Shown here in pieces: positions 1 through 64,000 of a stretch of DNA of 64,000 nt. The stretch covers positions 310,001 to 374,000 of the forward strand of contig OZ374565.1 in the NCBI GenBank assembly GCA_977862235.1. Reading direction: 5' to 3'. The DNA is from Dudresnaya verticillata (taxonomy: Eukaryota). A program made the translations under genes and the position numbers. Below the pieces are notes generated by a model. It did not search any database. It worked only from the letters and a program-made list of their open reading frames with translations, and was not told where the DNA came from. The stretch's first letter is position 1, and the number at the start of each line of letters is the position of its first letter.

Positions 1-439
1 CTTCCTGAGCCTGCTCCGACTCCACGACGGTCTGCTGACCGATAGGCGGAAGCGCGGCTAACGACGCCTTCAACGCCTCGATGGGCCCCGGTGAGCTCAC
101 CCAGTTCGACTCATAGTTGCAAAGGACGTCTTCGACCCAATCCGCGAGACTGTAGAGAGTCAGATGGGTCACCTCCCAATGGACAGCCAAGCGGATGGCG
201 AGACCTCGACGGTTGAATAAGTCCCGAATGGCGGCATCAGCCCTTGCGACGTTTCGCACTCTGGGTGCGTACGGACCCTGGGGCTGTCCCGACACAGTAG
301 TGTCCATCGGCGGCACGTCAGCCGGAGTCGCGGGAGCCTCGCCGGAAGCACTATGCCAGTCTTCGGTGTAACCAGTCATGCGCTCACCGGTGTCAACGAG
401 AAGCGTCTCACCTTCGGCGGGTTGCGGTTGCAGCAGATA

Positions 440-1537
440 CTACGGTAGGAGAGGGTGCCACTGCACCGGGTCGAAGTCGACCCAATCACCACGGTCGTAC
501 ACCGGCGTCACAAACCCGGTATCCTCCGGAAGGTAGCGATTGCGCTTGCTCACACGACTCCAACGAATGCGTTCGACGAACACGAGGAGCGCCTCCAAAT
601 CCGTAGCGTCGACAGCTGTCGTGGTGAGTAGGCCAATTCCAAGTCCCCGGATCTCGGTGCGCAGACGTGCGTTGATGTAATACAAGTACCCCCGACGGGC
701 TTCATACATGAAGGTCTGCGCCACCATCACCACCCATTCGCTACGGAAGATCATCCACAAGAGGCCATGATGATAGCTTTCGTGCATCATATCAAGGCCT
801 CTATACGCCACGACTGGGGGTGTGCCGACAGGCATGGAGTAGGAAACTTCGTACTCACGATGATCCGTGGGAATAGGGACGTACTTCCCCGTGTAGAACT
901 CGGGCTTGATGGCCACCACTTCTTGGCAGTGCGCCGGCACGAAGCACCCGGTCCGATGACGATGACGACGCTCGAAGCGAAGGAGCTCGCGAGACATCAC
1001 TGTCTGCGGATTGTCCAATGCGTACTTGAAGTTGGACGTCTCGTCCCACCACGTAATGCGCGCCATCGTGAATGGATAGTTATCCCGACCGGGGCGGATG
1101 AGTGGTCGTTCAAAAGCGACCAACTCCAGGCTGTAGCCTCCCTTCGCGTGGAACTCAATCAGCTCCGGCATGGACTCCATGAAGGCTTGAGAGTGGTGCT
1201 CCACGTAACGTTGCTCGAAGAGGATGCGCACCATCGCGAGGTCCCACTTGTGGTTCGTTGGCAACGGCGGAAGCGCGATATTGGTCCCTCGCAGGATACC
1301 AATTCGCTCACGAATGAGAAACTCCCACGAGCGGGCTTGAGCGCGATGACGGCCATAACGGCGGATATCTTCACGACGCGCACCGGCGGTGGCCCGAATA
1401 TGGGTGAGGTCCGTTCGGAGCAGCCAGTCGCGGCTCTTCGTGATAGACAAAGGCACACCTGCCGCATCAACGCCAAACCCGAGGACAGCCGAGCTAGAGC
1501 CCGCCTGCCCATACGGGAGGTTGGGAGTCGTCGCCAT
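440..1537 (-). CDS. Antisense accessory ORF (365 aa) in the 3' internal region of an LTR retrotransposon, function unknown
   Basis: ATG-started ORF with globular composition, antisense to the PPT-LTR at 2301-3113. It continues in frame past the TAG (see copy 2). Confidence 0.65.
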   Translation of the reverse strand: MATTPNLPYGQAGSSSAVLGFGVDAAGVPLSITKSRDWLLRTDLTHIRATAGARREDIRRYGRHRAQARSWEFLIRERIGILRGTNIALPPLPTNHKWDLAMVRILFEQRYVEHHSQAFMESMPELIEFHAKGGYSLELVAFERPLIRPGRDNYPFTMARITWWDETSNFKYALDNPQTVMSRELLRFERRHRHRTGCFVPAHCQEVVAIKPEFYTGKYVPIPTDHREYEVSYSMPVGTPPVVAYRGLDMMHESYHHGLLWMIFRSEWVVMVAQTFMYEARRGYLYYINARLRTEIRGLGIGLLTTTAVDATDLEALLVFVERIRWSRVSKRNRYLPEDTGFVTPVYDRGDWVDFDPVQWHPLLP

Positions 1538-2027
1538 GCGGGCCGAAAAGAGTAGTGAAGCGGAGCGCCGCGCGGATGAGATCTTCTACTTGAGTTCTTC
1601 TCCCTGAAGCTTGAAAACTTGAAGGTCTTCTGCCTGAGGTCTTCTACCTGAAAGCTTGAGCCTGAGACTTGATGGTCTTCTCCCTGAGATTCTTGAAGGT
1701 GTAGCAACACCGGCACAACCGGCCGCGCCAACAAGGCGATGAGAAGCGACGGCGAAGCGCGCAGTCGCGTGAGCACCGCTCCGAAGCAGCTCGCGGAAGC
1801 GCCGCTGCGTACGACGCCGTGCAGGGAAGGGCGAGCGCGATTCGCGTTATGAAAGGAAAGACGCGCACGCCGCGTGGGAGTAATGAAGGATGAAGGCCGG
1901 AGGGCGACAAAGGAGGAGAGAGAAGGAAGCCGATGGCGCAGCGCAGCTGGGAACGTTGAAGAGCGTTGAGTTGCTGCGGGCTGTTGATGCCGAGACGTGA
2001 GAAGTCGCAATCGGGTTGCAACCCTTT

Positions 2028-2060
2028 GCTTATATAGCCGCGCCGCCGCGCCAAAATTGG
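2028..2060 (-). promoter_or_regulatory. Candidate antisense promoter (CCAAT + TATA) for the 365-aa ORF
   Basis: The minus strand reads CCAATT about 20 nt before CTATATAAG, about 490 nt upstream of the ATG at 1537. Confidence 0.35.
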
Positions 2061-2312
2061 CTCACGCAAACTCGTGAGCCGCAATGCTCACGAGTCGCCG
2101 ACGTCGAGACGGGCGTGCCCGCACACTGAGGTGATGGCCCGCGATGACACGCATGTAACCCGGGCCTGCACGGCCGCTGGCCCGACTTAATTCCCCACCG
2201 GGCGCGATACATAGACAGACGTTGGGCGCTCAACCGCTCAGGAAGGAGATTTAAGATTCAGAAACCGCCAATCATAGCCTCGCGGGCCGCTTCGGTCTTC
2301 AGAGGGGGGCTG

Positions 2313-3113
2313 TGTGGCAGTATGGACGCTGTCAGCAGAAGGGCTTACAGAAGCGCACTTCTTTTCGCGGGACAGACTGTCCCTTAATCAGGACAGCTGT
2401 CCTTTCATCGCTGTACACGTGGATGACACTTGGGATACACGTGTGTACACGTGGACTTACAGCTGCACACGTGGCATACACGTGGCCTTGTAATGACGCC
2501 AGTTGGGCGTCTCGTATTGGCTGATTTATGACGCGCCGCTGCGCTCCTACTCACGGACGAGGAGCACCTCTGCGCTCAGGGTATCGACAGTGCAGCCGGG
2601 ACCTCGGCTTGCGCACCGGCGCATCCGCCACCAAGTCCCCTAACTGGAATGCATTCCCACTTTTGACTTGTACTGACTGTACTAATCTTTGTATCTATAA
2701 TCGTAGACTAACTTATACCCCCTTTTGGGCTGATAGAGTTTTCGGCTGTCAAGCCCTACTTATGGGCGCCGGAATAGCCGGCGCCCTCAGAATAAACACT
2801 CAGCGGAGTTGTCCGGGAAGTTTCCATCTTTTGGTCGCTCGGACGCTCCGCGCCTGCAGGGGTCGCCCAGTACAGGCCCGGACATCGTACGACAAGTACT
2901 CTACGAAACACCGGGTCGCAACCTCTATACTTTCCTTCAGCCGGTCGCGCCGAGTCTTTACCTTGCTTCCGCACCCCCCCTTTCGGGTCATCAGGGCCCG
3001 CCTTTTCCAAGCCTCTACCAATCCTCCCTCGAGCTACCACCAATTAGCGTGTGACATCGGACAGCTGTCTTTTCTTGTTCTTTGCTGTTTCTGGCCGCTG
3101 CCATACTGCTACA
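2313..3113 (+). mobile_element. 3' LTR (801 bp) of an LTR retrotransposon inserted into gag of another Ty3/gypsy element
   Basis: Termini TGTGGCAGTATGG...CCATACTGCTACA (13-bp inverted repeat, 1 mismatch). Polypurine tract agagggggg at 2301-2309. Gag-like sequence follows immediately. Confidence 0.85.
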
Positions 3114-3439
3114 GCTCACACCGCGGAAGGGCAAGGCTAAGGTTGATAAGAACAACAGGTCCAAAGACGGTCAGAAAGGCAGTGCTACCGACCGGGGAAA
3201 CTCCGTAAACAATGCAGGGAAGGACCGGGAACGTCCTGCGCCTATTTTTCTAAACGAGGTCTGTGCGAAGAAGTGGAAGCTCCATCCTGGAGGGGTTCGT
3301 AATTGCCCGTTCACCGACCCTGAGAAGGCTGAGGCCGTGATCAAGGAACACATTACCCGCAAGTGAGATAAGGCTGAGGAGGCAAGGCAGGTTCGCTTCG
3401 ACCAACAAGACATTTATGTGAATACTACGCTAATGGGAG

Positions 3440-4113
3440 TGTGGTGTAGTAAGCCGAGGCGCGCATGCGGCACGCCGACGGCGAGCGAACCGTAACGGGT
3501 GATGTGGCAATACGCCACGCTGATGATCTGGCAACTGTAATCGTGGCGGGTGTGTGCGCATTACTGTGCACTTGTCTGCATCGCTGTACTGTAAGTGGAG
3601 CGCACCAAACGTAGCAGAGTATTTGTAGTCTTTATTCTTTATTTTTAGTGAGTCTGTGTACAGTGTGTAGAGTAGCGCGCCAGCCAATGAGAATGCTGCG
3701 CATGTCCGTGTCGGAGATTCGGACCAGCAGGGCCAATTCCACCATAGGACCAGACCACTAGGGTCCGGCCCCCACGGACCGGACCGCTCGGTGCCACCCT
3801 GACTTGTATATCAGGGCGGCACCGCAGCGGCTCCTAAGGTAAAGGGGTAAGCAACCTTAGCCCAATCCTTTGCGGTTTTCCCCGCGCCGAGCCCGTTGCA
3901 GTCTACCACCACCACCGTTACGGAGTCCGTCCCGGCACTTGTACCACCCCCTTGTCTGTTGCTTCCGAATATCCGTCTCGGTTAGCCGCTCGCTGTACTC
4001 CCGTTTCGGTGCGAACTGCTCTACCACCCCGTGGAGGTAGTGTTGCTCTCGTCCGTTAAGGAAAGTCAGGCCAGCTGTCCGTCTCGGAGTTCGTTGGTTT
4101 TCACTACACCACA
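3440..4113 (+). mobile_element. Solo LTR (674 bp), TSD GGGAG
   Basis: Ends TGTGGTGTAGT...ACTACACCACA, with GGGAG at 3435-3439 and 4114-4118. Similar to the LTR at 8531-9211. Confidence 0.92.
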
Positions 4114-4239
4114 GGGAGCTACATTCGCTGGGCTAGTGGAACGCACGACGTGTGCTGATGGCGTTTCAGACATAAATTTGATGCCGCCAGGACTGTATGC
4201 CACACTTCTAGAGAAGAGAGCAGACATGTCAGTGAAGAC

Positions 4240-5013
4240 TGTAATATAGACGTCGGGTCGATCCGACGTCTGGTACTTGCTGGTCCGAAGCCGCCAAACA
4301 GACCCGTCGATGGGTAGCTGTTGGGGTTGGTAGAGCGGTGTCGGCCGCGTGCGCCCCGCAGGTGTGGATCGACGACGTCGATGCCGAAGCGCGCACGGGG
4401 CGTACCGTACGTGGGTAGGCAGCGGCCGGATCCCAGCGTTCCTGTCGAAGGGCGGCACGAAGCCGACGGAAAGGAAAAGGAAAGGGGAAAGCCTAGCGAG
4501 GCAAGGTGAAAAAGGGAAACCGCCCGCTGGCGTAAGGCATAGGGATCGAACCCGAAAAGGCTGGGGGCAAGCTTCAGCGCGAGCTGTTGCTTACCCGGTT
4601 TACTGAGCCGTCGATGGCCGACGGTCTTAAATACCCTACACTATGTGCACTACGACTAATTCTACAGTAGGTGCGCCCCACAACACCAACGCGGGAGGTG
4701 TGCGAGCGCGCGCCCATACACGTGTCGACACGTCCGGGTAACGGTTACCCGTGGGCGCGCGCGGGGCGTAACGGGCAGCGGCCCTCTCAACGGCTCGATG
4801 CCGGAGAGTGTCACAGGGGCGCGCCATGTGCGGCACGGCGCGTGGCCGCTGCCGGCAGTAATGCGGTCGACCGCTACTAATTCAACGAAAAAACGAAGGG
4901 CACGCTGCCCAACCACGACTCGCCAGCGGGCGTCATCGTGTGAACCCTTACAGTGCAGAGCTGCCAGCATACCTTACAGCCGCTGCTGGTAGGGTGCTGA
5001 CAGCTATACTACA
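4240..5013 (-). mobile_element. Solo LTR (774 bp), TSD AAGAC
   Basis: Ends TGTAATATAG...CTATACTACA, with AAGAC at 4235-4239 and 5014-5018. Pol-like sequence resumes after it. Orientation is inferred. Confidence 0.9.
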
Positions 5014-6428
5014 AAGACGTTTGAAAAGACAAATAAGTTCGGGCTAGCAGCGTCCGACTGTCATGTCCAGTACAGTAAGGAGGTGTCTCTTGACACCGAA
5101 CTCCACATAAGGCACGGCAAATCACTGATGATACGGAACCTAAAGTGGTATGCGTCAGTCCAGAAAATGAAAGAGCCGTTTTTGGGACGCCCGATTCAAG
5201 AAGCCCTGGGATTAGATGCTAAGAAGATGTTAAAGGCAACGTGCGATAGGTACCGAGGGATGGTAGATGCTAATGATTTAGTAGAAAGCGAGGAGTACGT
5301 AGAAGGTTCGATAGCTAGGATCCTGTCATCGAGACTCTTCCACTCGGACAAGGCAGCGACGGAGGATGATTCCGCAGCAGAAGAAGGGCATTCGATTGAT
5401 CTTGGAATCGATACGCCGGAGGAGCTAGATGCAGCATTTAATAGGATGCTCAGGCAAGCAGAAGAGAATGGGATTAGTCAACCAGGATTGGAATATATGC
5501 GAAAATTGTTGGGCGAGTACTCTGACGTGTTCTGCGTAAGATTAGGCCTCGGGCTGCCAGCGGACGTGGAGCCAATGCAAGTACACATCAAGGAAGGTTT
5601 GGTCCCATATATTGCGAAGGCACGGTGTTAGCCAACTGATCAACGTGCGTTCATGTCGAAGTTTATGAGCAGACTGATCGACTATGGTATGGCAAAGCCC
5701 AACCCGAATGCTGAATGGGCTGCGCCTGCGCTACTGGTCCCGAAGAACCCCCGGCGAAATACAGACTCACTTTCGATCTGAGACGAGTTAATCAGTGTAC
5801 GAAACCCACGACGTGGCCAATGCCACAAATACAGTCCGAGCTCATGGACTTCTCTGGGAGTGGATTCTTCGCGAGTATTGATTTCTGTAACGGATATTGG
5901 CAGATGCCGTTACACCAGGACAGCCAGGCCTATCACAGTTTCCTGACACCTACATGGGCATGTCAGCCGACGAGAACCCTTCAGGGCGCCCAGAACGCCG
6001 CCCAAAACTTCCAGTCAAGGGTGGAACCGTGTTTCAGAGAGTTGAAGGAATTGCTAAAGGCATTGCTCGACGATTTTGCAGTACATAATCGGCCGGAGGC
6101 TGGTCTGATACAAACTCTAAGGTCATTCTTTGAAATATGCAGATAGAGAAACTTGAAGATCTCAGCAAGAAGACGGTATTATTCGCTAGGACACTGCGTT
6201 GGTGCGGATACGTTGTCGACAAGGACGGGGTGGAATGCGACCCGCGTCGGCTCAGCGGCCTGAAGGACGGGCACCCACCCGTCAATGCAGCAGAATTGTC
6301 TCAGTTTGTCAATTGTCTCCAATGCATGAGCGCGTACATCCCAGACTTTGCGCAAAGGATCTTGTGCACAGATCTCGCCACTACGTGATGTACTAGAACG
6401 GTCTCAACTCCTTCAGGAGTAGACTACG

Positions 6429-8515
6429 TTACGGTCTTCTTCGGCGACGAGGTCGTGCGGTGGCCCCACGCCTTGATGGCTTCTCCACCCGGGGATTCTC
6501 TGGGCACAAGGACCCTGGGGTCCTCGCGCCCCTCTCGATCTCGTCAACGCCTACTGGTGTAATCTCGTCAGGGGGTGGACTGTCCAGTCGCCCCTGTAAC
6601 GGATATACACCGGATGGAGTTCCCCACTCGCACGACAACGGAATCCTTGATGGCCCCTCCGTCATGGGGTACAACCTCGAGCGGGAGCGCATCGCGTGCC
6701 AGCTCGACATTTGCTCGTTGATTAACCACACCGGCTCGGGGTCTTCTTCTGACGGGAAATAGGCCATCTCACATCCAGAGTTGAGCGGTGGCAACAACAG
6801 CAGGCCGTCTTCATCCCAATGGTAACCGGTAAACCCTGGGTTCTCTACCATTTGGTTTTCGCGTGGACCGTGAATGAAGAGTCGCTCAACACGCGCCAAA
6901 GGGTATTCGGTCCCCTCGACCAGCCGGGCTACTCCAACTTGGTGTATAAGCGCAACCACCTTGCCGGGAAATTTGAAGATTCGCCCACACTCGCCACCCT
7001 CCGGGTCCGTCCTGTTCCGCGGGTATGCTCTCCAGTCGGTCATCTTCGAATTGGCTCTCATGCCCCGGTAGGTAACCTGTAACCACGAGAAAAGGACGAA
7101 TATTGCCCATTCCGCTCGGCGTATCCGCCCCAACACGGTCATCAGTGGATGGTCAGCTGACTTCTCCCCACCTGGGTGTGCAGCTTGCCAGTCGTGATGC
7201 TGTATAAACCGATTGGAGAAATAAGCCACCACCGTCGGAGTTGGCACTGACAACCAACGGGTGACTTAGTACTCAGCCCTCCAATCCGGAGCGGTGCAGT
7301 ACAGTCGACGATGCGCGCTCCCGGCGCCACCTGGAAAAAATCGTTCGTGTTCCAAGTATGGAGTATCACCCTTCTGAGGTGGCGCACGTCTCTACCCCGC
7401 AACAGGATCCGGTGTTCTTTCGCTGCGTCATCCGCCCACCGTTGCGGATTCCCAAACCAGTGGAAGCCTTGGTAGTACGGCTTCTCGTAGCACAGGAAGA
7501 CGACACGAACTGCAAGGTCTCGCAGTCGATGGGCCAGCGCCAGCAGCCGACACACCTTGTTGGGGTAGCCTTCCTGTTCCTGACACCTCAACCACACGAT
7601 GTCGCAACCGGTTGGAGTCCTCACTCTACAATTTGAGTGGATCCACCTAGCCCTCCACATCTCCTCACGCCGATTCGGGAACCACTTGTTGTTGATTTAC
7701 CCACTGGAGTCCGTTACGGCGCTATAGCGACGTCCCGGGAGGTTGTCACCATCGTTTGCCACGAGCACCGCTACCGGCATGGGGAGGAGGACCATATCAG
7801 GCTCCTCTTCAGTACGCTGCCGCCGGCCGGTACGGTGATCATAGTCCCGACCCGGCAACGTTCTTTCATCGGTGTATCCCGTCGATTCCGCGTGCCCATG
7901 GTAGCTCCCTTGCGTTCCCGGCGTATATGGCAGCGAGCCCGACGGTCCGCCGCCTGCACCCATGTGGAGTGGGGGTGAGGCTACTGCACCTCCAACTTGC
8001 CCATACGGGGGACCCGGCGCGTACGTCTCGTATCGCCGATGCGGAGTTGCCCGACGATAGCCAAGGGACCCCATCGCGGTGTTGCCTTTCGAGGGGCCAA
8101 GCCGTTGTGCCCCCAGCCCCACTTGTCGATCCGGAGGCGGAGTAGGCGTCGTTGGAGCCTCGCCACCATCACGCCGCCTCGGCACCCGCGGGCTTATCGC
8201 ACGTGTCGGCAACGCCGGTGTTGCGCTCGTTGCAGCCACAAACTCCGGCATGGTGTCCGCGGGCTCGCCGCCTTCTCCTTCTTCTGCTTCCGGCCCAGGA
8301 GCCTCTCCCACTAAGGGTGTATGCCGTGTCGGATGGAAGGGGCGCCGTGCGCGGTCAGTGTTACCGCCCGCCATCGCTAGCGGCACACCGGGTTGGACTC
8401 GAGCGTTTGTGGATTTGCCCGAGGTGGAGCGCACTGTTGGTGTTAGTTCCGCTGTTGGATACACCTGAGTGGAGATGCCAAAGACGTGCTGCGGCGCACG
8501 AGGACGTGGCGCCAT
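6429..8515 (-). pseudogene. Disrupted antisense accessory ORF (~690 codons) of a second LTR retrotransposon family
   Basis: ORFs 7697-8515 and 7142-7660 are in frame across one stop, and 6429-7253 follows after a frameshift. The ATG lies a few nt from the PPT. Shares motifs (PxVVAY, RxEW) with the 365-aa ORF. Confidence 0.6.
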
Positions 8516-8530
8516 TGAAGAAGGGGGGTC

Positions 8531-9211
8531 TGTGGTGAAGTGTCCGTTTCGGAGTGCGGACGACGGGCGAGCCGACGTGCGACCGTCGACAACCCGCGCT
8601 CTGCTAAGCGCGCGTCAAAAGCCGAAGCGGGAGTACAGCGACACAGTAGCACTGTATGCCCTGCTGGAGTCTGCGCTCACCACCAATCGGAGCCAAGTAG
8701 TTGATTTATTTGTAATTAGGTAATTGTAATGATGCTGTACAGTACGTAGTGTCAGCCAGCCAATAAGAATGCCGAGCATGTCCGAAACGTTGACCGGGAC
8801 CAGTAGGACCGGACCCACCTGGTGGACCAGACCCATTGGGGTCTGGCCCACACGGACCGGACCGCGGGGCGTATCTCCCAGTATAATAATGGGTGGCCAC
8901 CGCGAGTCCTACAGTAAACGGGTACGCAACCCTGGGCAAAGTGACTCACCCTAAGCCTTACCCTCATACTCCTTTTCGGTTTCCCCTCGCCAGCCCGGTG
9001 CACGGATTCGTCTTACCTCCGTCCCGGCGTAGCTGTCCTGTCACTGTACCGTCCTCCTTGTCCGTTGCGTCCTGTTACTCCTTACAGGTTTTGCCGCTCT
9101 AGGTACTCCCTTCGGTCTACGAACTAAGCTCTACCTCCCCGGTGCCGTGTTAGATCACTCCTTCTTGGGATTGCCTGATCAAATCTCCTTAAAGGTGCGC
9201 CTTTCACTACA
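8531..9211 (+). mobile_element. 3' LTR (681 bp)
   Basis: PPT gaagaagggggg just before TGTGGTGAA, and the end is TTCACTACA. Shares blocks with solo LTR 3440-4113. Confidence 0.82.
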
Positions 9212-9240
9212 GCACATCAAGCGAAAACGTTTTGGCAGTG

Positions 9241-9883
9241 TGTAGTAGTATGGCCCGTCAAGGCAGAAACCCGCCAACCGGCAAGGACAGCTGTCCTGAC
9301 GGTGCACAACACACTAGCTTGGGTAGCTCGGGAAAATGTTGGTAGAGACTTTGAAAGGCACAGAGCCTAAGGGAAAAGGGAAAAAATGGGCGGCGCCACC
9401 CAGCTCGCACAGAGCAACCGTCGTGTGGAGGCAAGGCTCGTAAAGCACCTGAAAGAGAGGTTACGGTGAGTCCGTGAATTCCAGAAAAAGGGTAAAGACC
9501 CAAAACCCACCGTGGGTTCTATTCAGGAGGCCCCTGCTACTCAGGGGCCTATTAAGTATACAGAGCCGAAAATGCTCTTACCTCCTGTGAGCTATTCTAA
9601 GCTATTCTAACTGTCATTATTAATCTAATTGTACTGTTGTCAGTTATAAATACGGATTAGTGGTAGTACCGCGTCGGGACGTGTGAGCGGCCACAATAAA
9701 TTACCCAATGGCAATTTGCCATCAAATTTGGTGCCAGCAGGGACGCCAGCGAGGAGCATCGCCCTTGCAGCACACGGTGCTTGTGCGCGCCTTACAGCTT
9801 GATGCGCGTGGCCGTCTTACACCTTAACGCGCACAAATGACTTACAGTGCGCCAGCACTTCTGCTGCGGCTCATTCTTCCACA
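9241..9883 (-). mobile_element. Probable solo LTR (~643 bp)
   Basis: Ends TGTAGTAGTATG...CATTCTTCCACA, with a degenerate TSD (gagtg in copy 2, gaggg on the right). Shares cccctgctactcagggg and gagccgaaaa blocks with solo LTR 25944-26669. Confidence 0.65.
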
Positions 9884-10612
9884 GAGGGTTGTAGAACGGG
9901 GAATGCAGAATCCGTATTAAGACAGCATGCATATACAAACGGGCTGTGCTGCGGAGAAGGACGAGGCTACCCAATACTGATACGGTAATTGATATTTTTT
10001 GACGGTAGATCCTCCATTTGTATGCTTTGCTGGGCCCTGCAACCCATTATATTACTTTTGGATAGCTTAAACAAACAACCGGGTAGACAACCCGAACACT
10101 CAATTTAGGAGTAGCTTAATCAGGTAGTGCCTGGCCCCATTCCTGGGTGAGACCTTCTATTTTACCCTTTTCCTAGTATATTGTACAACATTTAGCCTTT
10201 CGCTACAGTACTATAAAGCTGCAGTGAATCGGGGAGCTGAAAACTTCCCGGCACCAAGAATGTTATCAAGAACACCAACCTCAGAAGCTTCAGCAACCCG
10301 CCGTCGCAGCCGCTACCCCGGCACGATACGCCCCAGCCCTCGGTGTGTGTCTCGAGCTACCGAGTACACACCGTCGAATAGGCCGATTATTATTTTTACA
10401 AGGCCCACCGGTCCGCCCATCGGACCAACTCCAAGTCGATTCTACGACAGCCACGTCTTTATTAAAATCCAGAGGCAATAATTACATCTTTTGAATGGCT
10501 CCTGTCATCCCCATCAGTTCCTGACAACTCCTGTTGTGGCTGCGCCACTCCTAACACGCATCATGAATTTTTATGCGCGACCACTGTACATACACGTATA
10601 CCATCAACAGGT

Positions 10613-10819
10613 GTGGCGTTTGTCTCGTCAGGTTCCGACGACGGATCAGTTCATGTGTGGGATTTGCGATCTCAAAGCCTATTGCTGGAGCGGAGGACGA
10701 TTCACGCGCTGCCTTCAACCTGTGCCTTATGGAACCCGGTGTACCAAATGCTCACGACTTCACGCCAAAACGTTCTGTTTTGGTTGCCGGAAGGGCCGGA
10801 CTCCTCTCCCGAGTACTAG
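10613..10819 (+). pseudogene. 3' fragment of a WD40 protein resembling the WDR82/Swd2 C-terminus
   Basis: FVSSGSDDGSVHVWD is a WD40 repeat, and WNPVYQML...VLFWLP resembles the WDR82/Swd2 tail (family call from memory). No upstream repeats are visible. Confidence 0.6.
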
Positions 10820-11104
10820 GTTGCTATATGTCCGAGGTTCGTGGCATGTTGATTCGTAGACCTACTGCTGTATCAAGTGTGTAGAAACTGTTGCCTCGAA
10901 AGCTTACTGCCAACTTCTCATTGTCGATCGAGAATCTGTCGAACAAAACTGGCCCTGTTTTTATAAAGGCGTCATCGCCCCAAACTGTACAGATTAAGAC
11001 GGTATGTCACGTTTCACCTCAACTACAACTTCTTCCTTGTTCTGGAAGCAGCTTCCCATCACATGGAAAGCTACAGCATACGGTCATTCCTTCTGCGCTT
11101 CTTA

Positions 11105-14100
11105 CTAAGAACTAGGCTTCACACTCCAATGGACATAGTCGCGTGCCTGGTCCTTAACTAGAGCACGCTTCTCCTGGTCACCAAACTCTTTCTCAAAGTC
11201 CAACCACTTCTTGAAGACGAACTTCATCTTCTTCGAACTGAGTTCTAATGTCGTACATCTTTCGAACAGTTTCCTGGTTACTTCCACACTCTCAGTGTTT
11301 CCGCCTTCGAGGTCTCTTCTGCAGTAGCTTGTCTGCATTTCCAAGTAGATACTCCACAGATCTAACCTCTTTGGAAAGTTGCCGACCAGGGACTCAAAAA
11401 CTGTTCTACCACGTTCAGATGAGCCAAACTTGTACTCAAACTGCGCGAACTTGCATATGACAGCGACATGTTTTCGCTTCTCAAGGCTTTTCAATGCTTT
11501 CTCTAGGCATTGTCGGGCTCCGGAGATATTCCCAGAACTGAAGCGGGCGTTTCCAAGTGATATCCACACCTTCTTTGAACCTCTGAATCGGCGACTGGCT
11601 CTCCGAAGGACTTCATCGGCCAGGCCAGTGCTCGAGGAACGTAGCACAGCTGCAGCCTGCATGTGAAAGCCCTTCATATCAGTGACACGCGCGCACCCGC
11701 GATCGAATACGCGAAACACGGCGGCGCCTCTCTTCGGACCAAACGCATCCGTAACGGTATCGCTTGTGGAATTTGATGCTCCAAACTGAGCTTCCAAGTT
11801 CAAATAAGCAATCCATACATTCATTTGTCAGTTTCTTTTTGGAGACTTATCGTCTCCAGCGCTCGTTCGGCGATAGATCTCGCCTTGTTAACCTGAGATA
11901 GAGACCAACAAAAAGCCATGTATGGAATCCACAAAACCGATGAGTTCGGCTCTCCGACGAGTAGTCGTTCAAAATCCTCTGCTGTCTCGGGGGAGTCTAG
12001 GTTATTCGCAAGAGCCTCCTCGCGCATATTTTCGCTGTCTCTGTCGCCTCCTGTCGTTTTTCTCCCTTTTGTCCCGGGACTTGCGTTTTGTTTGCTCTCC
12101 ATGACCTTCGTTTTCACCCTCCAACTCTGGTTCCTCGTCTTTCTCTTCACGCTTTGTCGCCAGTTCGTCATCTTCGGCAAAGTTGAAGCCTTGTCGAACT
12201 CTAAGTGGGGCAATTTGAGATTTTCTTCGCCTTGAACAGTCGCTAGTTCGATGTCGCCACTCTCGACAGTACAGACATTAGCGCCGGAGCCCTCATCTGA
12301 GCCAGACGAACCCTCCAGTTCACTCTCTCTGTCATTGAATGGTTCGTCTCTGTCAGCATTGCTGTCTTCTCCATCCAAGATTCTCGGAACCATGTCAACA
12401 TCTTCAGCACTCCTTAAGGCTGCTTGACGAGAGTTTTGGTTACTCTCAATAAGGGCATTCATATGGTCTTCATCAAGGCCAGCGGCTTCGAAGTAACATG
12501 TTTTGGTGCCAACCTTAACACCCTTTTCATCGACTTTGATGACAATTGCGTTAACCGTCTGTCCTACACACCATTCCTCATTCGGGTTTTGAATGAAGCG
12601 ATCCTGATCTACCTCAATTTTGTGCAACAACGCAGTAACTTTTTTGGATAGTTCAAGCACCGCGCCATAGTTTCCTATGTGCTTGACAGTCCCCGTCACC
12701 TTGGTTCCCTCCTGCAAGTCTTTGACAGCTGAATTCTCTTTCAATTTCTTCGTTGGGCGCTTTCGCAAGATGAGTGGAATACGTATCTCCCCGTTGTTAC
12801 TCTTGGGTTTGCCGGCCCCCTTCAACAAGCATACCAACCAGAAATTATTCTTCCGGATCCTTGACATAGCCATCCGCGAGGTCACAAAGCAAAACCTGAG
12901 CAGATGCATTTCTTCCGACCGCTACAAAGTACCCTTTCTTGCTCACAACTCTAACAAACCCACGCATTTTCGCTCCCTCTTTGATCAACGGCATGGTGGC
13001 CTTCGTGACGAGTAGATCTCCACCGGAATCCGTGTCACTGGGTCTCACGGAAAGGCATATTGCCCCATCGGCTGAATCGGAATTCGAATCGAGCCCAACC
13101 TTCCGAACCCGAACGACGTCACCTTTCTGAACTGTTTGCATCTTCTGAGCGACCTCACCGAAGTTTACCGCCATGTCACACAGACCTACGGTTCCAAGGG
13201 CGATATTTTTCGCCGTAGCATCACGAGTGAACCACGGGATCTCCACTCGGAGCCCAACTCCTTGCATCACGGCTTGTACTATTCCGTGGAAGAACCCAGG
13301 GTCTTTGCCGTTCTCGGAGAGAGCGCCCCAAATCCGACCATTTTCTTTCTCCTCGACTTCGGTAACCATGCACACTACTTCAGATGCCACCTTTAAATCG
13401 ATAGGGTCCCCTTGGACCCGGCAGCTTACATCCATACAGCATATCGATGCAGACGCGTTCACTGCCACCCGCGTATACGACTGGGTGCGGTCCTCAGACT
13501 TGCCAGAATTAGATTTGCGTAGGCGGGACGACAAGTGGGTTACGAACCCTACCACTTTGCTCCCTTTCGCAATCGCGTGATGCCTCGCTCGTTCTTCTGA
13601 AAGGGAAAGTTCGACCACCACTGGGGTATTCTCTTCACCCTCGCACATGCGACGGCGAATCCCAGAAATGAAGGCATGTTCAACACGGCTTCCGTCCTTC
13701 GGTAGAACAAAACGAGTACTCAGATTGGCAGGGAGAACCCCAAGAGGCATCCCTAATGTTTCCTCCGGAGTGACAAAAGAATGATTGGTCCTGTGCAGAT
13801 GCCCTACAACACCGCGCGCAATCGCCACGAAGCTATGCAGCGGGAAAGTTCGATTTATCTTGCCTTTGATGTGTCTTCCTAGAACCTTCTGCTCCTCTAC
13901 TAAAGATTGTCGAAGCAGTGTCAACGTATCGCCAGTTCTGTCATCGTTGTGTTGGGTTACCTTTTGAGAATGTCGTTGCTGACTCGCCCGAAAACATTTT
14001 CAGTCAATCATAACCAAGTTGCTTCGTATTTCTGCCTTAACCTTGTCGAGCACTGTGCAACGCACAGACGCGCCGAGAGTAATTGACAGCTTGACTGATA

Positions 14101-17100
14101 CAGTGTAACGCCCTGCGCTATAAGCGCATCCTTCCGCTCTGCGAGAAAAGTAGAGAGCGTACTAGAACCTATCTGGTCTAGTTGTCTGTGAGCCGTTGGA
14201 GTAGCCCAGCACAGGGTGAAAGGTCGCAGGTTCGAGTCTCCGAGCGGGAGGCTCGAGCTCTTTTTCCTGACGCGACGCTGCGACTCCGAAACTCGCTACG
14301 ACAGGCGGACTTAGGGCGAAAGCAATAGCGCTCCTAGTCTTCGATCTAGCGACAGCTAGGATCAAGTAGGCACTCTTAACAAGCAGTATGGTTGCGCTGA
14401 ATGGGCTTCCTGCATTCAAAATGGACTTTCCCGCCCCTGCAACCACCTCTTCCTGTCTGGAAAGGAGGTCGATAACACCATAAAAGGGATCCACGTCCAA
14501 GACTCGGACGTTGTCTTCCTTTGATGCTTCACTGCGTTTGGTCTTCTCAGAAAATGCTGATTCTGTGCCGATGCAGGTAGCCAGAGGAAGAGCTTCATCT
14601 CTCATCGCTTCAGAGTCTGGCTGAGTGACATCAAGACATACACCGACTGCAGACTCACCAGCTGTCTGCAACTTGTAAATCACACCATAGCTGTGTTCTG
14701 CATGCACTCGCGCTTGCTCGATTCATCCAATTGCAAACCCCTTCAACACACCTGTCTTGCCAAGGAGGTCTTGCCATTTCTCCAGTGAGCTGAACAACGA
14801 CAAAGTGTCTGCCTCAAGACCAGAAAACCCCACATTGGAGAGTCGAAGGGATAATGAAAAACGCTGTTTCTTCTCGTCGATATTGTCCACCACAGCTGCC
14901 ACACTATTGTGAATCTGCAAAGCTCTAGAAGGGTCACTTAAAAAATGGTCGGCAATGCGAGAGATACGGGTGAAACCTAACGAATCCCCAAGGAACGCAA
15001 CTATCGCCCCAGTACCCAACAGCGCCTTAAGGTAGCCACGCAAAACTGGCTTCTGCTGATCGGTTGTCGTCCTTTCAACAATGCGCTTCACATCATTACA
15101 AGATTTTGGCAATAACCCTTGTGCTGAAGCGGTCTTCAGGCTTGGTTTGAGGGTAAGAACAGGCCTGTCTTCCGAAACAGAAAGGACCATCAGGTCTGAC
15201 AAAGTGATAGGAGAACCTCTTTCTCCTTTCTGGGCTTTGCCAAGAAGGCTTAGAACTTCCTTGACTAGTTGCGGGGCAATCCCGGGGACGTCTGCAATAT
15301 GTCCAAACGGCAGGTAGCATTCCACACTGCCGTTAGAGCTTCCCGATTTTCCTTGCTCGGTGGCCTGGTCTTGAGGCCCACCCTTTGCGGCTGTGGTAAC
15401 AGAATTAGATGGTACCTGTACCGACACTATGAAATGTTTCGCTTGCTCATCTGCAGAGGTGATGTGGCCACCTACAACCTGACCCAGGCTAAGGGTCTTT
15501 TGTTGCAGAAGAGCCTGAAGCACCACGCAAATCCATAGAGATAGTGATGCGCCTTCGCGGAGAGTCAATCTTAGTTAGTTTGACAAACACTGTCTGTCCG
15601 ACAGGGTATACTTCTTTGATATCTGCCAACTGCTCAGCTTGAGTCTTGTTCGTGTCAATGCAAAGCTCGCGAATTGGTGAAAGACCTGCCATGTCTTCAC
15701 AAAAGCAACAAGAACAGACCCGAAATCCAACACTTTGATAACAGATCCCGTGAAAATGCCTTTGGTCGATCAGGTTCAACCAAGTCATCTTCGGATGATC
15801 TCCTTTTGCTAACGACAAGCGACTTCTCGGCCTGCTCGAAGGGAGTAAGAAGTGGATACTTCGGGGAAAATAGGGACTTCTTCGCAGATAAATAGGTCTT
15901 TCCCCTTCCCACGTCGATACCAATGGCTCTGCAACGTATCGTTGCTCCTATCCGCAAATTCTCCAGCATGGCCATTCGCTTCGGGGTCATCGGTACAATA
16001 GAAAGGTGTGCTGCTTGGGTAATACCAAGCAGGTGCGAGTCACCAGCCACAGCTACCGTAACGGCACCCATCGTGGTGTGACTCATCACCTTGCAATCAT
16101 ACAAAGCGCCGACCTCAATCTCCTCAATGGAAAGAGATTTGCGTGCCAGAATACTTCGTCGGAGGACGATGTTAACAAGCCCATCGAATCGTGGCACCGA
16201 AATAACCCTCGCACCATCTTCAACGATCATGCCGGGGTGGTACCTTGATTCGAGTTTGACATCTTTCGAGTCTGAAACTCTGCTTATGTGAGCAAACACT
16301 GGTACAGTACGTGCATTCCAATATTATCCCCAGCGAATTTGGCAGTGTCTTCATCTTTAAGAGTTTCTTCTGCTCCTTCCGCACCGACATAGCTCATTAT
16401 GAGGCCAGACCCGGGTTTCACTCTTTCGACTTTCAGCCGTTTCATGAAACTGCCTATCTTCCACGACTGCGGCACTTCCCGAGGGCGTAGTTCGTCGACC
16501 AGCGAAGGTAGCAGTGAAGAGGCAATGCGCTTCTGCGAGGGGTCCACGTAGAAAATCCGCGCCGTTACCAGCTTGCCGACGTCAACATCCCATGTCCCAT
16601 CCGCCCTTCGCGGAACATGGGACGCATCAACAGACAACTTGGACACCGAAAACGCAGTCAAGGCAACCCCCCAGGACCCTCCTTAACGACGCGTGCGGGA
16701 ACTACCATACCGGCGGTGAGCTCACTGTACGTAAGCCCAGCGGTATCTTCAACGCACGCCTTGATAACCTTCTTCTTCAGTTCCGACACATTGACGACCA
16801 CGGGCAACACTGGACCGTTCTTCCGTTTCTTCTTCCGAGATACATCCGCTTCCACAACAACTTCCACCGGACTACCCATGCGCAATTCCCCCTCGCTCTC
16901 GTCGAACGGAAGAAAGGCCGTGTGCGGCACACCAGACCCGAACGTCAATACATAACCATGGTCCTCAACCGAGCGCACAACTGCGTACAGCGGGGACCCG
17001 CGGCGCGTGACGCGCTTTTCGGACAGGCCGGCATTAACGAGCCCCGGATTCATGGAAACAGTCAGGGCGCGCTTTCCATGGGCATTATGCTCGTTCGAAA

Positions 17101-17150
17101 CAACAGCCACACGCACAGTCTCCCCCGTGCTGACCGCCTCGCATAGGGCG
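11105..17150 (-). pseudogene. RRP5: rRNA biogenesis protein RRP5/PDCD11, multiply frameshifted and apparently 5'-truncated
   Basis: Successive S1-domain fragments, then C-terminal HAT/TPR motifs EDFERLL..PNSSVLWI.YMAF, NVWIAYLNLE, ERGRTVFE..PKRLDLW and KKMKFVFKKWLDFEK, spread over at least 8 ORFs. Confidence 0.9.
14166..14265 (+). other. Possible tRNA-derived/SINE-like insert inside the RRP5 pseudogene
   Basis: A-box-like TGGTCTAGTTG (14174), B-box-like GGTTCGAGTC (14229) and TTTTT (14261). Coincides with loss of the RRP5-like reading frame. Confidence 0.35.
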
Positions 17151-17555
17151 AAGTGGACTGCGCAGAGAATTCTGTTCGGGTGACTACTGCGAGGAGAGTG
17201 ACACCGGGGGCAAGATGGGAGTGTCTCAGCGAGAGGCCGGTGCGGGTTACAGGGAGCGGCGGGTCTGCGTGGTCCGCGGACGGATTTCGTCGTGCGCGTC
17301 GGGCGCGTACGCTTGGACAGAGGTCGCCTTCGGACGAGGGCCTCGGTGCTGGCTTGTTGCGTGATGGCGCCATGTCGTCTCGGACGGGCGCGGGTTGAGG
17401 GCGTTGGGGGCGTCTGGGGGGTGAGCACACGGTTGGCAGTTGGGGGGGAGCAGGAGAGGATATGGTCGGATCAAAAAGCTGAAGGACGGCGAGACCCAAG
17501 CGAGAAGTGGGCAAACAACCCCAGTGGGGAAAAACCTTGAAAAATGTAGAACCGT

Positions 17556-17626
17556 CGTACCTGTCGGGAGTCGAACCCGGTTTCCGGAAATCAACGACAG
17601 CGCCGAAACCACTGTGCCACACGTCC
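17556..17626 (-). pseudogene. tRNA pseudogene or tRNA-derived SINE head
   Basis: Minus strand GGACGTG TGGCACAGTGG ... CCGGGTTCGACTCCCGA CAGGTACG: A box, B box, T-arm, 71 nt long, T5 terminator about 11 nt downstream. Acceptor and anticodon stems are mispaired. Confidence 0.6.
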
Positions 17627-18121
17627 GCCTCCGCGCGCGTATATGGGGCCGACGCGCCGGCGGTGGCGGAGACGATGTGATATGATTGAAATTACAGAGA
17701 GACTTGGCTTACACGATCTTGCGTGTTTAGCGGTGACTGGTTTCATTGCCGGTCCAATGATGTCCGTGTGTGTCGACTGACAAGATACACGGCAGGTCGG
17801 TTGCCCTTCGCCCTTCTCATGATGTCAACAACTACGACTAAGCCTCAGCAACCTCTCGTTAGTTTCATGCAGTGCAGCAATTCAAACATGCAGTCCCTAA
17901 CGTACACAGTGCGGTTCCAGAAAGCACATCATCGGAGCAGTAGTCCCACAATGAAAATGACTGGCACAACAAAGGAAATTTATTACGTGTAAAAGAGAAA
18001 TGGTGAAGATAAATTCTTCACGCTTACTTCAAAAGGAGCCCTACAAAGCTCCGAGAGTTGGGCTTCCTTAGACCCGTGCGAAAGGTGAAAACCCGCCGAT
18101 TGTTCGATATCCATAACCTTG

Positions 18122-20188
18122 TTAAGCAAGCTTGAATACCACGCAGTAATTAGGAGAGTTCGAAGTTCCTCGGACACGGAAAATAACTTTCAGGCACTTC
18201 CTGTCAATCCTCTCGAACGGCCGCGGGTCAAAACGATTCGGCACAACCGCGTACTGCCCATAGCGGGAAGATGCCGCAAATAGCTTCCCTTTCGCTCGAG
18301 TCTCCTGGCCATTGGGTTTCACAAATACAGTGCGCAATATTGCAGAGCGCAACACCCCGGGATGCCTCCCATCGAGCAAGTTCACAACAGGCGGTGTGAA
18401 CTTCTTCTTGAATATCGGCTCACCAGGAATCAGAAACGCTGGAATCCCAGTCGGGAATGTATGGAATCGCAGCAAGCAGTGGTAGCTTGCGCTTCTACAT
18501 GCGTCTTTAAGCGGTGCGGGTGTTGGGGCAGCAGCTCCCAAACAAAGATCTCCAGCCAACTTATTCACTTGCGAAGAGAGCACTGCGAATGAAGGTGCAC
18601 GCAGAGCGAAGCTGGGACTTGATGCCAGATCTTCTAGGTACTTTCCGGCCACTCCGTTTCCAATTCCGACAGTAAGAATTGCTATTCCGTGGCTCTTCAC
18701 TGACGCTGATATATTGGTTACCCGAGGAACGGCATTGTCCCTTCCGTCTGTTACCACGACGAGAAGTTTCGTCCCTTTCCTTGGGTGCAGATCATTGAAG
18801 CATGCCTGAACACCAGCAAACATGTTCGTGTATCCAATCGTCCCCTTCAGAGCTGTGATAGCAGGCATGAACTGTTGCAATCTCTGCATAGTCATAGTGC
18901 GGACCGATTTCGCCCGAATATTGAAGGTGTGAGCAGAGTAATAAGCCATAGGACTCCTCAAGGCGACCTGCCTGGAGGTTTCCCGCACAAATTCCTTCTC
19001 CATTTCAAGTTCAGCGGCGCTCATCGATCGACTGTTGTCAATTGCGAAACAAACGTTGTCGACAGGGCAAGGCGTCGGTGATGGCGACACAGATGGGGTG
19101 ACAGAGGTTGATGGGGTGGCAGAGGTTGATGGGGTGGCAGAGGTTGATGGAGTCGGTGATGGCGACCCAGATGGGGTGACAGAGGTTGATGGGGTGGCAG
19201 AGGTTGATGGAGTCGGTGATGGCGACCCAGATGGGATGACCGAGGTTGATGGGGTGACAGACGTTGATGGAGTCGGTGATGGCGACCCAGATGGGATGAC
19301 AGAGGTTGATGGGGTGACAGACGTTGATGGAGTCGGTGATGGCGACCCAGATGGGATGACAGAGGTTGATGGGGTGGCAGACGTTGATGGAGTCGGTGAT
19401 GGCGACCCAGATGGGGTGACAGAGGTTGATGGGGTGGCAGAGGTTGATGAAGTCGGTGATGGCGATACAGATGGGGTGGCAGCGGTTGATGAAGTGGGTG
19501 AGGCAGTTGGTGTAATTGTAGGCGTAGGGCTTGTTGTCGGGCAGGGAGAAGTCATCGAGACTTGGCACGAAGCCTTCGTAGCTTGTTGAATGACAGAAGC
19601 CAAGTTTCCGAACCTTGCGTTGATGTAGAATGCCGGACTGCTGGCAACTTGTTTCAGAAAGGCTTCGCTTATGCCACTGCCGATGCCTATTGTGACAATG
19701 GCAATACCATTCCTAGTCTTCAAGGAATTGGCAAAAGATCGGGTTGACGAAGGATTCCTATCAACTCCATCAGTCAGGACCACAACCACACGGTTTCCGG
19801 CTGTTCCAACAAGCGACCTACAGACTGCTAAGCCACTCGCAATGTTCGTTCCTCCAGCGGTTTGGGTTGTGCTCTGGATTGCATTCTTGAAACTGGAAAT
19901 GCTTGAGGTACTAGTAGACACCGTGCGAGCACCATTTGAAAAAGAAGCTGCGCTGTACCTAACAATTGCCCCTGGGTTTGCAGCAGCAACAGCATCAGCG
20001 AACGATGAAACAAAGCCCTTCTGCTCTAGAAATTGGGGGGAAGTGATCGATCCACTCTCATCCAATGCGAAACACACATGTTGAATGGAACAAGTCGTTG
20101 TCCCCGTTCCGCATGGCGGCGGAGATGCAGCTTTTGCGCTGGAAATGATTCCAAGCAAAACACAGAGCAAAGAAAAGAACGTCTTCAT
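18122..20188 (-). CDS. Secreted protein with two von Willebrand A domains separated by a Ser/Thr/Pro mucin-like linker (688 aa)
   Basis: Signal peptide MKTFFSLLCVLLGII, MIDAS motifs FALDESGS...TN...LTDG and FAIDNSRS...TN...VTDG, and a TPSTS/PSGSPSP repeat linker. The ORF is intact. Confidence 0.92.
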   Translation of the reverse strand: MKTFFSLLCVLLGIISSAKAASPPPCGTGTTTCSIQHVCFALDESGSITSPQFLEQKGFVSSFADAVAAANPGAIVRYSAASFSNGARTVSTSTSSISSFKNAIQSTTQTAGGTNIASGLAVCRSLVGTAGNRVVVVLTDGVDRNPSSTRSFANSLKTRNGIAIVTIGIGSGISEAFLKQVASSPAFYINARFGNLASVIQQATKASCQVSMTSPCPTTSPTPTITPTASPTSSTAATPSVSPSPTSSTSATPSTSVTPSGSPSPTPSTSATPSTSVIPSGSPSPTPSTSVTPSTSVIPSGSPSPTPSTSVTPSTSVIPSGSPSPTPSTSATPSTSVTPSGSPSPTPSTSATPSTSATPSTSVTPSVSPSPTPCPVDNVCFAIDNSRSMSAAELEMEKEFVRETSRQVALRSPMAYYSAHTFNIRAKSVRTMTMQRLQQFMPAITALKGTIGYTNMFAGVQACFNDLHPRKGTKLLVVVTDGRDNAVPRVTNISASVKSHGIAILTVGIGNGVAGKYLEDLASSPSFALRAPSFAVLSSQVNKLAGDLCLGAAAPTPAPLKDACRSASYHCLLRFHTFPTGIPAFLIPGEPIFKKKFTPPVVNLLDGRHPGVLRSAILRTVFVKPNGQETRAKGKLFAASSRYGQYAVVPNRFDPRPFERIDRKCLKVIFRVRGTSNSPNYCVVFKLA
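19072..19500. repeat. Coding minisatellite (60-bp unit built from 18/24-bp subunits) in the vWA gene linker
   Basis: aggttgatggagtcggtgatggcgacccagatggg recurs every 60 nt. The array is 318 bp shorter in copy 2. Confidence 0.95.
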
Positions 20189-22775
20189 GCTACCTCTTAA
20201 ACAGATGGAGAGGTTGCGCTTACGAATTAAATCCCAGAAACGAAGCCAACACTCTGTGTGTCGGCCGATAACAGTCTGAACACTTTCCCTGAAGCCAGAG
20301 CCCCTTGAGTTCAGAAGGGTCTTAGTCTTATATACTGTCTTATTTGAAAGACTTCCCTGATATCTTAGATGTTACGTCGGAGCAGAAGTTTTCACCATCT
20401 ATCGACACATTCAAGACGATAGGTTTATACCGACCACGGGTTTATTTAAAATGTTTATGTACCTAGTCAATCGCCAACGATTTCCTGCTTATTGCAGGTT
20501 TTTCTTAATAGAAGAAACAATGCCAATCGACTAGCGTTCTGCTTGTAACGTCGCCATGCCCCCCTCTGATGCAGGAAACTTGTTCGAAACTGTGAAGTGC
20601 TGCACAGTAAGGCACAGGAAGGTACGTAAAAGCAGCAAATCTACAAAAAATGGTGCCTAGTCTTCCCATGGATTCAGAGAGGTCATTAGATAGACATCTG
20701 CGGGGAAGAGTAAGAAGGACATCCAAGTCTGTATAATAAATTGGCAAAACTGGCAATGCCGTAGTCCATAATTTAGGAAGCTCTTCGAAATGGTGAGGCA
20801 CTGTTATGCATGCACTACATTTACAGGATGTGTAGAATATATAAGAAAGAACGCGGTCGTGGTGCATGAGATAACTCACAAACCTTATTGAAAATGCACA
20901 TTTTACACAATGAGCCTCCAGAGAGACTGGTCACTGAACCAGACTCGTTCATTACTGCAGGGAGGGTCGATGTAGAAAGCGAGAGACCGCGTTGGGGTAT
21001 CTGCCTGATTGTAGCGCGGCATTGCTCACCATCTGTCACAGAGTACAGTACGTCACTATCGCGAGCGCTGATTATTATATCCCGATTTTTTCTGCAATAA
21101 GTATTAAACGTGTTAGAATCCAGAAATGCATCTTTCGCTGCCTGTGGAACAGCAGTACCAAGAGGCAGTCAATCCGATGCATGGCGCTTATGTACAAAAT
21201 GGCACCTCTGATTAAACTGGTAGAAGGCGTTTCTGCTGGGTATATACGTCACTTGCGGCGTAACAGAACTGCATTACCGCACAAATTGAAACCCGAACGG
21301 CGGGGCCTTAAAATAGCTGCTTCAGTACTCCTCGAGATTCATCGACATGACCTATTGCAAACGGAGACCTGATTACAAAACAAGAAAAAAACAACAGGAG
21401 ACTCAACAGGGGCGGGCTCACCCGTCCCCTGTAATTTCATTATTGTATTGAGAGAGACCTTTATTAAAGAACAAGAGTTTATTGTACTGTGTAATCGGCA
21501 GGGGGTCTTCCTAGGACACATCTCTTTTCGCACATAAGCCCATCAATCGACCGTGTGAACGTTAAACAACAAATAAAATACAACAACACATAGAAATTGC
21601 TCTTGTTGCGAAACCAATCGACAGTTTTATAAAATGCTCACCCTTTTCTGCAACATGTCGTTTTAATTCTAATATTATTGCAATCTGTGTCGTTCTGTTG
21701 TCTACACTGCAGGATCGCGTGCTACGGCGTCGGTGGCGTCGAGAGCGGCGCGGCGCATTGTGCGCGGCGCGCGTGAGCGGGGCCGGCGGGGCGAAGGCCG
21801 CGCGCGAGCGACTCGCCGCCATGGTTGCTCGCGGTCGGACGGGGGGAGGGGGCGGGGGGGACGCGCGAGCTGAGCTCGGCACGACGGGCGCGGCGCGAGG
21901 CTGATCTGCGCGTTGGGGCGGGGAGTGAGAGCTCGCGGCGCGGCATCGGCACGAACGGCGCCGCTGCGGTGCGCGGCGCGCGCGCATTGGTCGAGGCGCG
22001 GGGCGATTGGAGTGTTTCTGTGAAGGGTTCTCGCTGCCGCGTTGCACACGTGTATCGAGCGTTTCTTGTGTGACCTGCCATGAAGGCTTCATTGCAGGCA
22101 TCGCGCAGACGCTCCTTGTGCCCACTATGCACTACCACTCTCACAATCCGCGCAAGGTCCGGAATGCTGCAAAGTAGACCTCCGGAAGCATTCCCTCACT
22201 TACAAAACACCGGCACCCTCCGCGGCACCGCCTTCCTTTCGTTCACAGCACTTTCGATACCACCCCAATTCCACTTTTGTTAGTCGACAACTTCGCGTGC
22301 TTCCATGCTCCTCATTCCGCAGCCTGCTCAACCTAGTTCTATCACTCGGATCGACCATCTCATTCTTCAAACGTTCACCGAGGCAATAAAGTTGACAAAT
22401 TCTCTCGAGTTCCTATTTTCAATACTACCCATGGGAAGCAAAACAATATCACTCCCATAAAGAGAGTCGCGAGATTTAGCTTTGCACCGCAGTAACCGTA
22501 GGCCCCTTCATTGTTCAATGCCAATTAACTCCAACAAAGGGCATGATGACCAACCTTAGTGGTCTTTCCATCATTTCCATTCAGAAAAATCCATACCATA
22601 AGAATCCCCTCGACAGAGCTGCTCGCTCCCTTGTGCTTGTGCTACCTCATATCAACTCCCCATCCGATCCGACCCTGTAGCAACCTCCAACGTTTCCCGC
22701 ATGTTCCTCGGCTGCAAGGGCTCGTCACTGAAAAAAGAAACGGACTACCTTGCTTGACATAACTCTGCATCGATA

Positions 22776-23360
22776 ATGACTACTGATGCATGGCTTGAAA
22801 GACTCAATCCGGAGGAAGAAGAGGTCTACAACCTGATTAACAGTGCCGAAGAGGAATATTTGCGATATTTATCCGCAAAGGCACATCACGCCCCGCTTCC
22901 CTTAGAAGAATATCATCTTGTCTATTCTGCGCTATCACGAGCACTACGATGCCAGCAGCGTCTGGTTCTACTTGGGGTCAACGTCATGGAAAACTTCTTG
23001 GCCTCCGGAACACTCAACATTGTTGAAAACCAAATCAACCTCCACGCTGCTCCATCGCGTAGAATTTCGTATCCGCCATTGAGGAACAATGCGCAGAAAA
23101 TTGCCAGTGATACGCAAATGAAGAGAATCCAGAACACAAAACATGCCTTCAAAGCCTACATCTTCGCGAAGGACACCAGTCAAAAGAATAACCTCATCGC
23201 ACAGCACTACATCAAGGACGCCACCGAAAATCTGTTGAAGGTCATCAACGATTTGCATCAGATGTTCAAACTTGCGGGGAGGAAGGCTGAAGCGATTCAA
23301 AAGTCGAAAGAAGCGCTTGGATACAATGAAAGTCTTATTTCTCGAGTCGAACGGCTGTAA
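22776..23360 (+). CDS. Hypothetical, probably helical protein (194 aa)
   Basis: ATG-started ORF with protein-like composition in otherwise ORF-poor sequence. No recognisable motif. Confidence 0.55.
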   Translation: MTTDAWLERLNPEEEEVYNLINSAEEEYLRYLSAKAHHAPLPLEEYHLVYSALSRALRCQQRLVLLGVNVMENFLASGTLNIVENQINLHAAPSRRISYPPLRNNAQKIASDTQMKRIQNTKHAFKAYIFAKDTSQKNNLIAQHYIKDATENLLKVINDLHQMFKLAGRKAEAIQKSKEALGYNESLISRVERL

Positions 23361-24980
23361 CACCCCAACAATGTGGAACGGGTTTGAAGAGCCGTAGTAG
23401 CTACTACAGTAACAACGTACCAATCTACCGAGATCATGGAAAGGCATGAGAAACTCTAAGCTCCCTGGTCTTTCCCTTATGCGGGACAAACATAATCAAG
23501 ATAGCTTTTCTTGACCCGAGTATAATTTGCCTACCTCGGTAATGATGTGAGTTCGTGGTGGCTGTTAACCGCCGTGCACTCTTTGACCGTTGCCTTTCAC
23601 ATGAATTGTAAGCAGGTCCCCTTAAGGGCTGTAGTCTTACCTATGCATAAAGGGCTCCCTCAACGTATTGTTTGCTTGTTTAGGCCAGGGCTTTGCCGCG
23701 TACTATTGCGGTCTATTTTTCGTCAGTATTGACAATATGCAGTAATATTGCAATACTGAGAGAAAGGGCAATATTTATTGCTATTTGGTCCAATGTTTCA
23801 CCAGATCGATTCCTCATATGCTCTATGAATTATATTCAGTCCAACGAGTCGGTATCACTATCATATTGATGACATTGATGTAGTAGACAGCACCCGGACC
23901 AACAGCATTAGTAGAATGTTGTCTGTCCAGTGTTCTCTCGATGACATATGAATGCAATCTTAGGCCCATTCGTTACTGTTTGGGTGCACTCCGACATATT
24001 CTATGAACAATTCCACGATACTTAACATATGCAGTGCAAGAGAGCAAACGTCTGGCCTTGGTAACTACTCTTGCTGTCGTTTTAAAGTGGACTCTTTTCT
24101 GTGTGTGAATCGTTTGATGCGTGTGTGTTGTGTCGTGCTGTCTATGTATGAACAGCCGAGGCTATGTAGAGCCTCTTCGCCACAACAAAATACTACGAAA
24201 GGAATGTATCTGAGATATACTGGCACTACGAGCTGTCACAACGCTAGCGGTATATTATTGCCGTAGCTTTGGTGACACTCTACTATCAGAATGCAGCTGC
24301 AGTATTCGTGGAGTGCACTCTCTTACATGCAATACTTAGACAACTGCCCTATACATACATATATATCTACTATTGAGATATATATTCAACTATATAAATA
24401 GTAGCATCTTTTCAGTCTGAAGACTATTTCCATAATGGCCTCGTTCTTTTCGTAATGGAACTGATACGGCGTTACCAGGAGCACTGTTCCTTAACACAAG
24501 CAGCATTTCTTATCTCTCAACTTTTAATTCCTTAAAAGAAATACGTCAGCAGGCTGTCGACATCAAGAAAGAGACGACCGCATTTCGAAGCCCAGCATTT
24601 GAAGGTTGTCAAGGTACAACCGAGTAAAGGCTTAGAAGCCTTTAGGGTTACGGTACCTAATTACAGTGTCTTACACCTGGTGATATCGAAAGTGCAGAGT
24701 TTGTATGGATCTGGGGCGAATCAGTAGTTCCGGAGAGAGAGGACGAGTTTGAAGGTCCAGTGGAAGGTATAGAACGTACCCCATTGTGCACCCATTGCCC
24801 GAGAAGCACAAACATACGATTTTATGGCAGTGCAAATCCACAAGGGGTCCCCAATATCTGATCTGATTGTCGGCGACAGGCCGTCTGCTCGACATCGCCT
24901 GATAGAGCGTGATGCGAGGACGTGAGAATATTAATTTCTATCACAGATTCGAGTCTGTCTGGGTGTGGTGCAGTTGACAG

Positions 24981-25590
24981 TGTTACACATAGCGCTCGCA
25001 CTGTTTGGGAGTACTCCCTACAATGGGATCCCAAAGCGCACACGCGACGCTGCAGGGTAATTCCCTAGAATGGGAGCCTGCTGGGGAACGCACTGCTGAA
25101 CAATGGCAGACCCCACGGCCGATCATGGCTATCGCGCACAGACCTGGTGAACCTGCACAAGGCAGAACTGCCGGTCTGACAAGGCGAATTTGCGTCCCTT
25201 CGGACAACCCTCTACATCTTATTGGCTAACGCTCAGGGTCCCCTGACAACAGGGTTCAGACCTGAATGACTTTCCGTCCGTCCCCGACCCACTGTGGGAC
25301 GGCGGGTGTGAACACATCCACCTGTTCAGGTCTATCTGACTTGGAGCGGATCCCGCGAGCATGCGGGCCACAAATACTGTGGGTCGCTTTGAGCCGTCCG
25401 GCTGTAGAAATAATAAAGCCAGCACGCTGGCGTCGAACGACGAAGACGAGGGACAACACACCACTCCTCATCCACGCCGTGACTTTGCCCTCCACTTTGC
25501 CAACCCCAACTTTCTCTCTACCGACCTTTTACTTTTCCTTTTCGCGTTCGCGATCTACTGCTTCGAAGGCAAAAGCGGTTACGCGTCACA
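24981..25590 (+). repeat. 5' LTR (610 bp)
   Basis: TGTTACAC...GCGTCACA, about 8 differences from 38341-38950. Confidence 0.95.
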
Positions 25591-25674
25591 GTAATTACTT
25601 TTCCCCGGAGTAGTTTCGTTTTTGTTGACGAAGCGAGATTGTGTTCACGGTGACCAGCACTAGGAGTGCTACGA

Positions 25675-28508
25675 ATGGATCCAATGCCCAAGATTCATGC
25701 ACAAAATCCGTGTCCGTCAGACGATCGTCGAAACGGTGGAAGCGAAGGCTGATAGGACTGTCAACGGCTGACTTCGTCTTGTTCAAGCACGATCGCGAGA
25801 TCTATGAACGACGAGTCGCTGAGAAGAATTCGGATCCGAATGTTAAGATCCAGCTTACGACCTACAAGGACTCTATTCTACCTGCTGTGCTGGAGATCTT
25901 CGCACTAGGTGACTGGGTTCCGATGGACACCGTTGATGACACCTGTAGTAGAATGGCTTTGAAGCCAACAGAGACGGCGACACGGCACGACAGCTGTCCT
26001 CAAAGAGCGATCCCACTCGCGTGGTTGGTAGCTCGGTAAAGGGGTGGTAGAGACTTGAAAGGGCTTAAAGCCCTAACAAAGGAAAAAGGGATAGGCGAAC
26101 CCTGCTGAATAGAGCAATTCGTCGTAGACGACAGGGCTTGTAGACGCCCAAAGGGAAGTTGTAGCGGTAGCACCGTAAGCGTCCAAAAAGGGGAAAACCC
26201 AAGGCACAGACCGCTGCCGGTTTAGTGCCGGGCCCCTGCTACTCAGGGGCCCCATAAATACAGCGAGAGCCGAAAAGTGCTCCTCGCTCAGTTAGAGCTC
26301 TATGGCTAATACTTAGCTAATACTGTACAATACAGGTACGATATATCCTTAGATAGGAATGAGTGGTCAGGCCACAAGGCCCGCGCGGCGCCACTGTCAG
26401 GCGCCGTGCGGCAAACATCCGCCAGCAATGCATGGCGCGATGGTGCGGCCATGGTTAATCCCCAAATGGCACAGGGCCATATTATCTGGAGCAGTGTGCC
26501 CTACAGATCAACTCTGTACACGTGTTGCCTTACAGCGCAGGAGCGTTCCAGCAATGAAATCAATCGGAGCACCAGCCATGTCATCCGGGCAGTTGTGCGC
26601 CCGTCATTCCTTACAGAGGACTCGTGTCCACGTGGCTCCTTACAGGGCGTCAACGCCCGTTGTACCACAACATCACGGAGAACAATCTTGAGGACTGTGT
26701 GGCCAAGCAGGCTGTAGTTAATCCTGATGATTATGATCTTGGAAAGCTCGATGATTCCCTCAATGACTAGAAGCTCGGACGAGCGGATAGTGAACACAAC
26801 CTAGAAGCCCAAGTTTAGCAGCTGATCTTTGAATACACCAAGATCTTACAGAACTGTGGTTACAATAAGTTTGCCGAACGGCACCCGAAGCTTGCCGTGG
26901 AGCACATACTGAAGCGTATCACTCACCCGTTCCTGAAGAACCGCATGATCATGACTGCGCGTCTGAAGAAGGACGAGGACTTTCAGAATAACTTCAAAGT
27001 TTTCGTACGAGAACTCGCGAAGGAGGCGCGGCTGATCGACCGCATGAACGCCGCCAAGAAATACAAAGCGCCCGCTACCGCTTTCGACAAGTTTGCTACT
27101 CGTGTTGCGGATGATCCGCCGCCGACGGCGCCATACCGATCGGGTAGTTCCGGTTCCGGACGTAAGAATAAGAACCGTTGTAATAAAGGTGGTGCATCTG
27201 GCAGTACTGCAGAAGATGGGAACCACAATCAAGACAAACCGTTCGGTGGTAACGATGGCAGAGGTAAACACTTTCGCGAACCTCCCTATTGTCTCAACCC
27301 AAAGTGCGACAAGCGCCATTGGGTTGATGACTGTGAAATAACTGCGGACGCAGAGAAGAAACGTCTCAAGGATGAGTGCCGTGCGCGTTCGCAAGCGCGC
27401 AAGTGATCGAAGCAGGACTCAGAGAAGCGAGAAAACATCGGATCTGTAGAACTACCTACCGAAGGAGAACACACTTCAATGTTCTCAGCCTCATTCTGTT
27501 CAGGTGCTGTAGAGGTGTCCGCCTTAACCGATCAAGGTTCGGATGCTAATCTAATTTCACCATCAGTACTGAAGGAGATCTTACAGGCTGACCCAGATGT
27601 TCGAGTTGTGACTCTACCAAAGAAGCTGGAGTTCTCCAATGCTCATTCTTCTGCGGTGAAGATCACGTGCAGCAGGCAAGTATCCGCTGACGTAATGCTA
27701 CGCGTACGCCATGGTACGAACCTCATGTTGCGAGGAATGAAGTGGCTGGTCACAAACGCTGCAGTACAGCACGTTTATGTCGGACGACATGTTCTCGCGT
27801 CTATAGGGTTGAACAACCGTGTCATGCTCGAGTTCGCGGCTGATAGATTCGGAGGAGTCGTCGACGTCCCAGAAGTTCTTCATAAGGATGGGAGTGGCGA
27901 CAATCCTTGCGCCGACGCCGGTGCGTCTATCCATGGAATCCTTCGCGAACGCGGTTTGGATTTCGGAAGCACCTTCCACAGCAAAGGGGGTGCTGAGGAC
28001 GATCAACTCGAAGACAGTAACGTCTACGTCGATCTTGGCGAGGACTCGCCGGATGATTTGAAACAGGCGATCGCCGCAATGGTCGAAGACGCTCGCAACA
28101 ATGGACTGAGCGATACCGGAGCCGAACGGCTGACCTCTATCCTGGACAGGTACCCGGTTTTCGGATTCGGCTGGGCAAATCCCAACCAGTCGACGTTCCG
28201 CCAATGAGGGTACGACGTCAACAAGGATACCGACCGGTACGTTTGAAAGCAAGGAGATACTCCGGTGAACAAAGGAACTTCCTGAACGCGCGCGTCGTAC
28301 GCGTACGTGGATCGGCTCAAGGAGATGGAATTTTCGAGGAGATGACAACCGCCGAATGGCAAGCGGCACCTCTCCTTGTGCCGAAGCCTGGTTCCAGAGC
28401 TGGGTATCGTATGACCGTGGACCTTCGCCCGGTCAATGGCGCGACAATCAAAGAGTCGTGGCCAATGCCTCATCTGGACAGCGAGGTGTATGATTTCTCA
28501 GGGAGCAC
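25675..28508 (+). pseudogene. gag, protease and N-terminal RT of the Ty3/gypsy element
   Basis: Gag with PYCLNPKCDKRHWVDDC knuckle, protease ALTDQGSDANLI, and RT start APLLVPKPG..YRMTVDLRPVN..WPMP. Interrupted by a solo LTR, stops and frameshifts. Confidence 0.9.
25944..26669 (-). mobile_element. Solo LTR (726 bp) inserted in gag
   Basis: TGTAGTA...TACCACA with TSD acacc/acatc. Removing it restores gag reading VDDITENNLEDC. Confidence 0.88.
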
Positions 28509-29347
28509 TGTGGTGCAAGGGAAGGGCTGCCCCTTTTTCGCTGTGAGCGTATTATATGCCAACGTCTACCGACGGCACGTCGACCGCCGTTGGCGCGCGA
28601 ACACGTCATGGACGGTTGGCCCACGGGCATACGGCCGCCGTTACCCGGCGCGGCGCACGCGCCCACTGTACGGCCAGATCCAGATGCACGATCCGGATCG
28701 GCCAGGCGCAAGGCGCACGCCTGTAAGCCTGGCCCGGATCCGGATCGGATCCGGATGGGACATCGGGATCCGGCATCGGGATCCACAGTGATGTAAGGAG
28801 CGCGTCTGTAATGGCCGCGCGCCAGCAATGCTGGTAGGGATCTGGATCCGAATCCGGATCACCCACAATGCTACACGCATGCGCCTATAAGCTACTCCTG
28901 AGCTCCCGCGCGCGCGGCTGCATGGCGACGACGACGTGTCAGACACTCGACGACGCGACACGCGTCCTGAGTCCCCGCGCACCGCGCCTGCCGCCGTCAC
29001 TCACGTAGTATATGAGGTAATCCGTCTGAGACGCTGAGTAAATCCCGGACAAGCCGGCCTTGGTCCAGACTTCCCCGTTCCGCACGCGCGTACCCTACCG
29101 CTGCCTACGGCTAAGCGTCTACCTCCCGTGCTTCTACGTCTACCATCGTCCTTGACGTGCTCCCTTTCTGTTTCCTTTCCCCTTCCTTCACACCTTCCGC
29201 CTCGGGCGTCTACAGTCCGCCCAAGGCGTGCCCCTTTTGCTCTACCAACAACTCGCCCACGGCGGGACCACCTACCGCCAAGGGCGCAGCTACCCACCGA
29301 GCCCCGCACTGCTCGGCGGTCTATCGTCTCGGACGTTTTGCACCACA
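28509..29347 (+). repeat. LTR A (839 bp) followed by a primer-binding site
   Basis: TGTGGTGCAA...TTGCACCACA, then TGGTCTCCCGACC at 29350. Confidence 0.8.
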
Positions 29348-29551
29348 TCTGGTCTCCCGACCTAAAATTGTGCTACGTTTCAACGAGTTACTCCGTCGTG
29401 CGACGTCCGACTCTTCGTCTTCAGACTTTTGTCGCTAATCGTCCACGACGTTCAAGCAACTCTACGATTGTATCATGGCCTCACGACCGCCGCCGTCGAG
29501 AGGCCCAAGTTCAAGAAGACCGTCTTCGACGCCAGGGAGTGTACCCGCGTC

Positions 29552-30426
29552 ACAAGCGCCCTCGGAATGCAGCCGCGCGCCTGACACATTTGCCCACGCC
29601 ACCGCGCGCGCCGCGCTAATGCTTACACCTACACGTGTTCACACACCGCGCTTACAGACTCTTGGTCCCATTGTCCTCCGCTGCCCTGTGACACGTGCCA
29701 CGTGTGCAAGTATGCCACGGGGCGCAGCAGCGTGACCCAGTAACTACACCTCACGCGTTCTCTCAACCCGACATTGCCGTCACTATCCGCTGTGAGCGGG
29801 AGGTCTGGTTCTTGACCAAGTTGCCCGACAAAGTCGAATGACTGTGTCAGGCGCGCGGCTGCATTCCGAGGGCGCTTGTCACACGCACGACGGAACGACA
29901 CGTGTCCTGAGTTCCCGCGCGCCGCAGCGCCACCGCCGTCGCCCACGCAGCAGTAGTAATACTTAGGTAACCCGTCTAGGACGTCCCAGTAAACCCCGGC
30001 AAGCCGGTATGCCTTCACACTTCGCCCCTTCGCTCGTTAGCGTCACTGCCGCTACCGACGTTGGCTACGCGTTGCGACGATCGCGCTTCCGCGTCAATGT
30101 CCGTCTTTGACGTGTATCCCCTTTTGTTTTCCCCCTTTATGGCCTTGGTAGCCGAATGCCCCTTCCCGCTAGTGTGTGCGTCGCCACCGCTTCCGTTAGG
30201 CAAAGCGTCGGTACCACCGTCCCTCCACGTGCAACACCGTCGTTGACGTGTTTCCATTTCCGTCTTGTCTCGTTTCTTTGGTTTCGATCTACCTACCGCC
30301 CAGGGAGTTTACAGTCCGCCTTGTGGCGTTGTCCATGCTCTACCACCCCTACCGTCTCTGACGTGCTACCCGCCGGGTCTCGAACTGCTCGGGCGTGCTT
30401 TTCCGTCCTAGACGTTTTGCACCACA
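29552..30426 (+). repeat. Rearranged 5' LTR B (U3 part inverted) followed by a primer-binding site
   Basis: 29552-29843 is the reverse complement of 34334-34625, and 29844-30426 is a direct copy of 34590-35171. TGGTCTCCCGACC at 30428. Confidence 0.85.
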
Positions 30427-30919
30427 TTGGTCTCCCGACCTAGAAAGTGCTACGTTTCTACGAACTGCAACGTCGTGCGACGACCGATCAACCGCTTTCA
30501 AAGCGTTTCGCTACTCGTCCACGACATTTTTCTACATTTTTGAGAATACTGTGGGTTCGTCCCGACCATCACTGTCTCCTGGGTCCTCTTCAAGGCGCCC
30601 GTCATGGACGATTGGCAGTGAGCCATCGTTCGAATGGTCAAGACGCATGACGATGAAGTCGGAATACCGTGTCCGCCCCGTGTTTGCTTCGGCTCTCCCG
30701 GCTATGCCGATACGCGACGTTTCCGACCGTTCGCCTAACAGGGGATCGTTATATCCCCTGCCGAACGTGTCGTCATCCGTATTTCCGCCTCTGGCGAGTC
30801 TGCCCTCCGTGCATCCGAGCGCTCAAGTTCAAGTCGAACAATAGAGCGTCGATGACGGAGCTCAAGCCGGCTTGGCCGAGGATCCACTGGATATTGTGAT
30901 TCCGGACACCCATCCCACC

Positions 30920-33435
30920 AAAAACGTCGTTGACGTTCAAGACCGCAGTACGCACCAATACGTCTTTGACGATTCATCGGTTCGACAGAGTCGGTGTAAC
31001 ACTTACCCGTCTTGAGACGTTGGAAAAATATCGAAATCGGGCCCTCCGGGGTCTCCACTTGGTTGTTGATCGTTGTTGACGTTCTGCACGCGACTTCGCG
31101 TTCCATGCCCGGCGTGCCGCTTTGCACCGTCACAGACGATTCATTCGCATGGTTACTCACGACATGTGGACCATGTTGCCTTTTCCGTCACGGACGATCA
31201 CCGATGCGTAGTCAGCCGCACTATCTCGCTTAAGCGATTGATACCGTCATCGACGCTTGGAACGCGACCAACCGTCTCATGGCGCATTTTAGCGTCAAAG
31301 ACGATTCTTGGATCGTGGTTACTCACGCCATACTGTGTTTTCCATCATCGACGATTGCAGACTCGTGATCACCCGATCCCTCTTGCGGTATATCGTCGTC
31401 GACGTCGAGTACACAGAAGCCTGGCACATGTGGTTTCCTTATCGTCATGGACGTTTCATGCCACGATAATATCGGTGCCATGCTGCTCTCTACCGTCACC
31501 GACGATTCCCGCTCTGCTGCAACCGGCCTATTGCCTTGATATCCCGTCAATAACGTTTCGCCGTATTCGCTTTGCGACATGTTGCTTTTTACCGTCATTG
31601 ACGTTTCCTGCTCTTCAGTCGCGCGGTGAAGCCCACGCAACGTCGCTTTATACCGTCACTGACGCTTTGCAGCACTTGGTACCCGTGGTCACAAGCAAAG
31701 ACAGCTTCGTATCGTCTTCGACGTTTCGTATCGTCATCGACGTTCTAGTGCATTCGGTCAGCCACTTAGTGCGATATAGCACCGTCGTCGACGTTCTCCG
31801 GCTCGTGGTCATCCGAAACGTGCCGTTTCCTGTCGTCATCGACGTTTCGTATCGTCATTGACGTTTTGGTGCGGGTCGCGGCTCGCACACGGCTCGCACA
31901 ACCCTGTGCTATGCCGAAATACGCCGTCACAGACGTTCTGCCGTTGCGCGTTCACTCGCAGCACACAGAGACGTTTCCCGGCTTGCGAATCACCGCGCCA
32001 TGCCAGCTCAATACCGTCATAGACGTTTTCCCGGCTCGCGGTAACCCGTGCAGTGCCATTTGGTGCCGTCGTCGACGTGCTCAGGCTCGCGGTCTCCGGC
32101 AACGGCGTCTTCGAATCGTCATCGACGTTTTGTATCGCTATTGACGTTTTAGTGCACGCGGTTGCCCTCCTCGAGCCACACCTCACCGTTGTCGACGTCT
32201 TAAGGATCGCGGCACCCGCAAAGTGCTGCTTCATACCGTCATCGACGTTGCGTGTCGTCATTGACGTTACGTGCACGCGATCACACGCGAACTGCCAAGT
32301 TTACCGTCACAGACGTTTGCAGACTCACGGACAGCTGCCATGTGCCGCTTCGTACCGTCATTTCACAGTCATGGACGTTTTGGTACTCGGGGTCAACCGC
32401 ATGTGCCGCCTCGTGCCGTTACCGACGTTGAATATCGTCATTGACGTTTTGTTGTACTCGGTAACCCATGCCGTTCCACTTCGTACCGTCATGGACGTCT
32501 CATATCCTCATCGACGTTTTTAGTAGGGGCAGGCTCCTAACACGGCCGCTCAATATCGTCATCGACGTTGCATACCGTCATTGACATTTTGGTCAACGCG
32601 GTCACTCTTGTCGACCCCTTTTGCAACGTTGTCGACGCTCAATAGCGTCATTGACGTTTGGGACACGTGGTTACCTCCACTGTGCACCTTTTCACCGTCG
32701 TCGACGTTTGAACGTTCGTGGTCCACCCGGTCACCCGCCACAGCTGCTTCTTATCGTCATCGACACTCAATGTCGTCATCGACGTTTTGGGGCACGCGCT
32801 TACCTGCGAAGTGCCCCGTTTCACCGTCATCGACGTTGGCACGTTCGTGGTCACCCTGAACGAGCCGCTTCGTATCGTGATAGACGTTGCATATCGTCAT
32901 TGACGTTTTCGTTCTCGGGTAAGCAGAAATGTGCCGAATCTTATCGTTATCGACGTTACATATCGTCATTGACGTTTGAGGCCACACGGTGATCCGCCGC
33001 GGCCGCTTTGCATCGTCATTGACGTTTTCCGGCTGAGGCGCACTCGCGCCCTGCCGCGCTATATCGTCCGAGACGCTTCCGGGCTGGCGCACAACTGCGC
33101 CATCCCAGGATATACCGTCTCAGACGTTTTCTGGCTGGCGCACACCCGCGCCATGCCGCGCTATATCGTCCTAGACGCTTCCCGGCTGGCGCACACCTGC
33201 GCCATCCCAGGATATGCCGTCTCAGACGTTTTCTGGCTGGCGCACACCCGCGCCATGCCGCGCTATATCGTCCTAGACGCTTCCCGGCTGGCGCACACCT
33301 GCGCCATCCCAGGATATACCGTCTCAGACGTTTTCCGGATGGCGCACACCCGCGCCATGCCGCACAATATCGTCACAGACGTTTTCCGGCTGGGCCGCAC
33401 CCGCGCCATGCCGCGCCATATCGTCAAAGACGCAA
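30920..33435. repeat. Array of ~55 palindromic CGTC-N3-GACG(TT) motifs, mostly at ~50-51 bp and 19 bp spacing, grading into a homogeneous 51-bp tandem repeat (33040-33435)
   Basis: Examples are atcgtcatcgacgtt, accgtcacagacgtt and atcgtcattgacgtt. Intervening sequence is divergent except in the last ~8 units. Confidence 0.9.
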
Positions 33436-33529
33436 CCGCACGCATTAGCGTTTTTCATACCATCCCTGACGATCACGCCCGCCGATGGCGGTTCACTGCA
33501 CGCCGCGCCGAACGTAAGAGCCCCCGACG

Positions 33530-33900
33530 CATGACTGGTGCGCTCCGCCTTACAGACGAATGGCCTGTGCACAAGGAAATCAAGCGCTAATTGGTGCGCT
33601 TCAGCTTACACCCAAATTGGATGGTGATTGGTGCGCTTCGCCCCGCGCGCAAATTGGACACTCATTGGTGCGCTTGAGCTTACAGGCACGTGACCTGTGC
33701 GCCAGGAAATTGAACGCCCATTGGTGCGCTTCGCCTTACACCCAAATTGCGCGCTCATTGGTGCGCTTCGCGCTGCACGCAAATTGGACGTTGATTGGTG
33801 CGCTTGGGCTTACAGGCACGTGACCTGCGCACACCCAAATTGAGCGCTCATTGGTGCGCTTCACGCCGCACGCAAATTGAACGCTGATTGGTGCGCTTCT
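33530..33900. repeat. Nine ATTGGTGCGCT motifs in a 37/37/56-bp higher-order repeat
   Basis: Copies near 33534, 33589, 33627, 33664, 33720, 33757, 33794, 33850 and 33887. Confidence 0.88.
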
Positions 33901-34187
33901 GCATGCCGTCAAAATTTATCGTTTATTTATGCGCGTGGACGCCCGGCTACTGCGCAGCGCTGGTAGCCGCCCTACACGGGGATAACCGTCTTGGACGTTC
34001 TACCACCGGTGACCTCGGAGCCCTGGGCACACCGCTACTAGTGAATTGCTCAAGTCGTCTTATGACGGGAAACTCGGCAACGCCGCACGTCCTTGAGGGG
34101 AATGGAAGTGACATAACCACGGCACGGCCGGTAATAATACGTTCCTCACGAATTTGCTTCGCGTGTTCGCGTTTTGGAAGGGGGCCA

Positions 34188-35171
34188 TATGGTGCAAATT
34201 ATCCAACGCCGCTGGCGCTCTGTACCGTCCTAGACGGATAGCTCCCGTCTTTGACGTTTCTACCGCCTTTGGGGACTGGGATTGAGCTCGAGGCGCGAAC
34301 CCGCTCGTGATCCCTGTTTCCGCCGATGGCGCTAGTCATTCGACTTTGTCGGGCAACTTGGTCAAGAACCAGACCTCCCGCTCACAGCGGATAGTGACGG
34401 CAATGTCGGGTTGAGAGAACGCGTGAGGTGTAGTTACTGGGTCACGCTGCTGCGACCCGTGGCATACTTGCACACGTGGCACGTGTCACAGGGCAGCGGA
34501 GGACAATGGGACCAAGAGTCTGTAACCGCGGTGCGTGAACACGTGTAGGTGTAAGCATTAGCGCGGCGCGCGCGGTGGCGTGGGCAAACGTGTCAGGCGC
34601 GCGGCTGCATTCCGAGGGCGCTTGTCACACGCACGACGGAACGACACGTGTCCTGAGTTCCCGCGCGCCGCAGCGCCACCGCCGTCGCCCACGCAGCAGT
34701 AGTAATACTTAGATAACCCGTCTAGGACGTCCCAGTAAACCCCGGCAAGCCGGTATGCCTTCACACTTCGCCCCTTCGCTCGTTAGCGTCACTGCCGCTA
34801 CCGACGTTGGCTACGCGTTGCGACGATCGCGCTTCCGCGTCAATGTCCGTCTTTGACGTGTATCCCCTTTTGTTTCCCCCTTTATGGCCTTGGTAGCCGA
34901 ATGCCCCTTCCCGCTAGTGTGTGCGTCGCCACCGCTTCCGTTAGGCAAAGCGTCGGTACCACCGTCCCTCCACGTGCAACACCGTCGTTGACGTGTTTCC
35001 ATTTCCGTCTTGTCTCGTTTCTTTGGTTTCGATCTACCTACCGCCCAGGGAGTTTACAGTCCGCCTTGTGGCGTTGTCCATGCTCTACCACCCCTACCGT
35101 CTCTGACGTGCTACCCGCCGGGTCTCGAACTGCCCGGGCATGTTTTTCCGTCCTAGACGTTTTGCACCACA
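34188..35171 (+). repeat. 3' LTR B (~984 bp)
   Basis: PPT ggaaggggg, then TATGGTGCAAA (TG mutated) ... TTTGCACCACA. Confidence 0.75.
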
Positions 35172-35606
35172 TCTGACACGTCGTCGTCGCCATGCAGCCG
35201 CGCGCGCGGGAGCTCAGGAGTAGCTTACAGGCGCATGCGTGTAGCATTGTGGGTGATCCGGATTCGGATCCAGATCCCTACCAGCATTGCTGGCGCGCGG
35301 CCATTACAGGCGCGCTCCTTACATCACTGTGGATCCCGATGCCGGATCCCGATGTCCCATCCGGATCCGATCCGGATCCGGGCCAGGCTTACAGGCGTGC
35401 GCCTTGCGCCTGGCCGATCCGGATCGTGCATCTGGATCTGGCCGTACAGTGGGCGCGTGCGCCGCGCCGGGTAACGGCGGCCGTATGCCCGTGGGCCAAC
35501 CGTCCATGACGTGTTCGCTCGCCAACGGCGGTCGACGTGCCGTCAGTAGACGTTGGTATATAATACGCTCACAGAGAAAAAGGGGCAGCCCTCCCCTTGC
35601 ACTACA

Positions 35607-38300
35607 AGCACGTGTTTCGCCTCCCTGGATTTCGTGTCGGGTTATTGGCAGCTTCCACCGCATCCCGATTCCTACACCGCGTGTGGCGTCATCACACCGC
35701 GCGGGGTAATGATATCAAAACGCGTGTTGGATGATCTGGCGAACGCCCTGGCTTTTTCCAGAGCTCGGTCGAGCCTCTATTCGCCAGCCTGCGTGATTTT
35801 CTGAAGGCATGGCTGGACGATTTCAGCCTTCACGCCCCATCCCAGGAGATTCTTTTGGACAATCTCGAGATTTTTCTCTGCATTTGTAAGGAGAAGAGAT
35901 TGTGGCTTTCCGCACGGAAATGCAAACTCTTTCGCAAGAAACTTCGCTGGTACGGTCGCATTGTGTCTGGAGAAGGGTACACACTCGACCCCACACGTCT
36001 TTCGGGTTTGCAAGAAATGGGAACCCCGAAGACTGCGGAAGAACTTGCGCAGTTCATCTACTGCTATCGCTGGATGTCGCTCGCCATCCCCGACTTCGCG
36101 CGCCGCATCGCGCCGCTCAACAACATCTGGGAAGAGGCGTACGCCAAATCTGGAAGCGTACGAAGAGATCTATCCGCACGATCGCGCTCAGTAACCTGTC
36201 TTGGGGGTCCCCGCATGAGAAGGCCTTTCTCGATCTTCAAGACAGCCTACGGACCGCTGTCACCCTCTCTTATCCGGATCCGGACAAAGCTATTTGCGTA
36301 TTCACCGATGCGTCCGAACGGTTCTGGTCTGTCGTTGCCACGCAGTGCGACGAATTAGATCTGAAGAAGCCGGTCGGCGAACAGAAGCATGAACCCCTCG
36401 CATTTTTGGGTTCCCAGTTTACAGGCGCATCGTTGAACTGGTATACCTTCGAGAAAGAAGGATTCGCGGTGTTCCAGACCTTTGAGAAACTCGACTACAT
36501 GCTGCTTGGTCACGCGCGTACTCACGCGTTCACGGATCATCGAAATCTAATGTTCGTGTTCGCACCTCTTGCGCTGGAACCAGCTCTTGGAAGGCACATT
36601 GTCTCAAAAGTTCAACGTTGGGCTCTGTACTTGTCCAAGTTCAGCTACGTCATTGAGCACATCAAGGGAGAAGAAAATGTGTTTGCAGATATTCTTACTC
36701 GCTGGGTCAAGGGCTACCGCAACGAGAAGTCAATGCTATGCAGCGTTATACTCGGAGAAGCTGAACAGCTCATCCCTGCCGCCGACGCAATTGTCTGGCC
36801 GGATATCGAAGTGATTCGCGACTCACAAGCGTCTCACACACGCACTGAAGGAGTTCTCCTTGACGAGGATGACAGATTGTGGAAGAAAAGAAATCTCTTC
36901 TAGATTCCGAAGGAGGACCTCGAACTCAAGCTCACAGTAATTGTGTGTTCACACTGTGGTACAATCGGACACCGAGGTATGGATGCAACCAAGAGCATCA
37001 TACTCGAGAACTTTTGGTGGGAGACCAAGAAGGAGGATGTCGACGAGTTGGCTCGCGGATGCCTACACTGCATCGTAACTCGTACGGGGGAGATCGTCCC
37101 GAGACCGCTCGGACACGCTCTGCACGGCGAACGCCCTAATGAAGTTGTCCACGCCGATTTCCTTTCCATGGGTCAAGGTGTGGACGAGAAGAAATACGTC
37201 CTCATCATACGGGACGACTTGTCCTCGTAAATCTGGCTTTGGCCAACAGACGAGGCGGACGCCAACGCTGCCGCTGCTGTCCTGAACTCCTGGGTTGGCA
37301 GCTTTAGTTCTATGGATTGGCTGGTCAGCGATCAGGGCTCCCATTTCAAGAACAAACTACGCAAGGAGATGGTGGAAGAACTGCGTTCGCAACATCATTT
37401 CACCACGGCTTATTCTCCGTGGGCGAACGGTTCCGTCGAGAGAGTTTGCCGCGAAGTCCTTCGTGCGTGCCGCGCGCTGCTCAGCGAATGGAAGCTATCG
37501 CCGAAGGATTGGCCTACAGTAACCGAGTAGAACATCATCAATCAAGCTCCGCTTCGGAAGCTCGGCTTCGCGACGTGGAAGTGCCAGGTGTACACCGCAC
37601 TCCGCTCGAGGTCTTCACAGGACATCGATCTGTGCGTCCTCTACTGAGAGCCTTACCGAAGAACAAGTACCGGTCGGCCAAAACAATCGAAGAGCTACGC
37701 GCACGCGCGCTTCTAAACATTGATCAACTCCAGGATGCGTTGTTCAACGTTCATCGAGATGTGAAAGAGATCTCAAGTGCTGCGCGGAAGAGAAAGGTTG
37801 ACCAACACAACAAGCGCACGAACGTTCACCGCGCTAACTTCATCGAAGGCGACTTTGTCCTCGTTCATCGCGCTCAGCCCGGTGGACACATGCTGAAATT
37901 GGTTTGGCGAGGACCTCGCCGCGTCACACAAGTCCGTTCGGAATGGGTCTTCGAGATACAGAACCTCATAACGGACAAAAGGGAAGTGGTGCACGCGCGC
38001 CGCTTACACCTTTACCGCTCGGATATGGATGGCAAGGAAGTCCTTCCTGCACTGCTTAAAGCTGCGGAGCACTCCGAGACAAGCTACCAGATTGCCGAAC
38101 AAATACGCGGCATCAGCGAAGTTGATGGGAACTCCAGATTCACTTGGAGTGGAGTGGGCTCCCCGATGAGGTCGACTGGACCTGGGAAACCTTTCGCCAA
38201 GTCTTCGAGGACATGCCTGGACTGCTCGAAGATTTTCTCCACACTGCCGGGACCCGCAGTCTCAAACGACGCGCGCTCGCGCAATGCAATTTCTCGTAAC
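35607..38300 (+). pseudogene. RT C-terminal part, RNase H, integrase and chromodomain of the Ty3/gypsy element
   Basis: LDFVSGYWQ and AWLDD; RNase H FTDAS, EKEGFAV, TDHRNL, NVFADILTR; integrase H-x5-H...CLHC, HADF, SDQGSHF, NGSVER; chromo-like LEWSGLPDEVDWTWE. Several stops and frameshifts. Confidence 0.93.
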
Positions 38301-38340
38301 CAAGCTTCTTTGTTCACGCTGAACAGAAGCTTGGGGGCAC

Positions 38341-38950
38341 TGTTACACATAGCGCTCGCACTGTTTGGGAGCACTCCCTACAATGGGATCCCAAAGCGCA
38401 CACGCGACGCTGCAGGGTAATTCCCTAGAATGGGAGCCTGCTGGGGAACGCACTGCTGAACAATGGCAGACCCCACGGCCGATCATGGCTATCGCGCACA
38501 GACCTGGTGAACCTGCACAAGGCAGAACTGCCGGTCTGACAAGGCGAATTTGCGTCCCTTCGGACAACCCTCTACATCTTATTGGCTAACTCTCAGGGTC
38601 CCCTAACAACAGGATTCAGACCTGAATGACTTTCCGTCCGTCCCCGACCCTCTGTGGGACGGCGGGTGTGAACACATCCACCTGTTCAGGTCTATCTGAC
38701 TTGGAGCGGATCCCGCGAGCATGCGGGCCACAAATACTGTGGGTCGCTTTGAGCCGTCCGGCTGTAGAAATAATAAAGGCAGCACGCTGGCGTCGAACGA
38801 CGACGACGAGGGACAACACACCACTCCTCATCCACGCCGTGACTTTGCCTTCCACTTTGCCAACCCCAACTTTCTCTCTACCGACCTTTTACTTTTCCTT
38901 TTCGCGTTCGCGATCTACTGCTTCGAAGGCAAAAGCGGTTACGCGTCACA
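38341..38950 (+). repeat. 3' LTR (610 bp)
   Basis: Direct repeat of 24981-25590, preceded by ttgggggcac. Confidence 0.95.
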
Positions 38951-41900
38951 AGAGCAATGAGGAAGCGATGATTCTTTTTAATGAATGTGTACGGTGGTCT
39001 TATGCGTGGGGCTGTTCCCGACAGGCAAGCATACCGGTGGGGTTTGGGTCTATCCTATGGAAGGGTTTGAGTTATGTGAGAACCTAAAGGGTTTTTTGGG
39101 GGACCCGAAAGGGTAAATTCGTGCCTGCAGGCGTCTCGGATGGACGAGATTGCACCGACGATGGCGCAGAGATTACATGCGCCAAGTGATGGTAGCGAAA
39201 GGGCTTTCAGAGAATGGGCCAGGAGTTGGGCTTCTTCGTCGAAAAATGGGTACCGAGGCGGGATGAGGAACGTCCAGACGTGCCACTGATTTCCGCTTTC
39301 CTCCTCTGCGGTTCGACAACTTCAAGACAGGTGCTAACCGGTTTGCAGAGTACACAGGGCCAGGGAATCGCCCAGATAATTCCGCAAACCATTCTTGTAG
39401 CAGCGCTTCGCGCAATTCCCTCTGCGCTCCTGTGTGTCGGGGTGCTTGGCACCAAAAACACGTTGTGTAGTCTTAACAGCAAGTGTTATTTGAGCAAGCC
39501 GGGAGCTCAGAAGTTTTGCTACGTCAACAAGGTTTCGTAACCCGCGCGCATCATAGTGCCCTAAAACGTATGCTGAGCGTTAGAAAAGGATGTTCGATGC
39601 GGAAGAGGTCCCTGAGATCCTGCTAACGTGTGGCAGTGGTAACAAAATTGCCGTCAGGAACGCAAAAGCTGCTCTAGAAGTCACTCAGAGGGACACAGGT
39701 GTAGAGAAACCTCGGGGTAGAGGACAGGAGTCCGTCTACAGTACGTTTAATGTGGTGAAGTGGGGTCGGCTGCGTACGAGCGCAGATGAAGTGCCTAGAT
39801 ACGCAGGGTAGTGTGCAATCGCAAGCGTAGGTTCAGATGCCGCAGGTCTTCACTTAGGCTGAAATGTATAGGACTATTGCCGATTGGCATCACAACACTT
39901 TACGTATTTGTACAGACGGACCTACGCTGTATAGCGACTAACTTACCCAAGAGCCGGCAGCTCACACTGTTGCTCAGTCAGCAGTGGCTGCGACGCTTCC
40001 CCGGCTCGGGTTCACGGAGAGCGCCTCTGGGTGGCGCTTCGGCCAAAAGACACAGCCAATCATGGCGGTTTACATTTACGGTGCCGTCACGAAACGCAAA
40101 CCGCGAAGCTCCGCACCAATTACAAAGCGGAGCGCCGCTTAACATTAATTTTGTGCACTCTACAGTACGCACTGTACTCTAATTTATGGGAAAATTCCCC
40201 CGGTCAAGGACACGCGATGGACTCCGCGATAAGTTAGAGCGAGGATGGTATGCCGCGGCACGGAGGGGAAGGGTATTCGGTCAATGCAAAGTTTACTTAG
40301 GCGTTACAACGCGGAAAGGTCCACTAGCTAATCGGGCGCTCCCCCACTCACACCAATCTACTATCCCTAGGGAGCGTCCGATGCGAGCACTACAATGAGG
40401 AAATGACGTCAGTCCGAGTCAGAGTCCATTAGGTCAATGACTTCGTTTGGGCGCAACGGCGGATTCGCAACGGGGCCTTGCCCTGGCATCATGGTCACGC
40501 GACGGACCTCGCGTACCATGCGACGACCGCGGCCGCGCCGAGCTCCGACTCCCCGCGCCGTAACTTCACCACCCGCCTCGCTAGGCCCGGAATCTCCATC
40601 GCCAGACGGCGCGTCACCCTCCTGGACACCCATGTCCTCTTCCTAGAGCTCCTCCTTGAGCAGCAGCTCCGTCTTGACAATAACCTCTTGCGGCTCAGCC
40701 GCCGCCGGGGGAGATTCAACGGCGTTAGCAGGAAGGGTCAGCTCGAGTTGCAAACCATGGCCAGCGGGCACTTCTGGCACGGGTAGGTTGACCGTTACCT
40801 CCATGGGTGAAGAAGTCGGGGCGCTCTCCTCAACGGCTCCTACCGCCAGCTGCGAAGCTGCAGCGGTTGGAGAATTGGTATGCGGACCCGAGGTAGCGAC
40901 GGAAGACCCTTCACGCGGAACAGCGGATGTATCGGCAAGCGTGCCCTCGCGCGGATCCGCACCCTGTCTACCACCGACTGGTGCCACGGGAGCACCCATA
41001 CTTGGCAGCGAAACAGCGCGACTGTCTTGATGACCCAAGCCCAAACGGGAACGGCGCTGAAGTCGCGGGTCTCTTGAAACGGAAGCGGAAGCTGAGGCGC
41101 TCGGCGCGCTCGCCGCAGCTGAAGGATCTGCCACAGCGGAACCCAACACACTCGGCGCGCTCGCCGCAGCCGAAGGGCCTGGAGCCACGGCACTCGTCGG
41201 AGCTTCCTGAGCCTGCTCCGACTCCACGACGGTCTGCTGACCGACAGGCGGAAGCGCGGCTAACGACGCCTTCAACGCCTCGATGGGCCCCGGTGAGCTC
41301 ACCCAGTTCGACTCATAGTTGCAAAGGACGTCTTCGACCCAATCCGCGAGACTGTAGAGAGTCAGATGGGTCACCTCCCAATGGACAGCCAAGCGGATGG
41401 CGAGACCTCGACGGTTGAATAAGTCCCGAATGGCGGCATCAGCCCTTGCGACGTTTCGCACTCTGGGTGCGTACGGACCCTGGGGCTGTCCCGACACAGT
41501 AGTGTCCATCGGCGGCACGTCAGCCGGAGTCGCGGGAGCCTCGCCGGAAGCACTATGCCAGTCTTTGGTGTAACCAGTCATGCGCTCACCGGTGTCAACG
41601 AGAAGCGTCTCACCTTCGGCGGGTTGCGGTTGCAGCAGATACTACGGTAGGAGAGGGTGCCACTGCACCGGGTCGAAGTCGACCCAATCACCACGGTCGT
41701 ACACCGGCGTCACAAACCCGGTGTCCTCCGGAAGGTAGCGATTGCGCTTGCTCACACGACTCCAACGAATGCGTTCGACGAACACGAGGAGCGCCTCCAA
41801 ATCCGTAGCGTCGACAGCTGTCGTGGTGAGTAGGCCAATTCCAAGTCCCCGGATCTCGGTGCGCAGACCTGCGTTGATGTAATACAAGTACCCCCGACGG

Positions 41901-44315
41901 GCTTCATACATGAAGGTCTGCGCCACCATCACCACCCATTCGCTACGGAAGATCATCCACAAGAGGCCATGATGATAGCTTTCGTGCATCATATCAAGGC
42001 CTCTATACGCCACGACTGGGGGTGTGCCGACAGGCATGGAGTAGGAAACTTCGTACTCACGATGATCCGTGGGAATAGGGACGTACTTCCCCGTGTAGAA
42101 CTCGGGCTTGATGGCCACCACTTCTTGGCAGTGCGCCGGCACGAAGCACCCGGTCCGATGACGATGACGACGCTCGAAGCGAAGGAGCTCGCGAGACATC
42201 ACTGTCTGCGGATTGTCCAATGCGTACTTGAAGTTGGACGTCTCGTCCCACCACGTAATGCGCGCCATCGTGAATGGATAGTTATCCCGACCGGGGCGGA
42301 TGAGTGGTCGTTCAAAAGCGACCAACTCCAGGCTGTAGCCTCCCTTCGCGTGGAACTCAATCAGCTCCGGCATGAACTCCATGAAGGCTTGAGAGTGGTG
42401 CTCCACGTAACGTTGCTCGAAGAGGAAGCGCACCATCGCGAGGTCCCACTTGTGGTTCGTTGGCAACGGCGGAAGCGCGATATTGGTCCCTCGCAGGATA
42501 CCAATTCGCTCACGAATGAGAAACTCCCACGAGCGGGCTTGAGCGCGATGACGGCCATAACGGCGGATATCTTCACGACGCGCACCGGCGGTGGCCCGAA
42601 TATGGGTGAGGTCCGTTCGGAGCAGCCAGTCGCGGCTCTTCGTGATAGACAAAGGCACACCTGCCGCATCAACGCCAAACCCGAGGACAGCCGAGCTAGA
42701 GCCCGCCTGCCCATACGGGAGGTTGGGAGTCGTCGCCATGCGGGCCGAAAAGAGTAGTGAAGCGGAGCGCCGCGCGGATGAGATCTTCTACTTGAGTTCT
42801 TCTCCCTGAAGCTTGAAAACTTGAAGGTCTTCTGCCTGAGGTCTTCTACCTGAAAGCTTGAGCCTGAGACTTGATGGTCTTCTCCCTGAGATTCTTGAAG
42901 GTGTAGCAACACCGGCACAACCGGCCGCGCCAACAAGGCGATGAGAAGCGACGGCGAAGCGCGCAGTCGCGTGAGCACCGCTCCGAAGCAGCTCGCGGAA
43001 GCGCCGCTGCGTACGACGCCGTGCAGGGAAGGGCGAGCGCGATTCGCGTTATGAAAGGAAAGACGCGCACGCCGCGTGGGAGTAATGAAGGATGAAGGCC
43101 GGAGGGCGACAAAGGAGGAGAGAGAAGGAAGCCGATGGCGCAGCGCAGCTGGGAACGTTGAAGAGCGTTGAGTTGCTGCGGGCTGTTGATGCCGAGACGT
43201 GAGAAGTCGCAATCGGGTTGCAACCCTTTGCTTATATAGCCGCGCCGCCGCGCCAAAATTGGCTCACGCAAACTCGTGAGCCGCAATGCTCACGAGTCGC
43301 CGACGTCGAGACGGGCGTGCCCGCACACTGAGGTGATGGTCCGCGATGACACGCATGTAACCCGGGCCTGCACGGCCGCTGGCCCGACTTAATTCCCCAC
43401 CGGGCGCGATACATAGACAGACGTTGGGCGCTCAACCGCTCAGGAAGGAGATTTAAGATTCAGAAACCGCCAATCATAGCCTCGCGGGCCGCTTCGGTCT
43501 TCAGAGGGGGGCTGTGTGGCAGTATGGACGCTGTCAGCAGAAGGGCTTACAGAAGCGCACTTCTTTTCGCGGGACAGACTGTCCCTTAATCAGGACAGCT
43601 GTCCTTTCATCGCTGTACACGTGGATGACACTTGGGATACACGTGTGTACACGTGGACTTACAGCTGCACACGTGGCATACACGTGGCCTTGTAATGACG
43701 CCAGTTGGGCGTCTCGTATTGGCTGATTTATGACGCGCCGCTGCGCTCCTACTCACGGACGAGGAGCACCTCTGCGCTCAGGGTATCGACAGTGCAGCCG
43801 GGACCTCGGCTTGCGCACCGGCGCATCCGCCACCAAGTCCCCTAACTGGAATGCATTCCCACTTTTGACTTGTACTGACTGTACTAATCTTTGTATCTAT
43901 AATCGTAGACTAACTTATACCCCCTTTTGGGCTGATAGAGTTTTCGGCTGTCAAGCCCTACTTATGGGCGCCGGAATAGCCGGCGCCCTCAGAATAAACA
44001 CTCAGCGGAGTTGTCCGGGAAGTTTCCATCTTTTGGTCGCTCGGACGCTCCGCGCCTGCAGGGGTCGCCCAGTACAGGTCCGGACATCGTACGACAAGTA
44101 CTCTACGAAACACCGGGTCGCAACCTCTATACTTTCCTTCAGTCGGTCGCGCCGAGTCTTTACCTTGCTTCCGCACCCCCCCTTTCGGGTCATCAGGGCC
44201 CGCCTTTTCCAAGCCTCTACCAATCCTCCCTCGAGCTACCACCAATTAGCGTGTGACATCGGACAGCTGTCTTTTCTTGTTCTTTGCTGTTTCTGGCCGC
44301 TGCCATACTGCTACA
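38951..44315 (+). mobile_element. 5'-truncated LTR retrotransposon: internal region with antisense ORF plus 3' LTR (43515-44315)
   Basis: PPT and LTR as at 2301-3113. No matching 5' LTR in the window. The left boundary is inferred. Confidence 0.6.
40409..42739 (-). pseudogene. Single ~776-codon antisense ORF interrupted by two in-frame TAG codons
   Basis: ORFs 41642-42739, 40643-41581 and 40409-40633 share one frame, with stop-free gaps of 60 and 9 nt. Confidence 0.7.
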
Positions 44316-44641
44316 GCTCACACCGCGGAAGGGCAAGGCTAAGGTTGATAAGAACAACAGGTCCAAAGACGGTCAGAAAGGCAGTGCTACCGACCGGGGA
44401 AACTCCGTAAACAATGCAGGGAAGGACCGGGAACGTCCTGCGCCTATTTTTCTAAACGAGGTCTGTGCGAAGAAGTGGAAGCTCCATCCTGGAGGGGTTC
44501 GTAATTGCCCGTTCACCGACCCTGAGAAGGCTGAGGCCGTGATCAAGGAACACATTACCCGCAAGTGAGATAAGGCTGAGGAGGCAAGGCAGGTTCGCTT
44601 CGACCAACAAGACATTTATGTGAATACTACGCTAATGGGAG

Positions 44642-45315
44642 TGTGGTGTAGTGAGCCGAGGCGCGCATGCGGCACGCCGACGGCGAGCGAACCGTAACGG
44701 GTGATGTGGCAATACGCCACGCTGATGATCTGGCAACTGTAATCGTGGCGGGTGTGTGCGCATTACTGTGCACTTGTCTGCATCGCTGTACTGTAAGTGG
44801 AGCGCACCAAACGTAGCGGAGTATTTGTAGTCTTTATTCTTTATTTTTAGTGAGTCTGTGTACAGTGTGTAGAGTAGCGCGCCAGCCAATGAGAATGCTG
44901 CGCATGTCCGTGTCGGAGATTCGGACCAGCAGGGCCAATTCCACCATAGGACCAGACCACTAGGGTCCGGCCCCCACGGACCGGACCGCTCGGTGCCACC
45001 CTGACTTGTATATCAGGGCGGCACCGCAGCGGCTCCTAAGGTAAAGGGGTAAGCAACCTTAGCCCAATCCTTTGCGGTTTTCCCCGCGCCGAGCCCGTTG
45101 CAGTCTACCACCACCACCGTTACGGAGTCCGTCCCGGCACTTGTACCACCCCCTTGTCTGTTGCTTCCGAATATCCGTCTCGGTTAGCCGCTCGCTGTAC
45201 TCCCGTTTCGGTGCGAACTGCTCTACCACCCCGTGGAGGTAGTGTTGCTCTCGTCCGTTAAGGAAAGTCAGGCCAGCTGTCCGTCTCGGAGTTCGTTGGT
45301 TTTCACTACACCACA
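44642..45315 (+). mobile_element. Solo LTR, TSD GGGAG (copy 2)
   Basis: Duplicate of 3440-4113. The 13-bp terminal inverted repeat is perfect in this copy. Confidence 0.92.
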
Positions 45316-45441
45316 GGGAGCTACATTCGCTGGGCTAGTGGAACGCACGACGTGTGCTGATGGCGTTTCAGACATAAATTTGATGCCGCCAGGACTGTAT
45401 GCCACACTTCTAGAGAAGAGAGCAGACATGTCAGTGAAGAC

Positions 45442-46215
45442 TGTAATATAGACGTCGGGTCGATCTGACGTCTGGTACTTGCTGGTCCGAAGCCGCCAAA
45501 CAGACCCGTCGATGGGTAGCTGTTGGGGTTGGTAGAGCGGTGTCGGCCGCGTGCGCCCCGCAGGTGCGGATCGACGACGTCGATGCCGAAGCGCGCACGG
45601 GGCGTACCGTACGTGGGTAGGCAGCGGCCGGATCCCAGCGTTCCTGTCGAAGGGCGGCACGAAGCCGACGGAAAGGAAAAGGAAAGGGGAAAGCCTAGCG
45701 AGGCAAGGTGAAAAAGGGAAACCGCCCGCTGGCGTACGGCATAGGGATCGAACCCGAAAAGGCTGGGGGCAAGCTTCAGCGCGAGCTGTTGCTTACCCGG
45801 TTTACTGAGCCGTCGATGGCCGACGGTCTTAAATACCCTACACTATGTGCACTACGACTAATTCTACAGTAGGTGCGCCCCACAACACCAACGCGGGAGG
45901 TGTGCGAGCGCGCGCCCATACACGTGTCGACACGTCCGGGTAACGGTTACCCGTGGGCGCGCGCGGGGCGTAACGGGCAGCGGCCCTCTCAACGGCTCGA
46001 TGCCGGAGAGCGTCACAGGGGCGCGCCATGTGCGGCACGGCGCGTGGCCGCTGCCGGCAGCAATGCGGTCGACCGCTACTAATTCAACGAAAAAACGAAG
46101 GGCACGCTGCCCAACCACGACTCGCCAGCGGGCGTCATCGTGTGCACCCTTACAGTGCAGAGCTGCCAGCATACCTTACAGCCGCTGCTGGTAGGGTGCT
46201 GACAGCTATACTACA
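45442..46215 (-). mobile_element. Solo LTR, TSD AAGAC (copy 2)
   Basis: Duplicate of 4240-5013. Confidence 0.9.
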
Positions 46216-47630
46216 AAGACGTTTGAAAAGACAAATAAGTTCGGGCTAGCAGCGTCCGACTGTCATGTCCAGTACAGTAAGGAGGTGTCTCTTGACACCG
46301 AACTCCACATAAGGCACGGTAAATCACTGATGATACGGAACCTAAAGTGGTATGCGTCAGTCCAGAAAATGAAAGAGCCGTTTTTGGGACGCCCGATTCA
46401 AGAAGCCCTGGGATTAGATGCTAAGAAGATGTTAAAGGCAACGTGCGATAGGTACCGAGGGATGGTAGATGCTAATGATTTAGTAGAAAGCGAGGAGTAC
46501 GTAGAAGGTTCGATAGCTAGGATCCTGTCATCGAGACTCTTCCACTCGGACAAGGCAGCGACGGAGGATGATTCCGCAGCAGAAGAAGGGCATTCGATTG
46601 ATCTTGGAATCGATACGCCGGAGGAGCTAGATGCAGCATTTAATAGGATGCTCAGGCAAGCAGAAGAGAATGGGATTAGTCAACCAGGATTGGAATATAT
46701 GCGAAAATTGTTGGGCGAGTACTCTGACGTGTTCTGCGTAAGATTAGGCCTCGGGCTGCCAGCGGACGTGGAGCCAATGCAAGTACACATCAAGGAAGGT
46801 TTGGTCCCATATATTGCGAAGGCACGGTGTTAGCCAACTGATCAACGTGCGTTCATGTCGAAGTTTATGAGCAGACTGATCGACTATGGTATGGCAAAGC
46901 CCAACCCGAATGCTGAATGGGCTGCGCCTGCGCTACTGGTCCCGAAGAACCCCCGGCGAAATACAGACTCACTTTCGATCTGAGACGAGTTAATCAGTGT
47001 ACGAAACCCACGACGTGGCCAATGCCACAAATACAGTCCGAGCTCATGGACTTCTCTGGGAGTGGATTCTTCGCGAGTATTGATTTCTGTAACGGATATT
47101 GGCAGATGCCGTTACACCAGGACAGCCAGGCCTATCACAGTTTCCTGACACCTACATGGGCATGTCAGCCGACGAGAACCCTTCAGGGCGCCCAGAACGC
47201 CGCCCAAAACTTCCAGTCAAGGGTGGAACCGTGTTTCAGAGAGTTGAAGGAATTGCTAAAGGCATTGCTCGACGATTTTGCAGTACATAATCGGCCGGAG
47301 GCTGGTCTGATACAAACTCTAAGGTCATTCTTTGAAATATGCAGATAGAGAAACTTGAAGATCTCAGCAAGAAGACGGTATTATTCGCTAGGACACTGCG
47401 TTGGTGCGGATACGTTGTCGACAAGGACGGGGTGGAATGCGACCCGCGTCGGCTCAGCGGCCTGAAGGACGGGCACCCACCCGTCAATGCAGCAGAATTG
47501 TCTCAGTTTGTCAATTGTCTCCAATGCATGAGCGCGTACATCCCAGACTTTGCGCAAAGGATCTTGTGCACAGATCTCGCCACTACGTGATGTACTAGAA
47601 CGGTCTCAACTCCTTCAGGAGTAGACTACG

Positions 47631-49718
47631 TTACGGTCTTCTTCGGCGACGAGGTCGTGCGGTGGCCCCACGCCTTGATGGCTTCTCCACCCGGGGATTC
47701 TCTGGGCACAAGGACCCTGGGGTCCTCGCGCCCCTCTCGATCTCGTCAACGCCTACTGGTGTAATCTCGTCAGGGGGTGGACTGTCCAGTCGCCCCTGTA
47801 ACGGATATACACCGGATGGAGTTCCCCACTCGCACGACAACGGAATCCTTGATGGCCCCTCCGTCATGGGGTACAACCTCGAGCGGGAGCGCATCGCGTG
47901 CCAGCTCGACATTTGCTCGTTGATTAACCACACCGGCTCGGGGTCTTCTTCTGACGGGAAATAGGCCATCTCACATCCAGAGTTGAGCGGTGGCAACAAC
48001 AGCAGGCCGTCTTCATCCCAATGGTAACCGGTAAACCCTGGGTTCTCTACCATTTGGTTTTCGCGTGGACCGTGAATGAAGAGTCGCTCAACACGCGCCA
48101 AAGGGTATTCGGTCCCCTCGACCAGCCGGGCTACTCCAACTTGGTGTATAAGCGCAACCACCTTGCCGGGAAATTTGAAGATTCGCCCACACTCGCCACC
48201 CTCCGGGTCCGTCCTGTTCCGCGGGTATGCTCTCCAGTCGGTCATCTTCGAATTGGCTCTCATGCCCCGGTAGGTAACCTGTAACCACGAGAAAAGGACG
48301 AATATTGCCCATTCCGCTCGGCGTATCCGCCCCAACACGGTCATCAGTGGATGGTCAGCTGACTTCTCCCCACCTGGGTGTGCAGCTTGCCAGTCGTGAT
48401 GCTGTATAAACCGATTGGAGAAATAAGCCACCACCGTCGGAGTTGGCACTGACAACCAACGGGTGACTTAGTACTCAGCCCTCCAATCCGGAGCGGTGCA
48501 GTACAGTCGACGATGCGCGCTCCCGGCGCCACCTGGAAAAACTCGTTCGTGTTCCAAGTATGGAGTATCACCCTTCTGAGGTGGCGCACGTCTCTACCCC
48601 GCAACAGGATCCGGTGTTCTTTCGCTGCGTCATCCGCCCACCGTTGCAGATTCCCAAACCAGTGGAAGCCTTGGTAGTACGGCTTCTCGTAGCACAGGAA
48701 GACGACACGAACTGCAAGGTCTCGCAGTCGATGGGCCAGCGCCAGCAGCCGACACACCTTGTTGGGGTAGCCTTCCTGTTCCTGACACCTCAACCACAAC
48801 GATGTCGCAACCGGTTGGAGTCCTCACTCTACAATTTGAGTGGATCCACCTAGCCCTCCACATCTCCTCACGCCGATTCGGGAACCACTTGTTGTTGATT
48901 TACCCACTGGAGTCCGTTACGGCGCTATAGCGACGTCCCGGGAGGTTTTCACCATCGTTTGCCACGAGCACCGCTACCGGCATGGGGAGGAGGACCATAT
49001 CAGGCTCCTCTTCAGTACGCTGCCGCCGGCCGGTACGGTGATCATAGTCCCGACCCGGCAACGTTCTTTCATCGGTGTATCCCGTCGATTCCGCGTGCCC
49101 ATGGTAGCTCCCTTGCGTTCCCGGCGTATATGGCAGCGAGCCCGACGGTCCGCCGCCTGCACCCATGTGGAGTGGGGGTGAGGCTACTGCACCTCCAACT
49201 TGCCCATACGGGGGACCCGGCGCGTACGTCTCGTATCGCCGATGCGGAGTTGCCCGACGATAGCCAAGGGACCCCATCGCGGTGTTGCCTTTCGAGGGGC
49301 CAAGCCGTTGTGCCCCCAGCCCCACTTGTCGATCCGGAGGCGGAGTAGGCGTCGTTGGAGCCTCGCCACCATCACGCCGCCTCGGCACCCGCGGGCTTAT
49401 CGCACGTGTCGGCAACGCCGGTGTTGCGCTCGTTGCAGCCACAAACTCCGGCATGGTGTCCGCGGGCTCGCCGCCTTCTCCTTCTTCTGCTTCCGGCCCA
49501 GGAGCCTCTCCCACTAAGGGTGTATGCCGTGTCGGATGGAAGGGGCGCCGTGCGCGGTCAGTGTTACTGCCCGCCATCGCTAGCGGCACATCGGGTTGGA
49601 CTCGAGCGTTTGTGGATTTGCCCGAGGTGGAGCGCACTGTTGGTGTTAGTTCCGCTGTTGGATACACCTGAGTGGAGATGCCAAAGACGTGCTGCGGCGC
49701 ACGAGGACGTGGCGCCAT
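47631..49718 (-). pseudogene. Disrupted antisense accessory ORF (copy 2, one extra frameshift near 48799)
   Basis: Duplicate of 6429-8515 with a 1-nt insertion. Confidence 0.6.
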
Positions 49719-49733
49719 TGAAGAAGGGGGGTC

Positions 49734-50414
49734 TGTGGTGAAGTGTCCGTTTCGGAGTGCGGACGACGGGCGAGCCGACGTGCGACCGTCGACAACCCGC
49801 GCTCTGCTAAGCGCGCGTCAAAAGCCGAAGCGGGAGTACAGCGACACAGTAGCACTGTATGCCCTGCTGGAGTCTGCGCTCACCACCAATCGGAGCCAAG
49901 TAGTTGATTTATTTGTAATTAGGTAATTGTAATGATGCTGTACAGTACGTAGTGTCAGCCAGCCAATAAGAATGCCGAGCATGTCCGAAACGTTGACCGG
50001 GACCAGTAGGACCGGACCCACCTGGTGGACCAGACCCATTGGGGTCTGGCCCACACGGACCGGACCGCGGGGCGTATCTCCCAGTATAATAATGGGTGGC
50101 CACCGCGAGTCCTACAGTAAACGGGTACGCAACCCTGGGCAAAGTGACTCACCCTAAGCCTTACCCTCATACTCCTTTTCGGTTTCCCCTCGCCAGCCCG
50201 GTGCACGGATTCGTCTTACCTCCGTCCCGGCGTAGCTGTCCTGTCACTGTACCGTCCTCCTTGTCCGTTGCGTCCTGTTACTCCTTACAGGTGTTGCCGC
50301 TCTAGGTACTCCCTTCGGTCTACGAACTAAGCTCTACCTCCCCGGTGCCGTGTTAGATCACTCCTTCTTGGGATTGCCTGATCAAATCTCCTTAAAGGTG
50401 CGCCTTTCACTACA
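49734..50414 (+). mobile_element. 3' LTR (copy 2)
   Basis: Duplicate of 8531-9211. Confidence 0.82.
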
Positions 50415-50443
50415 GCACATCAAGCGAAAACGTTTTGGGAGTG

Positions 50444-51086
50444 TGTAGTAGTATGGCCCGTCAAGGCAGAAACCCGCCAACCGGCAAGGACAGCTGTCCT
50501 GACGGTGCACAACACACTAGCTTGGGTAGCTCGGGAAAATGTTGGTAGAGACTTTGAAAGGCACAGAGCCTAAGGGAAAAGGGAAAAAATGGGCGGCGCC
50601 ACCCAGCTCGCACAGAGCAACCGTCGTGTGGAGGCAAGGCTCGTAAAGCACCTGAAAGAGAGGTTACGGTGAGTCCGTGAATTCCAGAAAAAGGGTAAAG
50701 ACCCAAAACCCACCGTGGGTTCTATTCAGGAGGCCCCTGCTACTCAGGAGCCTATTAAGTATACAGAGCCGAAAATGCTCTTACCTCCTGTGAGCTATTC
50801 TAAGCTATTCTAACTGTCATTATTAATCTAATTGTACTGTTGTCAGTTATAAATACGGATTAGTGGTAGTACCGCGTCGGGACGTGTGAGCGGCCACAAT
50901 AAATTACCCAATGGCAATTTGCCATCAAATTTGGTGCCAGCAGGGACGCCAGCGAGGAGCATCGCCCTTGCAGCACACGGTGCTTGTGCGCGCCTTACAG
51001 CTTGATGCGCGTGGCCGTCTTACACCTTAACGCGCACAAATGACTTACAGTGCGCCAGCACTTCTGCTGCGGCTCATTCTTCCACA
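50444..51086 (-). mobile_element. Probable solo LTR (copy 2)
   Basis: Duplicate of 9241-9883. Confidence 0.65.
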
Positions 51087-51815
51087 GAGGGTTGTAGAAC
51101 GGGGAATGCAGAATCCGTATTAAGACAGCATGCATATACAAACGGGCTGTGCTGCGGAGAAGGACGAGGCTACTCAATACTGATACGGTAATTGATATTT
51201 TTTGACGGTAGATCCTCCATTTGTATGCTTTGCTGGGCCCTGCAACCCATTATATTACTTTTGGATAGCTTAAACAAACAACCGGGTAGACAACCCGAAC
51301 ACTCAATTTAGGAGTAGCTTAATCAGGTAGTGCCTGGCCCCATTCCTGGGTGAGACCTTCTATTTTACCCTTTTCCTAGTATATTGTACAACATTTAGCC
51401 TTTCGCTACAGTACTATAAAGCTGCAGTGAATCGGGGAGCTGAAAACTTCCCGGCACCAAGAATGTTATCAAGAACACCAACCTCAGAAGCTTCAGCAAC
51501 CCGCCGTCGCAGCCGCTACCCCGGCACGATACGCCCCAGCCCTCGGTGTGTGTCTCGAGCTACCGAGTACACACCGTCGAATAGGCCGATTATTATTTTT
51601 ACAAGGCCCACCGGTCCGCCCATCGGACCAACTCCAAGTCGATTCTACGACAGCCACGTCTTTATTAAAATCCAGAGGCAATAATTACATCTTTTGAATG
51701 GCTCCTGTCATCCCCATCAGTTCCTGACAACTCCTGTTGTGGCTGCGCCACTCCTAACACGCATCATGAATTTTTATGCGCGACCACTGTACATACACGT
51801 ATACCATCAACAGGT

Positions 51816-52022
51816 GTGGCGTTTGTCTCGTCAGGTTCCGACGACGGATCAGTTCATGTGTGGGATTTGCGATCTCAAAGCCTATTGCTGGAGCGGAGGA
51901 CGATTCACGCGCTGCCTTCAACCTGTGCCTTATGGAACCCGGTGTACCAAATGCTCACGACTTCACGCCAAAACGTTCTGTTTTGGTTGCCGGAAGGGCC
52001 GGACTCCTCTCCCGAGTACTAG
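51816..52022 (+). pseudogene. WDR82/Swd2-like 3' fragment (copy 2)
   Basis: Same translation as 10613-10819. Confidence 0.6.
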
Positions 52023-52307
52023 GTTGCTATATGTCCGAGGTTCGTGGCATGTTGATTCGTAGACCTACTGCTGTATCAAGTGTGTAGAAACTGTTGCCTC
52101 GAAAGCTTACTGCCAACTTCTCATTGTCGATCGAGAATCTGTCGAACAAAACTGGCCCTGTTTTTATAAAGGCGTCATCGCCCCAAACTGTACAGATTAA
52201 GACGGTATGTCACGTTTCACCTCAACTACAACTTCTTCCTTGTTCTGGAAGCAGCTTCCCATCACATGGAAAGCTACAGCATACGGTCATTCCTTCTGCG
52301 CTTCTTA

Positions 52308-55300
52308 CTAAGAACTAGGCTTCACACTCCAATGGACATAGTCGCGTGCCTGGTCCTTAACTAGAGCACGCTTCTCCTGGTCACCAAACTCTTTCTCAAA
52401 GTCCAACCACTTCTTGAAGACGAACTTCATCTTCTTCGAACTGAGTTCTAATGTCGTACATCTTTCGAACAGTTTCCTGGTTACTTCCACACTCTCAGTG
52501 TTTCCGCCTTCGAGGTCTCTTCTGCAGTAGCTTGTCTGCATTTCCAAGTAGATACTCCACAGATCTAACCTCTTTGGAAAGTTGCCGACCAGGGACTCAA
52601 AAACTGTTCTACCACGTTCAGATGAGCCAAACTTGTACTCAAACTGCGCGAACTTGCATATGACAGCGACATGTTTTCGCTTCTCAAGGCTTTTCAATGC
52701 TTTCTCTAGGCATTGTCGGGCTCCGGAGATATTCCCAGAACTGAAGCGGGCGTTTCCAAGTGATATCCACACCTTCTTTGAACCTCTGAATCGGCGACTG
52801 GCTCTCCGAAGGACTTCATCGGCCAGGCCAGTGCTCGAGGAACGTAGCACAGCTGCAGCCTGCATGTGAAAGCCCTTCATATCAGTGACACGCGCGCACC
52901 CGCGATCGAATACGCGAAACACGGCGGCGCCTCTCTTCGGACCAAACGCATCCGTAACGGTATCGCTTGTGGAATTTGATGCTCCAAACTGAGCTTCCAA
53001 GTTCAAATAAGCAATCCATACATTCATTTGTCAGTTTCTTTTTGGAGACTTATCGTCTCCAGCGCTCGTTCGGCGATAGATCTCGCCTTGTTAACCTGAG
53101 ATAGAGACCAACAAAAAGCCATGTATGGAATCCACAAAACCGATGAGTTCGGCTCTCCGACGAGTAGTCGTTCAAAATCCTCTGCTGTCTCGGGGGAGTC
53201 TAGGTTATTCGCAAGAGCCTCCTCGCGCATATTTTCGCTGTCTCTGTCGCCTCCTGTCGTTTTTCTCCCTTTTGTCCCGGGACTTGCGTTTTGTTTGCTC
53301 TCCATGACCTTCGTTTTCACCCTCCAACTCTGGTTCCTCGTCTTTCTCTTCACGCTTTGTCGCCAGTTCGTCATCTTCGGCAAAGTTGAAGCCTTGTCGA
53401 ACTCTAAGTGGGGCAATTTGAGATTTTCTTCGCCTTGAACAGTCGCTAGTTCGATGTCGCCACTCTCGACAGTACAGACATTAGCGCCGGAGCCCTCATC
53501 TGAGCCAGACGAACCCTCCAGTTCACTCTCTCTGTCATTGAATGGTTCGTCTCTGTCAGCATTGCTGTCTTCTCCATCCAAGATTCTCGGAACCATGTCA
53601 ACATCTTCAGCACTCCTTAAGGCTGCTTGACGAGAGTTTTGGTTACTCTCAATAAGGGCATTCATATGGTCTTCATCAAGGCCAGCGGCTTCGAAGTAAC
53701 ATGTTTTGGTGCCAACCTTAACACCCTTTTCATCGACTTTGATGACAATTGCGTTAACCGTCTGTCCTACACACCATTCCTCATTCGGGTTTTGAATGAA
53801 GCGATCCTGATCTACCTCAATTTTGTGCAACAACGCAGTAACTTTTTTGGATAGTTCAAGCACCGCGCCATAGTTTCCTATGTGCTTGACAGTCCCCGTC
53901 ACCTTGGTTCCCTCCTGCAAGTCTTTGACAGCTGAATTCTCTTTCAATTTCTTCGTTGGGCGCTTTCGCAAGATGAGTGGAATACGTATCTCCCCGTTGT
54001 TACTCTTGGGTTTGCCGGCCCCCTTCAACAAGCATACCAACCAGAAATTATTCTTCCGGATCCTTGACATAGCCATCCGCGAGGTCACAAAGCAAAACCT
54101 GAGCAGATGCATTTCTTCCGACCGCTACAAAGTACCCTTTCTTGCTCACAACTCTAACAAACCCACGCATTTTCGCTCCCTCTTTGATCAACGGCATGGT
54201 GGCCTTCGTGACGAGTAGATCTCCACCGGAATCCGTGTCACTGGGTCTCACGGAAAGGAATATTGCCCCATCGGCTGAATCGGAATTCGAATCGAGCCCA
54301 ACCTTCCGAACCCGAACGACGTCACCTTTCTGAACTGTTTGCATCTTCTGAGCGACCTCACCGAAGTTTACCGCCATGTCACACAGACCTACGGTTCCAA
54401 GGGCGATATTTTTCGCCGTAGCATCACGAGTGAACCACGGGATCTCCACTCGGAGCCCAACTCCTTGCATCACGGCTTGTACTATTCCGTGGAAGAACCC
54501 AGGGTCTTTGCCGTTCTCGGAGAGAGCGCCCCAAATCCGACCATTTTCTTTCTCCTCGACTTCGGTAACCATGCACACTACTTCAGATGCCACCTTTAAA
54601 TCGATAGGGTCCCCTTGGACCCGGCAGCTTACATCCATACAGCATATCGATGCAGACGCGTTCACTGCCACCCGCGTATACGACTGGGTGCGGTCCTCAG
54701 ACTTGCCAGAATTAGATTTGCGTAGGCGGGACGACAAGTGGGTTACGAACCCTACCACTTTGCTCCCTTTCGCAATCGCGTGATGCCTCGCTCGTTCTTC
54801 TGAAAGGGAAAGTTCAACCACCACTGGGGTATTCTCTTCACCCTCGCACATGCGACGGCGAATCCCAGAAATGAAGGCATGTTCAACACGGCTTCCGTCC
54901 TTCGGTAGAACAAAACGAGTACTCAGATTGGCAGGGAGAACCCCAAGAGGCATCCCTAATGTTTCCTCCGGAGTGACAAAAGAATGATTGGTCCTGTGCA
55001 GATGCCCTACAACACCGCGCGCAATCGCCACGAAGCTATGCAGCGGGAAAGTTCGATTTATCTTGCCTTTGATGTGTCTTCCTAGAACCTTCTGCTCCTC
55101 TACTAAAGATTGTCGAAGCAGTGTCAACGTATCGCCAGTTCTGTCATCGTTGTGTTGGGTTACCTTTTGAGAATGTCGTTGCTGACTCGCCCGAAAACAT
55201 TTTCAGTCAATCATAACCAAGTTGCTTCGTATTTCTGCCTTAACCTTGTCGAGCACTGTGCAACGCACAGACGCGCCGAGAGTAATTGACAGCTTGACTG

Positions 55301-58300
55301 ATACAGTGTAACGCCCTGCGCTATAAGCGCATCCTTCCGCTCTGCGAGAAAAGTAGAGAGCGTACTAGAACCTATCTGGTCTAGTTGTCTGTGAGCCGTT
55401 GGAGTAGCCCAGCACAGGGTGAAAGGTCGCAGGTTCGAGTCTCCGAGCGGGAGGCTCGAGCTCTTTTTCCTGACGCGACGCTGCGACTCCGAAACTCGCT
55501 ACAACAGGCGGACTTAGGGCGAAAGCAATAGCGCTCCTAGTCTTCGATCTAGCGACAGCTAGGATCAAGTAGGCACTCTTAACAAGCAGTATGGTTGCGC
55601 TGAATGGGCTTCCTGCATTCAAAATGGACTTTCCCGCCCCTGCAACCACCTCTTCCTGTCTGGAAAGGAGGTCGATAACACCATAAAAGGGATCCACGTC
55701 CAAGACTCGGACGTTGTCTTCCTTTGATGCTTCACTGCGTTTGGTCTTCTCAGAAAATGCTGATTCTGTGCCGATGCAGGTAGCCAGAGGAAGAGCTTCA
55801 TCTCTCATCGCTTCAGAGTCTGGCTGAGTGACATCAAGACATACACCGACTGCAGACTCACCAGCTGTCTGCAACTTGTAAATCACACCATAGCTGTGTT
55901 CTGCATGCACTCGCGCTTGCTCGATTCATCCAATTGCAAACCCCTTCAACACACCTGTCTTGCCAAGGAGGTCTTGCCATTTCTCCAGTGAGCTGAACAA
56001 CGACAAAGTGTCTGCCTCAAGACCAGAAAACCCCACATTGGAGAGTCGAAGGGATAATGAAAAACGCTGTTTCTTCTCGTCGATATTGTCCACCACAGCT
56101 GCCACACTATTGTGAATCTGCAAAGCTCTAGAAGGGTCACTTAAAAAATGGTCGGCAATGCGAGAGATACGGGTGAAACCTAACGAATCCCCAAGGAACG
56201 CAACTATCGCCCCAGTACCCAACAGCGCCTTAAGGTAGCCACGCAAAACTGGCTTCTGCTGATCGGTTGTCGTCCTTTCAACAATGCGCTTCACATCATT
56301 ACAAGATTTTGGCAATAACCCTTGTGCTGAAGCGGTCTTCAGGCTTGGTTTGAGGGTAAGAACAGGCCTGTCTTCCGAAACAGAAAGGACCATCAGGTCT
56401 GACAAAGTGATAGGAGAACCTCTTTCTCCTTTCTGGGCTTTGCCAAGAAGGCTTAGAACTTCCTTGACTAGTTGCGGGGCAATCCCGGGGACGTCTGCAA
56501 TATGTCCAAACGGCAGGTAGCATTCCACACTGCCGTTAGAGCTTCCCGATTTTCCTTGCTCGGTGGCCTGGTCTTGAGGCCCACCCTTTGCGGCTGTGGT
56601 AACAGAATTAGATGGTACCTGTACCGACACTATGAAATGTTTCGCTTGCTCATCTGCAGAGGTGATGTGGCCACCTACAACCTGACCCAGGCTAAGGGTC
56701 TTTTGTTGCAGAAGAGCCTGAAGCACCACGCAAATCCATAGAGATAGTGATGCGCCTTCGCGGAGAGTCAATCTTAGTTAGTTTGACAAACACTGTCTGT
56801 CCGACAGGGTATACTTCTTTGATATCTGCCAACTGCTCAGCTTGAGTCTTGTTCGTGTCAATGCAAAGCTCGCGAATTGGTGAAAGACCTGCCATGTCTT
56901 CACAAAAGCAACAAGAACAGACCCGAAATCCAACACTTTGATAACAGATCCCGTGAAAATGCCTTTGGTCGATCAGGTTCAACCAAGTCATCTTCGGATG
57001 ATCTCCTTTTGCTAACGACAAGTGACTTCTCGGCCTGCTCGAAGGGAGTAAGAAGTGGATACTTCGGGGAAAATAGGGACTTCTTCGCAGATAAATAGGT
57101 CTTTCCCCTTCCCACGTCGATACCAATGGCTCTGCAACGTATCGTTGCTCCTATCCGCAAATTCTCCAGCATGGCCATTCGCTTCGGGGTCATCGGTACA
57201 ATAGAAAGGTGTGCTGCTTGGGTAATACCAAGCAGGTGCGAGTCACCAGCCACAGCTACCGTAACGGCACCCATCGTGGTGTGACTCATCACCTTGCAAT
57301 CATACAAAGCGCCGACCTCAATCTCCTCAATGGAAAGAGCTTTGCGTGCCAGAATACTTCGTCGGAGGACGATGTTAACAAGCCCATCGAATCGTGGCAC
57401 CGAAATAACCCTCGCACCATCTTCAACGATCATGCCGGGGTGGTACCTTGATTCGAGTTTGACATCTTTCGAGTCTGAAACTCTGCTTATGTGAGCAAAC
57501 ACTGGTACAGTACGTGCATTCCAATATTATCCCCAGCGAATTTGGCAGTGTCTTCATCTTTAAGAGTTTCTTCTGCTCCTTCCGCACCGACATAGCTCAT
57601 TATGAGGCCAGACCCGGGTTTCACTCTTTCGACTTTCAGCCGTTTCATGAAACTGCCTATCTTCCACGACTGCGGCACTTCCCGAGGGCGTAGTTCGTCG
57701 ACCAGCGAAGGTAGCAGTGAAGAGGCAATGCGCTTCTGCGAGGGGTCCACGTAGAAAATCCGCGCCGTTACCAGCTTGCCGACGTCAACATCCCATGTCC
57801 CATCCGCCCTTCGCGGAACATGGGACGCATCAACAGACAACTTGGACACCGAAAACGCAGTCAAGGCAACCCCCCAGGACCCTCCTTAACGACGCGTGCG
57901 GGAACTACCATACCGGCGGTGAGCTCACTGTACGTAAGCCCAGCGGTATCTTCAACGCACGCCTTGATAACCTTCTTCTTCAGTTCCGACACATTGACGA
58001 CCACGGGCAACACTGGACCGTTCTTCCGTTTCTTCTTCCGAGATACATCCGCTTCCACAACAACTTCCACCGGACTACCCATGCGCAATTCCCCCTCGCT
58101 CTCGTCGAACGGAAGAAAGGCCGTGTGCGGCACACCAGACCCGAACGTCAATACATAACCATGGTCCTCAACCGAGCGCACAACTGCGTACAGCGGGGAC
58201 CCGCGGCGCGTGACGCGCTTTTCGGACAGGCCGGCATTAACGAGCCCCGGATTCATGGAAACAGTCAGGGCGCGCTTTCCATGGGCATTATGCTCGTTCG

Positions 58301-58353
58301 AAACAACAGCCACACGCACAGTCTCCCCCGTGCTGACCGCCTCGCATAGGGCG
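52308..58353 (-). pseudogene. RRP5: RRP5 pseudogene (copy 2)
   Basis: Same ORF breakpoints as copy 1. Confidence 0.9.
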
Positions 58354-58758
58354 AAGTGGACTGCGCAGAGAATTCTGTTCGGGTGACTACTGCGAGGAGA
58401 GTGACACCGGGGGCAAGATGGGAGTGTCTCAGCGAGAGGCCGGTGCGGGTTACAGGGAGCGGCGGGTCTGCGTGGTCCGCGGACGGATTTCGTCGTGCGC
58501 GTCGGGCGCGTACGCTTGGACAGAGGTCGCCTTCGGACGAGGGCCTCGGTGCTGGCTTGTTGCGTGATGGCGCCATGTCGTCTCGGACGGGCGCGGGTTG
58601 AGGGCGTTGGGGGCGTCTGGGGGGTGAGCACACGGTTGGCAGTTGGGGGGGAGCAGGAGAGGATATGGTCGGATCAAAAAGCTGAAGGACGGCGAGACCC
58701 AAGCGAGAAGTGGGCAAACAACCCCAGTGGGGAAAAACCTTGAAAAATGTAGAACCGT

Positions 58759-58829
58759 CGTACCTGTCGGGAGTCGAACCCGGTTTCCGGAAATCAACGA
58801 CAGCGCCGAAACCACTGTGCCACACGTCC
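58759..58829 (-). pseudogene. tRNA pseudogene / SINE head (copy 2)
   Basis: Duplicate of 17556-17626. Confidence 0.6.
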
Positions 58830-59324
58830 GCCTCCGCGCGCGTATATGGGGCCGACGCGCCGGCGGTGGCGGAGACGATGTGATATGATTGAAATTACAG
58901 AGAGACTTGGCTTACACGATCTTGCGTGTTTAGCGGTGACTGGTTTCATTGCCGGTCCAATGATGTCCGTGTGTGTCGACTGACAAGATACACGGCAGGT
59001 CGGTTGCCCTTCGCCCTTCTCATGATGTCAACAACTACGACTAAGCCTCAGCAACCTCTCGTTAGTTTCATGCAGTGCAGCAATTCAAACATGCAGTCCC
59101 TAACGTACACAGTGCGGTTCCAGAAAGCACATCATCGGAGCAGTAGTCCCACAATGAAAATGACTGGCACAACAAAGGAAATTTATTACGTGTAAAAGAG
59201 AAATGGTGAAGATAAATTCTTCACGCTTACTTCAAAAGGAGCCCTACAAAGCTCCGAGAGTTGGGCTTTCTTAGACCCGTGCGAAAGGTGAAAACCCGCC
59301 GATTGTTCGATATCCATAACCTTG

Positions 59325-61073
59325 TTAAGCAAGCTTGAATACCACGCAGTAATTAGGAGAGTTCGAAGTTCCTCGGACACGGAAAATAACTTTCAGGCAC
59401 TTCCTGTCAATCCTCTCGAACGGCCGCGGGTCAAAACGATTCGGCACAACCGCGTACTGCCCATAGCGGGAAGATGCCGCAAATAGCTTCCCTTTCGCTC
59501 GAGTCTCCTGGCCATTGGGTTTCACAAATACAGTGCGCAATATTGCAGAGCGCAACACCCCGGGATGCCTCCCATCGAGCAAGTTCACAACAGGCGGTGT
59601 GAACTTCTTCTTGAATATCGGCTCACCAGGAATCAGAAACGCTGGAATCCCAGTCGGGAATGTATGGAATCGCAGCAAGCAGTGGTAGCTTGCGCTTCTA
59701 CATGCGTCTTTAAGCGGTGCGGGTGTTGGGGCAGCAGCTCCCAAACAAAGATCTCCAGCCAACTTATTCACTTGCGAAGAGAGCACTGCGAATGAAGGTG
59801 CACGCAGAGCGAAGCTGGGACTTGATGCCAGATCTTCTAGGTACTTTCCGGCCACTCCGTTTCCAATTCCGACAGTAAGAATTGCTATTCCGTGACTCTT
59901 CACTGACGCTGATATATTGGTTACCCGAGGAACGGCATTGTCCCTTCCGTCTGTTACCACGACGAGAAGTTTCGTCCCTTTCCTTGGGTGCAGATCATTG
60001 AAACATGCCTGAACACCAGCAAACATGTTCGTGTATCCAATCGTCCCCTTCAGAGCTGCGATAGCAGGCATGAACTGTTGCAATCTCTGCATAGTCATAG
60101 TGCGGACCGATTTCGCCCGAATATTGAAGGTGTGAGCAGAGTAATAAGCCATAGGACTCCTCAAGGCGACCTGCCTGGAGGTTTCCCGCACAAATTCCTT
60201 CTCCATTTCAAGTTCAGCGGCGCTCATCGATCGACTGTTGTCAATTGCGAAACAAACGTTGTCGACGGGGCAAGGCGTCGGTGATGGCGACACAGATGGG
60301 GTGACAGAGGTTGATGGGGTGGCAGAGGTTGATGGAGTCGGTGATGGCGACCCAGATGGGGTGACAGAGGTTGATGAAGTGGGTGAGGCAGTTGGTGTAA
60401 TTGTAGGCGTAGGGCTTGTTGTCGGGCAGGGAGAAGTTATCGAGACTTGGCACGAAGCCTTCGTAGCTTGTTGAATGACAGAAGCCAAGTTTCCGAACCT
60501 TGCGTTGACGTAGAATGCCGGACTGCTGGCAACTTGTTTCAGAAAGGCTTCGCTTATGCCACTGCCGATGCCTATTGTGACAATGGCAATACCACTGGTA
60601 GTCTTCATGGAATTGGCAATAGATAGGGTTGGAAAAGGACCACTATCAACTCCATCAGTCAGGGCCACAACCACACGGTTTCCGACTGTTCCAACAAGCG
60701 ACCTACAGACTGCTAAGCCCCTCCCAATGTTCGTTCCTCGAGCGATTTGGGTTGTGCTCTGGATTGCATTCTTGAAACTGGAAATGCTTGAGGTACTAGT
60801 AGACACCGTGCGAGCACTATCTGAAAAAGAAGCTGCGCTGTACTTAACAATTGCCCCTTGGTTTGCAGCAGCAACAGCATCAGCTAACGATGAAACAAAG
60901 CCCTTCTGCTCTAGAAATTGGGGGGAAGTGATCGATCCACTCTCATCCAATGCGAAACACACATGTTGAATGGAACAAGTCGTTGTCCCCGTTCCGCATG
61001 GCGGCGGAGATGCAGCTTTTGCGCTGGAAATGATTCCAAGCAAAACACAGAGCAAAGAAAAGAACGTCTTCAT
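59325..61073 (-). CDS. Secreted double-vWA protein, variant with shorter linker and divergent vWA1 (582 aa)
   Basis: Same architecture as 18122-20188, with 106 fewer linker residues and 23 substitutions. Confidence 0.92.
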   Translation of the reverse strand: MKTFFSLLCVLLGIISSAKAASPPPCGTGTTTCSIQHVCFALDESGSITSPQFLEQKGFVSSLADAVAAANQGAIVKYSAASFSDSARTVSTSTSSISSFKNAIQSTTQIARGTNIGRGLAVCRSLVGTVGNRVVVALTDGVDSGPFPTLSIANSMKTTSGIAIVTIGIGSGISEAFLKQVASSPAFYVNARFGNLASVIQQATKASCQVSITSPCPTTSPTPTITPTASPTSSTSVTPSGSPSPTPSTSATPSTSVTPSVSPSPTPCPVDNVCFAIDNSRSMSAAELEMEKEFVRETSRQVALRSPMAYYSAHTFNIRAKSVRTMTMQRLQQFMPAIAALKGTIGYTNMFAGVQACFNDLHPRKGTKLLVVVTDGRDNAVPRVTNISASVKSHGIAILTVGIGNGVAGKYLEDLASSPSFALRAPSFAVLSSQVNKLAGDLCLGAAAPTPAPLKDACRSASYHCLLRFHTFPTGIPAFLIPGEPIFKKKFTPPVVNLLDGRHPGVLRSAILRTVFVKPNGQETRAKGKLFAASSRYGQYAVVPNRFDPRPFERIDRKCLKVIFRVRGTSNSPNYCVVFKLA

Positions 61074-63660
61074 GCTACCTCTTAAACAGATGGAGAGGTT
61101 GCGCTTACGAATTAAATCCCAGAAACGAAGCCAACACTCTGTGTGTCGGCCGATAACAGTCTGAACACTTTCCCTGAAGCCAGAGCCCCTTGAGTTCAGA
61201 AGGGTCTTAGTCTTATATACTGTCTTATTTGAAAGACTTCCCTGATATCTTAGATGTTACGTCGGAGCAGAAGTTTTCACCATCTATCGACACATTCAAG
61301 ACGATAGGTTTATACCGACCACGGGTTTATTTAAAATGTTTATGTACCTAGTCAATCGCCAACGATTTCCTGCTTATTGCAGGTTTTTCTTAATAGAAGA
61401 AACAATGCCAATCGACTAGCGTTCTGCTTGTAACGTCGCCATGCCCCCCTCTGATGCAGGAAACTTGTTCGAAACTGTGAAGTGCTGCACAGTAAGGCAC
61501 AGGAAGGTACGTAAAAGCAGCAAATCTACAAAAAATGGTGCCTAGTCTTCCCATGGATTCAGAGAGGTCATTAGATAGACATCTGCGGGGAAGAGTAAGA
61601 AGGACATCCAAGTCTGTATAATAAATTGGCAAAACTGGCAATGCCGTAGTCCATAATTTAGGAAGCTCTTCGAAATGGTGAGGCACTGTTATGCATGCAC
61701 TACATTTACAGGATGTGTAGAATATATAAGAAAGAACGCGGTCGTGGTGCATGAGATAACTCACAAACCTTATTGAAAATGCACATTTTACACAATGAGC
61801 CTCCAGAGAGACTGGTCACTGAACCAGACTCGTTCATTACTGCAGGGAGGGTCGATGTAGAAAGCGAGAGACCGCGTTGGGGTATCTGCCTGATTGTAGC
61901 GCGGCATTGCTCACCATCTGTCACAGAGTACAGTACGTCACTATCGCGAGCGCTGATTATTATATCCCGATTTTTTCTGCAATAAGTATTAAACGTGTTA
62001 GAATCCAGAAATGCATCTTTCGCTGCCTGTGGAACAGCAGTACCAAGAGGCAGTCAATCCGATGCATGGCGCTTATGTACAAAATGGCACCTCTGATTAA
62101 ACTGGTAGAAGGCGTTTCTGCTGGGTATATACGTCACTTGCGGCGTAACAGAACTGCATTACCGCACAAATTGAAACCCGAACGGCGGGGCCTTAAAATA
62201 GCTGCTTCAGTACTCCTCGAGATTCATCGACATGACCTATTGCAAACGGAGACCTGATTACAAAACAAGAAAAAAACAACAGGAGACTCAACAGGGGCGG
62301 GCTCACCCGTCCCCTGTAATTTCATTATTGTATTGAGAGAGACCTTTATTAAAGAACAAGAGTTTATTGTACTGTGTAATCGGCAGGGGGTCTTCCTAGG
62401 ACACATCTCTTTTCGCACATAAGCCCATCAATCGACCGTGTGAACGTTAAACAACAAATAAAATACAACAACACATAGAAATTGCTCTTGTTGCGAAACC
62501 AATCGACAGTTTTATAAAATGCTCACCCTTTTCTGCAACATGTCGTTTTAATTCTAATATTATTGCAATCTGTGTCGTTCTGTTGTCTACACTGCAGGAT
62601 CGCGTGCTACGGCGTCGGTGGCGTCGAGAGCGGCGCGGCGCATTGTGCGCGGCGCGCGTGAGCGGGGCCGGCGGGGCGAAGGCCGCGCGCGAGCGACTCG
62701 CCGCCATGGTTGCTCGCGGTCGGACGGGGGGAGGGGGCGGGGGGGACGCGCGAGCTGAGCTCGGCACGACGGGCGCGGCGCGAGGCTGATCTGCGCGTTG
62801 GGGCGGGGAGTGAGAGCTCGCGGCGCGGCATCGGCACGAACGGCGCCGCTGCGGTGCGCGGCGCGCGCGCATTGGTCGAGGCGCGGGGCGATTGGAGTGT
62901 TTCTGTGAAGGGTTCTCGCTGCCGCGTTGCACACGTGTATCGAGCGTTTCTTGTGTGACCTGCCATGAAGGCTTCATTGCAGGCATCGCGCAGACGCTCC
63001 TTGTGCCCACTATGCACTACCACTCTCACAATCCGCGCAAGGTCCGGAATGCTGCAAAGTAGACCTCCGGAAGCATTCCCTCACTTACAAAACACCGGCA
63101 CCCTCCGCGGCACCGCCTTCCTTTCGTTCACAGCACTTTCGATACCACCCCAATTCCACTTTTGTTAGTCGACAACTTCGCGTGCTTCCATGCTCCTCAT
63201 TCCGCAGCCTGCTCAACCTAGTTCTATCACTCGGATCGACCATCTCATTCTTCAAACGTTCACCGAGGCAATAAAGTTGACAAATTCTCTCGAGTTCCTA
63301 TTTTCAATACTACCCATGGGAAGCAAAACAATATCACTCCCATAAAGAGAGTCGCGAGATTTAGCTTTGCACCGCAGTAACCGTAGGCCCCTTCATTGTT
63401 CAATGCCAATTAACTCCAACAAAGGGCATGATGACCAACCTTAGTGGTCTTTCCATCATTTCCATTCAGAAAAATCCATACCATAAGAATCCCCTCGACA
63501 GAGCTGCTCGCTCCCTTGTGCTTGTGCTACCTCATATCAACTCCCCATCCGATCCGACCCTGTAGCAACCTCCAACGTTTCCCGCATGTTCCTCGGCTGC
63601 AAGGGCTCGTCACTGAAAAAAGAAACGGACTACCTTGCTTGACATAACTCTGCATCGATA

Positions 63661-64000
63661 ATGACTACTGATGCATGGCTTGAAAGACTCAATCCGGAGG
63701 AAGAAGAGGTCTACAACCTGATTAACAGTGCCGAAGAGGAATATTTGCGATATTTATCCGCAAAGGCACATCACGCCCCGCTTCCCTTAGAAGAATATCA
63801 TCTTGTCTATTCTGCGCTATCACGAGCACTACGATGCCAGCAGCGTCTGGTTCTACTTGGGGTCAACGTCATGGAAAACTTCTTGGCCTCCGGAACACTC
63901 AACATTGTTGAAAACCAAATCAACCTCCACGCTGCTCCATCGCGTAGAATTTCGTATCCGCCATTGAGGAACAATGCGCAGAAAATTGCCAGTGATACGC
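63661..64000 (+). CDS. Hypothetical protein copy 2 (cut by window end)
   Basis: Same start as 22776. Confidence 0.55.
   Translation, partial: MTTDAWLERLNPEEEEVYNLINSAEEEYLRYLSAKAHHAPLPLEEYHLVYSALSRALRCQQRLVLLGVNVMENFLASGTLNIVENQINLHAAPSRRISYPPLRNNAQKIASDT

Follow-up and report, generated by a model that had tools for sequence, protein, structure and literature searches.

The DNA analysed here is a 64,000-nt stretch of the Dudresnaya verticillata genome (GCA_977862235.1, contig OZ374565.1, positions 310,001–374,000 of the forward strand), hereafter called the window. It holds the remains of two long terminal repeat (LTR) retrotransposons, elements A and B, in each of which a polypurine tract (PPT) is followed by a TG...CA LTR and preceded by an open reading frame (ORF-A and ORF-B, respectively) on the minus strand (Table 1). 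The G-rich tracts and a comparison of LTR-A with LTR-B (unalike, z −0.2) bear out the initial annotation, which had placed two antisense ORFs upstream of a PPT and 3' LTRs of dissimilar sequence. The region is present twice, as a 41.2-kb tandem duplication of 99.7% identity, so that the second copies of the ORFs are not independent evidence; apart from this duplicate, no second LTR-A or LTR-B was found in the window. The duplicates of ORF-A differ at four bases. Both ORF-A and ORF-B copies are broken by stops, and ORF-B also by a frameshift, lesions that would reflect decay after insertion.

Table 1. Positions of the features of elements A and B and of the duplicated ORFs within the window.
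Feature	Position	Strand	Remarks
ORF-A in-frame tail, start	1..439	-	leaves window
In-frame TAG dividing ORF-A core from tail	440..442	-	putative premature stop
ORF-A core (P0001), 365 aa	443..1537	-	ATG at 1537; family domain ~residues 25-364
ATG-free leader, 491 nt	1538..2028	-	0 ATG; candidate 5' UTR of antisense mRNA
TATA-like box	2029..2036	-	candidate internal antisense promoter
Element A polypurine tract	2301..2309	+	G-run 3 nt ahead of LTR, likewise in B and C (pol on +)
Element A 3' LTR	2313..3113	+	TG...CA, inverted termini; lies within element B putative gag
Element B putative gag 3' end	3114..3366	+	ends in TGA; CGCAAG-TGA context as in element C
Solo LTR within element B	3440..4113	+	63% like LTR-B; 5-bp target duplication GGGAG
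Element B protease-RT region, broken	4119..6420	+	right end approximate; ends before RNase H/integrase
Second solo LTR-like insertion within element B	4242..5012	.	target duplication AAGAC
ORF-B core and C-terminal part	6429..7696	-	divergent family member, broken
ORF-B N-terminal low-complexity frame, 272 aa (7700-8515)	7697..8515	-	same frame as core; TGA 7697-7699 between
Element B polypurine tract	8517..8528	+	
Element B 3' LTR	8531..9216	+	
Second ORF-A copy with whole 332-aa low-complexity tail	40643..42739	-	698 positions read through (X = stop)
Second ORF-B copy	47631..49718	-	6 differences incl. one 1-base insertion

All the motifs quoted in the initial annotation are present in ORF-A. 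The TAG at the end of its core is flanked by a tail whose frame, complete in the duplicate copy, was open in none of 1000 dinucleotide shuffles and is matched by a relative, P0022 (E 0.0006), supporting the join of core and tail; among 117 relatives that reach the end of the domain, 88 run on for more than 60 aa and nine stop within 10 aa. The head frame of ORF-B was open in two of 1000 dinucleotide shuffles, and no relative supports its fusion to the core. Both low-complexity fusions proposed earlier, the C-terminal one of ORF-A and the N-terminal one of ORF-B, are split by an in-frame stop. The TATA-like box upstream of ORF-A is element A's single minus-strand match to TATA[AT]A[AT]; the leader that separates it from the ATG is equally ATG-free in 10 of 1000 base shuffles and in 137 of 1000 dinucleotide shuffles, and is not significant against the latter. 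On the minus strand of ORF-B, the same TATA pattern gave no match.

No pol adjoins ORF-A within the window, nor was any pol-like match found at 38951–40643. Element A may have lost its 5' part, or may be a non-autonomous element, and because of the missing neighbour the term 'antisense' rests, for ORF-A, on the polarity of PPT and LTR. We rejected the reading in which the element runs on the minus strand and ORF-A is its sense gene, the G-run being on the plus strand as in element B and in the related element C. Also rejected as a true gene was a plus-strand frame of 307 aa (632–1555), which mirrors the codon pattern of ORF-A; relatives match the minus frame.

The arrangement can be read directly in element B, where pol, recognized on the sense strand (RVT_1, E 5e-09), is followed by antisense ORF-B, PPT and LTR, a slot where antisense extra ORFs are known to lie. 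This pol is 31–48% identical to that of element C, in which RT is followed by RNase H and then by the integrase zinc domain, and is cut after RT. The fragment upstream has no Pfam match, and its position and resemblance to element C suggest that it is gag. The core of ORF-B consists of 7334–7696, a frameshift near 7333, 7269–7331, a stop at 7266–7268 and 6432–7265 (278 aa).

Direct comparison of ORF-A with ORF-B, the check first proposed for their homology, gives a weak local signal, with a marginal best BLASTP E of 0.28 and a Smith–Waterman score of 56 that was reached by five of 2000 shuffles with BLOSUM62 (75 and nine of 2000 in two other settings). Semi-global alignment was not significant, its score being reached by 287 of 500 and 29 of 500 shuffles. 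The profile comparison, in contrast, is significant. A family hidden Markov model (HMM) built from 132 relatives, with ORF-A and ORF-B both left out, finds ORF-B at 40.3 bits (E 6.5e-12), whereas its best non-family match among 642 six-frame pieces of the window reaches 3.6 bits. Two frames of ORF-B match the profile separately and in order, in agreement with the earlier claim of homologous ORFs sharing motifs in the same order, and the possibility of a pair without significant profile similarity is set aside by the score of ORF-B. Among the proteins collected here, ORF-B also matches P0140 and P0136 (E about 1e-12). At the level of sequence, ORF-A and ORF-B are shown by these comparisons to be members of one unnamed protein family. 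They are distant ones, with 34 of 203 aligned residues identical (17%) and a patristic distance of 5.1; in a tree using 120 of 159 rows they fall into separate supported clades (0.99 for that of ORF-B). Several columns conserved in the family, the entire C-terminal motif block among them, differ in ORF-B.

A HMMER scan of 1.84 billion representatives returned 160 relatives of ORF-A at E ≤ 1e-3 and 59 at E ≤ 1e-10. With this number of relatives, the absence of a Pfam match and its presence in two elements with unalike LTRs, the family is, as first supposed, conserved and uncharacterized. Across clusters sharing under 50% identity, conservation is 80% or higher at 22 columns, which indicates selection at the protein level. 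Neither the 109-row nor the 124-row alignment has an invariant column; charged residues near to invariance are, in ORF-A numbering, D99, R104, E108, E189, E206, E230, E267 and D351, and one conserved helix is Arg-rich (E189-R190-x2-R193). In net charge the core is close to neutral (n = 77; median +1, values from −13 to +12), and neither Cys nor His is conserved to 80% at any of its columns; as the core is not basic and lacks conserved Cys/His, a simple DNA binder is not favoured. A 19-residue hydropathy window above 1.9 occurs in two of 159 sequences, neither of them ORF-A (maximum 1.39) nor ORF-B (1.36), so the family protein, as judged from its sequences, has no membrane segment and is probably soluble. 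Of 68 long relatives, 19 contain a basic K[KR]x[KR] motif, about twice the 10 that shuffles predict, and 49 lack it; a basic cluster lies within the last 40 aa of eight, against 3.3 expected.

With 124 sequences, AlphaFold gave a model of pLDDT 85 and pTM 0.86 (a single-sequence model, of pLDDT 33, was unusable). The family domain is predicted to be a compact, mostly helical fold of about 330 aa with a low-complexity tail. When a helical module was sought in the tails from a P0043 seed, 15 of 84 tails were gathered and that of ORF-A was absent, so that no family-wide second domain is claimed; the module has what we take to be a SAP/HeH-like look. A prediction of a two-copy complex of ORF-A scored 0.00, was run without an alignment and with its own fold uncertain, and is informative in neither direction.

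Database searches did not link the family to a named one. Pfam yielded no family for ORF-A and the ORF-B pieces at E ≤ 1 or 0.5 and none for 63 relatives at E ≤ 0.001; at E ≤ 1, 17 relatives gave three weak single matches, none of them to Transposase_28 (PF04195) or the plant mobile domain (PMD). A word-index protein search found nothing for ORF-A at E ≤ 0.01 and one match for alignment A1, blanks that mean little because the tool missed the family found by the full HMMER scan. The ESM Atlas held no usable match for ORF-A or residues 1–345 of P0026, PHROGs none for 17 queries, and phage records none. The PDB had no match by sequence and a best E of 0.33 by profile, on low-complexity tails. Foldseek with the pLDDT-85 model reached best E-values of 7.0 (PDB) and 4.0 (BFVD). 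Against 48,161 chains VIA-align reached a best Z of 3.1 (rmsd 3.3, 69 aligned) and none at Z ≥ 5, in a method where models without a clear match usually score Z 7–8 and where an absent match proves neither a different nor a new fold, nor one apart from those of Gag/capsid, VANC, Rev or CERV. Five viral, two metagenome and two prokaryote-genome scans with narrow peptide patterns located none of the loci of relatives. We found no paper describing the family; the supplements on PAG1 in the Bostrychia preprint may bear on its novelty, as may Repbase, whose 1181 Chondrus families (PMC4455052) may already annotate the family ORF.

An antisense extra ORF that sits between pol and the 3' LTR is a known layout, and here it is occupied by an unnamed family. 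The closest systems are the aORF-3R of plant Ty3/gypsy elements, among them maize Grande gene23, rice RIRE2 and Silene Retand (PMC7264820; PMC11963269). These resemble the family in position, antisense orientation, occurrence in diverged element families and a candidate promoter of their own; in contrast to them, the family matches neither Transposase_28 (TRP28, given for 97% of Retand clusters) nor any other Pfam entry, and its present host is apparently a non-plant eukaryote. The extra ORFs of the Tat lineage, with PMD and coiled coil (PMC4408406), are likewise antisense at the 3' terminus of their element, and are said to consist of a folded domain with a variable part C-terminal to it, but PMD was matched by neither ORF-A, ORF-B nor 63 relatives. 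Likened by description only, the antisense ORF that Boty carries in Botrytis and Sclerotinia (PMC7264820) shares the layout and occurs outside land plants. VANC of VANDAL transposons (PMC5735166) is also a transposon-encoded accessory protein with a proposed action in trans; unlike the present family, it comes from DNA transposons and is described as targeting tandem motifs of its own element. The initial annotation had proposed the family as a trans factor for the motif array at 30920–33435, a suggestion that we abandon, since the motif occurs 21 times in the array and not once in element A or B; the array sits in a separate insertion without a family match. CERV of Caenorhabditis elegans Cer1 (PMC10309623), too, is a novel accessory protein encoded by an LTR retrotransposon, but is made from spliced element mRNA and has a tested role in RNA export.

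We interpret ORF-A and ORF-B as broken members of this family lying backwards before a 3' LTR, the intact protein being a likely soluble nuclear regulator that aids the expression of its own element, a reading to which, taken whole, we give even chances. That the family is an antisense accessory family seems to us very probable, whereas for the nuclear-regulator mechanism the chances fall slightly short of even. The family ORF is conserved at the protein level across element families, and its antisense position between pol and LTR is direct for ORF-B; these two loci and indirect signs suggest the link to LTR elements, ORF-A standing without an adjoining pol. Relatives show repeat-like behaviour in cluster P0182, which has 33 members: identity among the 14 compared is 79–99%, with a median of 91%, and truncation is frequent; such spread and truncation could come instead from different host strains or assembly errors, and in three of five clusters the median identity is at least 97%. 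Transcription of the ORF would start at an antisense promoter belonging to it, for which ORF-A provides the TATA-like box and the ATG-free leader; in maize, Grande gene23 is described as driven by such an antisense promoter and as giving a product located in the nucleus (PMC7264820). The target of the folded domain may be a silencing factor of the host or else the DNA, chromatin or RNA of the element, and the disordered tail may recruit partners. The protein would act in trans and be dispensable for the basic gag-pol cycle, because the related element C is without such an ORF. A possible but doubtful extension is that an algal Ty3/gypsy lineage carries an old antisense family (at least 160 clusters under 50% identity) with an unsolved fold of about 330 aa, and that its product, an anti-silencing or RNA-handling factor, is a counterpart of VANC or Rev that originated independently of those in plants and fungi.

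What antisense extra ORFs do in LTR retrotransposons is treated as an open question (PMC7264820; PMC11963269), and the family offers a tractable handle on it outside land plants, with a deep alignment, a few residues close to invariance, a fold predicted with confidence, numerous natural members of full length and, as a related element to compare, element C, which does not carry the gene. If the family does counter silencing, it would probe transposon silencing in its host, a subject called unexplored in red macroalgae (10.1101/2025.02.11.637652).

Among the other explanations, a gene of the same origin might encode a protein that handles element RNA or particles (export, packaging or nuclear entry) in the manner of Rev or CERV, and not one that regulates transcription or silencing. 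The Arg-rich helix with the disordered tail fits such a role, as does the precedent of CERV as a novel RNA-export protein of an LTR element (PMC10309623). We hold it to be unlikely, as element C, which carries no family ORF, is equipped with gag, protease, RT, RNase H and the integrase zinc domain, so that the core cycle needs no family protein, and CERV does not derive from an antisense 3' ORF. Somewhat less likely again is an enzyme whose targets might be, for example, chromatin marks, small RNAs or a defence protein of the host. The size of the domain and its near-invariant Asp, Glu and Arg could suit an active site, and red-algal DNA transposons are described as bearing enzyme-like accessory genes (10.1101/2025.02.11.637652); against this, neither alignment has an invariant column, Pfam is silent on ORF-A, the ORF-B pieces and the 63 relatives, and the charged residues could equally form structural salt bridges.

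We consider it very improbable that the gene restrains its own element, by copy-number control or interference through protein or antisense RNA. Antisense transcripts of such ORFs can, according to PMC7264820, pair with element RNA as double-stranded RNA, and element C lacks the ORF, yet the deep conservation of the protein and its well-predicted fold argue that the protein was selected, not RNA alone. A shade more improbable is a chance double capture, either of an ordinary host gene family with many copies or of a gene from some other mobile element. The genomic context of the family comes from the two loci in the window, and PAG1, which red-algal Plavaka DNA transposons carry as an accessory gene, is described as moving between TE families; two such distant members nevertheless occupy the same slot, on the same strand, before a PPT. 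The sources of 28 clusters and eight further matches, moreover, are all ENA, Logan or JGI assemblies, with one member named, as a 'hypothetical protein'. That the ORF encodes a membrane or infectivity protein of env type is scarcely credible: env-like ORFs do lie in the slot between pol and 3' LTR (PMC7264820), but the antisense orientation and the rarity of hydrophobic segments largely refute this reading. LTR-A is itself related to two minus-strand LTR-like repeats, starting at 9241 (z 13) and 25943 (z 9).

Although ORF-A of the retrotransposon remnant element A and the broken ORF-B of element B share motifs in the same order, their direct pairwise likeness is barely detectable at the sequence level. 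A local alignment score of 56 is equalled by 5 of 2000 shuffles (75 and 9 of 2000 under two other settings); BLASTP gives an E-value of 0.28, and semi-global alignment is not significant against shuffles. Homology is established through relatives. When 1.84 billion representative sequences were scanned in full with HMMER, ORF-A had 160 relatives at E<=1e-3, 150 of them listed. A profile of the 132 relatives with at least 120 aligned residues, from which ORF-A and ORF-B were left out, gives 230 bits for ORF-A and, for ORF-B, 40.3 bits (E 6.5e-12); all else among 642 six-frame pieces of the window stays at or below 3.6 bits. A longer profile (59 relatives) spans ORF-A residues 25-364 and matches both ORF-B frames in order. 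The nearest relatives of ORF-B, P0140 and P0136 (E about 1e-12), were both originally found as relatives of ORF-A; a four-sequence profile of their group scores ORF-B at 70 bits and reversed ORF-B at -3.8. The two ORFs are identical at 34 of 203 aligned residues and fall in separate clades of a tree built from 120 of 159 rows, those with fewer than 105 of the 130 core columns having been dropped.

The slot occupied by the two genes is also established. Element C (24978-38950), with pol on the plus strand, carries a similar G-run just 5' of its 3' LTR, which fixes the polarity of the elements and places both ORFs antisense, before a polypurine tract and a 3' LTR, as the initial annotation had proposed. 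LTR-A and LTR-B are indeed unalike (z -0.2, 20 shuffles). Since LTR-A directly precedes the end of the gag-like frame of element B, element A sits within the gag of B. Within the window, no 5' LTR of either element and no pol upstream of ORF-A were found. Two minus-strand LTR-like repeats, from 9241 and at 25943-26677, resemble LTR-A (z 13 and 9).

Features of elements A and B
Feature	Position	Strand	Remark
ORF-A (365 aa)	1537-443	-	
G-rich tract, element A	2301-2309	+	directly before LTR-A
LTR-A	2313-3113	+	followed by end of gag-like frame
Solo LTR in element B	3440-4113		duplication GGGAG
Second solo insertion in element B	4242-5012		duplication AAGAC
Protease-RT region, element B, broken		+	RVT_1 E 5e-09
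ORF-B (broken)	about 6429-8515	-	between protease-RT region and G-rich tract of element B
G-rich tract, element B	8517-8528	+	before LTR-B
LTR-B	8531-9216	+	

The protease-RT regions of elements B and C are 31-48% identical. In both elements gag ends in CGCAAG-TGA (3364-3366 and 27404-27406), in frame with the protease frame; the sharing of this context at such low pol identity suggests conserved stop-codon read-through, rather than frameshifting, for Gag-Pol.

Neither gene copy is intact. The core of ORF-A ends at a TAG, beyond which 332 codons continue open in frame, a length matched by 0 of 1000 shuffles. The TAG is most likely a premature stop, because the tail matches what follows the domain in relative P0022 and because, of 117 relatives extending to the end of the domain, 88 continue for over 60 aa. 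An LTR-like stretch at 39751-40395 adjoins the end of this tail, just beyond it; its first 12 bases are those of LTR-B, the rest is not alike (z 2.2) and no target duplication was seen. ORF-B contains two stops and one frameshift. In the alignment it shows no counterpart of the C-terminal motif block of the family, and it borders directly on the truncated RT, so a deletion probably took out the RNase H and integrase of element B. Its 272-aa head stays open for longer than chance predicts (2 of 1000 shuffles), and family members carry between 0 and 418 aa upstream of the domain. Fusion to a low-complexity region, claimed for both ORFs, is supported by a relative for the tail of ORF-A, whereas no relative shows the head of ORF-B fused to the core.

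The number of relatives, the conserved domain and the absence of any Pfam match for ORF-A, the ORF-B pieces or 63 relatives bear out the idea of a conserved, uncharacterised family. Its architecture is clear: a conserved domain is joined to a variable Ala/Ser/Gly/Pro-rich tail. Columns at least 80% conserved (ORF-A numbering) are W38, R78, D99, R104, E108, Y111, E189, R190, R193, E206, P223, E230, P240, Y245, W261, E267, L285, W326, P345, G350, D351 and one Gly past the ORF-A stop; none is Cys or His. An AlphaFold2 model (124 sequences; pLDDT 85, pTM 0.86) predicts a mostly helical fold. The domain is close to neutral in net charge, and practically no member has a membrane segment (2 of 159 sequences). 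Basic motifs resembling import signals occur in 19 of 68 long relatives, about double the 10 expected from shuffles. The favoured interpretation is that of an accessory gene in antisense orientation, which would have its own promoter and encode a soluble nuclear protein acting on the element that carries it. The promoter, the localisation of the product and its target are suggested chiefly by analogy with the maize antisense ORF Grande gene23 (PMC7264820). Alternatively, the protein may handle RNA or the particle, or be an enzyme.

The antisense-ORF layout is already known in plants and fungi (PMC7264820; PMC11963269; PMC4408406), and the family filling the slot is a variant on it. Unlike plant antisense ORFs with TRP28 (Transposase_28) or PMD domains, it gives no Pfam match to either. 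No description of the family was found in a literature search outside which lay Repbase and the Bostrychia preprint supplements. Every relative looked up stems from an ENA, Logan or JGI assembly, the one name among them being 'hypothetical protein', and nine contig scans located none of the relatives' loci. In one 33-member cluster, 14 compared members have a median identity of 91% and many are truncated, a pattern indirectly in line with dispersed decaying copies; medians reach at least 97% in 3 of 5 clusters compared, where strain variation could be an alternative source. A captured host or DNA-transposon gene is a further rival.

On the minus strand of element A, a single TATA-like box (2029-2036) is followed by 491 ATG-free bases up to the start of ORF-A; this leader is suggestive only, since 137 of 1000 dinucleotide shuffles (10 of 1000 base shuffles) are equally ATG-free. 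The ORF-B ATG lies 16 bases from LTR-B, so any promoter would be within the LTR; TATA[AT]A[AT] has no match on that strand for element B. A gene that restrains its own element is another rival to the accessory-gene reading.

The family had also been proposed as a trans factor for the motif array at 30920-33435. In 30900-33500 the motif GTCAY..ACGTT is found 21 times; it is absent from element A, element B (5013-9211) and 15.2 kb of host sequence. The array lies within a separate 7.1-kb insertion (28509-35606) in the RT of element C, in which the family profile finds no match; the proposal is not supported. This insertion is bounded by TG...CA and flanked by a 5-bp duplication (AGCAC) of the kind that LTR integrases produce, but its 435-bp terminal repeats (98%) are inverted, not direct; it also contains internal repeats. 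LTR-A holds five CACGTG boxes, with a cluster at 2410-2490, and element B has four plus-strand GGACC[AG]G repeats clustered in its LTR (8790-8870); these element-specific clusters are better cis-target candidates than the distant array.

Positions 1-23115 recur at 41203-64000 with 99.7% identity, in a 41.2-kb tandem duplication that includes host genes, so that ORF-A and ORF-B each occur twice in the window as copies that are not independent. The duplication may be recent, or two haplotypes may have been assembled together. The host genes beside the nest of LTR elements, a HAT/TPR-repeat gene and a two-vWA-domain gene, mark the window as eukaryotic, and the host may be a red seaweed. The former (11105-17700, minus), which is RRP5-like, with putative S1-like repeats and a HAT/TPR end, seems split across several frames, via introns or decay. 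In the latter (18122-20182, minus), the two vWA domains are linked by a 60-bp Pro/Ser/Thr tandem repeat, of which about 318 bp are missing from the duplicate copy.

Follow-up and report, generated by a model that had tools for sequence, protein, structure and literature searches.

An insert with opposed LTR ends under a single target-site duplication inside a Ty3/gypsy reverse transcriptase gene

How can an insertion that carries the marks of a long terminal repeat (LTR) integrase end in inverted rather than direct repeats? The locus that raises this question lies in a stretch of 64,000 nucleotides, referred to here as the window (the whole stretch of DNA that was analysed). It consists of an insert of 7,098 bp at positions 28509-35606, located inside a Ty3/gypsy reverse transcriptase (RT) gene, with the pentanucleotide AGCAC duplicated at its borders. 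The insert shows the TG...CA termini and the 4-6 bp target-site duplication (TSD) of a canonical LTR insertion, whereas its terminal LTRs are inverted, unlike the direct LTRs of a canonical LTR retrotransposon insertion. A first-pass annotation had offered three interpretations of this arrangement: a foldback-like element mobilised through two U3 ends, the integration of one cDNA into another, or the flipping of an LTR through its short terminal inverted repeat. The insert is real and unusually legible.

The two copies of AGCAC match each other and are found at 28504-28508 and 35607-35611 on the plus strand, the left one within the host RT gene, and the RT-like codons to the left and right of the insert share one frame. 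A contig of a single sequencing run (X1, with a word share of 0.05 with the window) is approximately 96% alike and joins position 28503 to 35607, skipping 28504-35606, with five letters that fit either side. This joint represents a natural empty site in another copy of the host family, and AGCAC is therefore a true duplication, so that the perfect TSD inside RT described in the first-pass annotation is confirmed from both flanks. The host is a decayed Ty3/gypsy element (24981-38950, plus strand) with an LTR pair and Pfam-type matches to RT and RNase H, of which the RT match lies under the curated cut-off. Its 610-bp LTRs (24981-25590 and 38341-38950) show 8 differences. Homologues of the host element (n = 96) carry RT, RNase H and integrase domains; the labels among them name one Agarophyton chilense and one bacterial MAG, and three consist of EukProt identifiers only. 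From this thin labelling, we infer that the Ty3/gypsy host probably belongs to a red-algal genome. The flanks of the host LTRs do not match (GACAG / AGAGC), which suggests that the host is recombinant or has an adjacent deletion, and which makes its LTR pair a poor clock. Further copies of the host family were found in X1 contigs. The window additionally carries a near-identical duplication at a 41-kb offset (40,885), whose second copy extends past the window's last position, 64000; should it go on beyond that point, its host LTR would be expected to start close to 65.9 kb and the insertion site to lie close to 69.4 kb.

The inverted arms of the insert (28509-28943 and 35172-35606) extend over 435 nt and differ by 8 substitutions with zero gaps. 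The left arm runs on as a complete LTR of 839 bp (LTR A, 28509-29347, plus strand, TG...CA) that ends in CA and is followed by a primer-binding site (PBS), which identifies the arms as the U3-side end of a genuine LTR. The two ends of LTR A form an exact 10-bp terminal inverted repeat. The right arm, on the minus strand, corresponds to LTR A positions 1-435 and provides a second U3 end, and both termini are thus formed by the U3 end of LTR A in opposed orientation, as had been claimed earlier. A complete 3' LTR of a second type (LTR B, 984 bp, 34188-35171, plus strand) starts with TA and ends with CA exactly at the junction with the right arm (J3). The two LTR types are related, in line with the first-pass annotation, with homology limited to their downstream parts: they align only from A402/B410 on, where they are about 70% alike (local score 228.5; none of 100 shuffles exceeded 57), while the first 400 bp of A and of B show no relatedness to each other (score 34; shuffles reached up to 39.5). 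The leaders of A and B align over 200 nt. This pattern fits a putative pairing of an autonomous-type subfamily (A) with a non-coding partner (B). LTR B begins with TA instead of TG, three bases past the polypurine tract (PPT), and the host 3' LTR starts with TG at equal spacing. As a consequence of the TA start, the U3 end of B is devoid of the opposite-strand CA needed by integrase. For a solo LTR in the window, orientation by homology gave a signal not above shuffles.

From left to right, the insert is composed of LTR A with PBS and ORF start, an inverted patch of B, a truncated B element, and the inverted A(1-435). PBS 1 (29350-29364, plus strand), putatively a tRNA-Tyr-like site, has related LTR-end and PBS sequences in run X1 and in metagenome loci. 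The A leader and the start of a gag-like ORF (ATG at 29475) occupy 29365-29551 on the plus strand, align with the first 200 nt of the B internal region, and stop at junction J1. The segment between J1 and J2 (29552-29843, minus strand) repeats LTR B positions 147-438 in inverted orientation and pairs with 34334-34625 at 4 substitutions over 292 nt; this inner inverted pair is absent from the first-pass annotation. Next follows the left LTR B, which is 5'-truncated by its first 402 bp (positions 403-984, at 29844-30426, plus strand; 5 differences in 583 relative to 34590-35171). PBS 2 (30428-30442, plus strand) is the same as PBS 1, with 15 identical bases starting at 29350 and 30428, and a single PPT (34176-34184, plus strand), located before the sub-terminal LTR B, is the only one to precede an LTR within the insert; both features had been reported in these numbers. 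The B internal region between them (30443-34175, plus strand) holds no recognisable gene and is LARD-like, with tandem arrays of 19-bp, 51/102-bp and 37/130-bp units, and its segment 30820-30988 is matched by one diverged X1 contig. A LARD-type element consists of LTR, PBS, a long non-coding interior, PPT and LTR; part B shows direct LTRs, PBS, PPT and a long non-coding interior, with a truncated 5' LTR. A profile scan of 37 of the 43 stop-to-stop ORFs of at least 80 amino acids (the six left out straddle the insert termini) gave no match above the Pfam cut-off and one sub-threshold match, which agrees with the earlier statement that coding capacity is missing. The pol domains (RT-RNase H-integrase) were not found in the insert.

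The junctions fall into two classes. Both outer ends and J3 (35171/35172) are exact at LTR ends, and J1 (~29551/29552) and J2 (29843/29844) are imprecise. At J3, the right arm begins immediately after the terminal CACCACA of LTR B, as the exact joint proposed from the sequence had implied, and the LTR side offers no microhomology, the B end being mismatched by the base that follows in LTR A. A 5-bp staggered cut at J3 implies A431-435 as the target. A palindrome is centred on this segment; among the 839 positions of LTR A, 5 such odd-palindrome centres have arms of at least 5. As the outer target site lacks such symmetry (arm 0), the J3 palindrome, noticed post hoc, is modest evidence; it may reflect chance or a hairpin effect. 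The retroviral integration target consensus is weakly palindromic (PMC2857682). On the left, an X1 relative matches the end of LTR A, the PBS and the beginning of the ORF (29520-29546) and then diverges; since it follows the ORF up to 29546, J1 lies inside an ordinary 5' region. The 9 bases up to J1 equal the end of the host LTR, and J1 was considered as a second integrase junction, a match that we judged to be chance because the X1 relative shares the ORF up to 29546. Also dropped was an R region spanning B403-438, with the inner junctions as natural RNA ends; the sole TAAA in A (531) and in B (549) is downstream. UAAA is given as the main poly(A) motif of the red alga C. merolae in PMC6413133.

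Could the structure be an artefact of assembly or library preparation, such as a fold-back chimeric read? In favour of this idea, J1 to J3 fall outside the cover of X1 contigs, as does A-U3, though a gap of this kind is no proof, and the window holds the 41-kb-offset duplication. However, all 8 differences between the outer arms and all 4 within the inner pair are substitutions, unlike copies of a single molecule, and a TSD in register with an empty site is not expected of a chimera. We hold this to be the least credible of the explanations weighed. It is also highly improbable that two A elements inserted independently into the same 5-bp site, in opposite orientation and in two host copies, which were then fused by ectopic repair at J1/J2. 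The mismatched host flanks, which point to a recombinant host or an adjacent deletion, and the presence of other host-family copies would suit such a fusion, but one site without symmetry or known target motif must be struck twice, and the X1 copy is empty there.

We lean towards a different explanation, namely that the insert is a one-off aberrant integrant in which the U5 end of B was inserted into an A cDNA, two A-U3 ends were co-used, and template switching closed the inner ends. In this scheme, cDNAs of subfamily A and its non-coding partner B, which share the PBS and have homologous downstream LTR halves, would have been present in one particle. The B U3 end, reading TA, would have been a poor integrase substrate, and the U5 end alone would have been inserted into the opposite strand of an A LTR at positions 431-435, creating J3. 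A single integrase complex could then have inserted the A-U3 end of this product together with the A-U3 end of a second A cDNA, 5 bp apart, generating the TSD. Finally, the loose inner ends would have been trimmed and then bridged by a polymerase copying 292 bp of the B LTR backwards (J1, J2). This last step may have taken place after the chromosomal insertion, during host repair, or before it, through RT template switches in the particle, in which case J3 would represent a one-ended autointegration. The TSD with its empty site, the exact J3 and the TA-reading B U3 end count in favour of aberrant integration, although the TA could be a later mutation.

Every step of this proposed course has retroviral precedent, none of it from an algal element. 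When ASLV or HIV DNA has one bad end, integrase inserts the good end, while the bad one is shortened, primes on templates close by and so becomes linked to viral DNA in one orientation or the other (PMC5041404). HIV-1 integrase in vitro couples U5/U5 and U3/U3 pairs, mostly with 5-bp duplications, and also yields donor/donor half-site products (PMC8742673). Autointegration, likewise, is described for LTR-retrotransposon particles (PMC7197481). Against aberrant integration, several rare steps would be required, none of them observed for the insert; moreover, the short TSD is missing from most one-ended events in the cited HIV work, where U5/U5 is preferred over U3/U3. Among the three interpretations offered at first, cDNA-into-cDNA integration nevertheless remains the best fit, given the exact, palindrome-centred J3 without microhomology on the LTR side, whereas the foldback element is unlikely and the simple flip falls short by itself.

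The simple flip of one LTR was rejected as insufficient, since the inversion covers just 435 bp of the 839-bp LTR and the insert has two additional junctions. The idea survives in a multi-switch version, which is the main rival to aberrant integration. Here, an ordinary A element would have inserted at AGCAC, and B would later have nested antisense in the A 3' LTR at 431-435. Three template switches within one round of replication or repair would follow, leading from the ORF start to the B 5' LTR (J1), reversing after 292 bp (J2), and copying B and A(435-1) backwards until the right flank was rejoined via the 10-bp terminal inverted repeat. We regard this post-insertion rearrangement as possible but doubtful. 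Ordinary elements account for all junctions in it, J1 being a plain deletion and J2 a fold-back, and the exact 10-bp inverted repeats at both LTR A ends offer the homology for the final step; yet that last switch must strike the terminal 10 bp exactly, three successive events must fit within about 1% divergence, and the TA start of B is left as a coincidence. The right terminus is also unlike a U5-type end at base 4. A distant relative (L067) and the window's solo LTR show this same base as their normal U3 state, but the alternative base is present in LTR B and in the left arm, which renders this clue weak. The divergence of the four repeat pairs (8/435, 5/583, 4/292 and, for the host LTRs, 8/610) is homogeneous (p = 0.60), as expected from one event, the age test being a weak one. 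The A arms exceed the B pairs (1.84% versus 1.03%, p = 0.30), which is the direction predicted by post-insertion rearrangement, with the B pairs nominally younger.

Could the insert, alternatively, move as a unit? The proposal of a foldback-like non-autonomous family, moved by an integrase or a Ginger-like transposase via two U3 ends, draws on the TG...CA inverted termini and the 5-bp TSD, a signature of Ginger2/Tdd elements, and on the suggestion, found in PMC2836005, that Ginger terminal inverted repeats (TIRs) derive from two opposed LTRs. To move as DNA, the insert would depend on a transposase capable of excision; according to the same source, excision by LTR integrases is only theoretical (PMC2836005). 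No PPT lies ahead of either A-U3 tip, and neither an internal copy of either terminal 18-mer (up to 4 mismatches) nor one of a circle junction was detected in the insert. Under the standard model of reverse transcription, a transcript of such a locus would give rise to direct LTRs. The right arm is downstream of the only TAAA of B, so normal reverse transcription would yield direct LTRs rather than the ends observed. Furthermore, no transposase or recombinase was recognised among the 37 of 43 ORFs scanned, a DIRS-type internal complementary region (ICR) is missing, the two arms have diverged by 1.8%, and the interior is a mosaic. With U3 ends that cannot be regenerated from RNA and no recognisable transposase encoded, a mobile foldback family is very unlikely. 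The related notion that the insert is a living intermediate between a gypsy retrotransposon and a Ginger-like DNA transposon, an LTR-derived foldback family moved by LTR integrase, has an equally slim chance of being correct. The insert is probably dead.

Relatives were sought in other sequence data. Exact-pattern scans of sequence collections, which need not hold the source species, gave 0 matches. A relaxed metagenome scan returned at least 119 loci; among the matches listed, six look by eye like relatives of the LTR end with PBS, all from one assembly, and the other 113 were set aside as chance. Only one of the metagenome loci listed (L089) has a BLAST match to the window. No LTR-scale inverted repeat was found in the six loci, whose length does not suffice to include both LTRs. 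For L032, a distant PBS relative, the ORF matched no Pfam family and no longer homologue.

As a whole, the insert is probably a single dead copy with no evident function. If aberrant integration is the true reading, it preserves in a chromosome the outcome of reactions documented mostly in vitro and in mutant retroviruses, namely the one-ended insertion into another cDNA and the pairing of two same-type ends. It would further mean that such products can become fixed in a germline, and that opposed LTRs, the proposed source of Ginger TIRs, do occur. Inserts of this type escape LTR finders that rely on direct repeats, and a cross-genome census is therefore feasible and would gauge how often integrase mis-pairs ends in vivo.

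A literature search for an inverted-LTR composite under one TSD, which covered few subscription journals, returned no description of one. Judged by its sequence features, the insert is not a canonical LTR insertion, not a DIRS element, and not a Ginger element despite Ginger-like ends. It resembles DIRS-1 in its inverted terminal repeats (PMC7192593), but differs from it in having a TSD, a PBS and a PPT and no ICR or tyrosine recombinase; ORFs for tyrosine recombinase, RT and RNase H of DIRS type number 0 of the 37 scanned. The TGTNR termini, TIRs and 4-5 bp TSD of Ginger/Tdd elements are all present, with TG...CA inverted termini as in Ginger2/Tdd and a 5-bp TSD as in TDD-4/5 (PMC2836005). 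In contrast to those elements, the insert has no transposase (no Gypsy-integrase-like transposase among 37 of 43 ORFs), and its 435-bp arms are plainly LTR sequence, longer than the 40-270 bp reported for Ginger/Tdd TIRs. Likeness to LARDs is confined to part B, in which the 5' LTR has undergone truncation and rearrangement. In the excerpts consulted, complex and tandem LTR insertions likewise place a pair of elements with two PBS and at least three LTRs under one TSD (PMC1950507; PMC11899658), but their LTRs are direct repeats, whereas the outer ends here are inverted. The inversion circles produced by autointegration of Ty1 and of Arabidopsis SISYPHUS join an LTR end to inverted element DNA, comparable to J3 (PMC7197481). 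Those circles are dead-end products with both junctions, while the insert shows the U5 junction only, has a target of another subfamily, and is integrated; the two ends lying 5 bp apart at one site, as in an autointegration inversion, were not seen, J3 standing by itself and the B U3 end being missing. Closer parallels come from retroviral integration. In two-donor concerted reactions in vitro, two same-type ends are inserted 5 bp apart with a normal duplication (PMC8742673), and compared with the test-tube preference of HIV-1 integrase for U5/U5, the insert is U3/U3 and fixed in a chromosome. One-bad-end integrants of ASLV and HIV-1 similarly have one end exact at CA and the other truncated and followed by inverted element DNA from templated synthesis (PMC5041404); here, by contrast, the one-ended event would have struck another LTR instead of host DNA, and the composite keeps a perfect 5-bp TSD.

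The two inverted LTR segments of the insert (28509-35606) begin at near-homologous LTR positions, 29552 corresponding to position 438 of LTR B (B438) and 35172 to position 435 of LTR A (A435), which aligns with B442. Both B438 and A435 lie near the onset of homology between the two LTR types. At the imprecise junction between the ORF start and the inverted LTR B patch (J1), the nine bases spanning the join (29546-29554) are identical to the final nine bases of the host LTR, a match that we put down to chance.

The flanks of the Ty3/gypsy host element differ, with GACAG (24976-24980) on one side and AGAGC (38951-38955) on the other, and because of this mismatch we regard the host as a recombinant or as an element with an adjacent deletion. 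A third family is represented in the host's gag region by a solo LTR (726 bp, 25944-26669), which is flanked by the target duplication ACACC/ACATC, with four of five bases matching. Separately, a start resembling an A/B-type LTR end is located at 24964, 17 bases upstream of the host 5' LTR.

The segmental duplication around this region is more recent than the insert. Its direct copies (1-23115 and 41203-64000), which extend beyond both window ends, differ by 37 mismatches in 19.1 kb and by 32 in the next 3.7 kb. Each carries, on the minus strand, an RRP5-like gene with S1 and HAT repeats (11105-16323 and 52308-57526), divided among several frames in both copies, for which either introns or decay may account (Pfam analysis covered the first copy), and an ORF with a double VWA domain (18122-20371 and 59325-61256), whose 60-bp coding tandem repeat differs in copy number between the duplicates.

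Among the matches listed, six loci (L001, L003, L032, L067, L089 and L102) occupy short contigs of one metagenome assembly. Downstream of its LTR end and PBS, L032 contains a 498-amino-acid ORF that matched no Pfam family, and a homologue search gave none longer. In all six, what looks by eye like an LTR end is followed by the same PBS as in the insert.

What the first reader, a model, noticed from the sequence alone, without database searches (positions are those of the whole stretch)
30920..33435. Repeat-spacer array of ~55 conserved palindromes filling a non-coding LTR element
Seen: the internal region between PBS and PPT has no gag/pol. It carries about 55 copies of (A)YCGTC-N3-GACG(TT), mostly spaced ~50-51 nt apart with frequent 19-nt doublets. 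The ~35-nt intervals are highly divergent over 2.1 kb, while the last ~8 units form a homogeneous 51-bp (102-bp dimer) tandem repeat. The motif is CpG-rich yet is the only part retained. Inference: a tandem array that grows at one end, with selection keeping only the palindrome and its spacing. This could be a multivalent site for a dimeric DNA-binding protein (anti-silencing or centromere-like), or short RNA hairpins used for packaging or processing. The layout is CRISPR-like, but no cas genes are present.
Basis: partly seen in the sequence, partly recalled or inferred. Interest (0 to 1): 0.85.

Follow-up and report, generated by a model that had tools for sequence, protein, structure and literature searches.

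The report
Mini-hairpin array in seaweed retrotransposon
A nearly protein-less jumping gene in a red seaweed carries about 55 regularly spaced copies of an 11-letter mirror-image motif, plus 30 scattered copies whose paired letters change together, so the motif likely folds into a tiny hairpin that would act as a repeated docking site on the element's RNA.

Summary
The array is real: 53 sites within one mismatch of CGTC-N3-GACG (41 exact) at 30925-33432, mostly 48-52 or 19 nt apart. It lies in a non-autonomous LTR retrotransposon (tRNA-Tyr-type PBS, PPT, 984-bp LTR) of a florideophyte red alga. Spacers are diverged copies of one 51-bp unit, not captured DNA, so it is not CRISPR-like. The motif is under selection: 39 of 40 arm bases are kept between two subfamilies (background 73%). 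New here: outside the array the motif is CG-x-C-NNN-G-x'-CG with x:x' Watson-Crick paired in 30 of 35 sites (T-A 16, C-G 9, G-C 4, A-T 1), with a strict 3-nt loop, an unpaired flank and a fixed polarity. That is what a 4-bp triloop hairpin on a single strand would give, and not one dimer reading two free half-sites. Best reading (0.5): repeated protein-docking hairpins on the element's RNA, likely for a helper's Gag. Main rival (0.25): double-stranded sites for several dimeric regulators. Closest known: Sirevirus palindromic repeated motifs and Retand/Ogre internal arrays. No family copies, partner protein or expression data could be obtained. New variant of a known kind.

The parts
30925..33432 (+). 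Array of 54 CGTC-N3-GACG sites (41 exact) plus 2 decayed slots; 5' block 30925-31700 oldest, middle block 31700-33010 with 70-bp (51+19) units, 3' block 33014-33432 young 51/102-bp tandem
28504..28508 (+). 5-bp target-site duplication AGCAC, left copy (right copy 35607-35611); the 7.1-kb insert 28509-35606 interrupts the RT region of a Gypsy element
   Evidence: RVT_1 and RNase H matches right of the insert
28509..29347 (+). LTR of a second, diverged subfamily (TGTGGTGCAA...TTGCACCACA); 9 paired sites, 4 T-type and 5 C-type
29350..29362 (+). Primer-binding site of subfamily 2
   Evidence: complement of a tRNA-Tyr-type 3' end
29475..29550 (+). Start of a reading frame of subfamily 2, cut at 29550; probably the gag N-terminus; holds one motif copy (29521)
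   Evidence: 15 of 24 residues shared with subfamily 1, 10 of them through synonymous changes, p=0.001
29551..29843 (-). Inverted copy of part of the subfamily-1 U3 (34334-34626)
   Evidence: 5 differences in 293 nt
29845..30426 (+). Truncated 5' LTR of subfamily 1 (3' 582 bp only), 5 exact motif copies
   Evidence: 4 substitutions against 34591-35171
30428..30440 (+). Primer-binding site TGGTCTCCCGACC of subfamily 1
30551..30844 (+). Short coding remnant of subfamily 1 (97 codons, lacks the start codon seen in subfamily 2); no homologue found
33590..33898 (+). Second array: ATTGGTGCGCTT, 8 copies 37 or 56 nt apart, in a 130-bp higher-order repeat
34176..34184 (+). Polypurine tract GGAAGGGGG, 3 nt before the 3' LTR
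34188..35171 (+). Full 3' LTR of subfamily 1, 984 bp, 11-bp near-perfect terminal inverted repeat; 10 paired sites (T, C and A types)
35172..35606 (-). Inverted copy of the left 435 bp of the subfamily-2 LTR; forms the right end of the insert
   Evidence: 98% identical

Best explanation
The array is an amplified cis-signal of a non-autonomous LTR retrotransposon, and each motif likely folds, on the single-stranded element RNA, into a 4-bp hairpin with a 3-nt loop (5'-Y-CG-x-C-NNN-G-x'-CG) that would be read by a protein of an autonomous helper, most likely Gag. Shown: the element anatomy, selection on the motif, paired change at x:x', the strict 3-nt loop, the unpaired and asymmetric flank, reuse of the same spacings in LTRs and array, and the origin of the array by tandem duplication. 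Inferred: that the structure forms on RNA rather than on single-stranded cDNA, that a protein reads three fixed pairs plus the shape, and that many copies give the parasite RNA an avidity advantage in packaging. The array probably grew in bursts by template switching or unequal exchange (mechanism proposed for Ogre arrays in PMC7004042, passages read).
For: Covariation: among 35 non-redundant CG.C-N3-G.CG sites outside the array, x:x' is Watson-Crick in 30 (T-A 16, C-G 9, G-C 4, A-T 1; column shuffle mean 12.1, 0 of 100000 reach 30); outside the insert only 9 of 24. T, C and G classes each exceed dinucleotide shuffles (16, 9, 4 against 0.2-0.3; none of 1000 shuffles reached them; A class not significant). 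Hybrids CGCC..GACG and CGTC..GGCG: 0 in the insert. One orthologous site changed on both sides between subfamilies (29276 C-type, 30353 T-type). Loop length: 30 paired sites at N3, 5 at N4, at most 3 at any other length 0-9. The next pair out is avoided (2 of 30, p=0.009; in the array 1 of 54, shuffle mean 5.3, p=0.006), so this is no general palindrome-perfecting process. Polarity: pyrimidine at -1 in 26 of 30 but purine at +11 in 11 of 30 (Fisher p=1e-4), which a symmetric dimer would not need. Sites of different type are neighbours at the same 19-22 nt spacing as the array doublets (7 of 27 gaps, 1.0 expected, p=5e-5). Copies sit in U3, U5 side, leader, the coding remnant and the 3' region, all parts of a genomic RNA. 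Selection.
Against: The predicted probability of the local hairpin in 260-nt context is only 0.15 (8 of 53 sites above 0.5) and the isolated hairpin is weak (-2.5 to -3.8 kcal/mol), so it needs a protein or a partner strand. G-U wobbles give no strand signal (7 on plus, 8 on minus) and are almost absent at x:x' (1 case), unusual for an RNA stem. The array itself shows no covariation (41 of 43 paired sites T-type). Of 9 subfamily-2 sites in alignable regions, 5 keep their type (one with a mismatch), 1 is compensated, 1 has a 4-nt loop, 1 has a broken arm and 1 falls in an indel. Sites of one type may share ancestry, so the counts are not independent events. Array spacings fall near multiples of 10 nt (p=0.016), which suits double-stranded DNA. 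No transcript, partner protein or further family copy was seen.
Confidence: 0.5

Rival explanations
1. Double-stranded DNA sites for dimeric regulators (enhancer or anti-silencing, as argued for Sirevirus repeated motifs and shown for VANC and TnpA). To fit the covariation, several homodimers with different preference at x (T, C, G) would have to act, for example regulators of different helper subfamilies.
For: Invariant arms around a free 3-nt centre (17 different triplets in 54 sites); strict spacing (63 at N3 against at most 6 at other lengths); spacings near multiples of 10 nt; presence in U3; a second array containing the CCAAT word on the minus strand (NF-Y label recalled, untested); few G-U intermediates. 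Precedent: density-dependent motif arrays built by tandem repeat formation (PMC5735166; 10.64898/2026.08.24.746577).
Against: Needs three proteins whose sites are intermixed at one spacing; does not explain the one-sided flank or the avoided -1/+11 pair; no regulator gene found in the insert; the VANC motif is not described as a palindrome (0 hits for 'palindrom' in PMC5735166).
Confidence: 0.25
2. Structure without a specific protein, or on cDNA: the self-complementary motifs pair between copies (4 bp + 3x3 loop + 4 bp) to compact or dimerise the RNA, or fold on the single-stranded minus-strand cDNA during reverse transcription.
For: Same covariation; a duplex of two identical 15-mers is predicted at about -12 kcal/mol against about -2.5 for one hairpin; motif arms are predicted mostly paired with something (unpaired 0.13); scarcity of G-U suits DNA.
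Against: Pairing alone does not explain why three of four pairs never covary, why the gap is strictly 3 nt, or why extension of the stem is avoided.
Confidence: 0.15
3. Neutral minisatellite decay, with or without palindrome-correcting mutation.
For: The array is of tandem origin, with homologous spacers and an age gradient; such arrays are common in plant LTR elements (PMC11963269).
Against: 32 of 45 old sites are exact where 0.8-11.4 of 50 slots are expected at spacer identities of 0.41-0.70; 50 of 53 GACG words have their partner arm exactly 3 nt upstream; 39 of 40 arm bases kept between subfamilies; no correction of the flanking pair, nor of like sites outside the insert.
Confidence: 0.04
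4. Relic of a coding repeat (51 nt = 17 codons; the motif reads V-x-D in one frame, and 7 of 14 variants hit that valine's third position).
For: Period divisible by 3; asymmetric variants; an open frame over the young block.
Against: 28 of 53 intervals are not multiples of 3; spacer differences show no third-position excess; third positions C0 and C9 are 98-100% fixed; the copy inside the real coding remnant is in another frame.
Confidence: 0.02
5. CRISPR-like array of captured spacers.
For: Superficial repeat-spacer layout.
Against: Spacers are homologous to each other; no 16-mer of the array occurs elsewhere in the window; no match in phage or plasmid collections; no Rfam family reaches its threshold; no cas-type Pfam match among 54 larger ORFs scanned.
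Confidence: 0.01

Closest known systems
Sirevirus repeated motifs (RMs) of plant Ty1/copia elements (PMC2829016, passages and sections 9 and 19 read; PMC4728375, abstract and sections 9 and 16 read)
   Same: Short CG-rich palindromes in high copy number (8-32 per element) in the LTR and in a non-coding internal region, conserved while flanks diverge, function unproven. By my reading of Table 3, 8 of 13 RM cores are also 11-nt 4-3-4 palindromes starting and ending with CG, and the Sorghum core CGGC-N3-GCCG equals the G-type here.
   Different: Core is CGxC/Gx'CG, not CGG-CCG; variants covary within one element; 73 non-redundant paired copies with a regular 51/19-nt period; PBS is tRNA-Tyr type, not Met; no multiple PPTs; red alga; no pol, so the superfamily is unknown. 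RMs were read as transcription-factor sites or sources of long hairpins.
[quoted passage not shown]
   Same: Family-specific tandem arrays before the 3' LTR, units 8-100 bp, up to 85 copies; pol-deleted Ogre copies bring gag next to the array, as here; function stated as unknown.
   Different: In the passages read, no motif kept against spacer decay and no covariation is described; no TRP28-type antisense ORF here.
VANC and TnpA target-motif arrays of Arabidopsis DNA transposons (PMC5735166, passages; 10.64898/2026.08.24.746577, abstract and passages)
   Same: A short motif multiplied by tandem repeat formation in non-coding parts of a transposon, in one orientation and at high density.
   Different: Those are non-palindromic double-stranded DNA sites in DNA transposons that encode the binding protein; here a retroelement, a covarying palindrome and no known protein.
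LARDs, large non-autonomous LTR retrotransposons (definition from PMC4558846, passage read)
   Same: Over 4 kb, with LTRs, PBS and PPT, and without intact coding capacity.
   Different: Keeps a short coding remnant; lies in a chimeric insert of two subfamilies with inverted ends; copy number unknown.
Dispersed packaging-signal stem-loops of RNA and reverse-transcribing viruses (MS2, STNV, hepatitis B; recalled, and named in AI notes; no paper read)
   Same: Many small, individually weak stem-loops that act by avidity on a capsid protein: the working model for this element.
   Different: There the loop usually carries the specificity; here the loop is free and the stem is fixed. Binding is untested.

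Membership tests
Non-autonomous LTR retrotransposon (LARD type) | Long terminal direct repeats with TG...CA ends | tested here: met
   3' LTR 34188-35171 ends in CA with an 11-bp near-perfect terminal inverted repeat (its first two bases read TA; the subfamily-2 LTR has TG); 582 bp repeated at 29845-30426 at 99%. The 5' copy is truncated.
Non-autonomous LTR retrotransposon (LARD type) | PBS complementary to a tRNA 3' end just inside the 5' LTR | tested here: met
   TGGTCTCCCGACC 1-2 nt after both LTR ends; 2 of 5 viral matches to the complementary pattern are intron-containing tRNAs with anticodon GTA ending GGTCGGGAGA. The host's own tRNA was not available.
Non-autonomous LTR retrotransposon (LARD type) | Polypurine tract next to the 3' LTR | tested here: met
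   GGAAGGGGG at 34176, 3 nt before 34188
Non-autonomous LTR retrotransposon (LARD type) | No intact gag/pol; over 4 kb | tested here: met
   No Pfam match at cut-off in insert ORFs of 60 aa or more between 29350 and 34600; 29845-35171 spans 5.3 kb; only a 97-codon remnant
Non-autonomous LTR retrotransposon (LARD type) | Target-site duplication around the LTR pair; dispersed family copies | tested here: inconclusive
   The 5-bp TSD bounds the whole chimeric insert, not the LTR pair; no genome was held to count copies
Sirevirus | RM core CGG-CCG | tested here: not met
   Core is CGxC-N3-Gx'CG; only the G-type (4 of 30 non-array sites) has CGG-CCG
Sirevirus | Met-tRNA PBS TATCAGAGC and CA/ATTGG junction | tested here: not met
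Sirevirus | Multiple identical PPTs before the 3' LTR | tested here: not met
   Only two different purine runs of 8 nt or more in the internal region
Sirevirus | Ty1/copia RT phylogeny | not testable with these tools
   The element has no RT and no autonomous partner was found
VANC/TnpA-type anti-silencing array | Short motif at high density, one orientation, multiplied by tandem repeats | tested here: met
   (8.9 exact sites per kb in the insert, 0-0.3 in other retroelements of the window)
VANC/TnpA-type anti-silencing array | Element-encoded DNA-binding protein that removes methylation | not testable with these tools
   No such gene in the insert; no methylation or binding data
CRISPR array | Unique spacers unrelated to each other, acquired from foreign DNA | tested here: not met
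CRISPR array | cas genes nearby; known repeat family | tested here: not met
Repeated packaging-signal hairpins | Base pairing kept by compensatory change | tested here: met
   (one of four pairs covaries; the others are invariant)
Repeated packaging-signal hairpins | Strand specificity (G-U bias on the sense strand) | tested here: inconclusive
   7 against 8; polarity of flanks is fixed
Repeated packaging-signal hairpins | Binding by Gag or capsid protein and effect on packaging | not testable with these tools
   No partner protein, no RNA data (one search listed no run)

The most novel reading that the evidence does not exclude
A parasitic LTR element has multiplied a stem-specific triloop hairpin to more than 70 copies as a beads-on-a-string packaging code that out-competes its helper for Gag; and because most Sirevirus repeated motifs have the same CG-bounded 4-3-4 geometry, those plant motifs, long read as transcription-factor sites, would be the same kind of single-strand signal. 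That would give a function to the unexplained internal arrays of LTR retrotransposons across red algae and plants.
Probability: 0.25. Interest if true: 0.85.

Novelty: new variant of a known kind. Interest (0 to 1): 0.62.

Why it matters
Tandem arrays and repeated palindromes inside LTR retrotransposons are widespread, and their function is stated as unknown (PMC11963269; PMC2829016). This element offers a sharply defined case: three fixed pairs, one freely exchangeable pair, a free 3-nt loop and a forbidden flank pair. These rules predict which single and double changes should kill or keep binding, and so separate an RNA hairpin from a DNA site in one experiment. If the hairpin reading holds, it shows how non-autonomous elements can win packaging by multiplying a small signal, and it invites a re-reading of Sirevirus motifs.

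Tried and rejected
No whole genome was held. The sequencing-run search listed none (no evidence either way), so no reads were laid. The LTR-end+PBS pattern gave 1 chance hit in a bacterial gene and 0 viral hits; the doublet pattern gave 0. A viral scan with the host Gypsy RNase H gave 2 distant loci (25-27%), not followed up. The coding remnant has no homologue; the single hit is a bacterial HYR-repeat protein, judged chance. Longer hairpins in the spacers: present in the young units (z -0.6 to -5.1) and weakly in old ones (mean z -0.68, 33 spacers); a left/right chimera test gave p=0.007, but p=0.13 after composition correction, and RNAalifold found no consensus pair in 25 units, so I read them as inherited, not as shown to be selected. 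Rfam: 3 weak sub-threshold hits. The bacterial promoter/terminator scan was at chance level. CpG-deamination explanation of the variants: not supported, no CpG depletion. Resemblance to the I-CreI site and to gammaretroviral GACG tetraloops (both recalled) was set aside: different spacing, and GACG is stem here, not loop. Earlier-findings look-ups by place and by sequence were empty. The Chondrus genome paper was not held.
Full report
Setting. The window comes from a florideophyte red alga: the RRP5 C-terminal piece is 59% identical to Chondrus crispus and 56% to Gracilaria domingensis, against about 41% or less for named fungi and Galdieria. No genome was held and no sequencing run was listed, so all tests rest on the window. 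Bases 1-23115 are repeated at 41203-64000 at 99.1-99.7%.

Anatomy. A Gypsy element (LTRs 24981-25590 and 38341-38950, 8 differences in 610 nt) is interrupted in its RT region by a 7.1-kb insert, 28509-35606, flanked by the 5-bp duplication AGCAC. The insert is a chimera of two subfamilies of one LTR family. In order: an 839-bp LTR of subfamily 2 with its PBS and 200 bp of internal sequence; an inverted 293-bp piece of the subfamily-1 U3; the last 582 bp of the subfamily-1 5' LTR; PBS; a 97-codon coding remnant; the array; a second array (ATTGGTGCGCTT, 8 copies); PPT; the full 984-bp 3' LTR; and an inverted copy of the left 435 bp of the subfamily-2 LTR. The duplicated parts differ by 0.7-2.1%, so they are not assembly copies, and the insert is about as old as its host. 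The PBS is the complement of the 3' end of tRNA-Tyr-type genes (2 of 5 viral pattern hits). The frame after the PBS shows synonymous bias between subfamilies (15 of 24 residues shared, differences 8/6/15 by codon position, p=0.001); gag N-terminus is my inference, as no homologue was found.

The array. There are 53 sites within one mismatch of CGTC-N3-GACG, 41 exact, and 56 slots counting three more decayed ones. Of 53 intervals, 31 are 48-52 nt and 11 are 19 nt. Spacers descend from one unit: 10 old 40-nt spacers are 41% identical against 26% (maximum 31%) in 1000 shuffles. Gapped identity is 0.37 in the 5' block (7 spacers, null 0.31), 0.48 in the middle (16, null 0.33) and 0.80 in the 8 young units. 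The middle block has a 70-bp higher-order period. So the array grew by tandem duplication in bursts, youngest at the 3' end.

Selection on the motif. In the old part 32 of 45 sites are exact; a neutral star model tuned to spacer identities of 0.41-0.70 expects 0.8-11.4 of 50 slots. Defining slots by one arm only, 50 of 53 GACG words have CGTC (at most one mismatch) exactly 3 nt upstream. Between the two subfamilies, 39 of 40 arm bases at five orthologous sites are kept, against 7 of 15 centre bases and 398 of 545 background bases (Fisher p=1e-4; 161 of 501 random windows keep 7 of 8). Those five were the exact T-type sites of subfamily 2; the wider set of 9 gives 5 kept, 1 compensated, 1 with a 4-nt loop, 1 broken, 1 in an indel. 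The array is not coding: 28 of 53 intervals shift frame and spacer differences show no third-position excess.

The decisive observation. The subfamily alignment paired CGCC-AAG-GGCG (29276) with CGTC-TCT-GACG (30353). Counting all CG.C-N3-G.CG sites in the insert gave T-A 63, C-G 10, G-C 5, A-T 3, 13 unpaired, and no CGCC..GACG or CGTC..GGCG hybrid. In the non-redundant, non-array 3271 nt, 30 of 35 sites are paired (shuffle mean 12.1, 0 of 100000), against 9 of 24 in 34 kb outside the insert; the other three pairs do not covary but are fixed. T, C and G types each beat 1000 dinucleotide shuffles; the 3-nt gap is strict (30 sites, against 5 at 4 nt and at most 3 otherwise). The next pair out is avoided (2 of 30, p=0.009; 1 of 54 in the array, p=0.006), and the flank is one-sided (pyrimidine at -1 in 26 of 30, purine at +11 in 11 of 30). 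Outside the array, sites of different type follow each other at 19-22 nt in 7 of 27 gaps (1.0 expected) and at 19-22 or 48-52 nt in 10 of 27 (2.0 expected): the array repeats a spacing grammar already present in the LTR.

How it most likely works. A homodimer on double-stranded DNA reads each half on its own and should accept hybrids; like sites outside the element show no palindrome correction. Intrastrand pairing explains the covariation directly. Four-base arms are too short for a cruciform (general knowledge), which leaves the genomic RNA or the single-stranded cDNA. Fixed identity of three pairs, strict loop length and an unpaired base point to a protein that reads sequence and shape. For an element that must borrow all its proteins, the simplest gain from 70 or more weak sites is avidity for the helper's Gag. 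I give this 0.5. Against it: the local hairpin has a predicted probability of only 0.15 in context and an energy of -2.5 to -3.8 kcal/mol alone; wobbles give no strand signal (7 against 8) and are nearly absent at x:x'; the array itself is of one type; sites may share ancestry; spacings near multiples of 10 nt (p=0.016) suit DNA. Several type-specific DNA-binding dimers remain possible (0.25), as does pairing between copies or folding on cDNA (0.15).

Comparison with what is known. Sirevirus repeated motifs are the nearest case: palindromic, 8-32 per element, in LTR and internal linker, conserved amid divergent flanks, function unproven (PMC2829016). By my reading of its Table 3, 8 of 13 cores share the CG-bounded 4-3-4 layout. 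The element fails the Sirevirus tests for core, PBS and multiple PPTs, so it resembles them without being one. Palindrome regions of maize Sireviruses form long hairpins and attract siRNAs (PMC4728375). Retand and Ogre carry tandem arrays before the 3' LTR, of unknown function (PMC11963269; PMC7004042). VANC and TnpA arrays are the proven case of motif multiplication for a protein, on DNA. Chondrus encodes Dicer-like and Argonaute (review PMC12026948, passage), so silencing pressure is plausible but untested. Searches for this motif or for such an array in red algae found nothing relevant in the listings; none of my 10 searches asked for hairpin packaging arrays in retrotransposons, and no supplement was read, so absence from print is not established. 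AI notes of this scan describe repeated covarying hairpins in other LTR elements; I saw them after and did not test them.

Verdict. It is a selected, structure-constrained motif array in a non-autonomous LTR retrotransposon: a new variant of a known kind, with an unusually clear and testable rule set. Interest 0.62.

Noticed in passing
window 28509-35606: The insert ends in 435-bp inverted repeats made of two left (U3) LTR ends and has a clean 5-bp target duplication: an LTR-family chimera integrated like an inverted-repeat transposon. Two of its three internal junctions fall at the same homologous LTR position (about 28943 and 34626-34631). Aberrant reverse transcription, or a mobile unit of its own; one copy cannot tell.
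   Followed up: partly
window 33532-33938: Second motif array: ATTGGTGCGCTT invariant in 8 of 8 copies, with AAAT fixed 10-13 nt upstream, spacing 37/37/56. It contains CCAAT on the minus strand (NF-Y label recalled, untested).
   Followed up: partly
window 29475-29550 and 30551-30844: Short Ser/Pro/Arg-rich reading frame after the PBS with synonymous bias between subfamilies; no homologue in three protein collections.
   Followed up: yes
window 1-23115 and 41203-64000: 41.2-kb tandem duplication at 99.1-99.7% that includes RRP5 and a two-VWA-domain gene; real duplication or uncollapsed haplotype.
   Followed up: no
window 11105-16323 (-): RRP5 is split over several frames in both copies (introns, frameshifts or sequence errors).
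   Followed up: no
window 18122-20371 (-) and 59325-61256 (-): Protein with two VWA domains around a Ser/Thr/Pro repeat; the two copies differ in repeat number (749 against 643 codons, stop to stop).
   Followed up: no
window 24981-38950: The host Gypsy has no matching target duplication and no TGG-type PBS after its 5' LTR.
   Followed up: no
window 2500-9200: A further degraded retroelement (RVT_1 match at 5715-6143); it has no copy of the motif.
   Followed up: no
window 29393-29409 and 30471-30485: A CGTCG-TG-CGACG palindrome (4-nt-loop version of the motif) is kept just after the PBS in both subfamilies.
   Followed up: no
L005:3001-3111 and L025:10001-10111: A 61.8-kb viral contig has five 25-bp tandem units holding TATCGTCCACGACGTT, the same extended word as the array; no other similarity, probably chance.
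   Followed up: partly
L079:2288-2800: A GC-rich metagenome contig has ten CGTC-N3-GACG sites 51-53 nt apart in two oppositely oriented blocks; unrelated by blastn.
   Followed up: no
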